Source: Botryllus schlosseri
Lineage: Eukaryota
DNA: 64,000 bases
Assembly (NCBI GenBank): GCA_051294905.1
Contig: CM119372.1
Location: 16,432,001 to 16,496,000 of the forward strand
Direction of reading: 5' to 3'
Shown: one piece after another, positions 1 through 64,000 of the stretch
How positions within the stretch are numbered: the first letter of the stretch is position 1
Layout of the letters: every line of letters starts with the position of its first letter
Translations under genes and position numbers: made by a program
Notes under the pieces: generated by a model
Databases searched by the model: none
What the model was told of the DNA's origin: nothing
Seen by the model: only the letters and a program-made list of their open reading frames with translations

Positions 1-1005
1 TACCGATAAAGTACTCTAAAACCTAGTCACTTTTTACGTGGAGGGAGAACATAGCGAAGTACTTGTACATTTGCAGTACTTAAGTATAGGTTTGGCCTGC
101 TTGCGCTATACTTAATGAAGTGATTACCTATTTACACTGCATCTACTTCTATTTCAGAGTTTTTCGCTTTTTCGAGCAAACTATACCTCAATACTTACTT
201 TTTAACTAACTGGGAAATCATTACTTCTTGTACTTTAGTAGGACTTTACTGCTACAATGTACTTTTTTCAGTGGATCACTGGTCTTGGTGAGTGTTGTCA
301 GTTTCATCTATATCCTACGAAAAGCAACTTGAGTACTTCACGGGTTCGTATCATCGCAAATAATATATTCTAAACATGTTTAGATAGCGAGGAGTTGTAA
401 TTATAGGTGAAAGGGACAAATTTTATCTAAAACTGTAACTGTAAAGTACCGATAAAGTAGTCTAGAGTATCTTTATGTTTATTCAGCTCAACGAATATCT
501 TCATTTGGTCTGCTTACTACATTTTAAAGATTTCTACGCTAGAAAAATCACTGTAACATGATAAGTATATTATAATTAATCTTATCAGCGCGGCATAGTA
601 CATTCGAGTAAATTCATTAAATTAGCTTATGTTTATGAAATTATTTGGTTTCCGAATTCTATCTAAAACTGAAACCGACGAGTATCGGTAAAAGCAGTCT
701 TAAACCGTAGACACTTATTACGTGGAGGGAGGCGATAGCGAAGTACTCGTGCATTTTGTACTACTCAAGTATAGGTTTTATCTGCTTGCACTAAACTTAA
801 TCAAGTGATTAACTATTTACACTGCATCTACTTCTATTTCAGAGTATTCGGTTTTCAGGTAAACTATACCTGCAATACTTACTTTTTAACTCACTCGGAA
901 ATCATCACGTCTTGTACTTTACTAGAAATTTACTGCTACTAAATGTTGAAATGTACTGTTTTCAGCGGTCTTGATGAGTGGTGCTAGTTTCATCTATATC
1001 CTACG
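1..1005. repeat. Diverged direct duplication (~320 bp; 1-320 vs ~685-1005)
   Basis: Shared collinear blocks such as tacgtggagggag, gtgatt..ctatttacactgcatctacttctatttcagagt and agtttcatctatatcctacga occur in both segments. Confidence 0.85.
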
Positions 1006-1059
1006 ACGCATTTTCTCGAGTGGGGTGTTATAGGAAGCAAGACGAATCATTGTAAAAGT

Positions 1060-2640
1060 GTTGAAACTTAATTACATATGTAATTCCATCACTAAAGTTG
1101 ATCACGCATAGGTACGTGCTACGCTCCCGCAAACAGATTCACGCGAAGTTGGTATAGAACTGCGTTAGTTTTAAAGGTGTTCCATCATGAAATGTGTGAT
1201 GAAATTTGATGTGTTCCATTGTCATACTGCCCTACACCTGTGAACCAATCTTCAAGTTGCGCATTCAATGTTTAGCTCGGTAATTCCGTTATGAAAGTTG
1301 AGTATGCATATAGGTACGTGCTACGCACTCGCAAAAGTCGGTATGGAACTGCGTTAGTTTTAAAGTTGTTCAATCATGAAATGCGTAACAAAATTTGACA
1401 TGGTGCATTGTCATAATGTCTTACAACTGCGTACCGAGTTTCAAGGTGGGGAGTCGATTATTAACATGCTAAATCCGTTATTAAAGTTGACTATGTATTG
1501 GTACGTGCTACGCTACGGAAAAACAGATTTAGCCAAAAGTCTGTATAGAACTGCGTTGGTTTTAAAGGTGTTACATCATGAAATGTCTGACGAAATTTGG
1601 TTTGGTGCATTGTTATTATGTCCTACAACCGCGTATCAACGTTCAAGGTGAGAATTTAATGTTTAGCATGCTAATTCTGTTATTAAAATTGACTATGTAT
1701 GGGTATATGCTATGTTCACGAAAAACAGATATGCGTAAAAGTTGGTATTCGACTGCGATAGTTTCAAAGGTGTTCCATCATTAGATGTGTGATGAAATTT
1801 AGCATGGTGAATTGCCATAATGTCCTATAACTACGTATCAAGTTTCGAGTTGGGATTCAATGTTAAGCATGGTAATTCCGTTATTAAAGTTGGTTATGTA
1901 TGGGTAGGCTACGTGCTATACGCTCCCACAAAACAGATGTACGCAAAAAGTCGATGTAGAGCCGCGTTAGTTATAAAGTTGTTCCATCATGAAATGTGTG
2001 ATGGGATTTGGTATGGTGCATTGTTATAATCTCCTATAACCGCGTACCAACTTTCAAGGTGGGAATTCAATGTTTAACACGGTAATTCTGCTATTAAAAT
2101 TGACTATGTATAGGTATATGCTATGTTCACGCAAAACAGATATGCGTAAAAGTCGGTATTCGACTGCGTTAGTTTTAAAGGTGTTCCATCATTAGATGTG
2201 TGATGAAATTTAGCATGGTGCATTGCCATAATGTCCTACAACTACGTATCAAGTTTCGAGTTGGGATTCAATGTTAAGCATGGTAATTCCGTTGTTAAAG
2301 TTGACTATGTATAGGTACGTGCTATACGCCCCCACGCAAAACAGATGTACGCAAAAAGTCGATGTAGAACCGCGTTAGTTTTAAAGTTGTTCCATTATGA
2401 AATGCGTGAAGAAATTTGGTATGCTGCATAATCACAATGTCCTACAACTACGTACCAAGTTTCAAGGTGAGGAGTCACATATTAGCATGATAATTCTGTT
2501 ATTAAATCTGACTATGTATATGTACACGCTACCGAAAACAGATTTAGGCAAAAGTTGCTATAGAACTGCGTTAGTTTTAAAGTTGTTCCATCATGAAATG
2601 TGTGATGAAATTTGGTATGCAGCATAATCACAATGCCCTG
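1060..2640. repeat. Tandem satellite, ~8 units of ~200 bp
   Basis: The anchor catcatgaaatgtgtgatgaaatt (with variants) recurs at ~1184, 1373, 1575, 1776, 1985, 2187, 2393 and 2589. Confidence 0.95.
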
Positions 2641-3050
2641 GAGCTCATTTAGATACGTTTTTTAATTTAGTTATACATTCTAGTTGTTTTGATGTAAGGA
2701 GAAAATCATTCGATAACTCGATACAGCTACTTTAACACGCGTTGATGTAACTTTCCTCATTTGTATGCATGCATAGCCTACGCGAAATTGGTTACCGAAT
2801 TTTTCGATTAGTTTATATTCTGTATTTTATTTAAAACTGAAACTGTTAAGTATTACTTAAAGTGTTATAAAATGTGAAAAAGTGTACAAGTAGAATTATT
2901 ATTATGTCATGAACAAGTAGTTTACAAATTCATACGATTTTTCTTGTTGCGTTCCGGGATATAATGTAATTTTTCGCTCTTTTTTATTTTTTATTTTTTC
3001 AATAAAATTAGTATTCATTTTACAAAAAACGTCGTGTAAAGATAAAGTAC

Positions 3051-3160
3051 TTGAACACTAAACCCGTAACACAGTGGCGCAATAGCCCAGATCAGTCCAA
3101 GCTTAGGAGAGTAGATGACTTCTGCAGTGCCATTCAGTGCTCCACCGCCGATCCAAGATG
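3051..3160 (-). CDS. Single exon of a high-affinity choline transporter-like (SLC5A7/CHT1 family) gene; orphan exon or part of a gene running off the window
   Basis: After a gcag acceptor (phase 1) it reads ASWIGGGALNGTAEVIYSPKLGLIWAIAPLCYGFSVQ, matching the CHT1 motif ATWVGGGYINGTAE.VY.PG.GL.WA.AP.GY. The 3' end runs into a repeat that is also present at ~4240-4285. Confidence 0.7.
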
Positions 3161-6100
3161 CTGCATATATGTCAAACATACACGCGGTCAATATCAATCT
3201 ATTATACTGAGTTTTGGCATCGGTTTCAATAACCTGTCATTGTGCAAATTCCTAATGGTCTTAGTATGAACCGACATGCATTCGACTTGTGCAAAAATGT
3301 GTCGCACACTATTTCACCGAGATTACAACCCTTTCACGGTTCACAACTTGATATATCAACTTCACAGGGTAGTTCGGATTCTCAGGTAGACTTGAATCGT
3401 GATCCGGATCTCGGAATATAGTAAAATCGGGGTATGTAGTTTAATTACTCACTCACTACTCTATATGTTGGTGGTGGTCATACCCTGCAAACTTTTTTTG
3501 CTGCGAACGTAGTGTTTCACCTTACATCAGTTGGTTCAATGTATGTACCGGGTTGTGAAAACTGTCGCTGTTTTGACTATGTGTCACAATCAATACTAAA
3601 TACGAGAATTCGTTACTCGTCGAAACGCCGCAGTCAGACATCGTTAACAGCGATTCCGTGTATGGCAATCTTGAGTTCAATTGCGGTTTTGTGATGTTAA
3701 CCAAGCGGCTGTGTTTCTGCGGTGTGAAGACTGAATTCATGTTGTTTCCCCGCAAGAGTGCGATGTCTATTTCACACCTAGAGCAATTATAAAACGCATC
3801 TTCGAAACTTAATGGAAAATGCGTGAGCTCGACTAACTTGTTACGTAGTTCGAAATCGCTACTTCTATGCATTAATTCAAAGTATTTGTCAGTCATCGTA
3901 ACACCGCTCATATTGCGAGCTATCTATTTATTTCAGAGATAACGAATTACTCCTGCTTTTATCAGAGGATACTTTTCTAGGATTTGCCTACTAACAGTAC
4001 TTAGTTTAGATTAATAAAAGTATAGTGATTGAAAATAGATCACTGGAATATAGTTTACAGAAAACTCCACAATTCTATGTGACGTCCTTGCATACCAACA
4101 ACCTTCGAACTATTCGCCGCCTCATAAACACTTGAGTAGGCCTACATCTGATGCGCGAGGGGAAAACATAGTTAAATTTTCATATGCATTTAGTTTCCAA
4201 CTCTGAAAGCAAGCTTAGTCTATGATCATTCGCGTACCATTAGTATTCATTTTACAAAAACGTCGTGTAAAGGTAAAGTACTTGTACATTTCGGAGTACT
4301 CAAGTATCAGTTTTGTCAGCTTATTATATGCTCAGTATATTATACGTCACAAATTGTGGAGCATTTATGTGGGTGCTCCGGGGTGCTCTTCATTGAGTGT
4401 TCGTGTTGGGTGATAAGTTTAATTTGCAAAATTAGCGTGTTCAAATCAGGCCTGTCGCCAACATAGTGATATCGCATTAGCCCTAAATACACATAATAGA
4501 ATATAAAGGAAAAGTATCATCTAACGTATAATGAATGTTATCTATTTCTCGGAAGCAAGTTATTATCAAAACATAGTGGTCAAAATTATCGCAGAGCAAT
4601 ATCGATTTGCGTAAATTCCGTTATGCGTCTGACTACGTTACTAGGGATTATGTAGTTAGTTAAGGAATTAGGAGTCCTATCTTCCCAATCGGTATGGAAC
4701 AACATCAAAATCATCACAAAGCAATATCGACAAAATCTGCTTACTTTTATAACTTTATATTTTGTGAAGTAGAGAGTAGTTTAAGGTTATGTTTTGTCTA
4801 ACCTTGGCGAGTGCTATTGTCACACTCGATCACCATCTTCAAATCATGGCTATCTCAATGATGTTGACTAAATTTTCGGCTTCAGAACGTGTTAATTAGA
4901 CCTAATCGTTTTAACGCTGGGGTTCGCGTACAGGCATCGATAGAGTTTGTATAAATAAAGCCCTGCGAATCGCACGCCTACGGCTATAGTTCATTCGATT
5001 ATTTTCACCTTGGGATTCGCGTTTATGCTACTAAGCTGTTACGACTTTAGAAAATTCTACAAGACTATTCGGAACGCGCACATGCGAGTGATTTGTTTCC
5101 GTAGCTCCGAACTGGAGAATCGCTTGCCTGCGTCTAATGAAAATAAGTCGTAAAATGTGGAGGCTGCAGAGACAGTAACTTGTATACATAAAATCAAGTT
5201 TAAAAATATGGACGGATGAGTTATCTCTGAGCAATAGAGTAATATAACCGCCTATAGTTTAGTGGGGTATTGCTATAATGTATATCCAAACAATCGTTGC
5301 AGACTCTGAATGTTACCTAGGTCCTTATCACAAAAAATCATGCATCAGAAGCGTAGGGGTTCATATTATCAAGTCGCAGCGCTCAAAATCACATTTTATA
5401 TTAAGTAATTAGTGATGATGTGTAGAATTTTGATATTAATAATATTATCCGGAGAATATAACCTTACATAGACATCATAGTTTTCGCATTTATGTATAAT
5501 CTGAATAGGAATTTAAATACATAGTCCTAAATACACATAATAGAAAATCTGTCGATTCTAGCCAAGGTAAGTTTTGACGCAGCAATCATAAGTCGTAAAA
5601 TGTGGAAACTGCAGAAACCGTAACTTGTACACATAAAATCAAGTTTAAAAAATATGGACGGATGATATTAGTCCTAAATACACATAATACAATATCTGAG
5701 AAAAGTATCAAGATGCGGAAATCAATGCAGCGATGATATAGCAATGGATGGATGATGTGGCAATAGGCGTCCCATAGGCGCGGCAATGGGCGGATGATGT
5801 GGCAATGTAGGCGTGGCAATTAAGGCGACGTGGCCTTCTGGGATTGGCGGGCGTATATTTGATCAAACCCTACTACTACTGGGTACAGGCCGGTTCGGAT
5901 CGTGGTGTTAGGGATGACCCGTATATTGAGCATTATCGCAAAGTGCAAAGAAATACGGCCGCAAAAGTGGAATCATTAATGTGATTTAGGACTGGTATTA
6001 TATTCTTTTTTGTCGCATAGAAAGTACTGTACACATGGAAACGTTTCACATAATTTATACTATTTTGAAGTCTCCAAGAGTGATACTCGACTCGACTGAG

Positions 6101-6587
6101 AAGGTACTCGATTTCGCCCAGCCTCAATTACTATCAAACACTTATCCTTCCTCAGTAAATGTGATCTGATTTAGCGGTAGAGTTGTTGGAGGAACGTAAC
6201 TATAGAACAAATTTTGGAAGAAATGGAAACTGGCGACCTGGAAAAACTCGGACTAAAATCCAATTTATGAAAATTCTGGACATATCCGGGAAAACTCCGG
6301 GAAAATGTTGATCAACTCTCCACGGTATTCGCCAATCACGAACCGATCTTTAGAGCCACTGATCTAGGGTATCAAGCCGCCAACACTCGTGGGAATAGCA
6401 TTCCCGCAAAGCGACACGCAGCATGGTTATTGGTCACGCGACGTTGAATGATAAATCACAGCTCTCGCTTGCCAAGTACGAAGTGCCTTCTCATAGACCA
6501 GGGCCCGGGCGTTTCGAAATCAAATTTGCTCAGCGAACAATCGCTCGGCGAAATTGGTCATTGTTATGATCATTGTGTTGCGGCGCT

Positions 6588-7063
6588 GCTATTATCGAAA
6601 CAATACCGATTGTCAGACTTCGAGATTTATTTTGGGGTGGTTCTATTGCTCGGACCAGATTTTAACTTATATTTTCGTAATCAGCGCTGCAGTAGCTTTC
6701 GATTAACTTTTAGCGATTGGGTCGCCAGCTATAGCACTACCAATTATGCTGCTTATAGATTGCTGAGCAGTACACAACACTGCTTGCTCGTGCGTAAACG
6801 ACGGGAGTTGCGTATGCGTATCTATCCTATTATCGAAACGATACCGATTGTCAGACTTCGAGGGCTATTTTGGGGTGGTTCTATTGCTCGGACCAGATTT
6901 TAACTTATATTTTCGTAATCAGCGCTGCAGTAGCTTTCGATTAACTTTTAGCGATTGGGTCGCCAGCTATAGCACTACCAATTATGCTGCTTATAGATTG
7001 CTGAGCAGTAAACAACACTGCTTGCTCGTGCGTAAACGACGGGAGTTGCGTATGCGTATCTAT
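6588..7063. repeat. Near-perfect 239-bp tandem duplication specific to copy A
   Basis: ctattatcgaaac.ataccgattgtcagacttcgag starts at 6588 and 6827; the paralogous region (~40870-41105) has one unit. Confidence 0.92.
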
Positions 7064-7854
7064 CAGTAGGTGGGTAATCTACACATAGATTGCAACTATA
7101 GATATTGTACAGTACAATCTCTACACTGCGTATACTGCTACAGAGTGTGGTGCCCAAAAACATAACAAATATAATCCTCAGGTCATTTCGCAGCCAATGA
7201 TGTTATATTATGTATTATTCGATTCAGCTTGAAGTATATGATGTACGATCGTTATTTCGCGTCTGTATTTACCGCAGATAGAGCTGCAAACGTCGTCAAA
7301 CTAATTCGAAAACCTGTTTTATACGCGTGTCTTAGGATATCGCTGTAGAAAATTGACTCTAAGCCTTCCGCGGAACATTTAGATTACTGGTGCCCAAAAT
7401 CAACTGTGCATCAACAGAGTGTTAAGGGAACATTGCAAATCAGTGGGACCTTTGCACTTCCTTTTTAGATACCAGTTAAGAAATGCGAGGCTTCTACTTG
7501 AGAAGTGTCTTAGCATTGTTTGGCGACAGCGTGATACCAACCAATTGCTTAATGAGCTTATAAGTATTGTAGATAGAATTGGCATTCAAGAAGGACGGGG
7601 TTTCGATTTCGAACTACAACCTCTCCTGTGTATACCACTCCACGCACCACCATGTCTTTCTTTTACGGAGATTTGTGACATTCATGTTTAGCGCTACGGG
7701 ATTGGGTAGATGCTTTAAAAGTAAGTGCATGCCTATATCGATATAATGGCAACATAGGCAACTATGTCGGTTATTGAAATGTCGTTGGTATGTCACCACA
7801 ATATTGCAGAAACGCTGGCATACAGTGGTATAGTAGGTATTGCAGTTCTTTTTC

Positions 7855-8197
7855 AAAGCCATGACGTCACGAATATTCAATTGTAACGACATAGTAGATT
7901 GACATTGACAATTGAAAATATAGGGTAAATATAGCTCCTTTGACGAAATATCTGTACTATAACTGTTTAACCGACTATTTTGCGGGTTCCAACCGTTCCA
8001 TATCAATATACGTCGGCTATATCGGGTGGCAGTTGTCCGTATAGGCTCATACAACATGTTTTCTTTGGAAAGTATTCACACAATTATGGCATGATTTTAC
8101 AACTTAAAGAAACACAATTTTTTTTAAAGGCTTTTGTTTAAAACACATGTTTTAAACAAAGTGTTTTAAACCACCATTTGTTTTAAATGCGACCCTA
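7855..8197. mobile_element. Truncated MITE, same family as 38200-38618 and 47693-48089
   Basis: Shares internal sequence (aagccatgacgtcacgaatatt...) and ends in ttttaaatgcgacccta; the left TIR is missing. Confidence 0.8.
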
Positions 8198-9452
8198 GTG
8201 CATACGCCGGCTTATGTTACACACAAATTGATTGTGATTTAAAGTAATCTTGTACATAATTACTCTCTGCATAAGCAATGCTTATTAAGCATCTGCTATC
8301 TGTTATCGTCGACAGTTCCCAAGTGTATGTATGAAATTTGTAAGCTACGTTGCAATTTGAGACTCTTCTGTTTACTGGCCAGGGCTCAAAGAACAATAAA
8401 AAAACTTAGTAGGTGACATTTAAAACCCAATTTGTTTTAAAACACCTGTTAAAAACATGTTTTTGTCATTGTGTTAAACACATGCCTATTTTTGAAAAAC
8501 ATATTTTTGTAAATTTTTCATAAATTAACATAAACTAAAGTTTTAGGGAGTTATTCAGATTGGGTTTTTATTCGCGCTACGTACGGCTTATATGTCATTA
8601 GATTACTTAGTTTAATACCGGTACCCCCTCCTCAAAAATAAAAATGTAAATAGTAGGGATATGCATGATTTACAGAATCATGGGAGAACGGTATATTCTT
8701 AATGTCACTTGAGGGCGCTGAAGGCCGGTGGGATGCCTACATCTGGGAATGTGCACAGTGGAAACAGGGTATTTCGGCGCCAGTAGGGCCTACACATGAA
8801 GATCTGTAACATTTGGCTTCCACCTCCACATGTTAGAAAAAATCACTCATGTTTTACAATCTTGATTTTGAAAAATAGAAGGGATAAAATTTCATCACTG
8901 TCATGAGGGAAATTTTTCTAACAACCAAGTGAAATAACCCCTGTACCACATAGCTCACTATATTCACGAAGATAGCCCCTATTTGTAATGTCATGTCTCA
9001 TTAATCATTTGCATTCGTCGTAATCCATAAAAAAACGTAAAAACATTAAGTTACTTTCCTTCCAAAGCACGATATAGCTGCTGTGTGTCAAACCAATTAC
9101 GTAACTTTCAGGCATCAGAGGAGACTGGGGGTACGGTTACGCAAGAAAAGAAACGGATATCGTTTTCTTTGCCTCCCAACTTTGGTCTTCAAGCTTCATA
9201 TCACCCCATATACGTTACCCCAATTCAATTCTGATTTGAGTCTCCACATAGCAAAACAATAGACAACCACGGTATAGATCAGACGTGATATTGTTCGGTT
9301 GTAGATGGCATTGAAATGCAAAGCAAACAGTAGCATTGGAAGTTATTAGGCAAAAGTTGAAATATCTTTTCCGCAAATCGTAAATCAATTACTCATGATT
9401 ACGTTTTGTTTTGAAGATGAATAGCAATAATATCCAAAATTTCAATTTCATT

Positions 9453-12400
9453 CTATACCACTACTCCTTCATCCTCTTCTTCCACAGTAGTGACAGCGAC
9501 TGTGATTTGTCCGGCGGAGAACCAGTTCTCTCTGGGATTGTCTTCGTCAGTGACCAAATAATTAAGGCTGAAATGGACCTGTAAAACGTAACAGTAGTCA
9601 AATAAGAGAGATGTGGGGCTGTATAATAATCGCATAGGCGTGTAAACATTTTTCATGTAGGTCAACTACAGAATAATACGCCGAGATCAGAGTTGTACCC
9701 TGTAGTTGACTTGACATATGGACACGTATGATTACTAGGGCAAGTTTTGTTGCACTAAAATTGTGAAAAAGTTGCACTTAATTTCAACAAAATTTGCATT
9801 TTTAATTTTTTGGAATTATTTGGGTATGAGATACTCGAAAGGTTCCGTTGCAGAATCCAACAGGGACATCTGCTAGTTTGGTTTCTTTCTTCGGTATTCA
9901 ATCGACCCTGTATACAGTTTTACATTCTTTAGGTTTCAAACCTACATGGCAGCATTTGGCTGTCAGCTCCTACGGAGCTGTCAAAATCGGTTCTTCCGCA
10001 TTTAGCGAACTGCCTGGCGAGACCGCCGAAATTACATTTTTCCGGTACGTGTCAAGAAAACAATGCAATGCGGAAATAATTTTCCGCAAAAAGCCAAACA
10101 ACAAAGCGACAGTCCATAAAACCAGTCGAATACCATACCCAACCCCCCATAGGTCTGCAAACATGGTGCATGGCATTGCAAAAAAAACTGTGAACATCAA
10201 TCATAAACAAATCTCAATATGTGACTCAGCAAAATATCTCGGCGTCACCATTGATTCCAAATTGTCTTGGAAGCAGCATATTGAATGCACAATATCAAAA
10301 CTAGCTCGGTGTGTGGAAATAATGACCCGTCTCCAATCTTTGGTTTCCAGATCAGTACTACGAACCATCTACTTCTCTCTTTTCCACTCTCATCTGCAAT
10401 ATGGAATCGTAGTATGGGGAAATGCATGCACAACATTTTTGTGCAGAATTTGAACCCTGCAAAACCGTGCGATACGACTGATCTCATCTGTACCTTTACG
10501 TACCAATTTATCGCCTTACTACCGTAAGCATCGAATTTTGCGAGTTGATGAACTATATCGCTTCGAAGTATCAAAAGTTGTTCGCAAATATTTTTCCAAT
10601 AGTCTGCCTCCTGTGTTTGATGACTTTTTCATACCTGCTAAACATGTCCATTCCCATAACACGAGATCCTCGTCTAAAGGAAACATCTACTTACCCCCAC
10701 CCAATAGCAACCTAACTAAAAGATCTATCGACTACTCGGGACCTATCATCTGGGATGCATTACCACCACATATCCGTGAATTGCCTTATATTAGATTCAA
10801 AAATGCCCTACTTGATCACCTCTTGTCGTTACACTAACACTGTTGCCCTACCTCGCCCAGACATTGCTTCATTGATCATTTGCTACCATTGTTTAATTTT
10901 TTTCTATTTTCCTTTAACTAAACATTTTTTTACAGCCAAACTGTTCAGAGTCAAGTGTACCTGTTTGATGCTGGTGTGATCAGACTAGATGACCTTCACG
11001 GTCTTATCGATCATTCCTATCTAATACCGAATACTGTGCCCGCATATTTTCTGTACCACCATCACTGCCGTTTGTTATGTATTTTGGTTCGATGAAAATA
11101 AAGACTCTCTCTCTCTCTGTTGGTAACGTTAACAAAATAGCCTGAAAAGGTGTCCCAGTGAAAACGTATTTAGCGGCGATCTCGCCTGGGCGTCCGTGAA
11201 ATGGGAAAGAACATCAATCAATCAATCAATCAAACGACCTATTTACGTATAGTACGAGTAATATCGTGCGTGGCTGGGGTTGTTCAACTTCTAGCTTGTA
11301 AGCCTTTGCGTCATAGATAACATTGAGATGCAGCTAATCAATCACATAGCTATTTTTTAAGCAAATCAAAAAGAGAACCATACTAGAAATAGTTTTATAG
11401 GATTTTTTTTCAAATTAGCCCTTTGCATTTTGCACAATACATGATAAAAGTTGGACTAAACATTCGCATGACAAAATGAATAAAGTTGCAAAAAGTTGCA
11501 GTATAAAACTCCATCAAATAGCTTAAAACACCATACTGCATATTTTCTGAGTATACAGGAAGCTACCGGAAGCTGTAGAAAAAAGTTGCAAAAACTTGCC
11601 CTAGTCATTACTGTACTGGTGTACACATACGCGTAGCCAGGATATGTATTTTGAGGCGTGGATGAAAAAAAAATCGATCGGATCCATTGGGACATGGCGT
11701 ACACGTATGGCATTACAGTGACCTAAGTGCAAAATTGTGGGAAGGTATAAAATTGCCTTTCCTCTGCACTCCCTGGTTATGCCAGTTACTAATATGTCGC
11801 ATTTTTTAGGTCTGTCATTTCTACTACCAATTGGAATTGCAATTTCCTAAGCCAGCCCCTGAATCGGAAAAGGATCGCGACTTTCATATCTCACAGCTCA
11901 TACACATGTACTATTGTAATGTTGGTCTTAGAAGCAAAGAAATCCTTAAATATATTTCGTTGGCTGATTTTCAGGATGCGATACCGTTTAGTATATATTT
12001 CCTATACCCACTTTTCCACTGACGGCCATAATCTGATGTTGGAACTGTAATGTTCAACACATTTCAGCTGACGAGCAGTCATGCGCGGACCGTTTTCAGT
12101 AATAACTTCAGAACCTTATGTGGGCTGAGAAAAATCGGATCGCGGGATGCAATTGTCCGGTGGGTAGTAGTTTGGACCAGACATGGGGTAATCGCGATTA
12201 GTAATCGTAATCGATTACGACGATTACAGCATTTTCAAGTAATCGTAATCGCAATCGATTACATTCGGAAAAAATCGGAAGTAATCGTAATCGTAATCGA
12301 CTACTTCCCATATTTAATCGATTTCTTTGTGAAAGAACGATTACTTTTTTTTGTACAGGACAATGACATAAACTGAACTTTCGTCAACAAGGATTACACC

Positions 12401-15400
12401 AGTTAGTGATATCACAAACGTCAGATTTTTAAATGCCATTGCTCATTATTACGTCAGAAGTGGCCTATTAGCTTTGCTGGTCATTACGTAAGTAAGAAGT
12501 ATCTGGCTATCCACCCATAGTGAATAGGTATTCGATGTTTGTAAGAACACTCACCGCGCTGTATATCAGGTTATCACTGCGCTGTATATCAGGTTATCAA
12601 TATATTCCATCCACACATAGTGAATAGATATTCGATGTACATTAGTGTGATTGTAAGAGCACTCCCCATGCTGTATATCAGGTTATCAATACATTCCAGA
12701 CGCCGCTACCTCGCAGCATAGGACAATTAATCACCACTCTGCCTATTTTAAAATAGTAACGTATGTATTGATGTTTGGTTATGCTTAGTTAAACGCAGTT
12801 TGACCGTTGCTGCTTGGCGAGCAGTAGTCCGATGTAGTACGAACGTACACCGGACAAAGGTTTGAAATTTTGTAGGCCTATACTCGTCAAATAAAACATT
12901 ACGGTTTCCACGACGAAGCATTAAAAATCAACAGCTGCTGATAAGCGAGTCGTTTCTCGTGATGGCCGCTTGCATTACATTATCTGTATTAAGTTGGAGG
13001 CAGAATTTTATGCTCACTTTCTCTTATTCTCATATGATTCTACTTGAAACGGGCGCCAATCGTTATTTCACAACTCAACATTTAGACCTGCCGCCATAGC
13101 CACCCGCTTATAAACAGTGTTAGCGTGGCTTGTAGCTAGAATCAGGACCAAAACAGCAAATCGTCCCCCACTCCAAACGTTGGTCTTGGGCGCCCATAGG
13201 GTGGTAAATTTTCAAGTTAAAAATTTAATTTCATCACAAATATTGGTAATTGCAGCATATTACTATTCATTTTTAATCCTCTCTCTGCCCCCCCCCCCCC
13301 CCCCCCCCCCATGGTCAGATTTACTTGAAAAGCTGGGGGCACGTAATTCATAATTATCACATCTGGTATCTACTAATAATTACATTAGGGCATGTTGTTA
13401 ATTCGTGACCGCCGGTCTGTTATATCATCAAAAGATATTGTAGTGGCCCAAACGTAGCAGACTAAAAGAAATGCTTGCGTGTGACGCACATACAAATTGC
13501 CATGTATTTAATGCTCTGTGGCTGCCCGGGTGGTATTTGCATTGTGGGCTCAAATTGGAAGGACCGGACTGTTAGTCACGCCCACCCAGCGCGGCTATTG
13601 ACAAAGGACACATATCTCAAGTTTCGGCCAATGTCTTTCATTAGTGGCACACTTCGTGGATTGTTGCATGCTGGTCGAAACTGCATATGTCTTTTGGTGT
13701 GTCGTGGCGCGGTATTGACTGGCACCTAAATGCCTGTTACTATAAATTATGCATGCTTTTTTCTTGAGAAGGAGACGTATGTATTTCAAAATTAAGCTAT
13801 ATAGAGACATTTAAATTGCGATGGTCGTAGACAATTTTCAAGCTCATGAAATCTCTCAAAAATAGTCTATAATCTGTGTTGGTTTACGAAATACTTTTGA
13901 GTCCCCCTCGAGCTCGCTCCCCACCATATTAGGAAATCTGGGGTGCGGCAGTTGTGGACCTAGCAAGAATGCAAATCGTTGGGTGCGATAAATCGTCCTC
14001 TATAAAATGGGCAATGGGTACTTTATGACGTAACAAACAAATATCGCATCTTTTTTTAAAGAAAGTTGTTATCTCATTAGGCCTTTTAGCGCCATCCATT
14101 TATTGTCTTTCAATATAACTTTTAAGATGCAAAATAACTGTAATCGTGAGTAATCGTGATTACTTTTCAAATGTAATCGTAATCGTAATCGACTACTTCC
14201 TGATTTTGCTGTAATCGTAATCGTAATCGTAATCGCGTCATTCACAAGTAATCGTAATCGCAATCGATTACATTCACGAAGTAATCACCCCATGTCTGGT
14301 TTGGACACCCTGAGTTATAGTAGATCACTTACTTCCTTCTGGTCATCGACACCCTGTTCGTTGACGAATCCAGTTACAACATGGGTAAGACCGTCGTCGG
14401 AGCTGGTGATTTCCCATCTGCCGTCGGCACCGGTGATCTAGAAGGACAATTCAGAAATTGCTATATAAGCGGCAAACTGCAGGACTAGACTCAACGAACT
14501 TACGTTAAATCGAGCTACGGGTGATGGGAGGGTGATGGTCAAAGAGTCGCCTTTGTGGTATCCAGGTCGGTAGAAAACATTGCTGCTGGCTTCACTGACT
14601 TCGTCGTTTTGTGGGAAAGAGTAGACAGACACTGAAGAAAGGTAAAAATATTGATATTTGGATAGGATAGGTCTATACTATATGATAACCGCAATCTTTC
14701 AGTTATATTCCAAAGCAACCATGTTAATATTTGTTGAGATGTGTCATTAAAATTTGTTCACAGCAAAACAGAATTCCACTGTATTCACTTCAGGGGTGTG
14801 GAGAAGCAGTTAAAACTGGTGAATGTGAGCAATATCAAAAATCGTTGGGCATGAGCACCTATACGCTAAATAAATTCCTATTCGCGAACCATTTATAGTT
14901 GCGAGGTTGAAACGATCTCAAAAGCTATTTCCGCTACTTTGTCGTGGTTACTTACACTCAGCAACGTCAAGGGGATCACAGCTGAACTCAACATCGGTAG
15001 CGTTGAAGAGAGCTCCTCGGCCGGCGTACACTAGAACTCTCAAAGTTCCGTTCTCCATTTCCCACCCCGCTGGGGCGGCGACTGTGTATCGCCCTTCCAC
15101 TGGGTTGGTGCCGTCACCGGTAACAATATGTCCGTTCAATACCTAAGATAAGTAAAATTGAATAAGAAGCAGGAACACCGTGTGCTGGACGATTGAATTC
15201 AATTACTCTCATGGGCTTGCACCCGCGTGTTGGCATCAAGTCACTATAGTATACCTTCCAGTATACCTTCCAGTCAAAAGACATTTCGAGTCATTGCACA
15301 TTTTGACTCGAGTCGAGTCAAGTCAATCGATTTTCGAAGGAGTCTCGAGTCATGTCAAGTCACTCGATTTTTGCGGGTGACTCGAGTCAAGTCGAATCAG

Positions 15401-16386
15401 TCAAGTCAAGTCACGAGTCAAGTCACAATTCAAGTCAAGTTGCCTTTTCGAAGTATGAGGCATGATTACGTCATTGCATTTTGCTATCTGTTTGAAATAC
15501 AGGTTGAGTGGTTATTTATTTTGAACTCATGAACGAATATAGAGTTTAATATACACGGAGGAAGGCGTTGTATCGCTCACATAGACGTAGAACTCCTAAT
15601 CCGCGTAATTCCATATCCTCAGTTTATTGTTACCAGCGAAAATAGAGAATAGAGAATAGAGAAACAAATTGATACCATTGAATACATAAACCACCTACAT
15701 ATTCGTGCGATAGAATTCAAGCCTGTGCCAATGGTTTACGAATATATATAAACTACATTCGAATTCAATTTAACTAAAACTAGAGGTTTGGGTAATGTAA
15801 GAACAGAAAACAGAGATGGATATTTTGCTATTTAATTACTTTACTACTAGTTTACGGCAATGTAAGCGATAAGCTACGATCACTTCGTTTGTGGTCAATT
15901 TATTTGTGAGAGAGCAATGGAGGCTCAATAAATCACACGATCATTGAATGAGTAGTCGCTCTCACAGGTTACATAAGAGGTTCGCAAGCAATCCGAACAT
16001 ATGCAAAATACAGTGATTTTTATTGACACCGATTACTTGATGACTTGATATTGACTCATGAATTTTGCTCCGAGTCACGAGTCAATCTAAATTTTTGATG
16101 CGCCGAGTCAAGTCCAGTCAAGTCATTTCTGCCAAGTGACTCGAGTCACCGAGCGAGATAATGTAATAGTGATGCGTCCGGCTTCTAGATCGGTTGGTCG
16201 TGGGTTCGATTCCCGGCCGAGTCAGACCAAAGACTCGAAAACTAGTATCAGCAGCTATCCAGCTAGGCGCTCAGCATGGAAAGCATGGAAGAGAAAAGTA
16301 CGGGGTTGCTGACTAGACGACCTTACGGTCGTATCGCATCTCCGTCGTCAAAAGCATCTCGATGGTGCAGGTGGAAATGAATACCC

Positions 16387-16428
<42 letters not shown>

Positions 16429-16429
16429 A

Positions 16430-16483
<54 letters not shown>

Positions 16484-17224
16484 CCCTCTCTCTCCCCTCT
16501 CTCTCTCTCTCTCTCTCTCACTCTCTCTGAAGTCAAGTCATACGAAAAAGGTGACTCGAGTCCCAACATCCCAACACTGGCTTGCACTAAGCTACGTCTC
16601 TGATGAAAGTAGCAGAACCGGTTTTCCATCGGATTAGGACTGATCCCAAAGAAGGTACAATTGAGACCACTATTCCTTGATTCCTCAAATTCTTTGCGAA
16701 ATTTAAAGCCTTTTTCATGATATTTCTCACATGATGTGAATGAATCATGAATCATAGTACTAGCTGCAATTTTTTCTAATTTTACATATCCTCTTTTCTC
16801 ACAACTTCAACTGAAACCACACTACTCACATGGAAAAGAACAGCGGGTTCTGGCAGATTGAAATAGCAGCTACCTTCTTCGACATTGCTGTACACGAACC
16901 CAGCCAAGAATCCACCATTGGTGTCCTCGTTTTCGGGCCATTTTTCCTCCCCAACAACTGAAAAGAAGGGACTCAATATTCGTATGATGTATAACATTAT
17001 GTGGGGGGTGGAAAATAGCCTAAATTCGATGTGTATTATTTCACTGACTAGCCTGGAAGTGTGCATTTAGCGCACATACTGTATATATAGTAGATAAAGG
17101 TATATGTACAGGAAGAAGAATTCACGAAATAGGAACCTATCCGATTCTTACCTGGAGAATCCAGATCTGCATCTTCCTGGGCATATGCAAAAGCAACCAG
17201 GGCTAAGAGAACAATGAACTTCAT
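9453..17224 (-). CDS. Secreted acidic 248-aa protein with two internally repeated domains, copy A. Coding exons 17224-17152, 16957-16830, 15142-14956, 14631-14504, 14437-14333, 9578-9453
   Basis: All introns are GT-AG with consistent phases (1,0,1,0,0), giving a 747-nt spliced ORF without stops. N-terminus MKFIVLLALVAFAYA-QED is a typical signal peptide; it ends in VTTVEEEDEGVVV*. The exon structure is identical in copy B. Confidence 0.93.
9736..11603. mobile_element. hAT-like non-autonomous element in the last intron of copy A, carrying a nested LINE
   Basis: TIRs tagggcaagtttt...aaaacttgcccta; flanks atgattac/gtcattac (6/8 match); absent from copy B. Confidence 0.75.
10189..11117 (+). mobile_element. 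5'-truncated CR1/L2-group LINE 3' end (RT C-terminus, 3'UTR, (CT)n tail)
   Basis: KYLGVTIDSKLSWKQHI...LRTIYFSLFHSHLQYGIVVWG; one in-frame TGA at 10451, after which the frame continues (TLQNRAIRLI...HSHNTR...YSGPIIWDALP) to 10837; ends aataaagactctctctctct. Confidence 0.9.
12178..14298. mobile_element. hAT-type non-autonomous element, 2.1 kb, with subterminal (GTAATC)n arrays
   Basis: TIR cagacatggggt/accccatgtctg; perfect 8-bp TSD gtttggac; empty site in copy B (~51235). Confidence 0.93.
15223..16579. mobile_element. hAT-type MITE (ctcgagtca/agtca-rich family) with nested SINE
   Basis: 8-bp TSD gcttgcac on both sides; right end atcccaacactg; empty site in copy B (~52285); same family as 23390-24261. 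Confidence 0.9.
16149..16528 (+). mobile_element. tRNA-derived SINE with long (CT)n tail
   Basis: Pol III B-box ggttcgattccc at ~16204, core accaaagact...ggcgctcagca, then a (CT)n tract at ~16390-16528; interrupts the MITE subterminal repeats. Confidence 0.8.
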
Positions 17225-17507
17225 CTTTATATATCTGAAAGTAAAGAACCTGATAAAGGATTTGAGCAGTAGTCTAAATCGATAGCAGTAAAACTGAATA
17301 GCCTATATCAATTATTACGCCATTTGCCATTTGCTCCCGGAAGTACAGGCTATATAGCATATTAGATGCAGAGCCAGTTTTTCTCATGACGTAATTCCGA
17401 TCTGTAATCCGCAATTCGGCAGACAGTTCAATATTCCTTTAATTATGACTTTTTGCTAAGGATCAAAAGATAAGCTCCGAACTGTATTTTTCAGTACTCG
17501 GCCTGAC

Positions 17508-17569
17508 CTGTGCTTCGTGTGGAAGAGGATTCTGTGACAAGACGGATCTGCGATCGCTGTATTTATATA
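17508..17569 (-). promoter_or_regulatory. Putative TATA box (17561-17569) and short non-coding first exon (donor after 17508) of copy A
   Basis: Minus strand tatataaat lies ~55 nt upstream of a cag|gtcagg donor; both are conserved in copy B. The ATG exon starts at a tttcag acceptor ~10 nt before the ATG. Confidence 0.6.
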
Positions 17570-18063
17570 CGTAACGTATAAGACGTCCCACAACTTTCTC
17601 AAAGGAAAACCAAAAAATCTTGTATTGTCTCTGTTGCGAGATCTTGTCTCATTCTAGCACGCCATTTAGGCATGCAGCTGCCTTTGCCTTCGGGGCAAGA
17701 CTGGAGATAAGCCTATATTGAAAACTTGTTAGTGTAAAGGAATCTGTGATCTATTAAGGTTTCCTCTCCTACGAAACCGGTTGTGTATTGTATGATTGTG
17801 GTTTACGGACTAGTAAGTATCGGCCCGACGATGGACAAACCTGTATATCTGGATCTATTCACCCGCTGATTGACGCTTATTACTCGCTCCCGCTGTACGC
17901 CAAATTTGAGTAGCAAGAAATCGAGTAATCACGGAGCAAGATGTTATCGCACTTAACCATTTTGGAATGAAGCATCAGGATATTTTTAAGGTTTGAACCA
18001 ATTATGCCTCGTGGACGACGTCCGAGGGTATTCTGTATAGCTGAGGACACCTATATTGTATAG

Positions 18064-19258
18064 CAGAGGTCTCAAACACGCGGCCCGCCAGAGCATTTCG
18101 TGCGGCCCGCGACGACATTTTAGATTTTAATTAATTTTACAATATATAAATGCCACATCCACGTTTTCAAAGTGAAAATTCGCTCTTAAATTGCTCCGAA
18201 AGCCTGAGACTTTTCATCAAACTGCACTATCGCGACCATGCAGTAGAAGATTCACTATTTCGCCACATTTCGGATTCATGATGATTAACCCTGATCCGAC
18301 AATAGTCCTTTACAGCACTATGCTTAGACGATTCGTGGGACTGTCGTTAGACGATTCGTGACTGACATTTGTGAGTTAGACTTGGACGCAACCTTTATTA
18401 GAATTACTCGGACTCGGGCTGACTCGATGGCAAAATGAAAATGAACCGAGTGGACTCGGAGTTACTCGGAAGTCCGTGAATTGGTTACAACCATGAACGC
18501 AACAAACTATTCGCGTGTCATCATGGGAATAGTAATAGACCAAAAGGCCGCAGCTTGGTATTTTTCTAACTAAGCAAGTAGTTATGGTAACCATTGGCAT
18601 TCTGTTAGTAACATCTTGGGTCGCTAAACCATGTTATTAAGGCCACTTGAAGGTACCGAATACCGTAGTAACAACAATGGGTTGTTCGGCGTTCCGACAT
18701 TTCTATAACTATGGCACATTTAATAATATAGTTATATTGTTATTTTTCTGCTCCAATATTCGAAGGTGTTTGATCATGAGCTTCATAACCCACTTATCAG
18801 GAGTATACCCGAATTCTGGATTGGGCTACACTGCTAAACCCCAAAAGCTGTGATATCAGATCAATCTCTATAATTAACATATTAAATTCAAAATATTCAT
18901 TGTAGCTGCAAAATTATAACGTGTTAGCTTTTATGATAAAATTATATATTTGTCCGCTCACATGGCGTCGATATCTTATAATTAATATATATCAAGTACA
19001 ACAGCACTTTAATTCAAATAGTTATAAATGTGATGATTTTTTCATGCCAGGCCTAAATTGATACAAGTGGAAATCACATTTTTATGATGTGCGTTGAATG
19101 TCAGTCTGCTGGGTCGACTTACTTTCAATAGGACAATTTCATCCCGTCAATAAAGCCTACTTGGAAAGACATGGAATCCCCCTATTGATGCTGCGGCCCG
19201 CAGCGTCGTTAAAAATTGGAAAATTGGCCCGCGAGCACATTTGAGTTTGAGACCTCTG
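18064..19258. mobile_element. hAT-type MITE (cagaggtctcaaac family)
   Basis: TIR cagaggtctcaaac/gtttgagacctctg, subterminal gcggcccgc motifs, perfect TSD ttgtatag. Confidence 0.93.
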
Positions 19259-19340
19259 TTGTATAGCCTACAAAATGATGTTATGTCGTCTTTTAGTTTC
19301 AAAAAGTTTGGTGACCCTTGATATATAGCATACTGTACAA

Positions 19341-20979
19341 CAGGGGTGGCCAACCTTTCCAACCAAAGGCCACATTTTATTGACGAACTAATGCGCGGGC
19401 CACTAGCCGCGCGAAGCGCGAAGCGCGAAGCGCGAAAATTTTTCGAAGGTCATAGGTCAATAATGTTGCCATTTGACTATATTGCGGGCCTGCTGTATAT
19501 CGCTGGGCTAAGTTTGCAAGGACTGGACTATTCGGGGCCTGGACATATCGATATCGAAAGCTTCGACCAACATGTGTCAATCATTTTGTGCCTATAGGTT
19601 TCATAGTCGACGGTATTTCTGCGAGCGCAAACGCAAGGTCGGATGTTGAACGACACTTTGTCTCGTAATCGCGAATATGGTTAGACTCAATCTGATACAT
19701 TAGGCCAGTACTTCTCAACCTTTTTGTCTTCTCGGACCCCTTTTAGACCGTCACGGACCCCGCGGACCCCCTCAAGTTTCAGTTGAAATTTAGCTCAATT
19801 ACCATCTAACAGTCATCTGTCCTATGCAAATACTAGTCATAAACAGCAACAAAATTACTTTTCGTGAGAATAACATCATACTATAGAAATTCGGTATCAG
19901 TACGCAGTCGAGTCTTGGAAATCAGCGCCTTTGATTTGATATAAACGATTGCCGAAAATATATATCCCTAAAGATAGCTGGTGGCGAATGTAATATTCAC
20001 GTGTAACGCTTGCGACAACACCTAGCGACAACACCTTTGGGTATGATCGCAATTCGCAACATATATGTAGCACCAAAATTGAGAAATAGATTTTTTAATG
20101 AACGGTAAGTCCAGTCATTTCCATGTAGCAGCTCACATTGAACTTATTCTGTAATATAGTGGTAATGTATATCACCGATGTAAAAAGATTTCGTGGATAG
20201 GTTTCAATCCCGATACTGGGACAGATTCGGAAAAATTTCAGCAAGTTCTATTTCAAACTACTGTTCCCTAATTTGCTAAGACTTCAAATCCAAGATGATT
20301 TGTAAACCTTTCGAAGTCACCCTGATTTTTCCTATTACTCCTAATTGTCATTTTTTCCACAAAACCCATCATAACACCACTTTACGACAAAATGTTTGTG
20401 TCAGTAGGCTATTGGGACTTTCGCAAATAAAATGTGTTTTCACAGCAGTTTCATCTCAGACGGCCATGCTGTTGATGTGAGTCTTGAAGTTTTAGTAGGC
20501 ATGAAACAAAACTGCATCGTGATTTCCCTATAAGTAAAAAAATAGGCTATCAATCATTTTGTAAATTTAGAGGCTTCACGGACCCCCTGGAATTGCTTCG
20601 CGGACCCCGGATTGAGAACCACTGCATTAGGCGTTCTTTTATTTTCACAAAAGGGCAACAATATAAAAAGCAAGAAATCGAGTGACAACATGTTGCGCGA
20701 AACGTGTAGAAAATTTTTACTTTTGCTAAATCTATCGCAAATTATTCTGCTTTATTGTAGTGTACGAAGATCTACCAAAATGTGACTGGCTCATGGATAT
20801 GCCAATGCGTCGGAACTGAAATTTTAGTCATCACATCTCAAGTGTTGCGGCCGGACTAATCAAATTTTTGATTGGCCTTCCAAGTTCACAATCTGTGTAA
20901 TCCATTTTTGATAATATTACTAATTTCGGAAATGACCTCGCGGGCCACTCAAAACCTTTTCGCGGGTTGGCCGGCCCTG
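19341..20979. mobile_element. Older hAT-type element (caggggtggccaacc) containing a nested MITE
   Basis: Imperfect TIRs caggggtggccaacc/gggttggccggccctg; no clear TSD. Confidence 0.65.
19706..20624. mobile_element. hAT-type MITE (cagtggttctcaa / cggacccc family)
   Basis: TIR cagtacttctcaa/ttgagaaccactg; perfect TSD cattaggc; relative at 45500-46342. Confidence 0.9.
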
Positions 20980-21938
20980 CATTAGCAGGAAATAGTCGAG
21001 GAAAGCCATTTTATGTTAAAATGACAGACAGGTCATCATCGTAACACGATACTTCCTCCATGTTTTGCGGTGTTGGTAATTATACTCCCCTTAGTACAGT
21101 TGACAAGGAAATGAAAGTAAATACCTAATAAACATGATACTACCACTCATTCGCTTCATCGCGATCACGCTGCCATAGATCTTCCGAGAAATTACAGGTG
21201 CATGTGTGCCGCCGATAATGGCCTTCATCATCCCGTTATGTAGCATACATAAAGATTAATATGGATATGCGAAAATGAGATTAATTTGAATATCTGTTAT
21301 TCTCCTCGATATTGCCCTACCACAAAATATTGTAATTCGATAATCAGTCTGTGCCTTGGTGTGGAACGGAATGGCAAATGTCCCACTCCTATACTACTTT
21401 CTAAAGTCACGACTCAAATTCAATCCGACTCCAAGGCATGAATCGGATAAAAAAAACTGTGGTAAGTCATGGTTTGGTTACACATAACACTGTGTATAAG
21501 TAAGGGGGAGCACGGAAATCTGGTTATAATGAAACAGCGATGTCACGAGAGCTGCATGAAAGTGCTGTATAACTTCTCTGGAGCCATTTAATAAATATTA
21601 CTTATGGCCACATAGATGAGCGTTTACGCAAACCCAGTATAGCGCTGCTCTGAAAATCTTTGGGGCGCAGGAACTAATTTTTACCATTGACCAGAATACA
21701 TTATTTCTGGTTTCATCGGACAGCTCTGCCCCTCCATACGATTGTATATATTTGCTTGTCCCACGGTCGCTTGTGCGCTCTCCCGTGACTACCCCGTGGG
21801 ATGGGTTACAATAGTATAAGTGTTGCAAATACGTCTATTCGTTCAGTAAACTATACTGATACTAGTGTCGATGTCTAATCGTTATGTGTATTTCTTTCTG
21901 ATATGACTCTTTTTCATCATCGATTGCAGACTAAATAG

Positions 21939-22650
21939 TAGGGACAGTGTGAACCTCTGAAAGGTACAGGTTCGTGTGAACGCGAACCTTTTTGAAAGGT
22001 TCTGTGTGAACGCGAACGTGAACCCCATGACGTCACGTGACGTTATATTGCTAATGCTAACCGTACATTTCAGTGAAGTGATAGCCTATATCAATGTACA
22101 TTGTGCACGATATCTAGCGACGACTCGGTCCACATAAAATGCCACAATGCTGAAGTTCATATCGACGTTTTAAACGTCACCAAATGTATCAATCGGGACA
22201 ATCAAATGATATAATAATCCCATAAAATCAACATCTTCCGTCGCTTTGTAAACAGTTACGACGAGGACTTGCAAGGGAATATAAAAGCTTACGCCTAAAC
22301 GTTCTAGGCCAGACCGGACAATGTATTTGTCGTCTGAGTATTGCTACGTTGATACTGAGCAGAGTTTCTATACTTGCTACCAATATTACCCCATTAACAA
22401 GTTATGCAGCAGTAGCCAACACCCCATTCGCACGGATTTGGTTTTATGATACAATAAACATATGAAATGAAGTTCAACCCCGTACGCATACCTGATAGAT
22501 TTTTTACATCAGACAACCATATTAGCTTCATTGACTGTTTAAAAAATAACTCTTGTAATATTTGTACTGATTGAAAACTTTATACGTCACACTGATTAGA
22601 CAGCTGTTCTCTTTGTTGTCAGTTATTTTTTAAAATCGCTCCTTATCAAA
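21939..22650. mobile_element. Partial copy of the 35154-36148 MITE family
   Basis: Starts tagggacagtgtgaacctctgaaagg and follows 35154-35750 collinearly; right end not found. Confidence 0.8.
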
Positions 22651-23389
22651 AAAATATATAAATCCGAATGTCAAATTTGAGAAATTTGGCATCGGACGGG
22701 TAAACGGCGGGAGCAGTAGGTAGTTATTCTCATTATTATATACCCAAGGAACAGCTCTTGGTTTCAAATAGGTTGTTGAAACTTGACATATTGTCTTCAG
22801 GGGTAGTGATAAATATAAGTTGAGCTTAAACGGTGTGTTGAGTCAAAAAAGTATGGGAACCATCGGTCTACCATATTTCAAACTTACGCATTTCCATGTA
22901 CAAATGCAGTGCACTCTTGAGACTGCAATTTCACCACCTTACAGTCGAAAAACCAAAATGAAAAAGCTATGAAAAATTGTCCTTGAATAATGTAATCCAA
23001 CATCGGTTTACACATTTTCGAATTTTACATTGATAAACCTGAATGCCGCAGAGCTAAATGAGCAGAAAATCGTCAATTTTCAAAATGACGTAACTTTTGA
23101 TCCCGGAGTTCAGTTTTGCTCGAATAAGCTTTATTGTGCTCGAAATTAACTCATCCATGCATGTACCAAATTCAGAAGATTTGGGAATGTGGTGGTTCCA
23201 ACTTTTGTTGTCCAGGTTGGGAATGGCCCTTTAGAGACACGGTGGGCGATGCGATTTCTGAAGCGTCGAAATCTTTCGCGTTCGTGACAATGGTCTTGGT
23301 ATCGAGTCTGTGATGTCATCGGTTGCACTTTCGAATCCATTGCACCAAATCCCAATCGTCAATCAATAGAAGCGACGTGCAGTGTGTGC

Positions 23390-24261
23390 CAGTGTTGGGA
23401 TCAAGCCACTTTACCTTCGAGTCACCAGTCATCTCGAGTCATTGCATATTTTGACTCGAGTCAAGTCAAGTCACTCGTTGTTTGGAGGTGACTCGAGTCA
23501 AGTCAAGTCAAGCCAAGAGTGAAGACACAATTCAAGTCAAATTGAATTTTCGACGTATGAGTGATGATTCAAAGTCATTACATTTTGTTAGCTGTAAGAA
23601 AGACATATACGTTGGCCATTTCTCCTGAATCAAATAACGAATACAAAGTTAAATATACATACAAAATAGTGTGGTATCGCTCACACACACGTAGAGCTGC
23701 TAATAAAACACGTGAGCCAAAATGGAGGATCGAATACGAATCCTCGAGAAGTACACTACCAATCCACACATCCGCGAGAATATAAACGCATTAACTATAT
23801 TTGTTCGATTCAAATCATACAAAAGGGTTGGTTAAGGTGACCACTGCGTATAGTGCGTAATACATGCACTGAGTCTGCTAAGAAACAGAGATACGTTGCT
23901 ATTAGATTAATCTACTGCTAGTAAATTAACGCAAGCTGTGATCATTTCGTTTGCGGTTTGTGATTTTTGCGATTTGTGATGTGACATTGGATGATCAGTG
24001 AAACGTACAATCCATGACTGGCTGGCTGCTCTCTCAAATGACCCGGCGTGTCGCGAAATATCCGAACATAAGCAAGATAACGTGATTTCATCGACACTGT
24101 TTAGTCGATGACTTGTAAATTGACTCGTAAATTTTGCTCCGAGTCACTAATCCGCCGACATTTCTGAAGCGTCGAGTCAAGTCAAGTTAAGTCATTTTTG
24201 CAAAGTGACTCGAGTCAAGTCAAGTCAAACGAAAAAGTTGACTCGAGTCATCCCAACACTG
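23390..24261. mobile_element. hAT-type MITE (ctcgagtca family)
   Basis: TIR cagtgttgggat/atcccaacactg; TSD gtgtgtgc/gtgtgtac. Confidence 0.9.
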
Positions 24262-24435
24262 GTGTGTACAAAGGGCAGGGCAGTAATTAACGCGAGTCGA
24301 TGACTCGTTTAAAGGAAACAATTGCAAATCCCGTTGTGAATTACGTTGTGCGCCGTGTTTTCAGAATGTAATGTTGGTCTAACTGTATCCTCATACGAAC
24401 TTAGATTGAACGTATCCATGATACCAGACGCAGCG

Positions 24436-24711
24436 GTTTCTTTGTTTGTGGTATTCATGGTACTTTGTCGACTACTATGGTCATTTACACCAGGCCAATT
24501 ATCGCCTCTTTATTCCGTAGCTGCCGACTTCTAGCACGACCCACTTCTAGGCTTTTTATTAGACACCGCTTACACGGATGAGATGGTGAGGAGGAGCCTA
24601 GATAACCTTTAACACTTAGGTAGGAATGCTGGAGTCGACCTCGGTCGGACTCGAACCCGCAACCAATTGGTGTTGCAGCTGTGGATTATACCACTGCCCT
24701 ATCTCGCCACC
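24436..24711 (-). mobile_element. tRNA-derived SINE, family 2 (head has a ctgcaa, Cys-anticodon-like loop)
   Basis: Minus strand A-box-like tagggcagtgg and B-box ggttcgagtcc; body shared with 36212-36360 and 59449-59725. Confidence 0.85.
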
Positions 24712-24967
24712 AGACGCAGCGTTACGGTAGTCCATTTCTAAGGTTGCCGACAAATTACAAATGAACTCGCTGATTGCGATAAGTCGTGTACAAATGTATA
24801 AATTACACAGGTACACGCTGGCGACGCTGGTTACATCTCTTCTCGCGTCTCGATAGTTTATTTGAATTCAAACATAGCACATTGCGTAATCAGGCCGAAA
24901 AATGTTTTTGAATACCCATACCGCGACTAAGCGGTTATTATTTTCGCGAGTGCTAATTAGCGATGGT

Positions 24968-26211
24968 CAGGCCTGTTTATTTTTGGATATTGGATTTTAT
25001 TTTTGGAGATTCTCCAAAAATAAGATTTGAAAACATCCAAAAATAAGATTTTTTTGGATGATGTTTTTCAGTGAAATAAACAAGTCAGAGCGATGTAAAC
25101 GACCAGAAAACTCATAAAAACACACAAAACAGCACCTATGTGAGGGAAGGGGTCACCGAAACGCTAAAACCACTTCCACTCAATCCACTTCACGTTTCTG
25201 CTGACCTTGCCTGCCTGCCCGCCCCTCCGCCTTTGTACTCCTATAAGTTTCACAGTGCGACATGTAGAGAAGACGGGAAGGCAGCTTGAGTGAGGCAAAG
25301 GGAACGGCGAAATCATATACAGCCACCTCTGTCACAATCACTTCGTCCACACGATGACGGGACTCATCTGCTGATGCTTCAGACGGCAACACAACTTGAT
25401 CCAGAGTAGATGGAAAGCGTGCGCCCCAAGTTTGTTGACGCTCGTTTATTGTCAATGAAGAGGGTGGCCTCTTGGTTGAATGAAAACCGTACTAAACTCA
25501 TTGATGTTATGGACGAAAACAGTCCGGCGTGTGCAACTTCGCTGCTGTGGTCCATCTGATCGTTCTCGATCGCAAGGTCACGCTCGCACATAGCTGAGCA
25601 CCACCGTCACAAAGCTTCATGGTCTTGACGTTCTGATCATGGAGTCGCATGAGCTCATGCGCCTGGTCGAACGCCTGTGTCCAGGTGAGGACTGTGACGA
25701 GGACCGCCACAAGGAAGGTCAGAGGGTGTTGGGGTGTTGGGCTGTCAAGTTCAATGAGGCACGCATGGGATGAGGTTTCAAGCGCATTACTGACGAGCGC
25801 TTTTCAGGAGCAAAGGCTTGGAAAATTGGAAAGTTTGAAGAGTTAGACATTCCTCCATTTTTGGACCCCTAACCTCGATGTTTCCCACAATTGCGACGTT
25901 CGAGGCCGAAATCTCGAAAATCAAGGGGGGGCGTCTCGCAGTGATTAATATTCTTTAGAAGGCATCCTCCAGGCCAAATACTAAATTTGTGAAGAATGTA
26001 TTGGAAAGTTAGATCAAGATCACTGATGATATCTATGTGTTGGAGGACTAGAATACATGATAATAACATAGTTTTGGTGTTTTCAGTAGTAATAGGGCTC
26101 AAAACACCTTCAATTCTTATTTTTGGAGATCCTCCAAAAATAAAATTTGAAAACATCCAAAAATAAGCTATTTTTGTTATTTTTGGAGAAATCCAAAAAT
26201 AAACAGGCCTG
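24968..26211. mobile_element. hAT-type non-autonomous element with GC-rich interior
   Basis: 21-bp TIR caggcctgtttatttttggat/atccaaaaataaacaggcctg; perfect TSD gcgatggt; subterminal tccaaaaataa repeats. Confidence 0.93.
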
Positions 26212-26332
26212 GCGATGGTGAAAAACCTGATCTGTTGTTGTTGTGGTGGTGGTATTAATGGACCCGTGAATATACTCAGCTATCGCAGATATCGCCAAAC
26301 ACCGCAATATCTGAGTAGCCTATATCCACAAT

Positions 26333-26623
26333 GATACCTGCGCACGAAACAGCGCCAGGCCTGATATCTGCGCACTATTTTACCCGGACATGCTCCAGAG
26401 CTGATAGCTGCTTGCCAAATATCCCCAGGTATGGTCCATCCCTGCTTCGTACTGCTCAGGGCCAGATATATATTTTGGAGCTGATATCTGCGCACGAAAC
26501 AGCGCCAGACATGCTTCAGACCTGATATCTGCGCACTATTCTTTATCCGGACATGCTCCAGAGGTGATAGCTGCCAAATACCAAATACCCCGAGGTATGG
26601 TCCAGACCTGATATATGCGCACT
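26333..26623. repeat. Short tandem repeat (~150-bp unit, about 2 copies, built of gatatctgcgcac motifs)
   Basis: gcgcacgaaacagcgccag and cctgatatctgcgcactatt...ccggacatgctccagag each recur. Confidence 0.8.
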
Positions 26624-27526
26624 AGGGCTCTTCAAAAATGACTTTTTTTCAAATCGTACTGGCTACTTGATAAAATTGTTAGGTTACCTAATTTAAGCCT
26701 ACACACAAAATTTAGTTCAATTCTAGCCAGTGACCGTTTTGCTACAGGAGAAGAAAGTGAAATTGTATAAAAATAAATAATAAAAAATTTGAAAATTTTC
26801 TGTTCACCCCATAAAAGTGTTAGGCTGTCTATAGAAACGATGCTCACCAAATTTGGTTCAATTCGAACCAGTGGAAGCGGAGTTAATGCCGTCGAAAAAT
26901 TTGGATTTGAATAAAATAGTATTTACGGTGAGCATAACTATAATAAATAAACAAAGAATCGGTCACCGTAAATACTATTTTATTCAAATCCAAATTTTTC
27001 GACGGCATTAACTCCGCTTCCACTGGTTGGAATTGAACCTCCCGTTGACGTTGCAGATGTGAATCATACTGCATCATACATCATACATACATCATACTAA
27101 GTTTGGTTCAATTCCAACCAGTGGAAGCGGAGTTATTGACGTCGAAAAATTTGTATTATGAATAAAATTGTATTTACTGTGACCGATTCTTTAATTATTT
27201 ATTATAATGGTGCCCACCGTAAATACTATTTTATTCAAATCCAAATTCTTCGACGGCAATAACTTCTCTTCCACTGGTTGGAATTGAACCAAATTTGATG
27301 AACATCGTTTCTATAGACAACCCAACACTTTCATGGGGTGAAGAGAAATTTTTCAAATTTTTTGTTATTTATTTTGATATGATAAATAGAAACTTTCTTC
27401 TCCTGTAGCAATGCGGCTACTGGTTGGAATTGAACCAAATTTGGTGTGTAGGCTTACATTGGGTAACCTAACAATTTTATCAAGTAGCCAGTATGATTTC
27501 AGAAAAAGTCATTTTTGAAAACCCCT
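26624..27526. mobile_element. Fold-back element with ~330-bp inverted arms and internally duplicated palindromic centre
   Basis: The left arm (ttcaaaaatgacttttt...tactggctacttgataaaattgttaggttacc) is the reverse complement of the right arm ending at 27526; ccagtggaagcggagtta / ttccactggttggaattgaacc occur twice in each orientation. Confidence 0.85.
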
Positions 27527-27735
27527 CATGTCCAGTTGTCCACATTCAAGTCGAAATACATGCAATTTCTACTAAATGAATACTACTCCGTCCTCATGAT
27601 TACCGGACACGACCTGGCCTATCGATCTCGCCTTCCGTAATATGCCACCCCACTTTTTGGCGCTTGCTTTTTACTATACCATTTTCTTTCACTTTTCATT
27701 CAGTGTGAATGCCTCATCTTTCATATCGCCTAGGC

Positions 27736-30374
27736 CAGTGGTTCTTAACCTTGTCTCCAGCGCCCCCAGGGGGCGATTTGGATTTTGAAGGGGCGGTAAC
27801 ACTCAATAAGCGAAATGGGGGGCGCTGGGCTAAGGGGGCGGTATGGGGGCGCTGAAGAAAAATGGCCTCGCAGTAGATCAGAGGTCTCAAACTCAAATGT
27901 GCTCGCGGGCCATTTTCTAATTTTTGATGACGCCGCGGGCCGCAGCATCGATAACAGGGGTATTCAAAGTATAATATCCAAGTAGGCCTAATTGGACGGC
28001 ACCTCGCAGACAGGCATTCCACAAACATTGTGAAAATGTAATTTACTGTTATACTATTCACGTTTGGCACGAAAAAAACATATCGTTGAAATAATCAGTT
28101 ATGGACATCATGCAAGAGGACGCATGATGACATCGTAAAAGCTGTCAGGTTATAATATTGCAACTAGTGGACCTTTGACCTGCCAGAATTTTAGGTAGAA
28201 TATTTTAGAATTTACTAAAGATTGATCTGATATCAGAGCATGTGAGCGGTGTAGCCTAATCGTCGTGTCTGATATAGTCGTGATAAGTCTAGGCTATTGT
28301 TATTGTCATTGTCAAAGTCAAATTAAACCACCATTAGATTTTCTTCGATTGATATTGGAACAGATCAATAACATAGATATAATTATTATTGTTACATTGT
28401 AATAGCATTGTTTCTTAACCGTTTAGCGTTTCACTAGGATTTTACGTGCCCCCTGTTCATTTTCCACGCAATTTCTTATGGTACCTATACAAAAATCAGA
28501 AAGCCAGTTCACATAAAATCGTGCGTAGCACGAAGAATATTTCCGAGTTGAATAAATTGACCCCAAAATATTCCACATCATATAGGCATATTTCCACAAT
28601 GCATCTCGTACCCCCTGATGCATCTCCCCCACGAAGGGGCTACGGACCCGATGGTTAAGAACCCCTGGAAAAGAAATGACCAATCGCCGAAGAATCCATT
28701 GGTGTTACAGCTGTGGAGCGTACCACTACCTTACTCGCGACCGATAATAACATGGATAGAGAGAACAAACAACACCCAGGATGTTACCAAACATACGTCA
28801 CGGGGGCCACAGAATGCCAATGGTTTCCATACAGACCTGATTAGTTATCTATATACCCTACGCAACGCAGCCTACGGGCTTTTGATATATTACTATTCCC
28901 CACAACAGTTCCATAGATTGTTGCGTCATTAGGATTACCAAGTCACTATTCCGACTTTCCGAGACGCAAGTCCTTCTCTGATTTTAACGCTTGACCCGAC
29001 TCAACTCGAGTCAGTATTAGTTTATCACCCACTCAATCCAAAATTGAGTAAATTGACGAAAGGTTGCACCATACAAAATCACAATTTTCAGTCATGAATC
29101 ATCAACAGGTCATGTTTTATCATCATAAACCTGAAATGTGAAGTAATAGCGATTTTACCGCATGATAGATTTTAGAAGTGATGTGATGGTGAAGTATGTT
29201 TATATTTCAGGTTTCTGTAGTAGTTATAGAGTGAACTTCAAGTTCTTAAATCTAAAATAGATATATGACACTTGAATATATTGTCGAATACTTGAAATTC
29301 CCAAATGTCTTCGCGGGCCGCACAAAATGTTCTCGCGGGCCGCGTGTTTGAGACCTCTGCAGCAGTAGATGGTGTAGTAACGACATATGATTATATATAG
29401 TAGAACAATCGTTCTGTATATCCCTGAGTTCTCATTGCAACTGACATTCGACAAAATCTGTCGAATCGCAACGTATTTCGTTGCGCTCATCGCGAAATAT
29501 GCACCAACGATGTTTCCATGAAAGCAGTGAATTTGACGTACTTTTGGATTGCCAATTGCCCGTTAAAACACTCCCGTCACGCTAGCTACTCCAAGTCGTT
29601 TCGACACCTTCCTATCTTTTCATTGTATCGCAGTTTTGTGGTGTTTTGAAATGATGAAAATATTATTAAACGGATACTTAAACTGATAGCTCGGGTCATT
29701 TTCCACAAAATGCTTTGAACTAGATGTTGTATTCTGCACTCTGCAGCACACTGCGTGTCGATGTCGAAAAGGCACTGTAGGCTACTCTACAACTTTTGAG
29801 AGTGATGCCCTTTGTACATTGAAGATGTTTTGAAGATTTTTGGCCGAAATAAATGACTAAATATACTTGTATTTGAGAGCTACAAATTAAATCCTCAGAA
29901 TAGTTCTTCATCGTATCATATAGAATGATACTGCTTAGTGTTGTTACCTTCATTCAGGTTAAAGTTAAGAGCTTGGTGCAGTAATAAATTTAATATGAGC
30001 AACGACCTCTACCACATTCTCAGTTGATTTTAGTAGTCACACAAAGCAATGTAACAACGAATCCCAATACAATTACCTTCCTCGTATTGCCAATCGCAGA
30101 GGAGAATTCGGGATGTCACATTGATCTAGAAAAAAATGCTACGAGCCCGTAGGCCTTACCCTATGGTTGTTATAACAACCCGGATTTGATCCCGAAAATA
30201 GCACATACAAATATACCATAAATTAGTCAAGAGGTCTAATATTGAAGTCCCAACCAAAAACCGGACTTCGACCACCTACCCATTGTTTTTTACTCAGTCC
30301 TTATAATAGGGGCGCGCCAGACCCAGGCAATTTTTGAAAGGGGCGCTGGAGAAAAAAAAGGTTAAAAACCACTG
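27736..30374. mobile_element. hAT-type element (cagtggttcttaacc, gggggcg-rich) containing nested MITE 27879-29359
   Basis: TIR cagtggttcttaacc/ggttaaaaaccactg; perfect TSD gcctaggc. Confidence 0.9.
27879..29359. mobile_element. hAT-type MITE, inverted relative of 18064-19258
   Basis: TIR cagaggtctcaaac/gtttgagacctctg; cagtagat on both sides (3 extra nt on the right). Confidence 0.88.
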
Positions 30375-31353
30375 GCCTAGGCCAAGGTGGGTGTCTGCTC
30401 CAAAGACCACTCTGTGTCGTTTCGACACCTTCATATCTTTTCATTGTATTGCAATTTTGTGGTGTATTGAACTGATTAAAAATTGCTAATAAACCGAACT
30501 GAACTGAATCACCTCATGCCAAGTTGTACGGAGACACCTCATTCCGCGGTCCAAAAGTATATTGCTTGATATATTTAAAAAGATAGCGACCATGAACAAC
30601 AGAAAAGGATACAAAATGATTGATATATTAAAACAATAGCGACCATGAACAACAGAAAAGGATACAATATGATTAATGGAGAGGAGAGATGAAGGCCTTT
30701 GAAAATGAAGCCTTGGAGTACATTGTCGGTTATACTTTAAAGAAAGCATTTTGCCGCTTTCCACTATAATCACTGTGAAAACTCTGTGTTCTGGTGAGTT
30801 ACCTAGGTAATCATCCCTGTTATTTATGATGGAGAGGAAGGCAGGGTCGCTAAAATATCCATCTGAAGAGTACATGTATTATATGCAGCATGTATATCTG
30901 AAATTTTCAAAGGAAACTAGCAGAGCGGCTGTGAATATCCAATTTGATAGTGTAACCCATGATGTCCTAAGTGGTCAATTTTATGAGTCCATGGTACACC
31001 ATGTCTGCGATATGAGTGGTGAGGATTCAGTTGAGACCGATATAAGGGGTCTGTTCTGTTACGTCACCAAATTGATACGACTATTTTCACATAGTTTTGC
31101 AAAGAAATTATTCGAAAGGATGCATCAACGTGTGGTCACTGGTGCTGTATCTCTCCGTAGTCAGCTTTCTAATAGTCAGCTCAACGATTCGCGTCAGCTG
31201 TTCAGCGAAAATGAATTGCGTAATGCTTCTGTTGGTAAACATGGTCGTAGATTTCAGCCGCATGTAATTCGGTGGACTATTGAGCTCTTTTCGAGATCCC
31301 CATCAGCATACAAATATGTGCAAGAAACCAAAATAGTGACAATGTCATCTTAA

Positions 31354-31842
31354 AGGGGCACTGCGCTCTAAAACTGATGTGGTCTCAAATTGAAGGGCGA
31401 AACGAAAGAAAAATTTTGGCCGCAGCCGTTCTCTTCAGAACGCCACAGTAATGGAGCTGTAATGTATTGAAATTTCCAGAGTTGCAGCACGCTCCAGCAG
31501 TCACGCAGAGATCAAACTTTATATAGTTGTCAGCCGATGTTATGAAGGAAATATGTCGTACACGCCAAGGTGGTTTAGATACCGCGTTCAACGGAAGATG
31601 TCCAGTCAGGAGATTTATGTCAAAATCGGGCCTAGTGTATTCTATTTCCTTCATAACATGGGCTGACAACTATATAAAGTTCGATCTCTGCGTGACTGCT
31701 GGAGCGTGCTGCAACTCTGGAAATTTCAATACATTACAGCTCCATTACGGTGGCGTTCTAACGAAAACGGCTGCGGCCAAAATTTTTCTTTCGTTTTGCC
31801 CTTCAATTTGAGACCACGTCATTTTTAGAGCGCAGTGCCCCT
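31354..31842. mobile_element. Palindromic MITE with ~200-bp arms and TTAA TSD (Kolobok-like termini)
   Basis: ttaa|aggggcactgcgctctaaaa...ttttagagcgcagtgcccct|ttaa; near-perfect arms around a ~90-bp spacer. Confidence 0.9.
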
Positions 31843-31874
31843 TTAAAGAACCATACAAAATTACAGGTGACTAC

Positions 31875-32850
31875 TAGGGATGGTGCGAACGTGAGGTTCA
31901 CGTTCGCGTTCTGTGTGTGAACCTCAGATATTTAGAGGTTCACGCTCACAAATGAACCTCGGTAGGTTCTGCACTGTGAACCTTTTTCATGTATTACAAT
32001 TTTCACTTCATTATAACATATTTGGTTGGAATTTATTGCATTTCAACTGCGGGCCACCTCTATGCGGTGCTGGAAGCATAAAAAAATCAACACTAAACGA
32101 GCATGCATCTCGAACATCTCAAAAATTTTACTTGCTTTGTTACAAACGTTTGCTCGAAATATCCAGCTTTCCGTTTGTGAATATATAATGACTCTCTGCT
32201 GCGAGCTTGACCCGCAATCACACAACATCAAGAGCGAAATACACTATATAGATAGTCAGCGAATGATGTTTATTCAGATATTAAACCAATAACAGCATGC
32301 AACAAAGTGACTAGTAACAATTGGCCCACCGAAGGCCCATCATCATTCATTACTTGCCCCAAACTTTCGAAAACACCCCCTCCATCAACTTTACCAGTGA
32401 ATCTGCTCACATGGGCTAAGAAAGGATAAATGTTTGATGGTAATATGTAAAACTACTAATATTAATGACGAGTCTTAATTGAATCTGAAAAAATTTTCGC
32501 GCTTTGCACGACTATGAACAGTCCCATTACATGACTTGACCTCGCAGTCACCACACGCGATTTTGGTGCGTATAGTAAGCCTATAGCGATCAAAAAGATT
32601 AGTCCGGAGTTCACCGGAAATGGTCACCGACACTTTAACATGGGTATTTGGCGTCCAGCTAGTTCATTGCGACTATGCCCCGGAATGCGGCCGTAGGGTA
32701 CATCAGTAGTCGAATTGCGGCCGTGAACGGCAAAAAGGTTGGCCACCCCTGATATAGGCTATCACTTCACTGAAATGAACGGTTGGAATTAGCAATATGA
32801 CGTCACTAGACGTCATGGGGTTCACGTTCGCGTTCACACAGAACCTTTAG
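31875..32850. mobile_element. Inverted, rearranged copy of the 35154-36148 MITE family
   Basis: Starts tagggatggtgcgaacgtgaggttcacgttcgcgttc, the reverse complement of the 36148 end. Confidence 0.8.
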
Positions 32851-34356
32851 TGACGTGAGAATTAGGTGGTGAAAGGTGGAAGACTAATTGGGTTTGTGGA
32901 TTCTCCATTCAGTGAGAAATGTGAAATTGCAAGTCAAATACTGGGTAATTTATGATATATATCATGCGTCAACAATAACAATTAAATCAAGCTCAAACAT
33001 CAGAGTGAACTACGTCCGTACTATACGAAAAGAAATCACATTACCTATGGCATGGTACCCGTCTCATGCCCTGACGCCTGGGGATTTGGCATTCTACTTC
33101 TGGGACGTCCTGTATGAATGCGAAGCACGAGGCTTAAATATACATGTGGTGGTAGCTGATGGGTTGTCGGTAAACCGAAGTTTCTTCAAACTGATTGCTT
33201 CGGTGCAAAAGATTCCCCTCGAAGGCTTCTTTACCGCACCAAATCCTTATGCAGCAGATCGTCCAATATTCCTATGCTCTGATCCTCCACGTCTCATTGA
33301 GGTCTGTAATGCGTAGATCATGGATTCAGTTGATTAAATGATTCAACTTCATTCAGACGACCAGGAACTCACTTTTCTGTTCCAAGCCAGGTGGCTCGAG
33401 ATATATGAATCTGCAGGGGAAAGACATTTTGTGGGGGGATATAGTGAAACTTTATGAGCTGGAACGATCGAGTATCGCGCTTTCCCAGTCAGGAATTACC
33501 CAGGCCCATGTAAAGTTGAACCCGAGAACCAAAGTAATCTGGTGCAGTTGTATATAATCACTAGAGTAGTTGACAAGCGCCTTTCCATATAATTCCAGAC
33601 GAATGTAGGGCTCATTTCAATTTGAATACACTATTCTATTGCAGATGTATGCCAAATAACGCTGGCAAAATCATCAGAAATATCTTCAGAGGTCACTACG
33701 TTGCATTTTGAATATTCCCGATTTCACAATAACATTCAACAATAAATCCGGCAGTACTATAGTATGAATACTTAGTTACTTCCTGAAATTGGCATATACC
33801 GGTGGAAACGAAATTGAAGTGAATTACAAGGGCTAATAACATCACCATATCTACATACTAAAATGCTGCACGACACCCGCCAAGTGCTCAGCGTAACTGC
33901 TTGCCCAAGCGTGACTGCGGGAGCTGAGTATCTATCCGCATCCGCAGGTTGGTAATCTACATTCGGTCACTTCGGTGTGAAGTAGCAGGTAGTTGGCATT
34001 GTATCTGTAGGCTTGAGGTGGATGTATCCTGTCGGAATCTATGTTCAGATAGATTGGCTGGGGCATGGAAAGATCATGGGCGATGCTGCGCTAGCAGCTA
34101 GGTAGTGATATTGTCCCGTAGTTAGTCCCTCGCCTGTAGATGGCAAGGCTGCTGCTGGTGTAGGTTTAGGCCTATCTGTCGGAATATGGTTTGTATGTGC
34201 TTGTGTGTTGTGTGTAGGCCTGTGTCACGTATAGGTATAGGTCGTATGTTTCCGTTATCAGTTTGTTTGTATGTGTCGCTATGTATTTTGAGTATATTAG
34301 TTTAGTATGAAACGCCGTTTTGAGTACTGTGCCGTGGAATACAATCTTATTATAAC

Positions 34357-34870
34357 TAGGGCTGGGCACAATGATTCGAGTACCCGAATCTGAATCGAGT
34401 ATAAATTTTAATGATTCGAGTCGAGTAGTAAAAGACGATTTTTTCGAGTACTGAAATTATACCCTCCTCGCCACTGAAAGTTGATTTATCAACGAGGATT
34501 ACAGTTTATACTAATTCCACTGTTGAAGCCTTGAAACCTTGATTGGCCGTATCGTAGCATACGAAACATGAAGTACAAAGCTACGAACGTTACCGGAAAT
34601 AGCATATTTCCGAAGTCATGATCATCCCACAATATTGTCGCCAAGTGCAATGAAATCGGTATGGTCGGAAAAATACCAAAGTATCCTTAATATGATGGAT
34701 AACAGGCATTATATTCTTTGTGGTCGCTTAAAAGGTACATATATGAACTTTGACAAATTACATTCCGATATGACGTCATAATGCGTGATACTCGATTACT
34801 CGACTCGACTCGAAGCATTTTACGTGATTCAGAATCGAGTCACTCAGGTACTCGATTTTGCCCAGCCCTA
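34357..34870. mobile_element. hAT-type MITE (tagggctgggc family)
   Basis: TIR tagggctgggca/tgcccagcccta; perfect TSD attataac. Confidence 0.92.
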
Positions 34871-35153
34871 ATTATAACCGTATGGACTCGTGTACCGTGT
34901 TGGGCGTTTCCGTTTCGTGTAAGGAGCGCGGAACAGGCGGAGACGAGGTCCCGAGCCCAGAAACACACCAGCTTCCCTGTTAGGTGGCCTACGTAACGCC
35001 GTATCAGGGTCACTACACTTGTTTCTTTCGTGAAATATTGATTGCAGCAATATACGTGAGCAATGTTTTAAGAAAGCTAAATTTTCTTTGGGATAGGGAA
35101 TGTTCAAATGTGGCATCATAAGACCTTTACCTGCACTTTGTATTACTAGCTTG

Positions 35154-36148
35154 TAGGGATGGTGTGAACCTCTGAAAGGTTCAGGTTCGTGTGAACGCGA
35201 ACCTTTTTGAAAGGTTCTGCGTGAACACGAACGTGAACCTCGTGACGTCACGTGACGTCATATTGCTAATTCCGACCCTATCTTTCAATGAAGTGATAGC
35301 CTATGCCCTATATTAATGTACACGATACCTAGCGAAGACTCGGTCCACATAATGCCACAATGCTGAAGTACATATCGGCGTTTTAAACGTCGCTAAATGT
35401 ATCAACCGCGGTAATCAAAGGATACGATAATTGAATAAAATACATTCCGTCGCTTGCCAACAATTTCGATGAGGACTTACCAAGGAATATAAGCTTACGC
35501 GTTAACGGTCTTAGCCAGACCGGACAATGTGTTCGGAGTCTGAGTATTGCTACATTGATATTGAGCTGAGTGTACAACGGGTTTCTATACTAGCTACCAA
35601 TACCACAAACAACAACAAGTTATGCAGCAGTAGCAAGCACCTTAATCGCACGGATTTGGTTTTAATGATACCGTAAAGATATGAAGTCAAGATTGACCCC
35701 GTACGCCCGTTCGATTTTTGACATCAGAAGACGATATCAATGTCATTGATTGGTTGAATAAGCAACATTCGCTGACTAGGTATATCGCTCGTGATGTTGT
35801 GTGATTGCGGGTCACGCTCACAGCAGAGAGTCACTAAATATTCAGAAACGGAAAGCTGGATATTCCGAGAAAATTTTTGCAACAAAGCAAGTAAAACTTT
35901 TAAGGTTGTCGAGGAGCATGGTGCATGCTCGTTTAGTGTTGATTTTTTACCAGCACCATGCATGGAGTGGCCTGCAGTTGAAATGCAATAAATTTGAGCC
36001 AACGATCTTATAATGGAATGAAAATTACAATTTACCAAAAGGTTCACAGTGCAGAACCTACCAAGGTTCTGTTGTGAACGCGAACCTCTAAATTTCCGAG
36101 GTTCACACACAGAACGCGAACGTGAACCTCACGTTCACACCATCCCTA
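35154..36148. mobile_element. hAT-type MITE (gtgaacgcgaac family), full length
   Basis: TIR tagggatggtgtgaac/gttcacaccatcccta; perfect TSD ctagcttg. Confidence 0.94.
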
Positions 36149-36211
36149 CTAGCTTGTTGTGCTGTCCGAACCATTTTTATATTGAACTATAATTATATGG
36201 CTCTGTGAGTT

Positions 36212-36360
36212 CGGCGAGATAGCGTTGTGGTATAATCCCCAGCTGCATCACCAATCGGTTGTGGGTTCGAGTCCGACCGAGGTCGAATTCAGAGTTCCTA
36301 CCCAAGTGCTGGAGGTTTACGTAGGCTCCTCCACACCGTCTCACCCGCGAAAGTGGTGGC
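36212..36360 (+). mobile_element. 5' half of tRNA-derived SINE family 2
   Basis: ggcgagatagcgttgtggtataatcc...ggttcgagtccgaccgaggtcga matches 24436-24711. Confidence 0.82.
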
Positions 36361-37668
36361 TTTCCTTACTGTTACCTTGACCACAGAGAAAGTCAATATT
36401 TTACTGCTACTTCATGTATATTTGGCATTGATTGGAACTACTTACTTTTACCTAGGTATAACATTCGTGATGTTTCTTCTACTTAAGCAATATTAATAAT
36501 GTTTGGAGGATTATACATCATCAGATATAGTAACCGATACTAAATATACATCACCACAGAGTTGTTTGTCAGATATTTTTCGTATTTGCGGAATTCATTC
36601 TTCGTCATTCTTCTTACGTCGTCAACCGTACCGACACCTGATCAAAACCACAATCAGCAGAGTACACTGCATTCAGACTGTGCCATTCGCGATAAATAAT
36701 ATAAAAAATACAGAAATACGTATGCAACGTATTGACTAACACTTTACAGTAGGGTTGCCATATTTTGGAATCGGGAAAGGAGGACACTTTTTCAAAATGT
36801 TCAAACTCAGAATACCGGTGGAAAAATCCGGAAAAATGGTAAGTTTTCCCCACTTCGTGGTCGGTCGACTAAAATAAAGGTCACTTTCTAGCCTTCAGAA
36901 AGATACTTTTTCTTGCACATTGTCCGCTGGTTGACTAAAAAAAGGTCAACTTTCCGTCTCAACTCCAGAAATAAAGTTTTTCTCTCACACTTTGCGTTGG
37001 TTGACTAAAACAAATAAAGGTCGTAACTTTCGTTCGAACCACGAATTTCATGTTTAGAGTCATTTTTACCCATTCTCACTCGAATCTACCCACTATCTTA
37101 TCTCTAAAAGCTGTAAAGGAGGACATTTTGGCATCCTCGGAGGACATTTTGAAAAACCCGAAAAAGGAGGACGTATGGTATAACCATATTTTACACTTTA
37201 CAGTAGTGTTTAAAACGCGGTCGGCGCCTACGATAGGTATCGTAAGTCGCGACACGACTCCATGTCAAGTATAGGCAGTACTGAAATCGCGCTTCGTAAG
37301 CCTCCCAAAACACTTGGTTTTTCGCTAGGCCACCATAGGAGTATCAGCAGAACTTCTGGGGGCGAAGCAGCCCCATTTTCTAATACGAACTATCTCATTT
37401 CAACACTCTCTTTTATGCGTACGATTCAAATAAACTTAGACGTTCTCCAAGGCGACGGAAAAGGTAATGGTAAACTTCAAATTGAATGTCGGTGGCCGTC
37501 ACCACATGCTAATATAATAAGTTGGGACGACCGCACATTTCTTCTTCTGCGGCTGCACTGTCGCTGGTTGACCACCCCTGGATTAGTAACGATGAAAATT
37601 ATTCACATCAATCGAAAACAGAAAAGAATAAAAAGCAACGAGAAGCAGACGATTATGCACTATACTTC

Positions 37669-37836
37669 TGTAATTGAAGATGTATTTATTCAAAAGTAGA
37701 AAACAACGACAACAACAACTCACACGGCACGTCTACGTTCCCCACAACTCTCACGCTTCCCCGAACACGACCAAAGGCCGCCGCCATGAACTACTTAGTA
37801 TGCGATGGTTCACATGACGCACATCACAATACCACA
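37669..37836 (-). mobile_element. Solo LTR, 168 bp
   Basis: TGT...ACA termini, perfect 5-bp TSD acttc (37664-37668, 37837-37841), AATAAA on the minus strand near 37685. Confidence 0.75.
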
Positions 37837-38199
37837 ACTTCCTAAATCGTAATCACACACCCCATCATTTCGTGATGATGCTCACATCGACATCTACTTT
37901 GGCGCGATTTTGCTGATACCCTGGAACAATTGTTCGATCATGCATCTATATCGCGTGCAAGGCATCTTAACATCTGTAAGGAATGGCGTCAGTGACGAAT
38001 AGGAGCTACGGTACAATGCAGCATGCGCGGCAAAGTCATAAATCCAAATTGCGTAAATAGGATATTGATTCAGGTTAAGCATCAGGATATCTAGATATCC
38101 CTGAGTAAGCATGCACTAAAATCCCATACCTAAGTAACGCAAACCAAATTATATGCCATTTGCCATTCGAAAGAAATATTCGGGTAATGGTACCATGAC

Positions 38200-38618
38200 T
38201 GAGGGTTGCATTTGAAACAAAAATCAATTTAAAACAAACATGTTTAAAACAACACCCTGATTTAAAACATGGCTTTTTTTGTTTTTTTTTTAAGCCATGA
38301 CGTCACGAATATTGAATTGTGACGTAATGGTGGATTGACATCGACAATTGAAAATATAGGGTAAATATAGCTCCTTTGACGAAATATATGTACTAATAAT
38401 GTTAAACCGACTATTTTGAGGGTCCCAACCGTCCCATATCAATATACGTCGGCTATATCGGGTGGTAATTGTCCGTAGGCTCATACAACATGTTTTTAGG
38501 AGATTATTTACACACTTATGGCATAATCATTTTTTTAAAGGCCCTTGCTTAAAACACTGTTTAAAACATGTTTTAAACAAAGTGTTTTAAAACACCGTTT
38601 GTTTTAAATGCAACCCTA
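38200..38618. mobile_element. hAT-type MITE (agggttgcattt family)
   Basis: TIR agggttgcattt/aaatgcaaccct; TSD accatgac/accgtgac. Confidence 0.88.
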
Positions 38619-41600
38619 ACCGTGACAGTACTGGGCGTGAGCGATCAGCGCGAATCCATTATACAAGTGAGTGTTTTCGAAACTAAATACGTCCTCTAAG
38701 AGTATGGATTGATCATGCATAATTAAAACAATGGAGTTGGGAATTTTGACCGGATTCGGATTGGTACGGATTTGCCCCTTTTTAAATCCAGATTGACATC
38801 GGGCCTTTGAGACCAAAATGTCTATAACTATATGTATATATTCTTGAACTTCTGTCTGATATATCCAAGTCGGGTACAACTCTAATATGGAGTTGCATGC
38901 GGTCAGGGTTTCACTGGACCATCGGATACGCAAGTCAATAATTTTGAGATTTTCAATAGTTCACATTATTACACATAGCAAAAATATTATTTACTTTTCG
39001 ATCGCAAATTCCTGCTACACTCAATATTTCCCGTGGTTTAGGAGATGTCTATTTTGCAGTGAAATGTATGCATGAATGGCGGCATATCGCCGATTCACCA
39101 GAAAGCTACGATTTGCCTCTAGTGACACGTTTTTTGTTGTGGTCGTTTTCTTTCGGTTATTGTGCTCGTCAGACACATAACCGGTATTCAAAAGTAATAA
39201 AATAAGTACTTCAGTAGGTAATTATACATCAATCACGATATTGCCAATGACAGGAATTGGAAATTTCCGTTCCTGTTCCCAGTATATTTTCAAGACTTTA
39301 GAATTTGAGAGAAAGGGATAATAAATAGTAAGAAAATTTGCGCGATCGCCACTATCCAATAAAACGCACGCTTTGTTTCGAAATTACAGTTTTCAAATTA
39401 CACTGGAAAGCGTCTCTGTTGATAATGAAGGTATAGCGGAATGCTTCTGTCCCGAACTACAGTTTGATTCTGGTGACAGAGATATATCTAAACTTTGCAA
39501 CTATGTAGTCTAAATCTGCAATCAACCCAATGCATGTCTTGCTTTGACGGAGATATGTGACATTCATGTTTAGCGCTACGGAATTGGGTGGATGCTTTAA
39601 AAGTAAGTGCACGCCTATATCGATATAATGGCAACATTGGCAACTATGTCGGTTATTGAAATGTCGTTGGTATGTCAGCACAATATTGCAGAAACGCTGG
39701 CATACAGTGGTATCGTAACGCTTCAAAGGTTATTCCAATTATTGAATACAACTATTGGCCGATGTTGCTACTAAAAAATTTCGTTGGGATCGTCATCAAA
39801 AAGGCAGCGTTAAAAGTTTCAAAATATCAAGCTATAGTCAAGACACGTCTCGTAACGCTGTGATTGTTGAATCATATAAACTAAATAATAGCATTGGGTA
39901 CAGACCCATATATCGAGCATTATCACAAAGTGCAATGAAAAGGTACGGGCGCAAAATTGTAATCATTAATGTGATTTGAAACTGGCATTATATTCTTTAT
40001 TGTCGCATAGAATGTACTGTACACATAGAAACTTTTCTCAAAATTTATGCTGTTTTGAAGTCTCCAGGAGTGATACTCGACTTAGCCCGAAGCTTAATAC
40101 TCGATTCAGGATCGAATCACGCAGGTACTCGATTTCGCCCAGCCCCAATTACCATCAAACACTTATCCTTCCTCAGTAAATGTGATCTGATTTAGCGGTA
40201 GAGTTGTTGGAGGAACGTAACTATAGAACAAATTTTGGAAGAAATGGAAACTGGCGACTTAGAAAAACTCGGACTAAAATCAAATTTAAGAAAATTCCTG
40301 ACATTTGGGCATATTTTAGGATTTCTCCGGACGCAGTTTTAACACCACAATTAGGACATGTCCAGGAAAACTCAGACATATGGCAGCGCTAACCTAATGT
40401 TGATAAACTCTCCACAGCATTCGCCAATCTCAGGTCGATTGACAACATAAAAATAGAAGCAACATTGCAATAGAACTGTATAGGTGTTTTAAAGTTCAAC
40501 ACAACTGAAATGTGTGAAACGGTCGCTTGAACATTGTTCTGGCGGTATAGGGCACCAACGATTTCTGATCATTTGTCAGAGCTTCAGGAAACCTTATTTT
40601 GAGTGACATGCTGCTCGGAGAACCGATCTAGGCCACTGATTTAGGGTATCAAGCCGCCCACACACGTGGAAATAGCATTCCCGCAAAGCGACACGCAGTA
40701 TGGTCATTGGTCACGCGACGTTAAATGATAAATCACAGCTCTCACTTGCCAACTACGAAGTACCTTCTCATAGACCAGAGTTCGCAGGTTTTAAAATCAA
40801 ATTTGCTCAAGCGAACAATCGCTCGGCGAAATTAGCCATTGTTCTGATCATTGTGTTGCGGCGCTCCCATTGTCGGAACAATACCGATTTTTAGACTTCG
40901 AGGGCTGTTTTGGGGTGGTTCCGTGGCCCGGACCAGATTTCAACTTATGTTTTCGGAATCAGCGCGACAGTAACTTTCGATTAAGACCAGTTATATTACC
41001 TTTTAGCTCCAGCTATAGCACTACCAAGTACGCTGCTTATAATAGATTGCTGAGCAGTTAACAACACTGCTTCCTCGTGCGTAACGACGGGAGTTGCGTA
41101 TCTATCAGTTCAGTAGGTTAGTAATCTATACATAGACTGCAACTATAGATATTGTACAGTACAATCTCTATACTACAACTCACGTGATTATGATTGTGGT
41201 GCCCAAAAACAATCGTCAGGTCATTTCGCCGCCAATGTTGTCATATTATGTAATATTCGATTCAGGTTGAAGTATATGTGCTGCACGATCCTTCTTTCGC
41301 GTCTGTATTTACCGCGGATACCGCAGATGCAAACGTCGTCAAATTAATTCGAAAACATGTTTTATGCGCGTATCTTAGGTTATCGCTATAGAAAATCGAC
41401 TCTTAACCTTCCGCGGAACATTCAGATTACTGGTGCCCAACATCAACTGTGCATCAACAGAGTGTTAAAGGAACATTGCAACTAAGTGTGACTTTTGCTC
41501 TTCCCTCTTAGATACCAGTTCAGAAATGCGAGGCTTCTACTTGAGAAGTGTCTTAGTATTGTTTGGCAACAGCGTGATACCAATTGCTTAATTACAAATG

Positions 41601-41960
41601 AGCTTATAAGTGTAATGAATAGAATTGGCATTTAAGAAGGAAATGGTTTCGATTTCGAACTACAACCTCTCCTGTGTACATACACCCCCCTCCACACAAC
41701 GCACCACCACAGCATAATGACCAACTACATATGATGACCAAGGCGGGCATATCAAAAGCAAAGCGTACCAAAAAGAAAAGAGACATTACGACATTCATTA
41801 TCATGACGCAAATGACCTGACCAGGCGATGAGCGCCAGACATTGTTCAATAAAATAAAACCCTGACAAAAGGACATAGCAAGTGGAAGTTAACAGATTTG
41901 TAACATATTCTATATCTGGTGTTCCTTTACTTGAGTAACGCTGGAAATGTGACGCTACTA

Positions 41961-42942
41961 TAGGATTACCATATTTTGTGGCTCAAATTCCGGACACTCT
42001 TTAGCGCCTACTAGCGTTTTTTGTAAAATGAGGTATGAATACATTGTCTGTCCATATGACGTCACACTATCAAAGCTGTATTAGACAGCCTTGCTAAATA
42101 ATGTTGGGTCGGTGCATTTATGTAGTTGTGTGTTGTAACCAGTACCAAAACAACATTTTTCAGCCCCCTCCTCTTGGCCCACCATACGGTAAACTTCTGA
42201 GGGGCTTACTATATGTATATGGTTTCCAGATGCATCTGGTTGTTAAATTTTGTTAATGAATTCTGTCAATAATATTGTTTCTTTCATATATATAATTTTG
42301 ATCCTTTCTCCGCCCTATCGGAGTAACTGGTAGAGCTGGTGGGAGATGATGACTTCGAAATACAGGGAGCGTAATTGCACATCGTTAAGTCTTGTTCATG
42401 TATCATTCGTATAAGACTATTTATGAGCAGAAATCACGGTCCGCACCAGCAGGATGCACATTCGGTGGTTTCCATCCTGTTACGGTCGTGACTCCATTTC
42501 CAATGTTCCATGGCCAAGCTCCCAATTTGTAAAGCTGATTAATAAAAAACGGTCAGCACCTTTGCCCAGACTTACTCATGGCCTGTTTTGGAAGCTGTTT
42601 ACGTTCAACACCTCCCCCGATCCCCAGAACAAAGGCAAAAGACCCTCATGGTTTAGAACCACTGTCCTTGACTAAAGCATCCAAACGGCCTCAACCGACT
42701 CTAGCAATATACTCGTTATCTTACAATTACGATTACAATGAGACCGATTTCAGTAAATGATGGTTGTTTATATTTATTTTCGATTGCATCTTTTGCGAAC
42801 GCGGTTGACCCCATATCACACTCAACCTATATGTGACACTAAATCGCGGACATTTAGGCATATTTTTAATTTCCTCGTGGATGCAGGTTGAACAGTAAAA
42901 TTCCGGACATGTTCGGAAAATTCCGGACGCATGGCAACCCTA
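41961..42942. mobile_element. hAT-type MITE (tagggttgcca / ttccggac family)
   Basis: Imperfect TIR taggattaccat/atggcaacccta; perfect TSD cgctacta. Confidence 0.88.
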
Positions 42943-43175
42943 CGCTACTATAGAGTTGACTCCAAAAGAAAGGGTTGATGTCCCAGCGGTTACTATATAC
43001 TTCGGCTACGCATACTCGACAGGAAATTAGAATTGGCCATTCGGTCAACGTGAAACTGGTCAACGTGAAATCTCACAGGACTTTTAAATTATGACATATT
43101 TTTCATTATACGGATAGCATATAGGCATATTACGGCTACTTTGTGTGGCGGCAAAAGCCAAAGACATCAGTGAAA

Positions 43176-43451
43176 ATGAGTGTACAGGTGTCCGTCTACG
43201 TCGAATACTGTCGCAGCTGAGGTTACGAAGTATTCTTCGCTGCGCTTAAGGCCGCGATGAAGAATGATCTTCCGAACATTCGGGTCACTGGTAATGTCGG
43301 TCGGCTTGGTTCATATGAATTGTGCATTAATGGGGAATTAATCTACTCAAAGTTGCAAACGGACGATTCCCCAGCCGACAAAGATGTCGTCGACGCTATC
43401 AGGCATTTTTGCAATCGAGGGAAGGTCATTCCTGTTGATGAATGCCAGTAA
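43176..43451 (+). CDS. Intronless Rdx-family selenoprotein (SelW2/MIEN1-like), 91 aa, with in-frame TGA (Sec) at 43218-43220
   Basis: MSVQVSVYVEYCRSUGYEVFFAALKAAMKNDLPNIRVTGNVGRLGSYELCINGELIYSKLQTDDSPADKDVVDAIRHFCNRGKVIPVDECQ. It has the VEYCxxUGY motif and G.(F/Y)E..ING.L..SKL; the ATG is in frame with the annotated 43257-43451 ORF. Confidence 0.88.
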
Positions 43452-43650
43452 ACAACGGCGCCGTATCCTTGCGTGACAAGCCAATGCTTTAATGTGACTT
43501 CGTTTCTGACTTTGGTAATGTGGACGTATCTCAATTAAATCGCATAGCACAGATCAGTACCGTTGTCCACTTGCAGACCACATGCTATGCCTATTGCACG
43601 TTAAAGTATAGCAAGTACTGGAACCTTTTTATGTAGTCATTAGTCATCAC

Positions 43651-44531
43651 TTGAGCGATTTTTTTGACATGTCAAAATTTTGTCAAAATGGTAGCGTTAG
43701 GTCAAAAAATATCAAAATTTACTACAAAGTCAAAAAATTTTTGCAACCTGCATTTCGTTTGTATCGTATATTTTGCATTGTCGGTGAATTTATCATTTGA
43801 CACTTTACAGTTTGTAGCCTACTTTATAGGCCTACCGTTGTAGACGGCCCACGGTCTGCTCATTGTGAAGCATAAACAATAAACATTCAAAGGTAACAAA
43901 TAGGTTGACATGGTGTTATGCTCAACATACCGCAATATCGTAACGTAACTGAAGCAAGACTGCGTGGGCATTGAATGGTTCTTATTTCAAGAAGCGCATG
44001 ATGAAAAGTTGTGATGTAGACACCATCGCTTGAATTAAGCAACACGGTGTGTCACCAGCAGTGTACGCACAACTTCAGTGTTGTCAGCCAACAACTGCTG
44101 CTGTTGAACGTTCTCTCTCCATTCTTGGCAAACCACTTAGTAAGGACAGACAGTTTCTACCCAGGAATGTAGCAAAATATCTTTCACTGTACTACAACAA
44201 ATTTTAATTATTTTTACCTTAATACGTGATGTAACTACTGGAATTCTTCATAGGACAAGATTTCGTTAAAATAAAGTTTTTTCATGCAATAATTTGTCAG
44301 TTTTTAGTCAAAAAAGTTTTTTCAGGCCAAACTACCACGTAAGGACAGACAGTTCAAACCAGAAATGAAGATAAGTAGGCTAGTACAATTTTAACATTAT
44401 GTGCGAAAACACCTAATTTGCTTACCTTAGGTCAAAATTTGATGAAAATTAAGTTTTTCCAGGTCAAAAAATGTCGAAATTAATATTTTTAGATCAAAAT
44501 CTTCCGTTTTTAGGTCAAAAAAATCGCCCTA
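43651..44531 (+). mobile_element. Deleted hAT element retaining the transposase C-terminal dimerisation region
   Basis: TIR gcgatttttttgac/gtcaaaaaaatcgc; perfect TSD gtcatcac; ~44050-44207 reads SPAVYAQLQCCQPTTAAVERSLSILGKPLSKDRQFLPRNVAKYLSLYYNKF*. Confidence 0.88.
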
Positions 44532-45499
44532 GTCATCACCAGGGATCTGGAAATGTATTCTGTTTCATCATTATTGTCGCGTTTGATACGAGACGCGTCT
44601 ACAACATGTAATCCTTATTAGTCCTGTAGAATTTTCGGTCAACCTAGAAAAAATTCTTATAAAGACGTATTATATACCGTTGGAAAGATAATTTTATCAG
44701 CTTTTCAATGATGGATTTCGTCACTTTTTTTACCTTGGGGAAAAAAAGTTATGACCAAAAACGTGCCAGGAGATAAAGCGCTATTTTGCCTAACATTAAA
44801 ATACAATTATAAGCTAAAATACGATACCTTCGTATCAGAATACAACACCATAAATTGGAATATCACCCCCAGTAAAGCAAACTAACAATCGAACAGGAAA
44901 ACAATGAAACATAACTTTATTTAAGAAGTATTTATCATGCGTTAAGGGGGCAAAAGTTGACCGAGACGGAGATAACACTGGTTTACAAATTTCGAAAAAA
45001 AACTAGCGTCGAAAATTTCAATGATTGATTTAGGCTAATTTATGGTTGCTGAATCCAATTCTGTGCTAATAATTTCTCCATCACGTCAGATTTTTTCCGT
45101 ATCACTTTTTCTCATTTTCATAAATTAATCAAATTTCAGCTTTCGTTAGTGACATCACGGTTAGCATACAATAGCAACAATTCAAATATTGTTATTGAAA
45201 TCATCTATCATGAAACATGGGTTGTTGTAATACAGAATGAGTGAGTTTTTGGTGAACTTGAATACAGTGATTCTCTATCATCGTTCAATCAGAAGCTCTT
45301 TTCGACCCATAAAATTACACTGGTACACAAATTCAAAAACCCACACCAAATACCATATTGGAACAGAGGCAGAGATGTTTTTAAATGGTATCGAGGCTTT
45401 TTGTTTGTGTTTTGCAATATTAACGCTAATTCTATATACAAAAAGCTTTTCATTTTTGACGGTTTCTGATTTTCCGTAATATTTTACTATGAACTGGAG

Positions 45500-46342
45500 C
45501 AGTGGTTCTCAATCTTTTTGTATTCGCGGACCCCTTTTGGACCCCGCTCCCCCCGAAGTTTTAGTTCAAATTTAGCTCAATTATCGTACAATCGTCATCT
45601 GTCTTGTACAGATGATAACTGTAGGCTAGTGATAAACAGCAACAAAATTACTTTTCTTGAAAATAACAGCATTCTATTTATGTAGAAATCGGGTTGACTT
45701 TTATTATTTCAAAGCTAATTATTCAACTGCTTTTTTCAAATACGTGGTCGTGTCTTAAAAATCTGCAGCTTCGATTTCATATCAGCGAGTGCTAAAATCC
45801 ATTTAGACAAATAAAGGTGGTGGCGAATGTAATAATAAGGCAAAACGCTTCTGACGACACATTTGGGTATGATCGGAACAATGATGATACCAAAATTGAC
45901 AAACTATTTAATATTGAACATATAACGTCAAGCCTGTTAATTTATAACTAGCAGCTCATCTTGAAGTTATTATGGAAATGGTTATGTAGACCTATATATC
46001 GCAGGAGAAAACGGATTTTTGCGAGCATTTCAAAGTCTCCGTGATTGACTTTACTTATCCAACCATTAATTGTTAAACAATGCCCAGCAAACACCTCTAC
46101 ACAGCCAAATATTTGTATCAGTGGGCTATTGGAAATTTAGCAACTAAAATGAGTCCACACAGCAGGATATTCCATCTCAGAGGGCCATCCTGTTGATGTG
46201 AGTTCTACTGTAATGAAGCAAAACTGCCTCGGGATTTTCCTAATTTGAAAAATATAAATTAGGTTATCAACTATTTTGTAAATCCACTTCCCTTCGTGGA
46301 CCCCCTGAAAATGCTTCACAGACCCCCTGTTGAGAACCACTG
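45500..46342. mobile_element. hAT-type MITE, relative of 19706-20624
   Basis: TIR cagtggttctcaa/ttgagaaccactg; TSD aactggag/aactagag. Confidence 0.88.
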
Positions 46343-47692
46343 AACTAGAGTTTGTAGAAGTGATTGGCATTGCTACTCAAGTAGCACAAGTAACTCCCTA
46401 TATTTTCTACTCACTTAGCAGTATAAGTAGTAATTTTTAAGACACGTGAAAACTACTTCAAGTGGCAGAAATATCTAGGTAAATTTGGTCGGGGGGAGGG
46501 TGGTTGCATACTTTCGACAGTTAGTCGGAGGTGGCTATATACGAAATCGCAACATGTATCTTCTCGGCTAACGCAAAATGTTTATAATGACACAATACCC
46601 ATTGGTAGAATATACGAAAATATATTCAGTTACCGCGCTTTAGGGGCTGTTAAGGCTACTACATTTATGAAATCATAGGCAGCCAACATCGTCGCGGAGC
46701 GGAGCTTTGTTTGGAATACATTCGTGTTAAAATGAATAACTGGGTGCAGTACCAAATTCAATGTGGGCAGATATCTCCATGACATTCCCAGTTGATTTAC
46801 TAGTCACGCAAAGCACTAAAACAAAACCCAATACAATTATTTTCCCGTATTGCCAATCACAGATAAGAATTCAGATTGCGTACATCTGGTTCGAAGCACA
46901 TGGTATGAACCCTTCCCCAATGGCTGTTATAACAGCCTTGATTTGACTACGAATATACCACATGCAATTAATATCTATATATGCGATTGAAGCGCAAAAT
47001 ATTTCCAATAGTAAAATCTCAACCAGAAAACAGCAACCGGACTTTGACCTCTTACCAGGACCGTAACTGCCGCACCCCAAATCGTCTAATTGGGGGTCGC
47101 GATCTCGAAGGGGACCCGAAAGTCTGTCGGTGAATGTACATAAATTATTTATACATCACTTATCGAAAATTTATGCAACTCTTTTCAATTTTTTTCGCGC
47201 TGGTCGCGATTTCATGTTGCCGAATTTTTGATTATTAAGTACCCTTCCCCCAGAAAAAAGCATGATTTATAGTAAATAAAAATAGGCATTTCGGCGTCGA
47301 CCATCACCACGCCGCGATGCACGAAATCATACGAAGTATATTTGCTAATATGGTACTCTGAAAAGTGTGCCAATATATCGCCTGCGAGAAAACCTTAGCC
47401 GAAAAGGATTGCCCTTATGTTGACCATGAACTTCGAAATAAATATAAGCCTATCTAATTATCCATAGCTGCCTAAGTGGCTCGTGTCTAATTATTCTATC
47501 ATGGCAATCTGAGCCCCACAGATCAAATACCATTTCTCAGAGAAGAATTATTTGCCAGTGAAGATCTACCAATTTTCGATAAAGCCACCATAAAAGTTTC
47601 TTGGATCTCGCATGGCTTCTCAATAAATTACGTGATGATGTGTGGATGTACATAATTCAGTTTCAAAGCATGACCAATTATAGTGTCCAAAG

Positions 47693-48089
47693 TAGGGTTG
47701 CATTTAAAACAAACGGTGTTTTGAAATACAAAATTGTATTTTTTCAAGTTATAAAATTATGCCATAATTGTGTAAATACTTTCCAAAAACATGCTGTATG
47801 AGCACACGGACAATTACTACCAAATCTAGCCGACGTATATCGTTATGGGATGGTTGGAAGTGGAACCCTCAAAATAGTCGGTTCAACAGTTGTACTATAG
47901 ATATTTTGTCAAAGGGGCTACATTTACCCTATATTTTCGATGGTCAATTTCAATCCATTATGACGTCGCAATTGAATATTCGTGATGTCATGGCTTAAAA
48001 TCAAAAAGCAATAAAAAACATGTTTTAAATTAGGGCCTTGTTTTAAACAAGTTTGTTTTTAATTGATTTTTGTTTTAAATGCAACCCTA
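47693..48089. mobile_element. hAT-type MITE, inverted relative of 38200-38618
   Basis: TIR tagggttgcatttaaaacaaa/tttgttttaaatgcaacccta. Confidence 0.88.
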
Positions 48090-50455
48090 GTATAAAAGGT
48101 GTGTGGTACTATCATTCAGAAATAAGCTCCCGAATGACACAGTGAATCACCAGTCCGATAGCCGTTTCTACACTTAACACAAATTGCTGCTTCTTTTTGA
48201 CTAAGCACTATCTAAAAAAAAACAAGCAAGGTAAATGAAACAGACCATAGTAAGTAAACAATAGCATAATGAAGTTATAACGAACAACGATAGCTCTACT
48301 TGAGTCCTTCACCCCACCCCCCATCCCCCTCTCTTGCTCACTCTTACTCCCTGAAACAGATACATAAATCGATTTTTATTTTCATATATTCGTTTTGCAT
48401 CTATATCCTGCTTTTCTGTTGATAATTCATTAGTTTATAGCCTTTTCTTCATATTTTTATGTTAATATTTTCCCTAAGTTGGATTTTTACCCTTTAGCAC
48501 GTTTTTGGTCATAACTTTTTTCCCCAAGGTAAAAAAAGTGACAAAACCTGTCATTGAAAAGCTGGTAAAATTATCTTTCCAACAGTAATACGTCTTTATA
48601 AGAATTTTTTCTAGGTTGACCCATTTTTAGACCAAATTCTACAGGACTATATTTTATAACAGGGCTGTGCAACGTTATTTAAGTTTTGATGTTTTTCGCC
48701 TTGTGTTATCCCACTTTGTAAAAGCTCAGACATGCCAGACTGAGCTAAATTGGGAACCTATTTCCCATATCAAATTGACACTTTCTTCGTGTATTTGTCC
48801 TTTCTGCTTAGGCGGCATATGCACCGACTCGTGTAGCCTAGCAACTACCTGATACACATACACACGATCTGTGCATACAGGCTTATGTTACACACAAATT
48901 GTTGGTTATTTAACGTTATTTTGTACATAATTACTCAAGTTTTTCAGTGCATAAGCATTTGCGATCGCTATTTTAAGTTCAATTGGGTATTTCATGACGG
49001 CATCGTTGCAAATCGCTACTCCAGCGATACCCGAGACTATAACATACTCAGTTTAAAGCCTATCTTGCGCATTAAAATAGCACTTGCAAAAACTCGCGCA
49101 GATACTTTATTGTCAGCGTGTTGCTATGAAGGAATGACAGAGAAGGGACTCGAATTCGGGAGCGTAGATCAGCGATTAAATAAAAAAAAAGAGATCCAAA
49201 AAACCGATTCGATATATATGAATGAGTGCCTTTGCTAATTTGAGATTTGTATGCTACGTTGCGATTTGAGACACTTCTGTTTATTGGCCAGTACTCAAAG
49301 AACCCACGTTTTTTAGTATATGTCATTAGATTTCTTAGTTTTAATACCGGTACCCCTCCTGAAAAAATAAAAATGTAAAAAGTAGAAATATGCAGAATAT
49401 ACAGAATCGAGGGAGAGCGGTATATTCTTAGTGTTACTTGAGGCTGTCGAAGGCCGATGGGATGCCTACATCTGGGGATGTGCACATTGCACACCGGCAT
49501 TTCGGCACCAGCAGGCCTACACATGAAGACCTGCATGCTACGTTCAGCTTCCACCTCTACTTAACATTTTGGAACAAATTACTCATGTTTTACCCTTTTG
49601 ATTTTGAAAAGTAGAAGGGATAAATTTGCATAAATTGTAGGAGGGGAATTTTTCTAACAACTCAGTGAAATGGCCCCTGTACCACATAGCTCAATATACT
49701 TACGAAGATATAGCCTAGCCCCTATTTGTAGTGTCATGTCTCATTAATCATTTGCATTGGTCACGACCCCGCTATCAAATCTATCTGTTGAAACGGTACG
49801 TACTAAAGTAGACCTATGATTTGATATTTCCATTTGAAGTAGTCTGACTATGTCCTGGGAATCGCTACTTCTGTACTTGTTATTGAGTAGAAATTTGCTG
49901 AATTATTGCTACTTCTATTAGGGTACCAACGTTGACTTGATTACTATGACCATATCTCGGTATATATCTTTTATTTTGTTGTAATAGAATGAATCAACAG
50001 ACACAAACGTAATAACATAAAGTTACTTTCCTTCCTAAAGCACGATATAACTACTGTGTGCCTAACCAATTACGTCACTTTCAGGGATCAGAGGAGACTG
50101 GGGGTACGGTTGCGCATGAAAAGATTTGGGAACGAAAATTGTTTTCTCCACCCAACTTTGGTCGTCAAGCTGAGATCACCCCATATACGTTACCCCAATT
50201 CAATTCTGATTTGAGTCTCCACATAGCAAAACAATAGACAACCACGGTATAGATCAGACGTGATATTGTTCGGTTGTAGATGGTATTGAAATGCAAAGCA
50301 AACAGTAACATTGGAAATTATTAGGCAAGAGTTGAAATATCCTTTCCACAAATCGTAAATCAATTACTCATGACTACGTTTTGTTTTCAAGATGGAGAGC
50401 AATAATATCAAGAATTTCAATTTCGCGCTGATCGTGGTCTGTTTGTTACGTCACT

Positions 50456-53400
50456 CTATACCACTACGTCTTCATCTTCTTCTTCCACAGTAGTGACAGC
50501 GACTGTGATTTGACCGGCGGAGAACCAGTTCTCTCTGGGATTGTCTTCGTCAGTGACCAAATAATCAAGGCTGAAATGGACCTGTAAAACGTAACAGTAG
50601 ACAAATATGAGAGATGTGGAAATCTCTATTAACCGCATGGGTGCGTAAACATTTTTTATACGGGCCAACTACAAAAAAAACTGCCGAGGCCAGGGTTGAC
50701 ATAATCACACGTGATTGCCATGATAAGTATTTGAGGTGTGGATGAACAAAAATTAATAAAACTTATAACATGACATCACGGATTCATTGGGACCCAAGTG
50801 CAAAATTGTGGGATGGCATAAAATGGCCTTTTCCTCGCACTCCCTGGTTATGCCAGTTACTAATATATGCGCATTTTACTAAGGTCTCTCATTTCTACTA
50901 CCAATTGGTATTACACTTTACTAAGCCAACCCTGAAATTGCATAGGATCGGTACTTTCATATCTCGCCGCTCTTACACATGTAGGCCTACTATTGCTACT
51001 GTTGGTCATAGAAACAGAGAAATCCTTAAATTAATTTCGAAGGCTGACTTTGAGGATGCAATTTCAGTGGATAATTCCTCTAACCACTTTTCCATTGACC
51101 GCCATAATCTAATGTTGGAATTGCAAAGTCGAACATATATTAGCTGAAGAGCAGTCATGCGCAGACCGTTTTCAGAACTTTCTGTGGGCTGAGCAAAATT
51201 GACTCGCAGGCTGCGATTGTCCGACGGGTAGTAGTTTTGACACCCTTGAGTTATAGTAGATCACTTACTTCCTTCTGGTCATCGACACCCTGTTCGTTGA
51301 CGAATCCAGTTACAACATGGGTAAGACCGTCATCGGAGCTGGTGATTTCCCATCTGCTGTCAGCACCGGTGATCTAGAGGAATAATTCAGAAGCTGCAGT
51401 AAGCGGCAGACAGAGGGATAGGACCCAACGAACTTACGTTAAATCGAGCTACGGGTGATGGGAGGGTGATGGTCAAAGCGTCACCTTGGTGGTATCCAGG
51501 TCGGTAGAAAACGTTGCTGCTGGCTTCTTTGACTTCATCGTTTTGTGGGAAAGAGTAGACAGACACTGTAGACAGGTGATAATATTAATATTGGTGCTAT
51601 GTATTCGTTTCGAAATATCGCCGTGTTCATGATTATGGGATAGAATAGGCCTAACCGCAATCTTTCAGTTATATTCCAAAGCGACCATGTTGATATTTGT
51701 TGAGATATGTTGTCCAAATTGGTTCACGGCAAAACAGAATTTGGCTGTATTCAGTTCAGGGGTTTGGAGAAGCAGCTAAAACTTGTGAATGTGAGCAACA
51801 TCGAAAATCATTGGGCATGGACACCTACGCTAAACGTGTTCCTATTCGCGAACCATTCACAGTTGCATAATTTCGATCTCAGATGCTATAATCCGCAATT
51901 TGCCGTGGTATTACTTACACTCAGCAACGTCAAGGGGATCACAGCTGAACTCAACATCGGTAGCGTTGAAGAGAGCTCCTCGGCCGCAGTACACAAGAAC
52001 TCTCAAAGTTCCGTTCTCCATTTCCCATCCCGCTGGGGCGGCGACTGTGTATCGCCCTTCCACTGGGTTGGTGCCGTCACCGGTAACAATGTGTCCGTTC
52101 AATACCTAAGGTAAGTAAAATATTATATGAAGTGCGCAGGTAACGGATGAACACCGTTTGTTGTATCTAATTCCCGTATTTTACAGCTTTGATTAACTCC
52201 GATCGTTGCCGCTTTTAGAATTTGTGATGGCATTAATAGACTTTGAACTTGAGCTTGGATGATTCAATTCAATTACTCTTATGGGCTTGCACTGATCTCT
52301 GATGAAAGTAACAGAACCGGTTTTTCATCGGATTAGTTTAGCACTGATCGCAAAGAAGGTAGACCACTATTCCTCTAGTTAAATAGTATATTCATATTGA
52401 AATGAACCCGAATATTTTCGGCTGACACTCGTCAGGGGTAATCGTCAGCAACTAGTAGAGAATTGGAAAGAACATTGTATATCAACAATCGTATCACAAA
52501 ATATGACGTCACCAGCATGAAATTTCGAATGAGAGAGCGTTCAATGTACTATTTTTAGGTGATACACGAACTCCTTTTGTTGACAGAGTTTTGGTTGGTG
52601 TATTTTGATAAAAGTTGATTCCAAGGCACACAAATGGAATTGTGAACGGCCTCGACCTACGATTCGAAATCGGTCGTCTCGATAATTATTCGCACAAATC
52701 GGATTATCCAACAGATGTTTGCCGATGGCAGAATTAATTGCCTTTGATCGATCCGCATCAATCTTAAGTGGATGAGTTAAGGGTGAGCTTTTCACATCGC
52801 GTGACGCACGTGTTCTGATAAATCTGGGGACATGTTGGTTTATGCGGTCCTGCAGACGTCTTGACGTTCTTCCCACGTAGCCACAATCACAGTGGCACCT
52901 ATATTCGTACACTACATTACTTTGTTGAAGTGCAGGAAGCACGTCTTTGCGTGTTGAAGGGAGCAGTTGTGTTGTTGTAAAAATCACATTGGTTTTGACT
53001 GTATCGTAACATTTACCGACAGCAGAAATCAATTGTTTTTCAAAGCGGGTGGAAATGGGGCCAATCCAAGGTAGATGGATATAAACATCTTTTATTGTTC
53101 GTGCGGTGGGCTCTGTTCGTTTTTCTGCGTTGAATTGCGTTAATTTCCTCTCCATGCCGCGGCTGATGACGTGTTCAGGGTAACCGTTATCAAGTAAGAT
53201 TTTTCGGATGTGGTCAAGTTCTAAACTCAGTTTGTTACCCGAACATATCATCAACGCTCTATGCACGAGTGTGCCTATGAGGTTAATTTTTCTGCGCCGA
53301 GGACTAAATGAATTCCAGCGAAGGTATTGGCCTGTGAATGTCGGTTTTCTGAAAACAGACGTTTCAAATTTGTTGGTATTGCGCTTTTCAACTAATACGT

Positions 53401-54254
53401 CCAGAAATGATAATGAGTTATTGCGTTCTTTTTCTATTGTGAATTGCAAGGCCGGGTGAAGCGAGTTTAAGCGAATGAGAAATTGGTCACACTCCGATTC
53501 ATTCCTGAAAATGACAAATGTATCATCTACGTATCGGCGGTACAATAGTGGTTTGGCGGACTCACGCTGGGACAGAAGCTCGCCCTCGTAATACCCTACG
53601 AAAATGTTGGCCAAAATAGGTCCCAGGGGACTTCCCATGGCTAAGCCGTCTATTTGACGAGTGTCAGCCGAAAATATTCGGGTTCATTTCAATATGAATA
53701 TACTATTTAATTGTATATTGAAGTTCTGTACCTCCAAGAAGCTATTCCTCTAGTGTCAAATACTTTGCGAAATTCAAAGCCTTTTACAACATATTTCTCC
53801 ATGATGGGAATGAATCATGACTCATGATACTAGATACCTTTTTCTAATTTTACTTCCTCTCTTTTCTCACAAATTCAACTGAAACCACTCTACTCACATG
53901 GAAAAGAACAGCGGGTTCTGGGAGATTAAAATAGCAGCTTCCTTCTTCGACATTGCTGTACACGAATCCAGCCAAGAATCCACCATTAGTGTCCTCGTTT
54001 TCGGGCCATTTTTCCTCTCCAACAACTGAAAACAAGGTACTCAATCTTCGTATGATGTATAACAATATGCGGAGGGAGGTTAAAATAGCCTAAATTCGAT
54101 GTGGATTATTTCGCTGACTAGCCTATAATATATATATATAGGAAGAAAAATTCACGAAATAGGAACATATCCGATGCTTACCTGGAGAATCCAGATCTAC
54201 ATCTTCCTGGGCGTATGCAAAAGCAAACAGGGCTAAGAGAACAATGTACTTCAT
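50456..54254 (-). CDS. Secreted acidic 248-aa protein, copy B. Coding exons 54254-54182, 54025-53898, 52105-51919, 51565-51438, 51373-51269, 50581-50456
   Basis: Same exon lengths (73,128,187,128,105,126) and splice sites as copy A; open frame; about 10 aa differences counted by hand. Confidence 0.93.
52380..53741 (-). mobile_element. 5'-truncated Penelope-like retroelement (RT C-terminal half + GIY-YIG endonuclease) with inverted pLTR fragment
   Basis: Uninterrupted ORF 53638-52541 with (GLA)MGSPLGP, RYVDDTF, FLDVLV and NVVYEYRC.C...YVGRT.R.L..RI.QH; 56-bp inverted repeat 52379-52434/53655-53710; TSD ctattcctctagt (52367-52379, 53742-53754); empty site in copy A. Confidence 0.95.
52406..52439 (-). 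ncRNA. Minimal type I hammerhead ribozyme in the Penelope pLTR
   Basis: Minus strand accc-CUGACGA-G-ugucagc-C-GAAA-AUAU-UC-gggu: complete core, stem I accc/gggu, 1-bp stem II, palindromic AAUAUU stem III, UUC cleavage triplet. Confidence 0.82.
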
Positions 54255-54542
54255 CTTTATATCTGAAAGCAATGAACCTGATAAATGATTTGAGCAGTAT
54301 TCTAAATCGATAGCAGTAAAACTGAATAGCCGATATCAATTAGTACTCCATTTGCCATTTACTCCTGAAAGTAGGCTACAGGCTATATAGCGTATTAGAT
54401 GCAGAACCAGTAATTCTCATGACATATAAATCCGATCTGTACTTCGCAATTCATCATAGAATTCAATTTACCTGTAATTATGACTTTTTCCTAAGGATCC
54501 AAAGATAAGCTCCGAACTGTATTTTTCAATACTCGGCCTGAC

Positions 54543-54602
54543 CTGTGCTTCTTGTGGAAGAGGAATCTGTGAGAAGACAGATCTGCGATCGCCGTATTTA
54601 TA
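54543..54602 (-). promoter_or_regulatory. Putative TATA box and non-coding first exon of copy B
   Basis: Minus strand tataaat at 54596-54602 and a conserved cag|gtcagg donor. Confidence 0.58.
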
Positions 54603-55100
54603 CGTAACGTAAGAAGGCCCACAACTTTTTCAAAGGAAAACCAAAAAATCTTGTATTCTCTCTGTTACGAGATCTTGTCTCCAGCGAGCACGCCATTTAG
54701 GCATGTAGCTGCCGTTGCCTTCGGGGCAAGACTGGAGATAAGCCTATAATAAAAACTTTGTCCGTGTAAAGGAATCTGTGATCTATTAAGGTTTCCTCTC
54801 ACTACGAAACCGGTTGCGTATTGCTTCATTGTGGTTTACGGACTGGTAAGTGTCGGCCCGACGTTGGACAAACCTGTAAATCTGCATCCCTTCACCCGCG
54901 GATTGACGCTTATTACTGGCTCCCACTATGTACGCAAAATTTGAGTATCAAGAAATCGAGTAATCATGGAACAAGATTTCATCACATTGAACCATTTTGA
55001 TGTGAATGATAAGGATATTTCAAATCTTTAAACCACTTATGCCTCGTGAACGACGTCCGAGGGTGTATTTTATAGCCGAGGACATCTCCATTGCATACAG

Positions 55101-56282
55101 CAGGGGTCGCCAACTCAAAATTGGTCGCGGGCCACTTTTCCAAATTCCTAGAGGCCGCGGGCCGCATGACATCAATAACGAGATAAAAGTAGGCAACGCA
55201 GTTCAACAACCACGTCTGATAACTCTATGTTAATACAATGCTGTGGTCTCTAACATGGGCGACGGTTATAGTCACCACAAAAGAAATAATATTTTATCGA
55301 ACAAACACAAATTAAACAAAAAGTATCATGATCATCAATTTCATTATATTTTGAACTATGAGCTGTACACAATACCTGACAACACTCTGTAGCCGCTAAA
55401 ACAGGGGTGGCCAACATTTTGGCTATTTACGGCCGCATTTCGATTACCCATGTAGCCTGCGGCCGCATACCGGTGGTTAGTCGTGATAAACTAGCTGGGC
55501 CAAATACCCTCGTTAAACTGTCCATGTCCATTGCCGGTACACTCCGAACTAATCTATTTACGCATATCGGCTTGCTATGCGCACCGAAATCGTTAGTAGT
55601 TATGTTTTAAAGCGCCACCAGAAAGCGTTCTGTAATCGCGCCAGGCGCGAAAAATTTTTCATGCTCATGAGTGAATTTCGTTAATAAATATTAGTACAGT
55701 TTCACATATTACTATAAAATATTTATCTTTTCTCGTCCAATATGATCAGATTCACCGATAGAGCTGATCCAGGATGTATCTTCGAAAACTTAGGGTAGTT
55801 AATAAAAGTGTCGAGTGTCGACAGCCGCATAATTTCCCTTCTACTGCGGCGGATTGGCCACCCCTGGATTAAATAATCAATATTGGGGTTAGCTAGACAC
55901 GGTAGGCCTACTTGCTAGGCAACTATCTCCTCGTAAAGCATGGTCTTTTGAGGAGCCCGAAGTCGTATTTCCGGCGTCTCGGTCTTGGCAGGGGTGAGCC
56001 ATTGCACGTCAAGGCAATGTGCCCATTCGTACAAGCAAATTCTTCATCCACGGAATGACATTACCATGCCAAAGCCGTATCAACTAGTCAGGGATAGTGA
56101 TATTGGGCACAGTAAAATTATTTTGAACAACAACAACATGATGTTTCAACTGAAATCAATTTCAGCGTTTCAGAATGATTTACTAAGCGTTTTTCTGAAA
56201 TTTTTTCAAATCAGGTGGCGGGCCGCAAAATAGGACCTTGCGGGCCGCATGCGGCCCGCGGGCCGCGTGTTGGTGACCCCTG
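55101..56282. mobile_element. hAT-type MITE (caggggtcgccaac) with nested caggggtggccaa element (~55402-55866)
   Basis: TIR caggggtcgccaac/gttggtgacccctg; perfect TSD gcatacag. Confidence 0.92.
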
Positions 56283-58407
56283 GCATACAGCATGATATTT
56301 TGTCTTAATATTGAACAAGCGTCTGTACCAAACTTTTACATACCAGCGATATCCCCTTATGGATGGTATGTTTTATTTTGCCTTGAGAGGCCTATACGGC
56401 ATGACACGTTGTCTCTTTGTTCGCCAAATGGGCACGGCCTACACAAACGACTCAAATAAAATGTACGTATGGTGCGTATTATCGGTTGTTGTGCGACGTG
56501 CGTGTTGTGCGCAGGTTATTTTTCGTATAGGCTACTTTAACTGCATGTAACGCCCAATGGTGCACAGTACAGACTTTACCTCCATACGATTTCTCGTGTT
56601 CATTCTTGACCTGATCAATCACAAACGTGTACCAAATCTTCTAGGGTCCCCTGCAAGTGTGTAAAATATATAAAATGATATTCGATATGATATCAGCAGT
56701 TACCCAGGTCATACGGTCAACGGTGAAGCTGCCGTAGTGGATAGATGAAATAGACGTGTCTGATCACTTCATCAGATTAACGAATAATTCATCCTAGAAC
56801 TGAAATCATAAATAGGTCTACATTATTAAATACGATTGCAGCGGAATATCCTGCCCCTGCATATTCATTTTCGGGTTTGTGTCCGAGAATCAAGAGAGAT
56901 TTTCTAGTAACAGCTGTGTTAAGGTAAAATGTCTACGATTGTGATGTGAAAATGAACGTGGACGATGTGGTTATCAGAATAGGTAAATGGTAGTACTGGC
57001 CTTCTCGAGGTGAGAAAGTTGAACTACGAGGTGCGGAGAAAATAGAACGGTGTAAAGTCAGACCTAAATATGTTTGATGATTTAATGATGAAATTTGCGA
57101 TTATTAATCATTGGCAATTTACCATCCACTCTAATTCCTTAATCGCATTTGAATTACGCAGCCGATATGGTGGGCTAACATAACCAACTCCCGAGCGCAA
57201 CATTAAACTATATTCCATTTGGTATCACCAAAAATTGTTTCTCGCAAGATGTTGTTGTGTAAAATAATGTGAATAAAGCAAGATTGCCCAAGGCATCATC
57301 TATTCGAAAAGTTGTGGAACGGGCTCAGCGCTGAGGCCTCAACACAATGATGCGTGATGCAATCCGTCTACTTGTTCAATGGTCATTTACGTATCGCATA
57401 TCAATGTCAAAGCAATAGGCCTTTTACGTGTAACCCCGCAACATTGTTTATTCATATCTGGTCAATAAATTATTGAGCTGGCAGTTTAATCTGTTAATTA
57501 GTCACAAAGCATAATTGATATCAAGTATGGTAATCTGGAATTAATGTTGTGCAATGTTGATGATTGCTAGCATTTCTGTTTCATTGGGATCAGTCAAGAA
57601 ACAATATGGATCAGACTCGCAACGTATCCGTATCCAACGGTAACATAACATAACATAACATGGTTGGGTTGTATTTTTATTTGAACAAGGCACACTCAAT
57701 GTACAATGCGATAAGACACAATGCGATGTCATGAACAGATAGGAGGATGTAGAACGACACGCATCAGTAGCGATCCTTTACTCTAACATCCACCTCGGCC
57801 TAGAGTGCCCGATGTCACAGTTCTTTTTCGATGTTGATCTCTTTGAAGCCGCGGCCCTTTCTACTAGTTCTTTTCCATTCATTGTGAGTGCTTTCTTTCG
57901 TCGGGTCTTTTACTACTCAAGGAAACTGCATTAATGAAATAAAACTCTGTTGAAGCAAGCTGCAAGTGTATGCAGCAATTGTCTGAACAAGTCAAACCTA
58001 CTTCAACTAGAAACGGAAATGTTTAGAACGATTGAAGTAGCTTTAGGATGATGCATTTCAGACCTTAAGTTGTCGATAGTTCACGATAGTTTTCAACACT
58101 TCGCGAAGCATCCGTTCCGCGACTATCACAGAAACACTGATGGGGGGTGTAACGTAATCAAAACTTCCGTGGCACATTCCGTGGTCGCGATTCATATTCA
58201 GTATTGATCATGATCGATTTTCCTAATCATTTCATTCACGAAACATATGGTGCACTATTTGAATAATGGGTGAAATGTTGAAAAAGTGGATTTTCTTGTA
58301 GAAGTTGAAGTAGCTTAGAATTGCTTGAGTAAATTGTGTTATTAGGTACAGTAACTCGAGCAACGTATAATCGCAAGATGTTTCTGTTCGTTCGAATTCC
58401 AACTAGT

Positions 58408-58423
58408 CGCTCTCTCTCTATCG

Positions 58424-58456
<33 letters not shown>

Positions 58457-58470
58457 GCACTCTCTCTTCC
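58408..58470. repeat. (CT)n microsatellite
   Basis: Directly visible. Confidence 0.95.
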
Positions 58471-59189
58471 ATTCTGCCTGTCATAGAATTGTCAAATATC
58501 CATTCACACGATAGCAGACTTCTCGATAATATAACGGAAGAAATAATTTATAAAAATACTAGTACAACAAAAAGTTATGTCTTGACATTAAGTTTACTTC
58601 CTTCCCTCCACCACTAAACCAACAATTAAGACATCGCCACATCAGAAATAAGTTCAGCCGTCACATTAACTGAATATGTAATAAATAATTCAATTCATGT
58701 ACGCTACTATCGTGTCTATTGTGTTGTATTTACCATTGTATCATTCTAACTACCGGTTACGTTATATATATTTTTAATTAAAATAAAAATTCCTAATTTT
58801 TGATAAGGTTGAGAAAATAGGGGCCTCGGCTTAAACGTTGGGTACCCCTGCCGTAGCAGAACATGTGAATGCCACGTTTCCAGTGATGGCCTGGCTCTAC
58901 TATTGGTTTGCACTATGCTGGCGGCAAAGTTTATAGGTAGGCTAAGACCATGGTATTGTATTCCATTTCGTACCCCGCAGTCTGTATACAGTACTAGGAC
59001 TGATACAGCAACCGTAACGTATGGTGGCACAACGAACGATAACAATGCGTTGATATTAGTAACTTCGTGATAAGTGATAAGTGCTAATTTCGCATTACCT
59101 AGTTTTGTATTTTGTCATCGTTGTGGATCTAGCGGTATTGATACAAGGGAGAAAATGACCCTTACAACTCCACTTTAAAAAAGAACACG

Positions 59190-59725
59190 CCGACTCCAGA
59201 ATTCCTTCCTAAGCGTTGGAGGTTTATCAAAGCTCCTCCTCGTCATGACATCCGCACAAGCTGTGTCTTAAAAAGCATAGAAGTGGGTCGTGCTACAAGT
59301 CCGCAGTTACCGAATCAAAAATAAGGCATATCGGCCTGGTGCAAATGACCAGTATAGTCGACAAACACCAGGAATAGCCTACCACAAACAACAACAACGC
59401 CGACCCAATATACTGGCACTGTTGAGGGTTAATTACTATACTCGTGGTGCGGCGAGGTAGCGTAGTGGTAGCCTACAATCCACAGCTGCAACCCCAATGG
59501 GTTTCGGGTTAGAGTCCGACTCCACAATTCCTAGATAAGTGTCGGAGGTTTATCTAGGCTCCTCGTCGCCATGTGATCCGTGTAAGTAAGCGGTGTCTTA
59601 TAAGCGCCTAGACGTGGGTCGTGCTACAATTCGGTAAATAGGGAATCAAAATAATGAATATCGGCCTGCATGGTGTTAAATGACCGATGTAGTCGAAACA
59701 CCATGAATATCAAACAAACTAACTA
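59190..59725 (+). mobile_element. Two adjacent copies of SINE family 2 (headless 59190-59400; full 59449-59725)
   Basis: The full copy has an A-box (tagcgtagtgg), a degenerate B-box, a caaacaaactaact tail and TSD acta(t/c)actcgtggt. Confidence 0.85.
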
Positions 59726-60780
59726 ACTACACTCGTGGTAGAATTACATCAGTCCCTGTTGGACAACACTAGACTAGACAACACTAGACTGGTACAACAC
59801 TAGACCAGACAACGTGTCGCTACCGGCACACTCAAATATAGTAGCGACGGGCGCGACGAATACATGGTAGAGCCTGATGATAAACTCCCAGGTATGCTAT
59901 CCTATGATGACCACGAAGCCGAGCAGGAGCCGCACAACCTCCGCAGCTGCAACGCAATTCCAATTGCCGCGGTAGAAAACCGTGAAGTACAATGACCTTG
60001 AAAATCATGCCGATAAAATGAACCAATCTGTAACAGCAGTTACCTTCAACGAGACGAATTTTGAAAGTGGGCAATGAGCACTCTTGGCGAAGGCGCATCA
60101 CGAAACGAACTGCTGAACTAGCGACGCAGACCAATTCTACATCAAGCCACAACACGTAGTCAAACATACAGTTTTATTCGAGCATGTGTCAGGCAACAAC
60201 AATCCCAGCGCTACAAACATACAATAACCGTCGATCAAATACGACTTCAACTTGTGTATTGCTTCTACGAATAAATAAATGCAACATAATGCGACGCGTA
60301 ATAGTGGCGGGAGTACCAAAATAAAAACAAGTTACGGGCTCAAGAACTCAACGCACAAATAGGTCACAAAATACTCAGCTCTAAACATCAACGCAACAAA
60401 CTACTTATATCATCAATCCGTTGTATTATTGCACTATCTAGTAACAGGCACTGCTTCAAACGATTAGTTCACTTACATCGGTGTCGGTACACGTGTATCC
60501 AATCAAAACACTGTTGTGATAGACTAAGAAGATCATGAGTGTGTAAAGAGAAGAGGGCTTCATTATATATACGCGCAATATTTTCGAAAACACACTATGC
60601 AAATGGGTCTCAAGCGACTCGCGTACGAAGCTCAAAATAGATCTGAAATTTAACATAATTCCGCTACAGAAATAGATTTGTCAAGACATAAATATCGACT
60701 GTCCGCGTGCTTGTGTGAACACACCGTCTTTCGTGTGGCGTCAAGGTAGACCAGTCGAGGATCCTACCATCTTTTCCATT

Positions 60781-63212
60781 TCATAGTTCGATCTGGCAAG
60801 AAGACAACAACACATTTACGGACTGCCGGCCGCTAAACGTTTGAACGTATGAAAGTCACCTTTTGCTTCGATGTATCTTCTTTGGCTCTATTCTCGTACG
60901 GTTTTAATAATCTGTCGACTTCGTTAACGATTTCTTGCGGGTCCTAAACATCGCAATAATTACACACGCGGCACTTTGTAGTATGCACACAACGTAGACG
61001 TAGCCAGGATGAACATTTGGGTAACGTGAAAGGAATGACAAAAAAAGGCTGTTGCCAAGTACTCACTTGAGACTGGATGACGTGTTTCGTAGACTTTTTC
61101 TGTCCGGCTTTGGTAGGCGGATAAAACCGAACGCTGGGGTAGGCGTTCACGCCCGCGACCCTGCATATCGACGGGTACGCCTGGCAATCCAGTTTTCCGC
61201 ATTTCACTTTTCCCTTGAGTTTCTGTCAAGGACAAGACGCGTTGTAAGAACCAACGTACGGTCGTCGACGATTCGAACTCGCCAGTCTACGCGCGTCGAA
61301 TTCAAGACAAAACACGACACTGTTTTCAATTGATTTTTATCGCTTGGATACGCTAGGAGACGATACCTTTTTTCTGGCTACGAATTTGGAGAGGTGGCTT
61401 TCATTCTAAATTCGAATTGGGAAACGAAATGAAAGGCCAATGTTGAAATTACAAACTACATTGTCATGTACAAAATATGTCCTTATGGACTCACCACAGG
61501 TCACAAGGGAAAGTGACGGCCTTTTTCATCCATTAAGTAGCATTTATTCGACCAGATGGCGAAAAAGATTAAATAGGGGTTCGCGCAACCACCCAAAATA
61601 AGTAGGGGTTCACGCTAAAAAAAAATTCAAGAACCACAGATCTAGACTGTGATCTAGATGAGGAGCCCCGATAAAATCTTCCAGACTCGAAAAGGAATTC
61701 TGAAGTAGACCAACGACCCATTGGCGTTGTTCTAGTCCCGGAATGAATGACTACGCTGCTCGCCACCTGAGTGATTCATCCACTCGTCTATACTTCCGTT
61801 ATTAACGATCAACGATCAGCGAAATTAAATGCTATACGCCTGATGCGATTAGGTGGTTACACAACTTCAATTAGAGTTGACATTTGTTAGTCATCGTAAC
61901 AACAAAACAACGGGTGCCTCACCAAGGATGTCATCGCAAATTTCGGTGCGAACGCGTGGCAGTGGCCGCACCAAGGCGCGAAGAAATCAATCAACCACGG
62001 CTCCTCGTCTTCCAGGTATCCGTTCTTAAAGTCCTTCGACGTGAGCTCCACGACTTCAGTTTTGGCATATCTGCAAACAAGCGATAGAAACTTTCATATA
62101 AACGCGATGACGCATCCGAAAATTATCGCCAGGTACGATAAAACCGCAGCGTTTAATTGTATTTTTCGAGCACCCTCGAAACTAATCTTAGAAGTGGGAT
62201 TAAAAAAACATACGGGAGTATGATTCGGTTCCAAACACAGCTTCGCGTAATCACCTAGCGAAAGCACGGGTAAATCACGCCGATAATCAAGCGGACGAGA
62301 TCAACGCGAAATGTCAATGATTACTCATCGCACAGCAACACTAAGGTCAATTAATAAGCATTTCCAAGCCGATTACAGGTCGTCAGCTCAAGCAACCTTA
62401 TCCGATAGTACCATGTCACACATACACACACGCGCGGACGCGTTATCCAAATCAGCAGAATTTACTTTCAAACCCGCATAGTATAGTGGCTCAGCTAGTC
62501 CCGCAAGTCGCCTGGCGCATTTGCTTACTAACACATGCCGGTAGGAGTTCAAACCACGAATTATCATCACGACTGTATTATGAGCAAACAACAGCGATCG
62601 AAGGAGTAAAGAAAAGAACGGAAACGCGGTACGAAAACATTTCGCATATCCTCAAGGTCGATAGCATATAATCCGGGTGTAGTAAAATTTAACGCGAGAA
62701 CACGCGACTCGCCTAAAGGCCGCTGACAAAACGCGTCATACGTTCTCGATACAACGGTGAGAACACGCGACAATACGCTCGCTATCTATATGCCTGCGAG
62801 TGTAATTCGTTTGCGGTAGTAAGTACGATACATTATGATTATGTTCCTAGTCGCAGCAGTGATTCCGCGGATCGTGAAAAAACGGCATTACAACGCAGTG
62901 TTGTCGACTAAAGGAGTCCGTACGTTTTCAATGTAATTGCAGCGACTATCTGCCTATCAATAAACGCATCTCCGCAACGCAAGTACTGGCCGAGTTCGTC
63001 GGAACAACTTACTTCATCGCCCATTCCGCCAGCTTAAACGCTCGCCGATCCCAGCCACGAAACACCTCGTACAGCGGGTTGTGCGATTCTCGTTTCCTAG
63101 GCGGAAAAAGTCGAATTTCCGGATAGGAATCGACCGCGTGAATCCGGCAGAATTCGCTGTGGCCCGGTTTCGCGCAGTCCACAGCGCCGACTTTGATGAT
63201 TCCCCCGAGAGT
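60781..63212 (-). CDS. DNAJC10: DNAJC10/ERdj5 3' part (5' exons outside window). Exons 63212-63013, 62070-61923, 61222-61067, 60943-60860, 60792-60781
   Basis: Spliced in frame: TLGGIIKVGAVDC...YPEIRLFPP...GWDRRA; WLIDFFAPWCGHCHAFAPKF; KLKGKVKCGKLDCQAYPSICRVAGVNAYPSVRFY. These match the last two thioredoxin domains of ERdj5; ends ...KQKIEL*. Confidence 0.92.
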
Positions 63213-64000
63213 CTGCAGTAGACACCAAACACCAATTACAGCGAGATGTCGAGTAAGTATCCGATTTTTGAATAGATATATATTATGATATATTCGGCCG
63301 ATATTCAAAGGATATGGCATCTAGTTTAAGGCGATTATCCCAAACTTCAGAGGATTTATTTGAATTGCTATTGCTATGCTTGGACAAAACGTAAACTAGA
63401 AAGGGTCGCATCTGGACGCATGTAAGCTATAATAAATATATCAATATTCCCAGTCTAACAGTCGCAGATTTATAGGTCTCCCACTCCATACTAACATGTT
63501 GTGACGTCACCAACACTACCGATATGTCTGTCAAAGTCCGGTACCAACTGGACATTATTGGCGAAATAATCGGTCGGTCTCTAGTCAGAGCCACCGCAGA
63601 ATGTTGGCGTGGAAAAGCACAGTGGAAAATTCAATAACAGCGCGCTGCGTACGCCATAAGATATACAACATTTATAGCCCGTGCCGGCTAATTAAGAGGT
63701 GTCACTTGAATTCAAACTTCGCTGAGAGCATTCGACTACTTTCGCGACGTTTTTTTTTCAATGTCGCAATATGACGCTTCAGAACTACGGAATCGACAAA
63801 CTAACGAATAAATGAATGGTTAATAAATGTCAGCAGCCGTGTCACAATCAGTCAGCGGATAAAATAGGAATTCGCGATGTCGCGGAAGAGTCCGGCGTGT
63901 AACTTAATCAGCTTTGATGCGACGCAAGAGTAAGATAAGCCTGAGCATTAGCGGCAATCCAAACGGCAAAGCGCAGAACACGAAGAAAGAAACTATAGGC

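Follow-up and report, generated by a model that had tools for sequence, protein, structure and literature searches.

A SELENOW2-type reading frame of Botryllus schlosseri that may be a decaying duplicate uncoupled from its SECIS by transposons

The window, the whole 64-kb stretch of Botryllus schlosseri DNA that was analysed, contains a locus that we read, at a probability of about 0.55, as a decaying DNA-level duplicate of a SELENOW2-type gene that has been uncoupled from its SECIS. SelW and MIEN1 are small thioredoxin-fold thiol/selenol oxidoreductases with a CxxU centre, in which the UGA codon is recoded by a SECIS in the 3' UTR. An earlier note on this DNA had left the choice between a paralogue with an atypical SECIS and a decaying retrocopy. 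Decay appears the likelier side of that choice; no atypical SECIS has to be invoked, as a canonical-looking one is present 5.5 kb downstream, on the far side of two insertions, and a retrocopy is unsupported, because the ORF of Ciona SelW1 is likewise intronless, the locus lies within a DNA-level duplication, and sequence shared with the other copy (copy A) is found between the ORF and the SECIS. Neither the Rdx family nor the recoding mechanism is new; the new fact is the displaced SECIS.

The reading frame encodes a protein of the Rdx family

The reading frame runs on the plus strand from an ATG at 43176 to a TAA (43176-43451) and gives 91 amino acids when its in-frame TGA, codon 15 (43218-43220), is taken as Sec. 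As the earlier note had described, MSVQVSVYVEYCRS-TGA-GY is continuous in frame from this ATG with the remaining ORF, the C-terminus is ECQ followed by the TAA at 43451, and the ORF is complete without any intron. The C-R-S-U motif occupies 43209-43220 (+), as judged from the frame and the MIEN1 alignment, and an expressed relative has G at 43212, giving Gly for Arg. The TGA does fall at the Sec position, since it is aligned to the second Cys in the CxxC of MIEN1 and also to the Cys or Sec of homologues. The call of an Rdx family member was borne out as well: an Rdx HMM match, named beforehand as the test of this call, was found above both curated cut-offs, with 50.3 bits for PF10262 (cutoff 22.6, E 2.7e-13) and 56 bits for TIGR02174 (cutoff 34.2). 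When the 91-aa protein was searched against PDB sequences, the best match was MIEN1 (2ljk, E 1.1e-16), while SelW (2npb) gave E 0.005, and the named matches in the similarity comparison include arthropod MIEN1. The protein has CxxU/CxxC after the first strand. Its AlphaFold2 model, built on a 30-row alignment (pLDDT 85.3), has a thioredoxin-like Rdx fold, and the top Foldseek matches of this model were all SelW-like (TM 0.72-0.80). The ORF and its Rdx membership are far beyond chance. Judged by sequence, the protein is closest to the SELENOW2/MIEN1 branch, nearer to MIEN1/SelW2 than to SelW1; we typed the ORF from the profiles, the PDB sequence comparison and the model. According to one report, the invertebrate members of the group belong to the SELENOW2 branch (PMC13134290).

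Among database proteins of 50-160 aa, none had three 5-residue words in common with the 91-aa protein; its identity to 142 cluster representatives was 48% at most, and no ascidian SelW sequence was found in the direct homologue, cluster and metagenome searches. The metagenome scan gave five loci, of which two are Rdx genes of bacterial appearance and three are short matches due to chance, and no SECIS. Since the best sequence matches are eukaryotic and MIEN1-like, horizontal transfer from bacteria was dismissed. No second copy of the gene was found within the 64-kb window. Against an HMM set of 87 members, chosen by similarity to the query and thus biased in its favour, the ORF core scored 93.5 bits (leave-one-out median 89.2), 52 of the 87 members scored no higher, and 33 of the 87 have, as the ORF product does, at least two deviations at conserved columns. 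Arg at position 13 is present in some homologues, so it would not be damaging by itself.

The protein departs from its family at Ser65 and at the C-terminus

DSP had been pointed out at a site where the family has xFP, and the alignment agreed: at the position of Ser65 (codon 43368-43370, +), Phe is found in 118 of 136 aligned homologues and Ser in none. F65S is a radical change, which suggests decay. It was also correct that a full CaaX box is absent, the ORF product ending in ECQ-stop; such a box is common but not universal in the family, because 33 of 87 complete members of the HMM set end in CxxX. In these members the Cys stands 27-33 residues after Pro66, and comparison of the spacing led to a near-CaaX sequence, R-I-L-A-stop, in the +1 frame of the ORF (43462-43476, +), 30 residues after Pro66. 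It is possible that this is a relic of the old C-terminus; in the control for a near-CaaX at the family spacing, a pattern defined post hoc, 19 of 4000 cases had one under strict and 93 of 4000 under loose terms.

Two origins of the altered C-terminus were considered. A premature stop, with in-frame C-V-T-S beyond the TAA and its Cys 33 residues after Pro66, would require two changes, and so would a frameshift, which the reads do not support: over 43176-43500, the best 12 of 23 rows of RNA reads, 7-read single-run rows included, contain no indel. Splicing to 48811 or 48947 did not restore a CaaX box in the frames that were read by eye.

Insertions have lengthened the 3' region

The ORF lies in an island of 692 bp (42951-43642) between two insertions that had both been called hAT. 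The island stands, and each flank has an 8-bp duplication. The upstream DNA-transposon-like element (41961-42942, strand not assigned) has the target duplication CGCTACTA at 41953-41960 and 42943-42950. The hAT-like element in the 3' UTR, of 881 bp (43651-44531, strand not assigned), does begin about 200 bp past the stop, after a proximal UTR of 43452-43642, and has the 8-bp duplication GTCATCAC at 43643-43650 and 44532-44539. This duplication and short terminal inverted repeats define its label; the sole remnant frame tested (43944-44204), which we take to resemble a hAT C-terminal domain, had no match in Pfam. Two AATAAA (43878 and 44270) lie within the element. A 79-nt piece follows (44540-44618, +), probably UTR, to which RNA reads of run X7 align with 5' parts that do not fit the element end, and then an element of 4031 bp (44619-48649, strand not assigned) with nested repeats, five AATAAA and terminal inverted repeats of about 150 bp that are 86% alike. 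All seven AATAAA between the stop and the SECIS are in the insertions. At present the UGA is 5776 nt and the stop about 5.5 kb from the SECIS; with both insertions (0.9 and 4.0 kb) removed, these distances become 856 nt and 623 nt. For mammals, a UGA-SECIS distance of 872 on average and 207-5207 in range is given in PMC3316567.

Other repeats were seen elsewhere in the window. Transposase remnants (PF21787, weak) at 30811-33316 are split by a 204-nt inverted-repeat pair (31350-31846), and nested long inverted repeats at 26624-27526 form a fold-back element, whose MIR841 match in Rfam (90.8 bits, curated 200) is probably a hairpin artefact. A tandem array of about 200-nt units occupies 1127-2639, with 8 copies that are 72-83% alike to the reference copy.

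A canonical-looking SECIS lies beyond the insertions

The statement that there is no textbook SECIS holds for 43452-43650 and for the empty site, but not for 48986-49043 (+), where a canonical-looking element was found. Rfam detected no SECIS in 43100-45200 or 43440-43660, and a descriptor scan of the first 200 nt of the UTR and of the reconstructed empty site (hAT-like element removed) gave nothing SECIS-like, so that by these scans the proximal 3' UTR (43452-43642, +; X7 depth about 16-17) has no SECIS. Even the closest local matches to a SECIS carried 2 core mismatches, and 39 of 40 shuffled sequences did at least as well. Two hairpins, one just after the UGA (z -1.01) and one at 43506-43557 (z -0.19), had no extra stability compared with shuffles.

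The candidate at 48986-49043 is of type I and has an intact AUGA/AAA/GA core: AUGAC (48994-48998) is followed by an 11-nt helix arm, AAA (49010-49012), a short loop and the 3' GA (49033-49034), and 9 of 10 helix-II pairs are formed. It matched the full RF00031 model (1-64) with 23 bits, below the curated Rfam gathering score of 35 (E 6 over 4227 families, about 0.0014 for one family), and was the sole SECIS among 14 Rfam matches on both strands of the whole 64 kb. Its SECIS fold has -8.2 kcal/mol compared with -13.2 for the minimum-energy fold (z -0.87), and a strict SECIS descriptor found 7 matches in 128 kb, 2 of them with nine pairs. No other selenoprotein family was found in the 57 plus-strand frames of at least 55 aa within 36.1-49.2 kb when TGA was read as Sec. 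We infer that the element belongs to the SELENOW2-type gene, of which it is probably the present or former SECIS.

A candidate acceptor-like site (48926-48947, +) ends 47 nt upstream of the SECIS core, another ends at 48811, and poly(A)-signal candidates are located 3' of the SECIS at 49071-49184 (+; ATTAAA at 49071 and 49175, AATAAA at 49179). The SECIS block was possibly inserted later, because it is missing from the duplicate copy A. By eye, a B-box-like motif was seen on the minus strand beside an A-rich run at 49100-49200, and part of the SECIS block could be a SINE-like insertion. No tRNA genes were found in the 64-kb window.

The locus is part of a segmental duplication

The locus lies in copy B (39903-55114, +) of a colinear duplication; in the other copy, copy A (5916-18077), the gene block and most of the SECIS block are missing. 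Over 6060 columns, the copies have 626 mismatches and 84 gap openings (about 10% diverged), a divergence of similar size to that between the RNA reads and the window. They stand about 34-41 kb apart, each with its own insertions, and may be a tandem-placed divergent haplotype. A 380-aa reverse-transcriptase frame (PF00078; 52379-53710), presumably Penelope-like, with perfect 56-nt inverted repeats at its bounds, is present in copy B only.

Nothing of the 7.2-kb gene block is found in copy A, which keeps about 70-90 nt between the gene and SECIS blocks. Since 48871-48936, between the ORF and the SECIS, is common to copy A, a single retro-insertion after the duplication would not fit. Copy A also carries a 5'-truncated element exactly at the gene-block gap, so deletion from A fits better than insertion into B. 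The SELENOW2-type gene is probably older than the duplication, a point against a recent retro-insertion. When neutral decay since the duplication was simulated, the ORF and the SECIS core were both intact in about 7% of 20000 simulations.

RNA reads point to an expressed relative

Four of the 24 listed RNA runs were aligned to 41701-45300 at 88% likeness, with 3-43% of the reads of each run. The ORF was covered in one of the four, X7 (unstranded library), whose depth was 0.2 at 43021-43140 and then 26.6, 37.6, 17.2 and 16.2 over 43141-43620; the similarity of the reads starts about 35 nt 5' of the ATG. X3 gave six short fits only, of about 45 nt around the motif. The single-cell run X1 had depth 0 on the ORF, and its depth dips are no finding; X12, with 0 reads aligned, is no test. 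Position 43212 was G in 31 of 31 X7 reads and 6 of 6 X3 reads, giving CGSU in place of CRSU, and the C of the window was found in none. In all, 40 of the 530 letter differences between reads and window were covered individually.

Downstream of the hAT-like element, the alignments of 38 X7 reads begin at 44550; the loose letters of these reads, a median of 67, do not fit the element end. Read by eye, their 30-letter consensus agrees at 13 of 18 letters with the target duplication and the sequence following it; its next 11 letters, aligned without gaps, do not distinguish the empty left flank from the element end (6/11 each), but with one gap they agree with the left flank at 9/10. No joint to the left flank was listed for these 38 reads. 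Of all 1196 aligned X7 reads, 688 are 90-95% alike to the window, mostly transposon reads. The simplest reading is that the X7 and X3 reads come from an expressed relative that differs by about 5-12% and has no hAT within its UTR at this site. This relative could be a paralogue, or an orthologue in a diverged lineage that carries the same species name. In it the UTR on both sides of the hAT looks exonic, because RNA there is near the depth of the ORF.

The last four exons of DNAJC10/ERdj5 lie at 60860-63221 (-) in the window. They are 86-88% identical to a protein whose nearest named relative comes from Styela clava (70%), ahead of Clavelina, Phallusia and Ciona, and the exons themselves gave this order too, which places the host among the stolidobranch ascidians. 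Comparison with a protein 80-88% alike to these exons did not discriminate the lineage of the RNA runs.

Discussion

The preferred reading, a decaying duplicate, suggests the following course. In the ancestral gene copy, the SECIS at 48986-49043 would most likely have lain about 620 nt past the stop. The UTR would then have received two DNA transposons, of 0.9 kb and 4.0 kb, which brought seven AATAAA with them, and through early polyadenylation transcripts would probably end 5' of the SECIS. In an mRNA that ends within the transposons, translation would terminate at the UGA, codon 15, and yield 14 residues. The ORF as it stands, if translated with Sec, would give a small cytosolic CxxU thiol/selenol oxidoreductase like SelW/MIEN1, of the modelled fold and without the lipid anchor. 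Another copy of the duplicated region would supply the RNA that is seen, while the window copy, having lost its function, would be drifting. F65S, the absent CaaX with its near-CaaX in the +1 frame, the broken UTR and the lack of any read with the window letter suggest decay; the normal core score, the approximately 7% neutral survival and the absence of indels among the best 12 of 23 ORF-read rows suggest function. SELENOW2 is often lost, with 13 independent losses in ray-finned fishes described in PMC13134290.

An ordinary working SELENOW2 gene is a lesser but serious possibility. The transposons would then lie in a 3'-UTR intron (acceptor 48811 or 48947) or in a long UTR that is read through, Sec would be inserted, the read differences would reflect a diverged lineage or a paralogue, and CaaX loss and F65S would be tolerated. 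This would agree with an ORF, a UGA and a SECIS core that are all intact, as expected in about 7% under neutral decay, with a typical core HMM score, with a model of pLDDT 85 and Rdx fold, and with the acceptor-like candidate located 47 nt upstream of the SECIS core. A spliced route to the SECIS is possible because acceptor-like sites are present and because mammalian SelW has its SECIS in a separate last exon, as do SelV, SelH, SelT and TR3 (PMC3316567); as context, PMC12448946 describes a botryllid species complex in which heterozygosity is 3.63%. Against a working gene, both stretches flanking the hAT look exonic in the expressed relative, the window letter at 43212 occurs in no read, F65S is radical, and seven AATAAA stand en route. 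It seems unlikely that the window copy itself is alive and inserts Sec despite 4.9 kb of nested transposons, whether through a new 3'-UTR intron or a SECIS acting 5.8 kb from the UGA; the latter distance would exceed the mammalian maximum of 5207 nt in PMC3316567. If the copy were alive, a non-prenylated SELENOW2 variant would be turned on or off by transposon poly(A) sites competing with a distal SECIS exon.

We regard it as highly improbable that the locus is a processed retrocopy whose parent contained introns and which was non-functional at once or soon afterwards, with a distant SECIS that is there by chance or is unrelated. The missing introns, the read similarity beginning about 35 nt before the ATG and the six X3 reads that fit only about 45 nt around the motif would suit it, as would the SelW retro-pseudogenes that are common in mammals according to PMC3316567. 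However, the whole ORF of Ciona SelW1 is in one exon (PMC2874816), inspection and the comparison of copies A and B gave no poly(A) tract or bracketing target duplication, marks which may have decayed if old, and the 5'-truncated element at the gap of copy A fits deletion from A. Only the faintest chance is left for read-through of the UGA without a canonical SECIS, by an atypical SECIS nearby or a hairpin in the coding region. One possible hairpin directly follows the UGA and another spans 43506-43557, but their stability does not exceed that of shuffles (z -1.01 and -0.19), the local SECIS-like patterns with 2 core mismatches were matched or beaten by 39 of 40 shuffles, and a canonical candidate exists downstream.

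The locus adds a SELENOW2-type member to the little-studied ascidian selenoproteome; in the search made, the literature on Botryllus and selenoproteins concerned SPS evolution only. It also points to a practical trap, in that a SECIS may lie beyond a short search window in transposon-rich genomes. If the duplicate is indeed decaying as we propose, it would be a natural example of transposons disabling a selenoprotein gene by uncoupling its UGA from an intact SECIS; among the titles and abstract starts searched, with partial coverage of the literature, none describing such uncoupling was found.

Compared with known systems, the locus resembles the SELENOW2/MIEN1 (Rdx12, C17orf37) branch in its best PDB match, its fold and the Sec-type UGA that SELENOW2 also has. 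According to PMC3527542, MIEN1 carries a prenyl group at CVIL, is bound to the membrane via its CaaX and is redox-active at -225 mV, whereas the window gene has no CaaX, has Ser for the conserved Phe before Pro66, and has its SECIS 5.8 kb from the UGA. SelW1 of Ciona intestinalis, compared by gene structure only, is an ascidian SelW-family gene with a single-exon ORF, so the lack of introns is not unusual; as described in PMC2874816, the whole ORF is in one exon, an intron lies in the 3' UTR and two SECIS are in the ORF exon, whereas the window candidate is 5.5 kb past the stop. Selenoprotein pseudogenes, SelW included, can keep an intact-looking ORF with UGA while recoding is disabled (PMC3316567), and in a human SelS variant that loses its SECIS by splicing the UGA is read as a stop (PMC3628699). 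In contrast to these, the SECIS of the window, neither mutated nor spliced out, appears intact and has been moved away by nested DNA transposons, and the copy is a DNA-level one.
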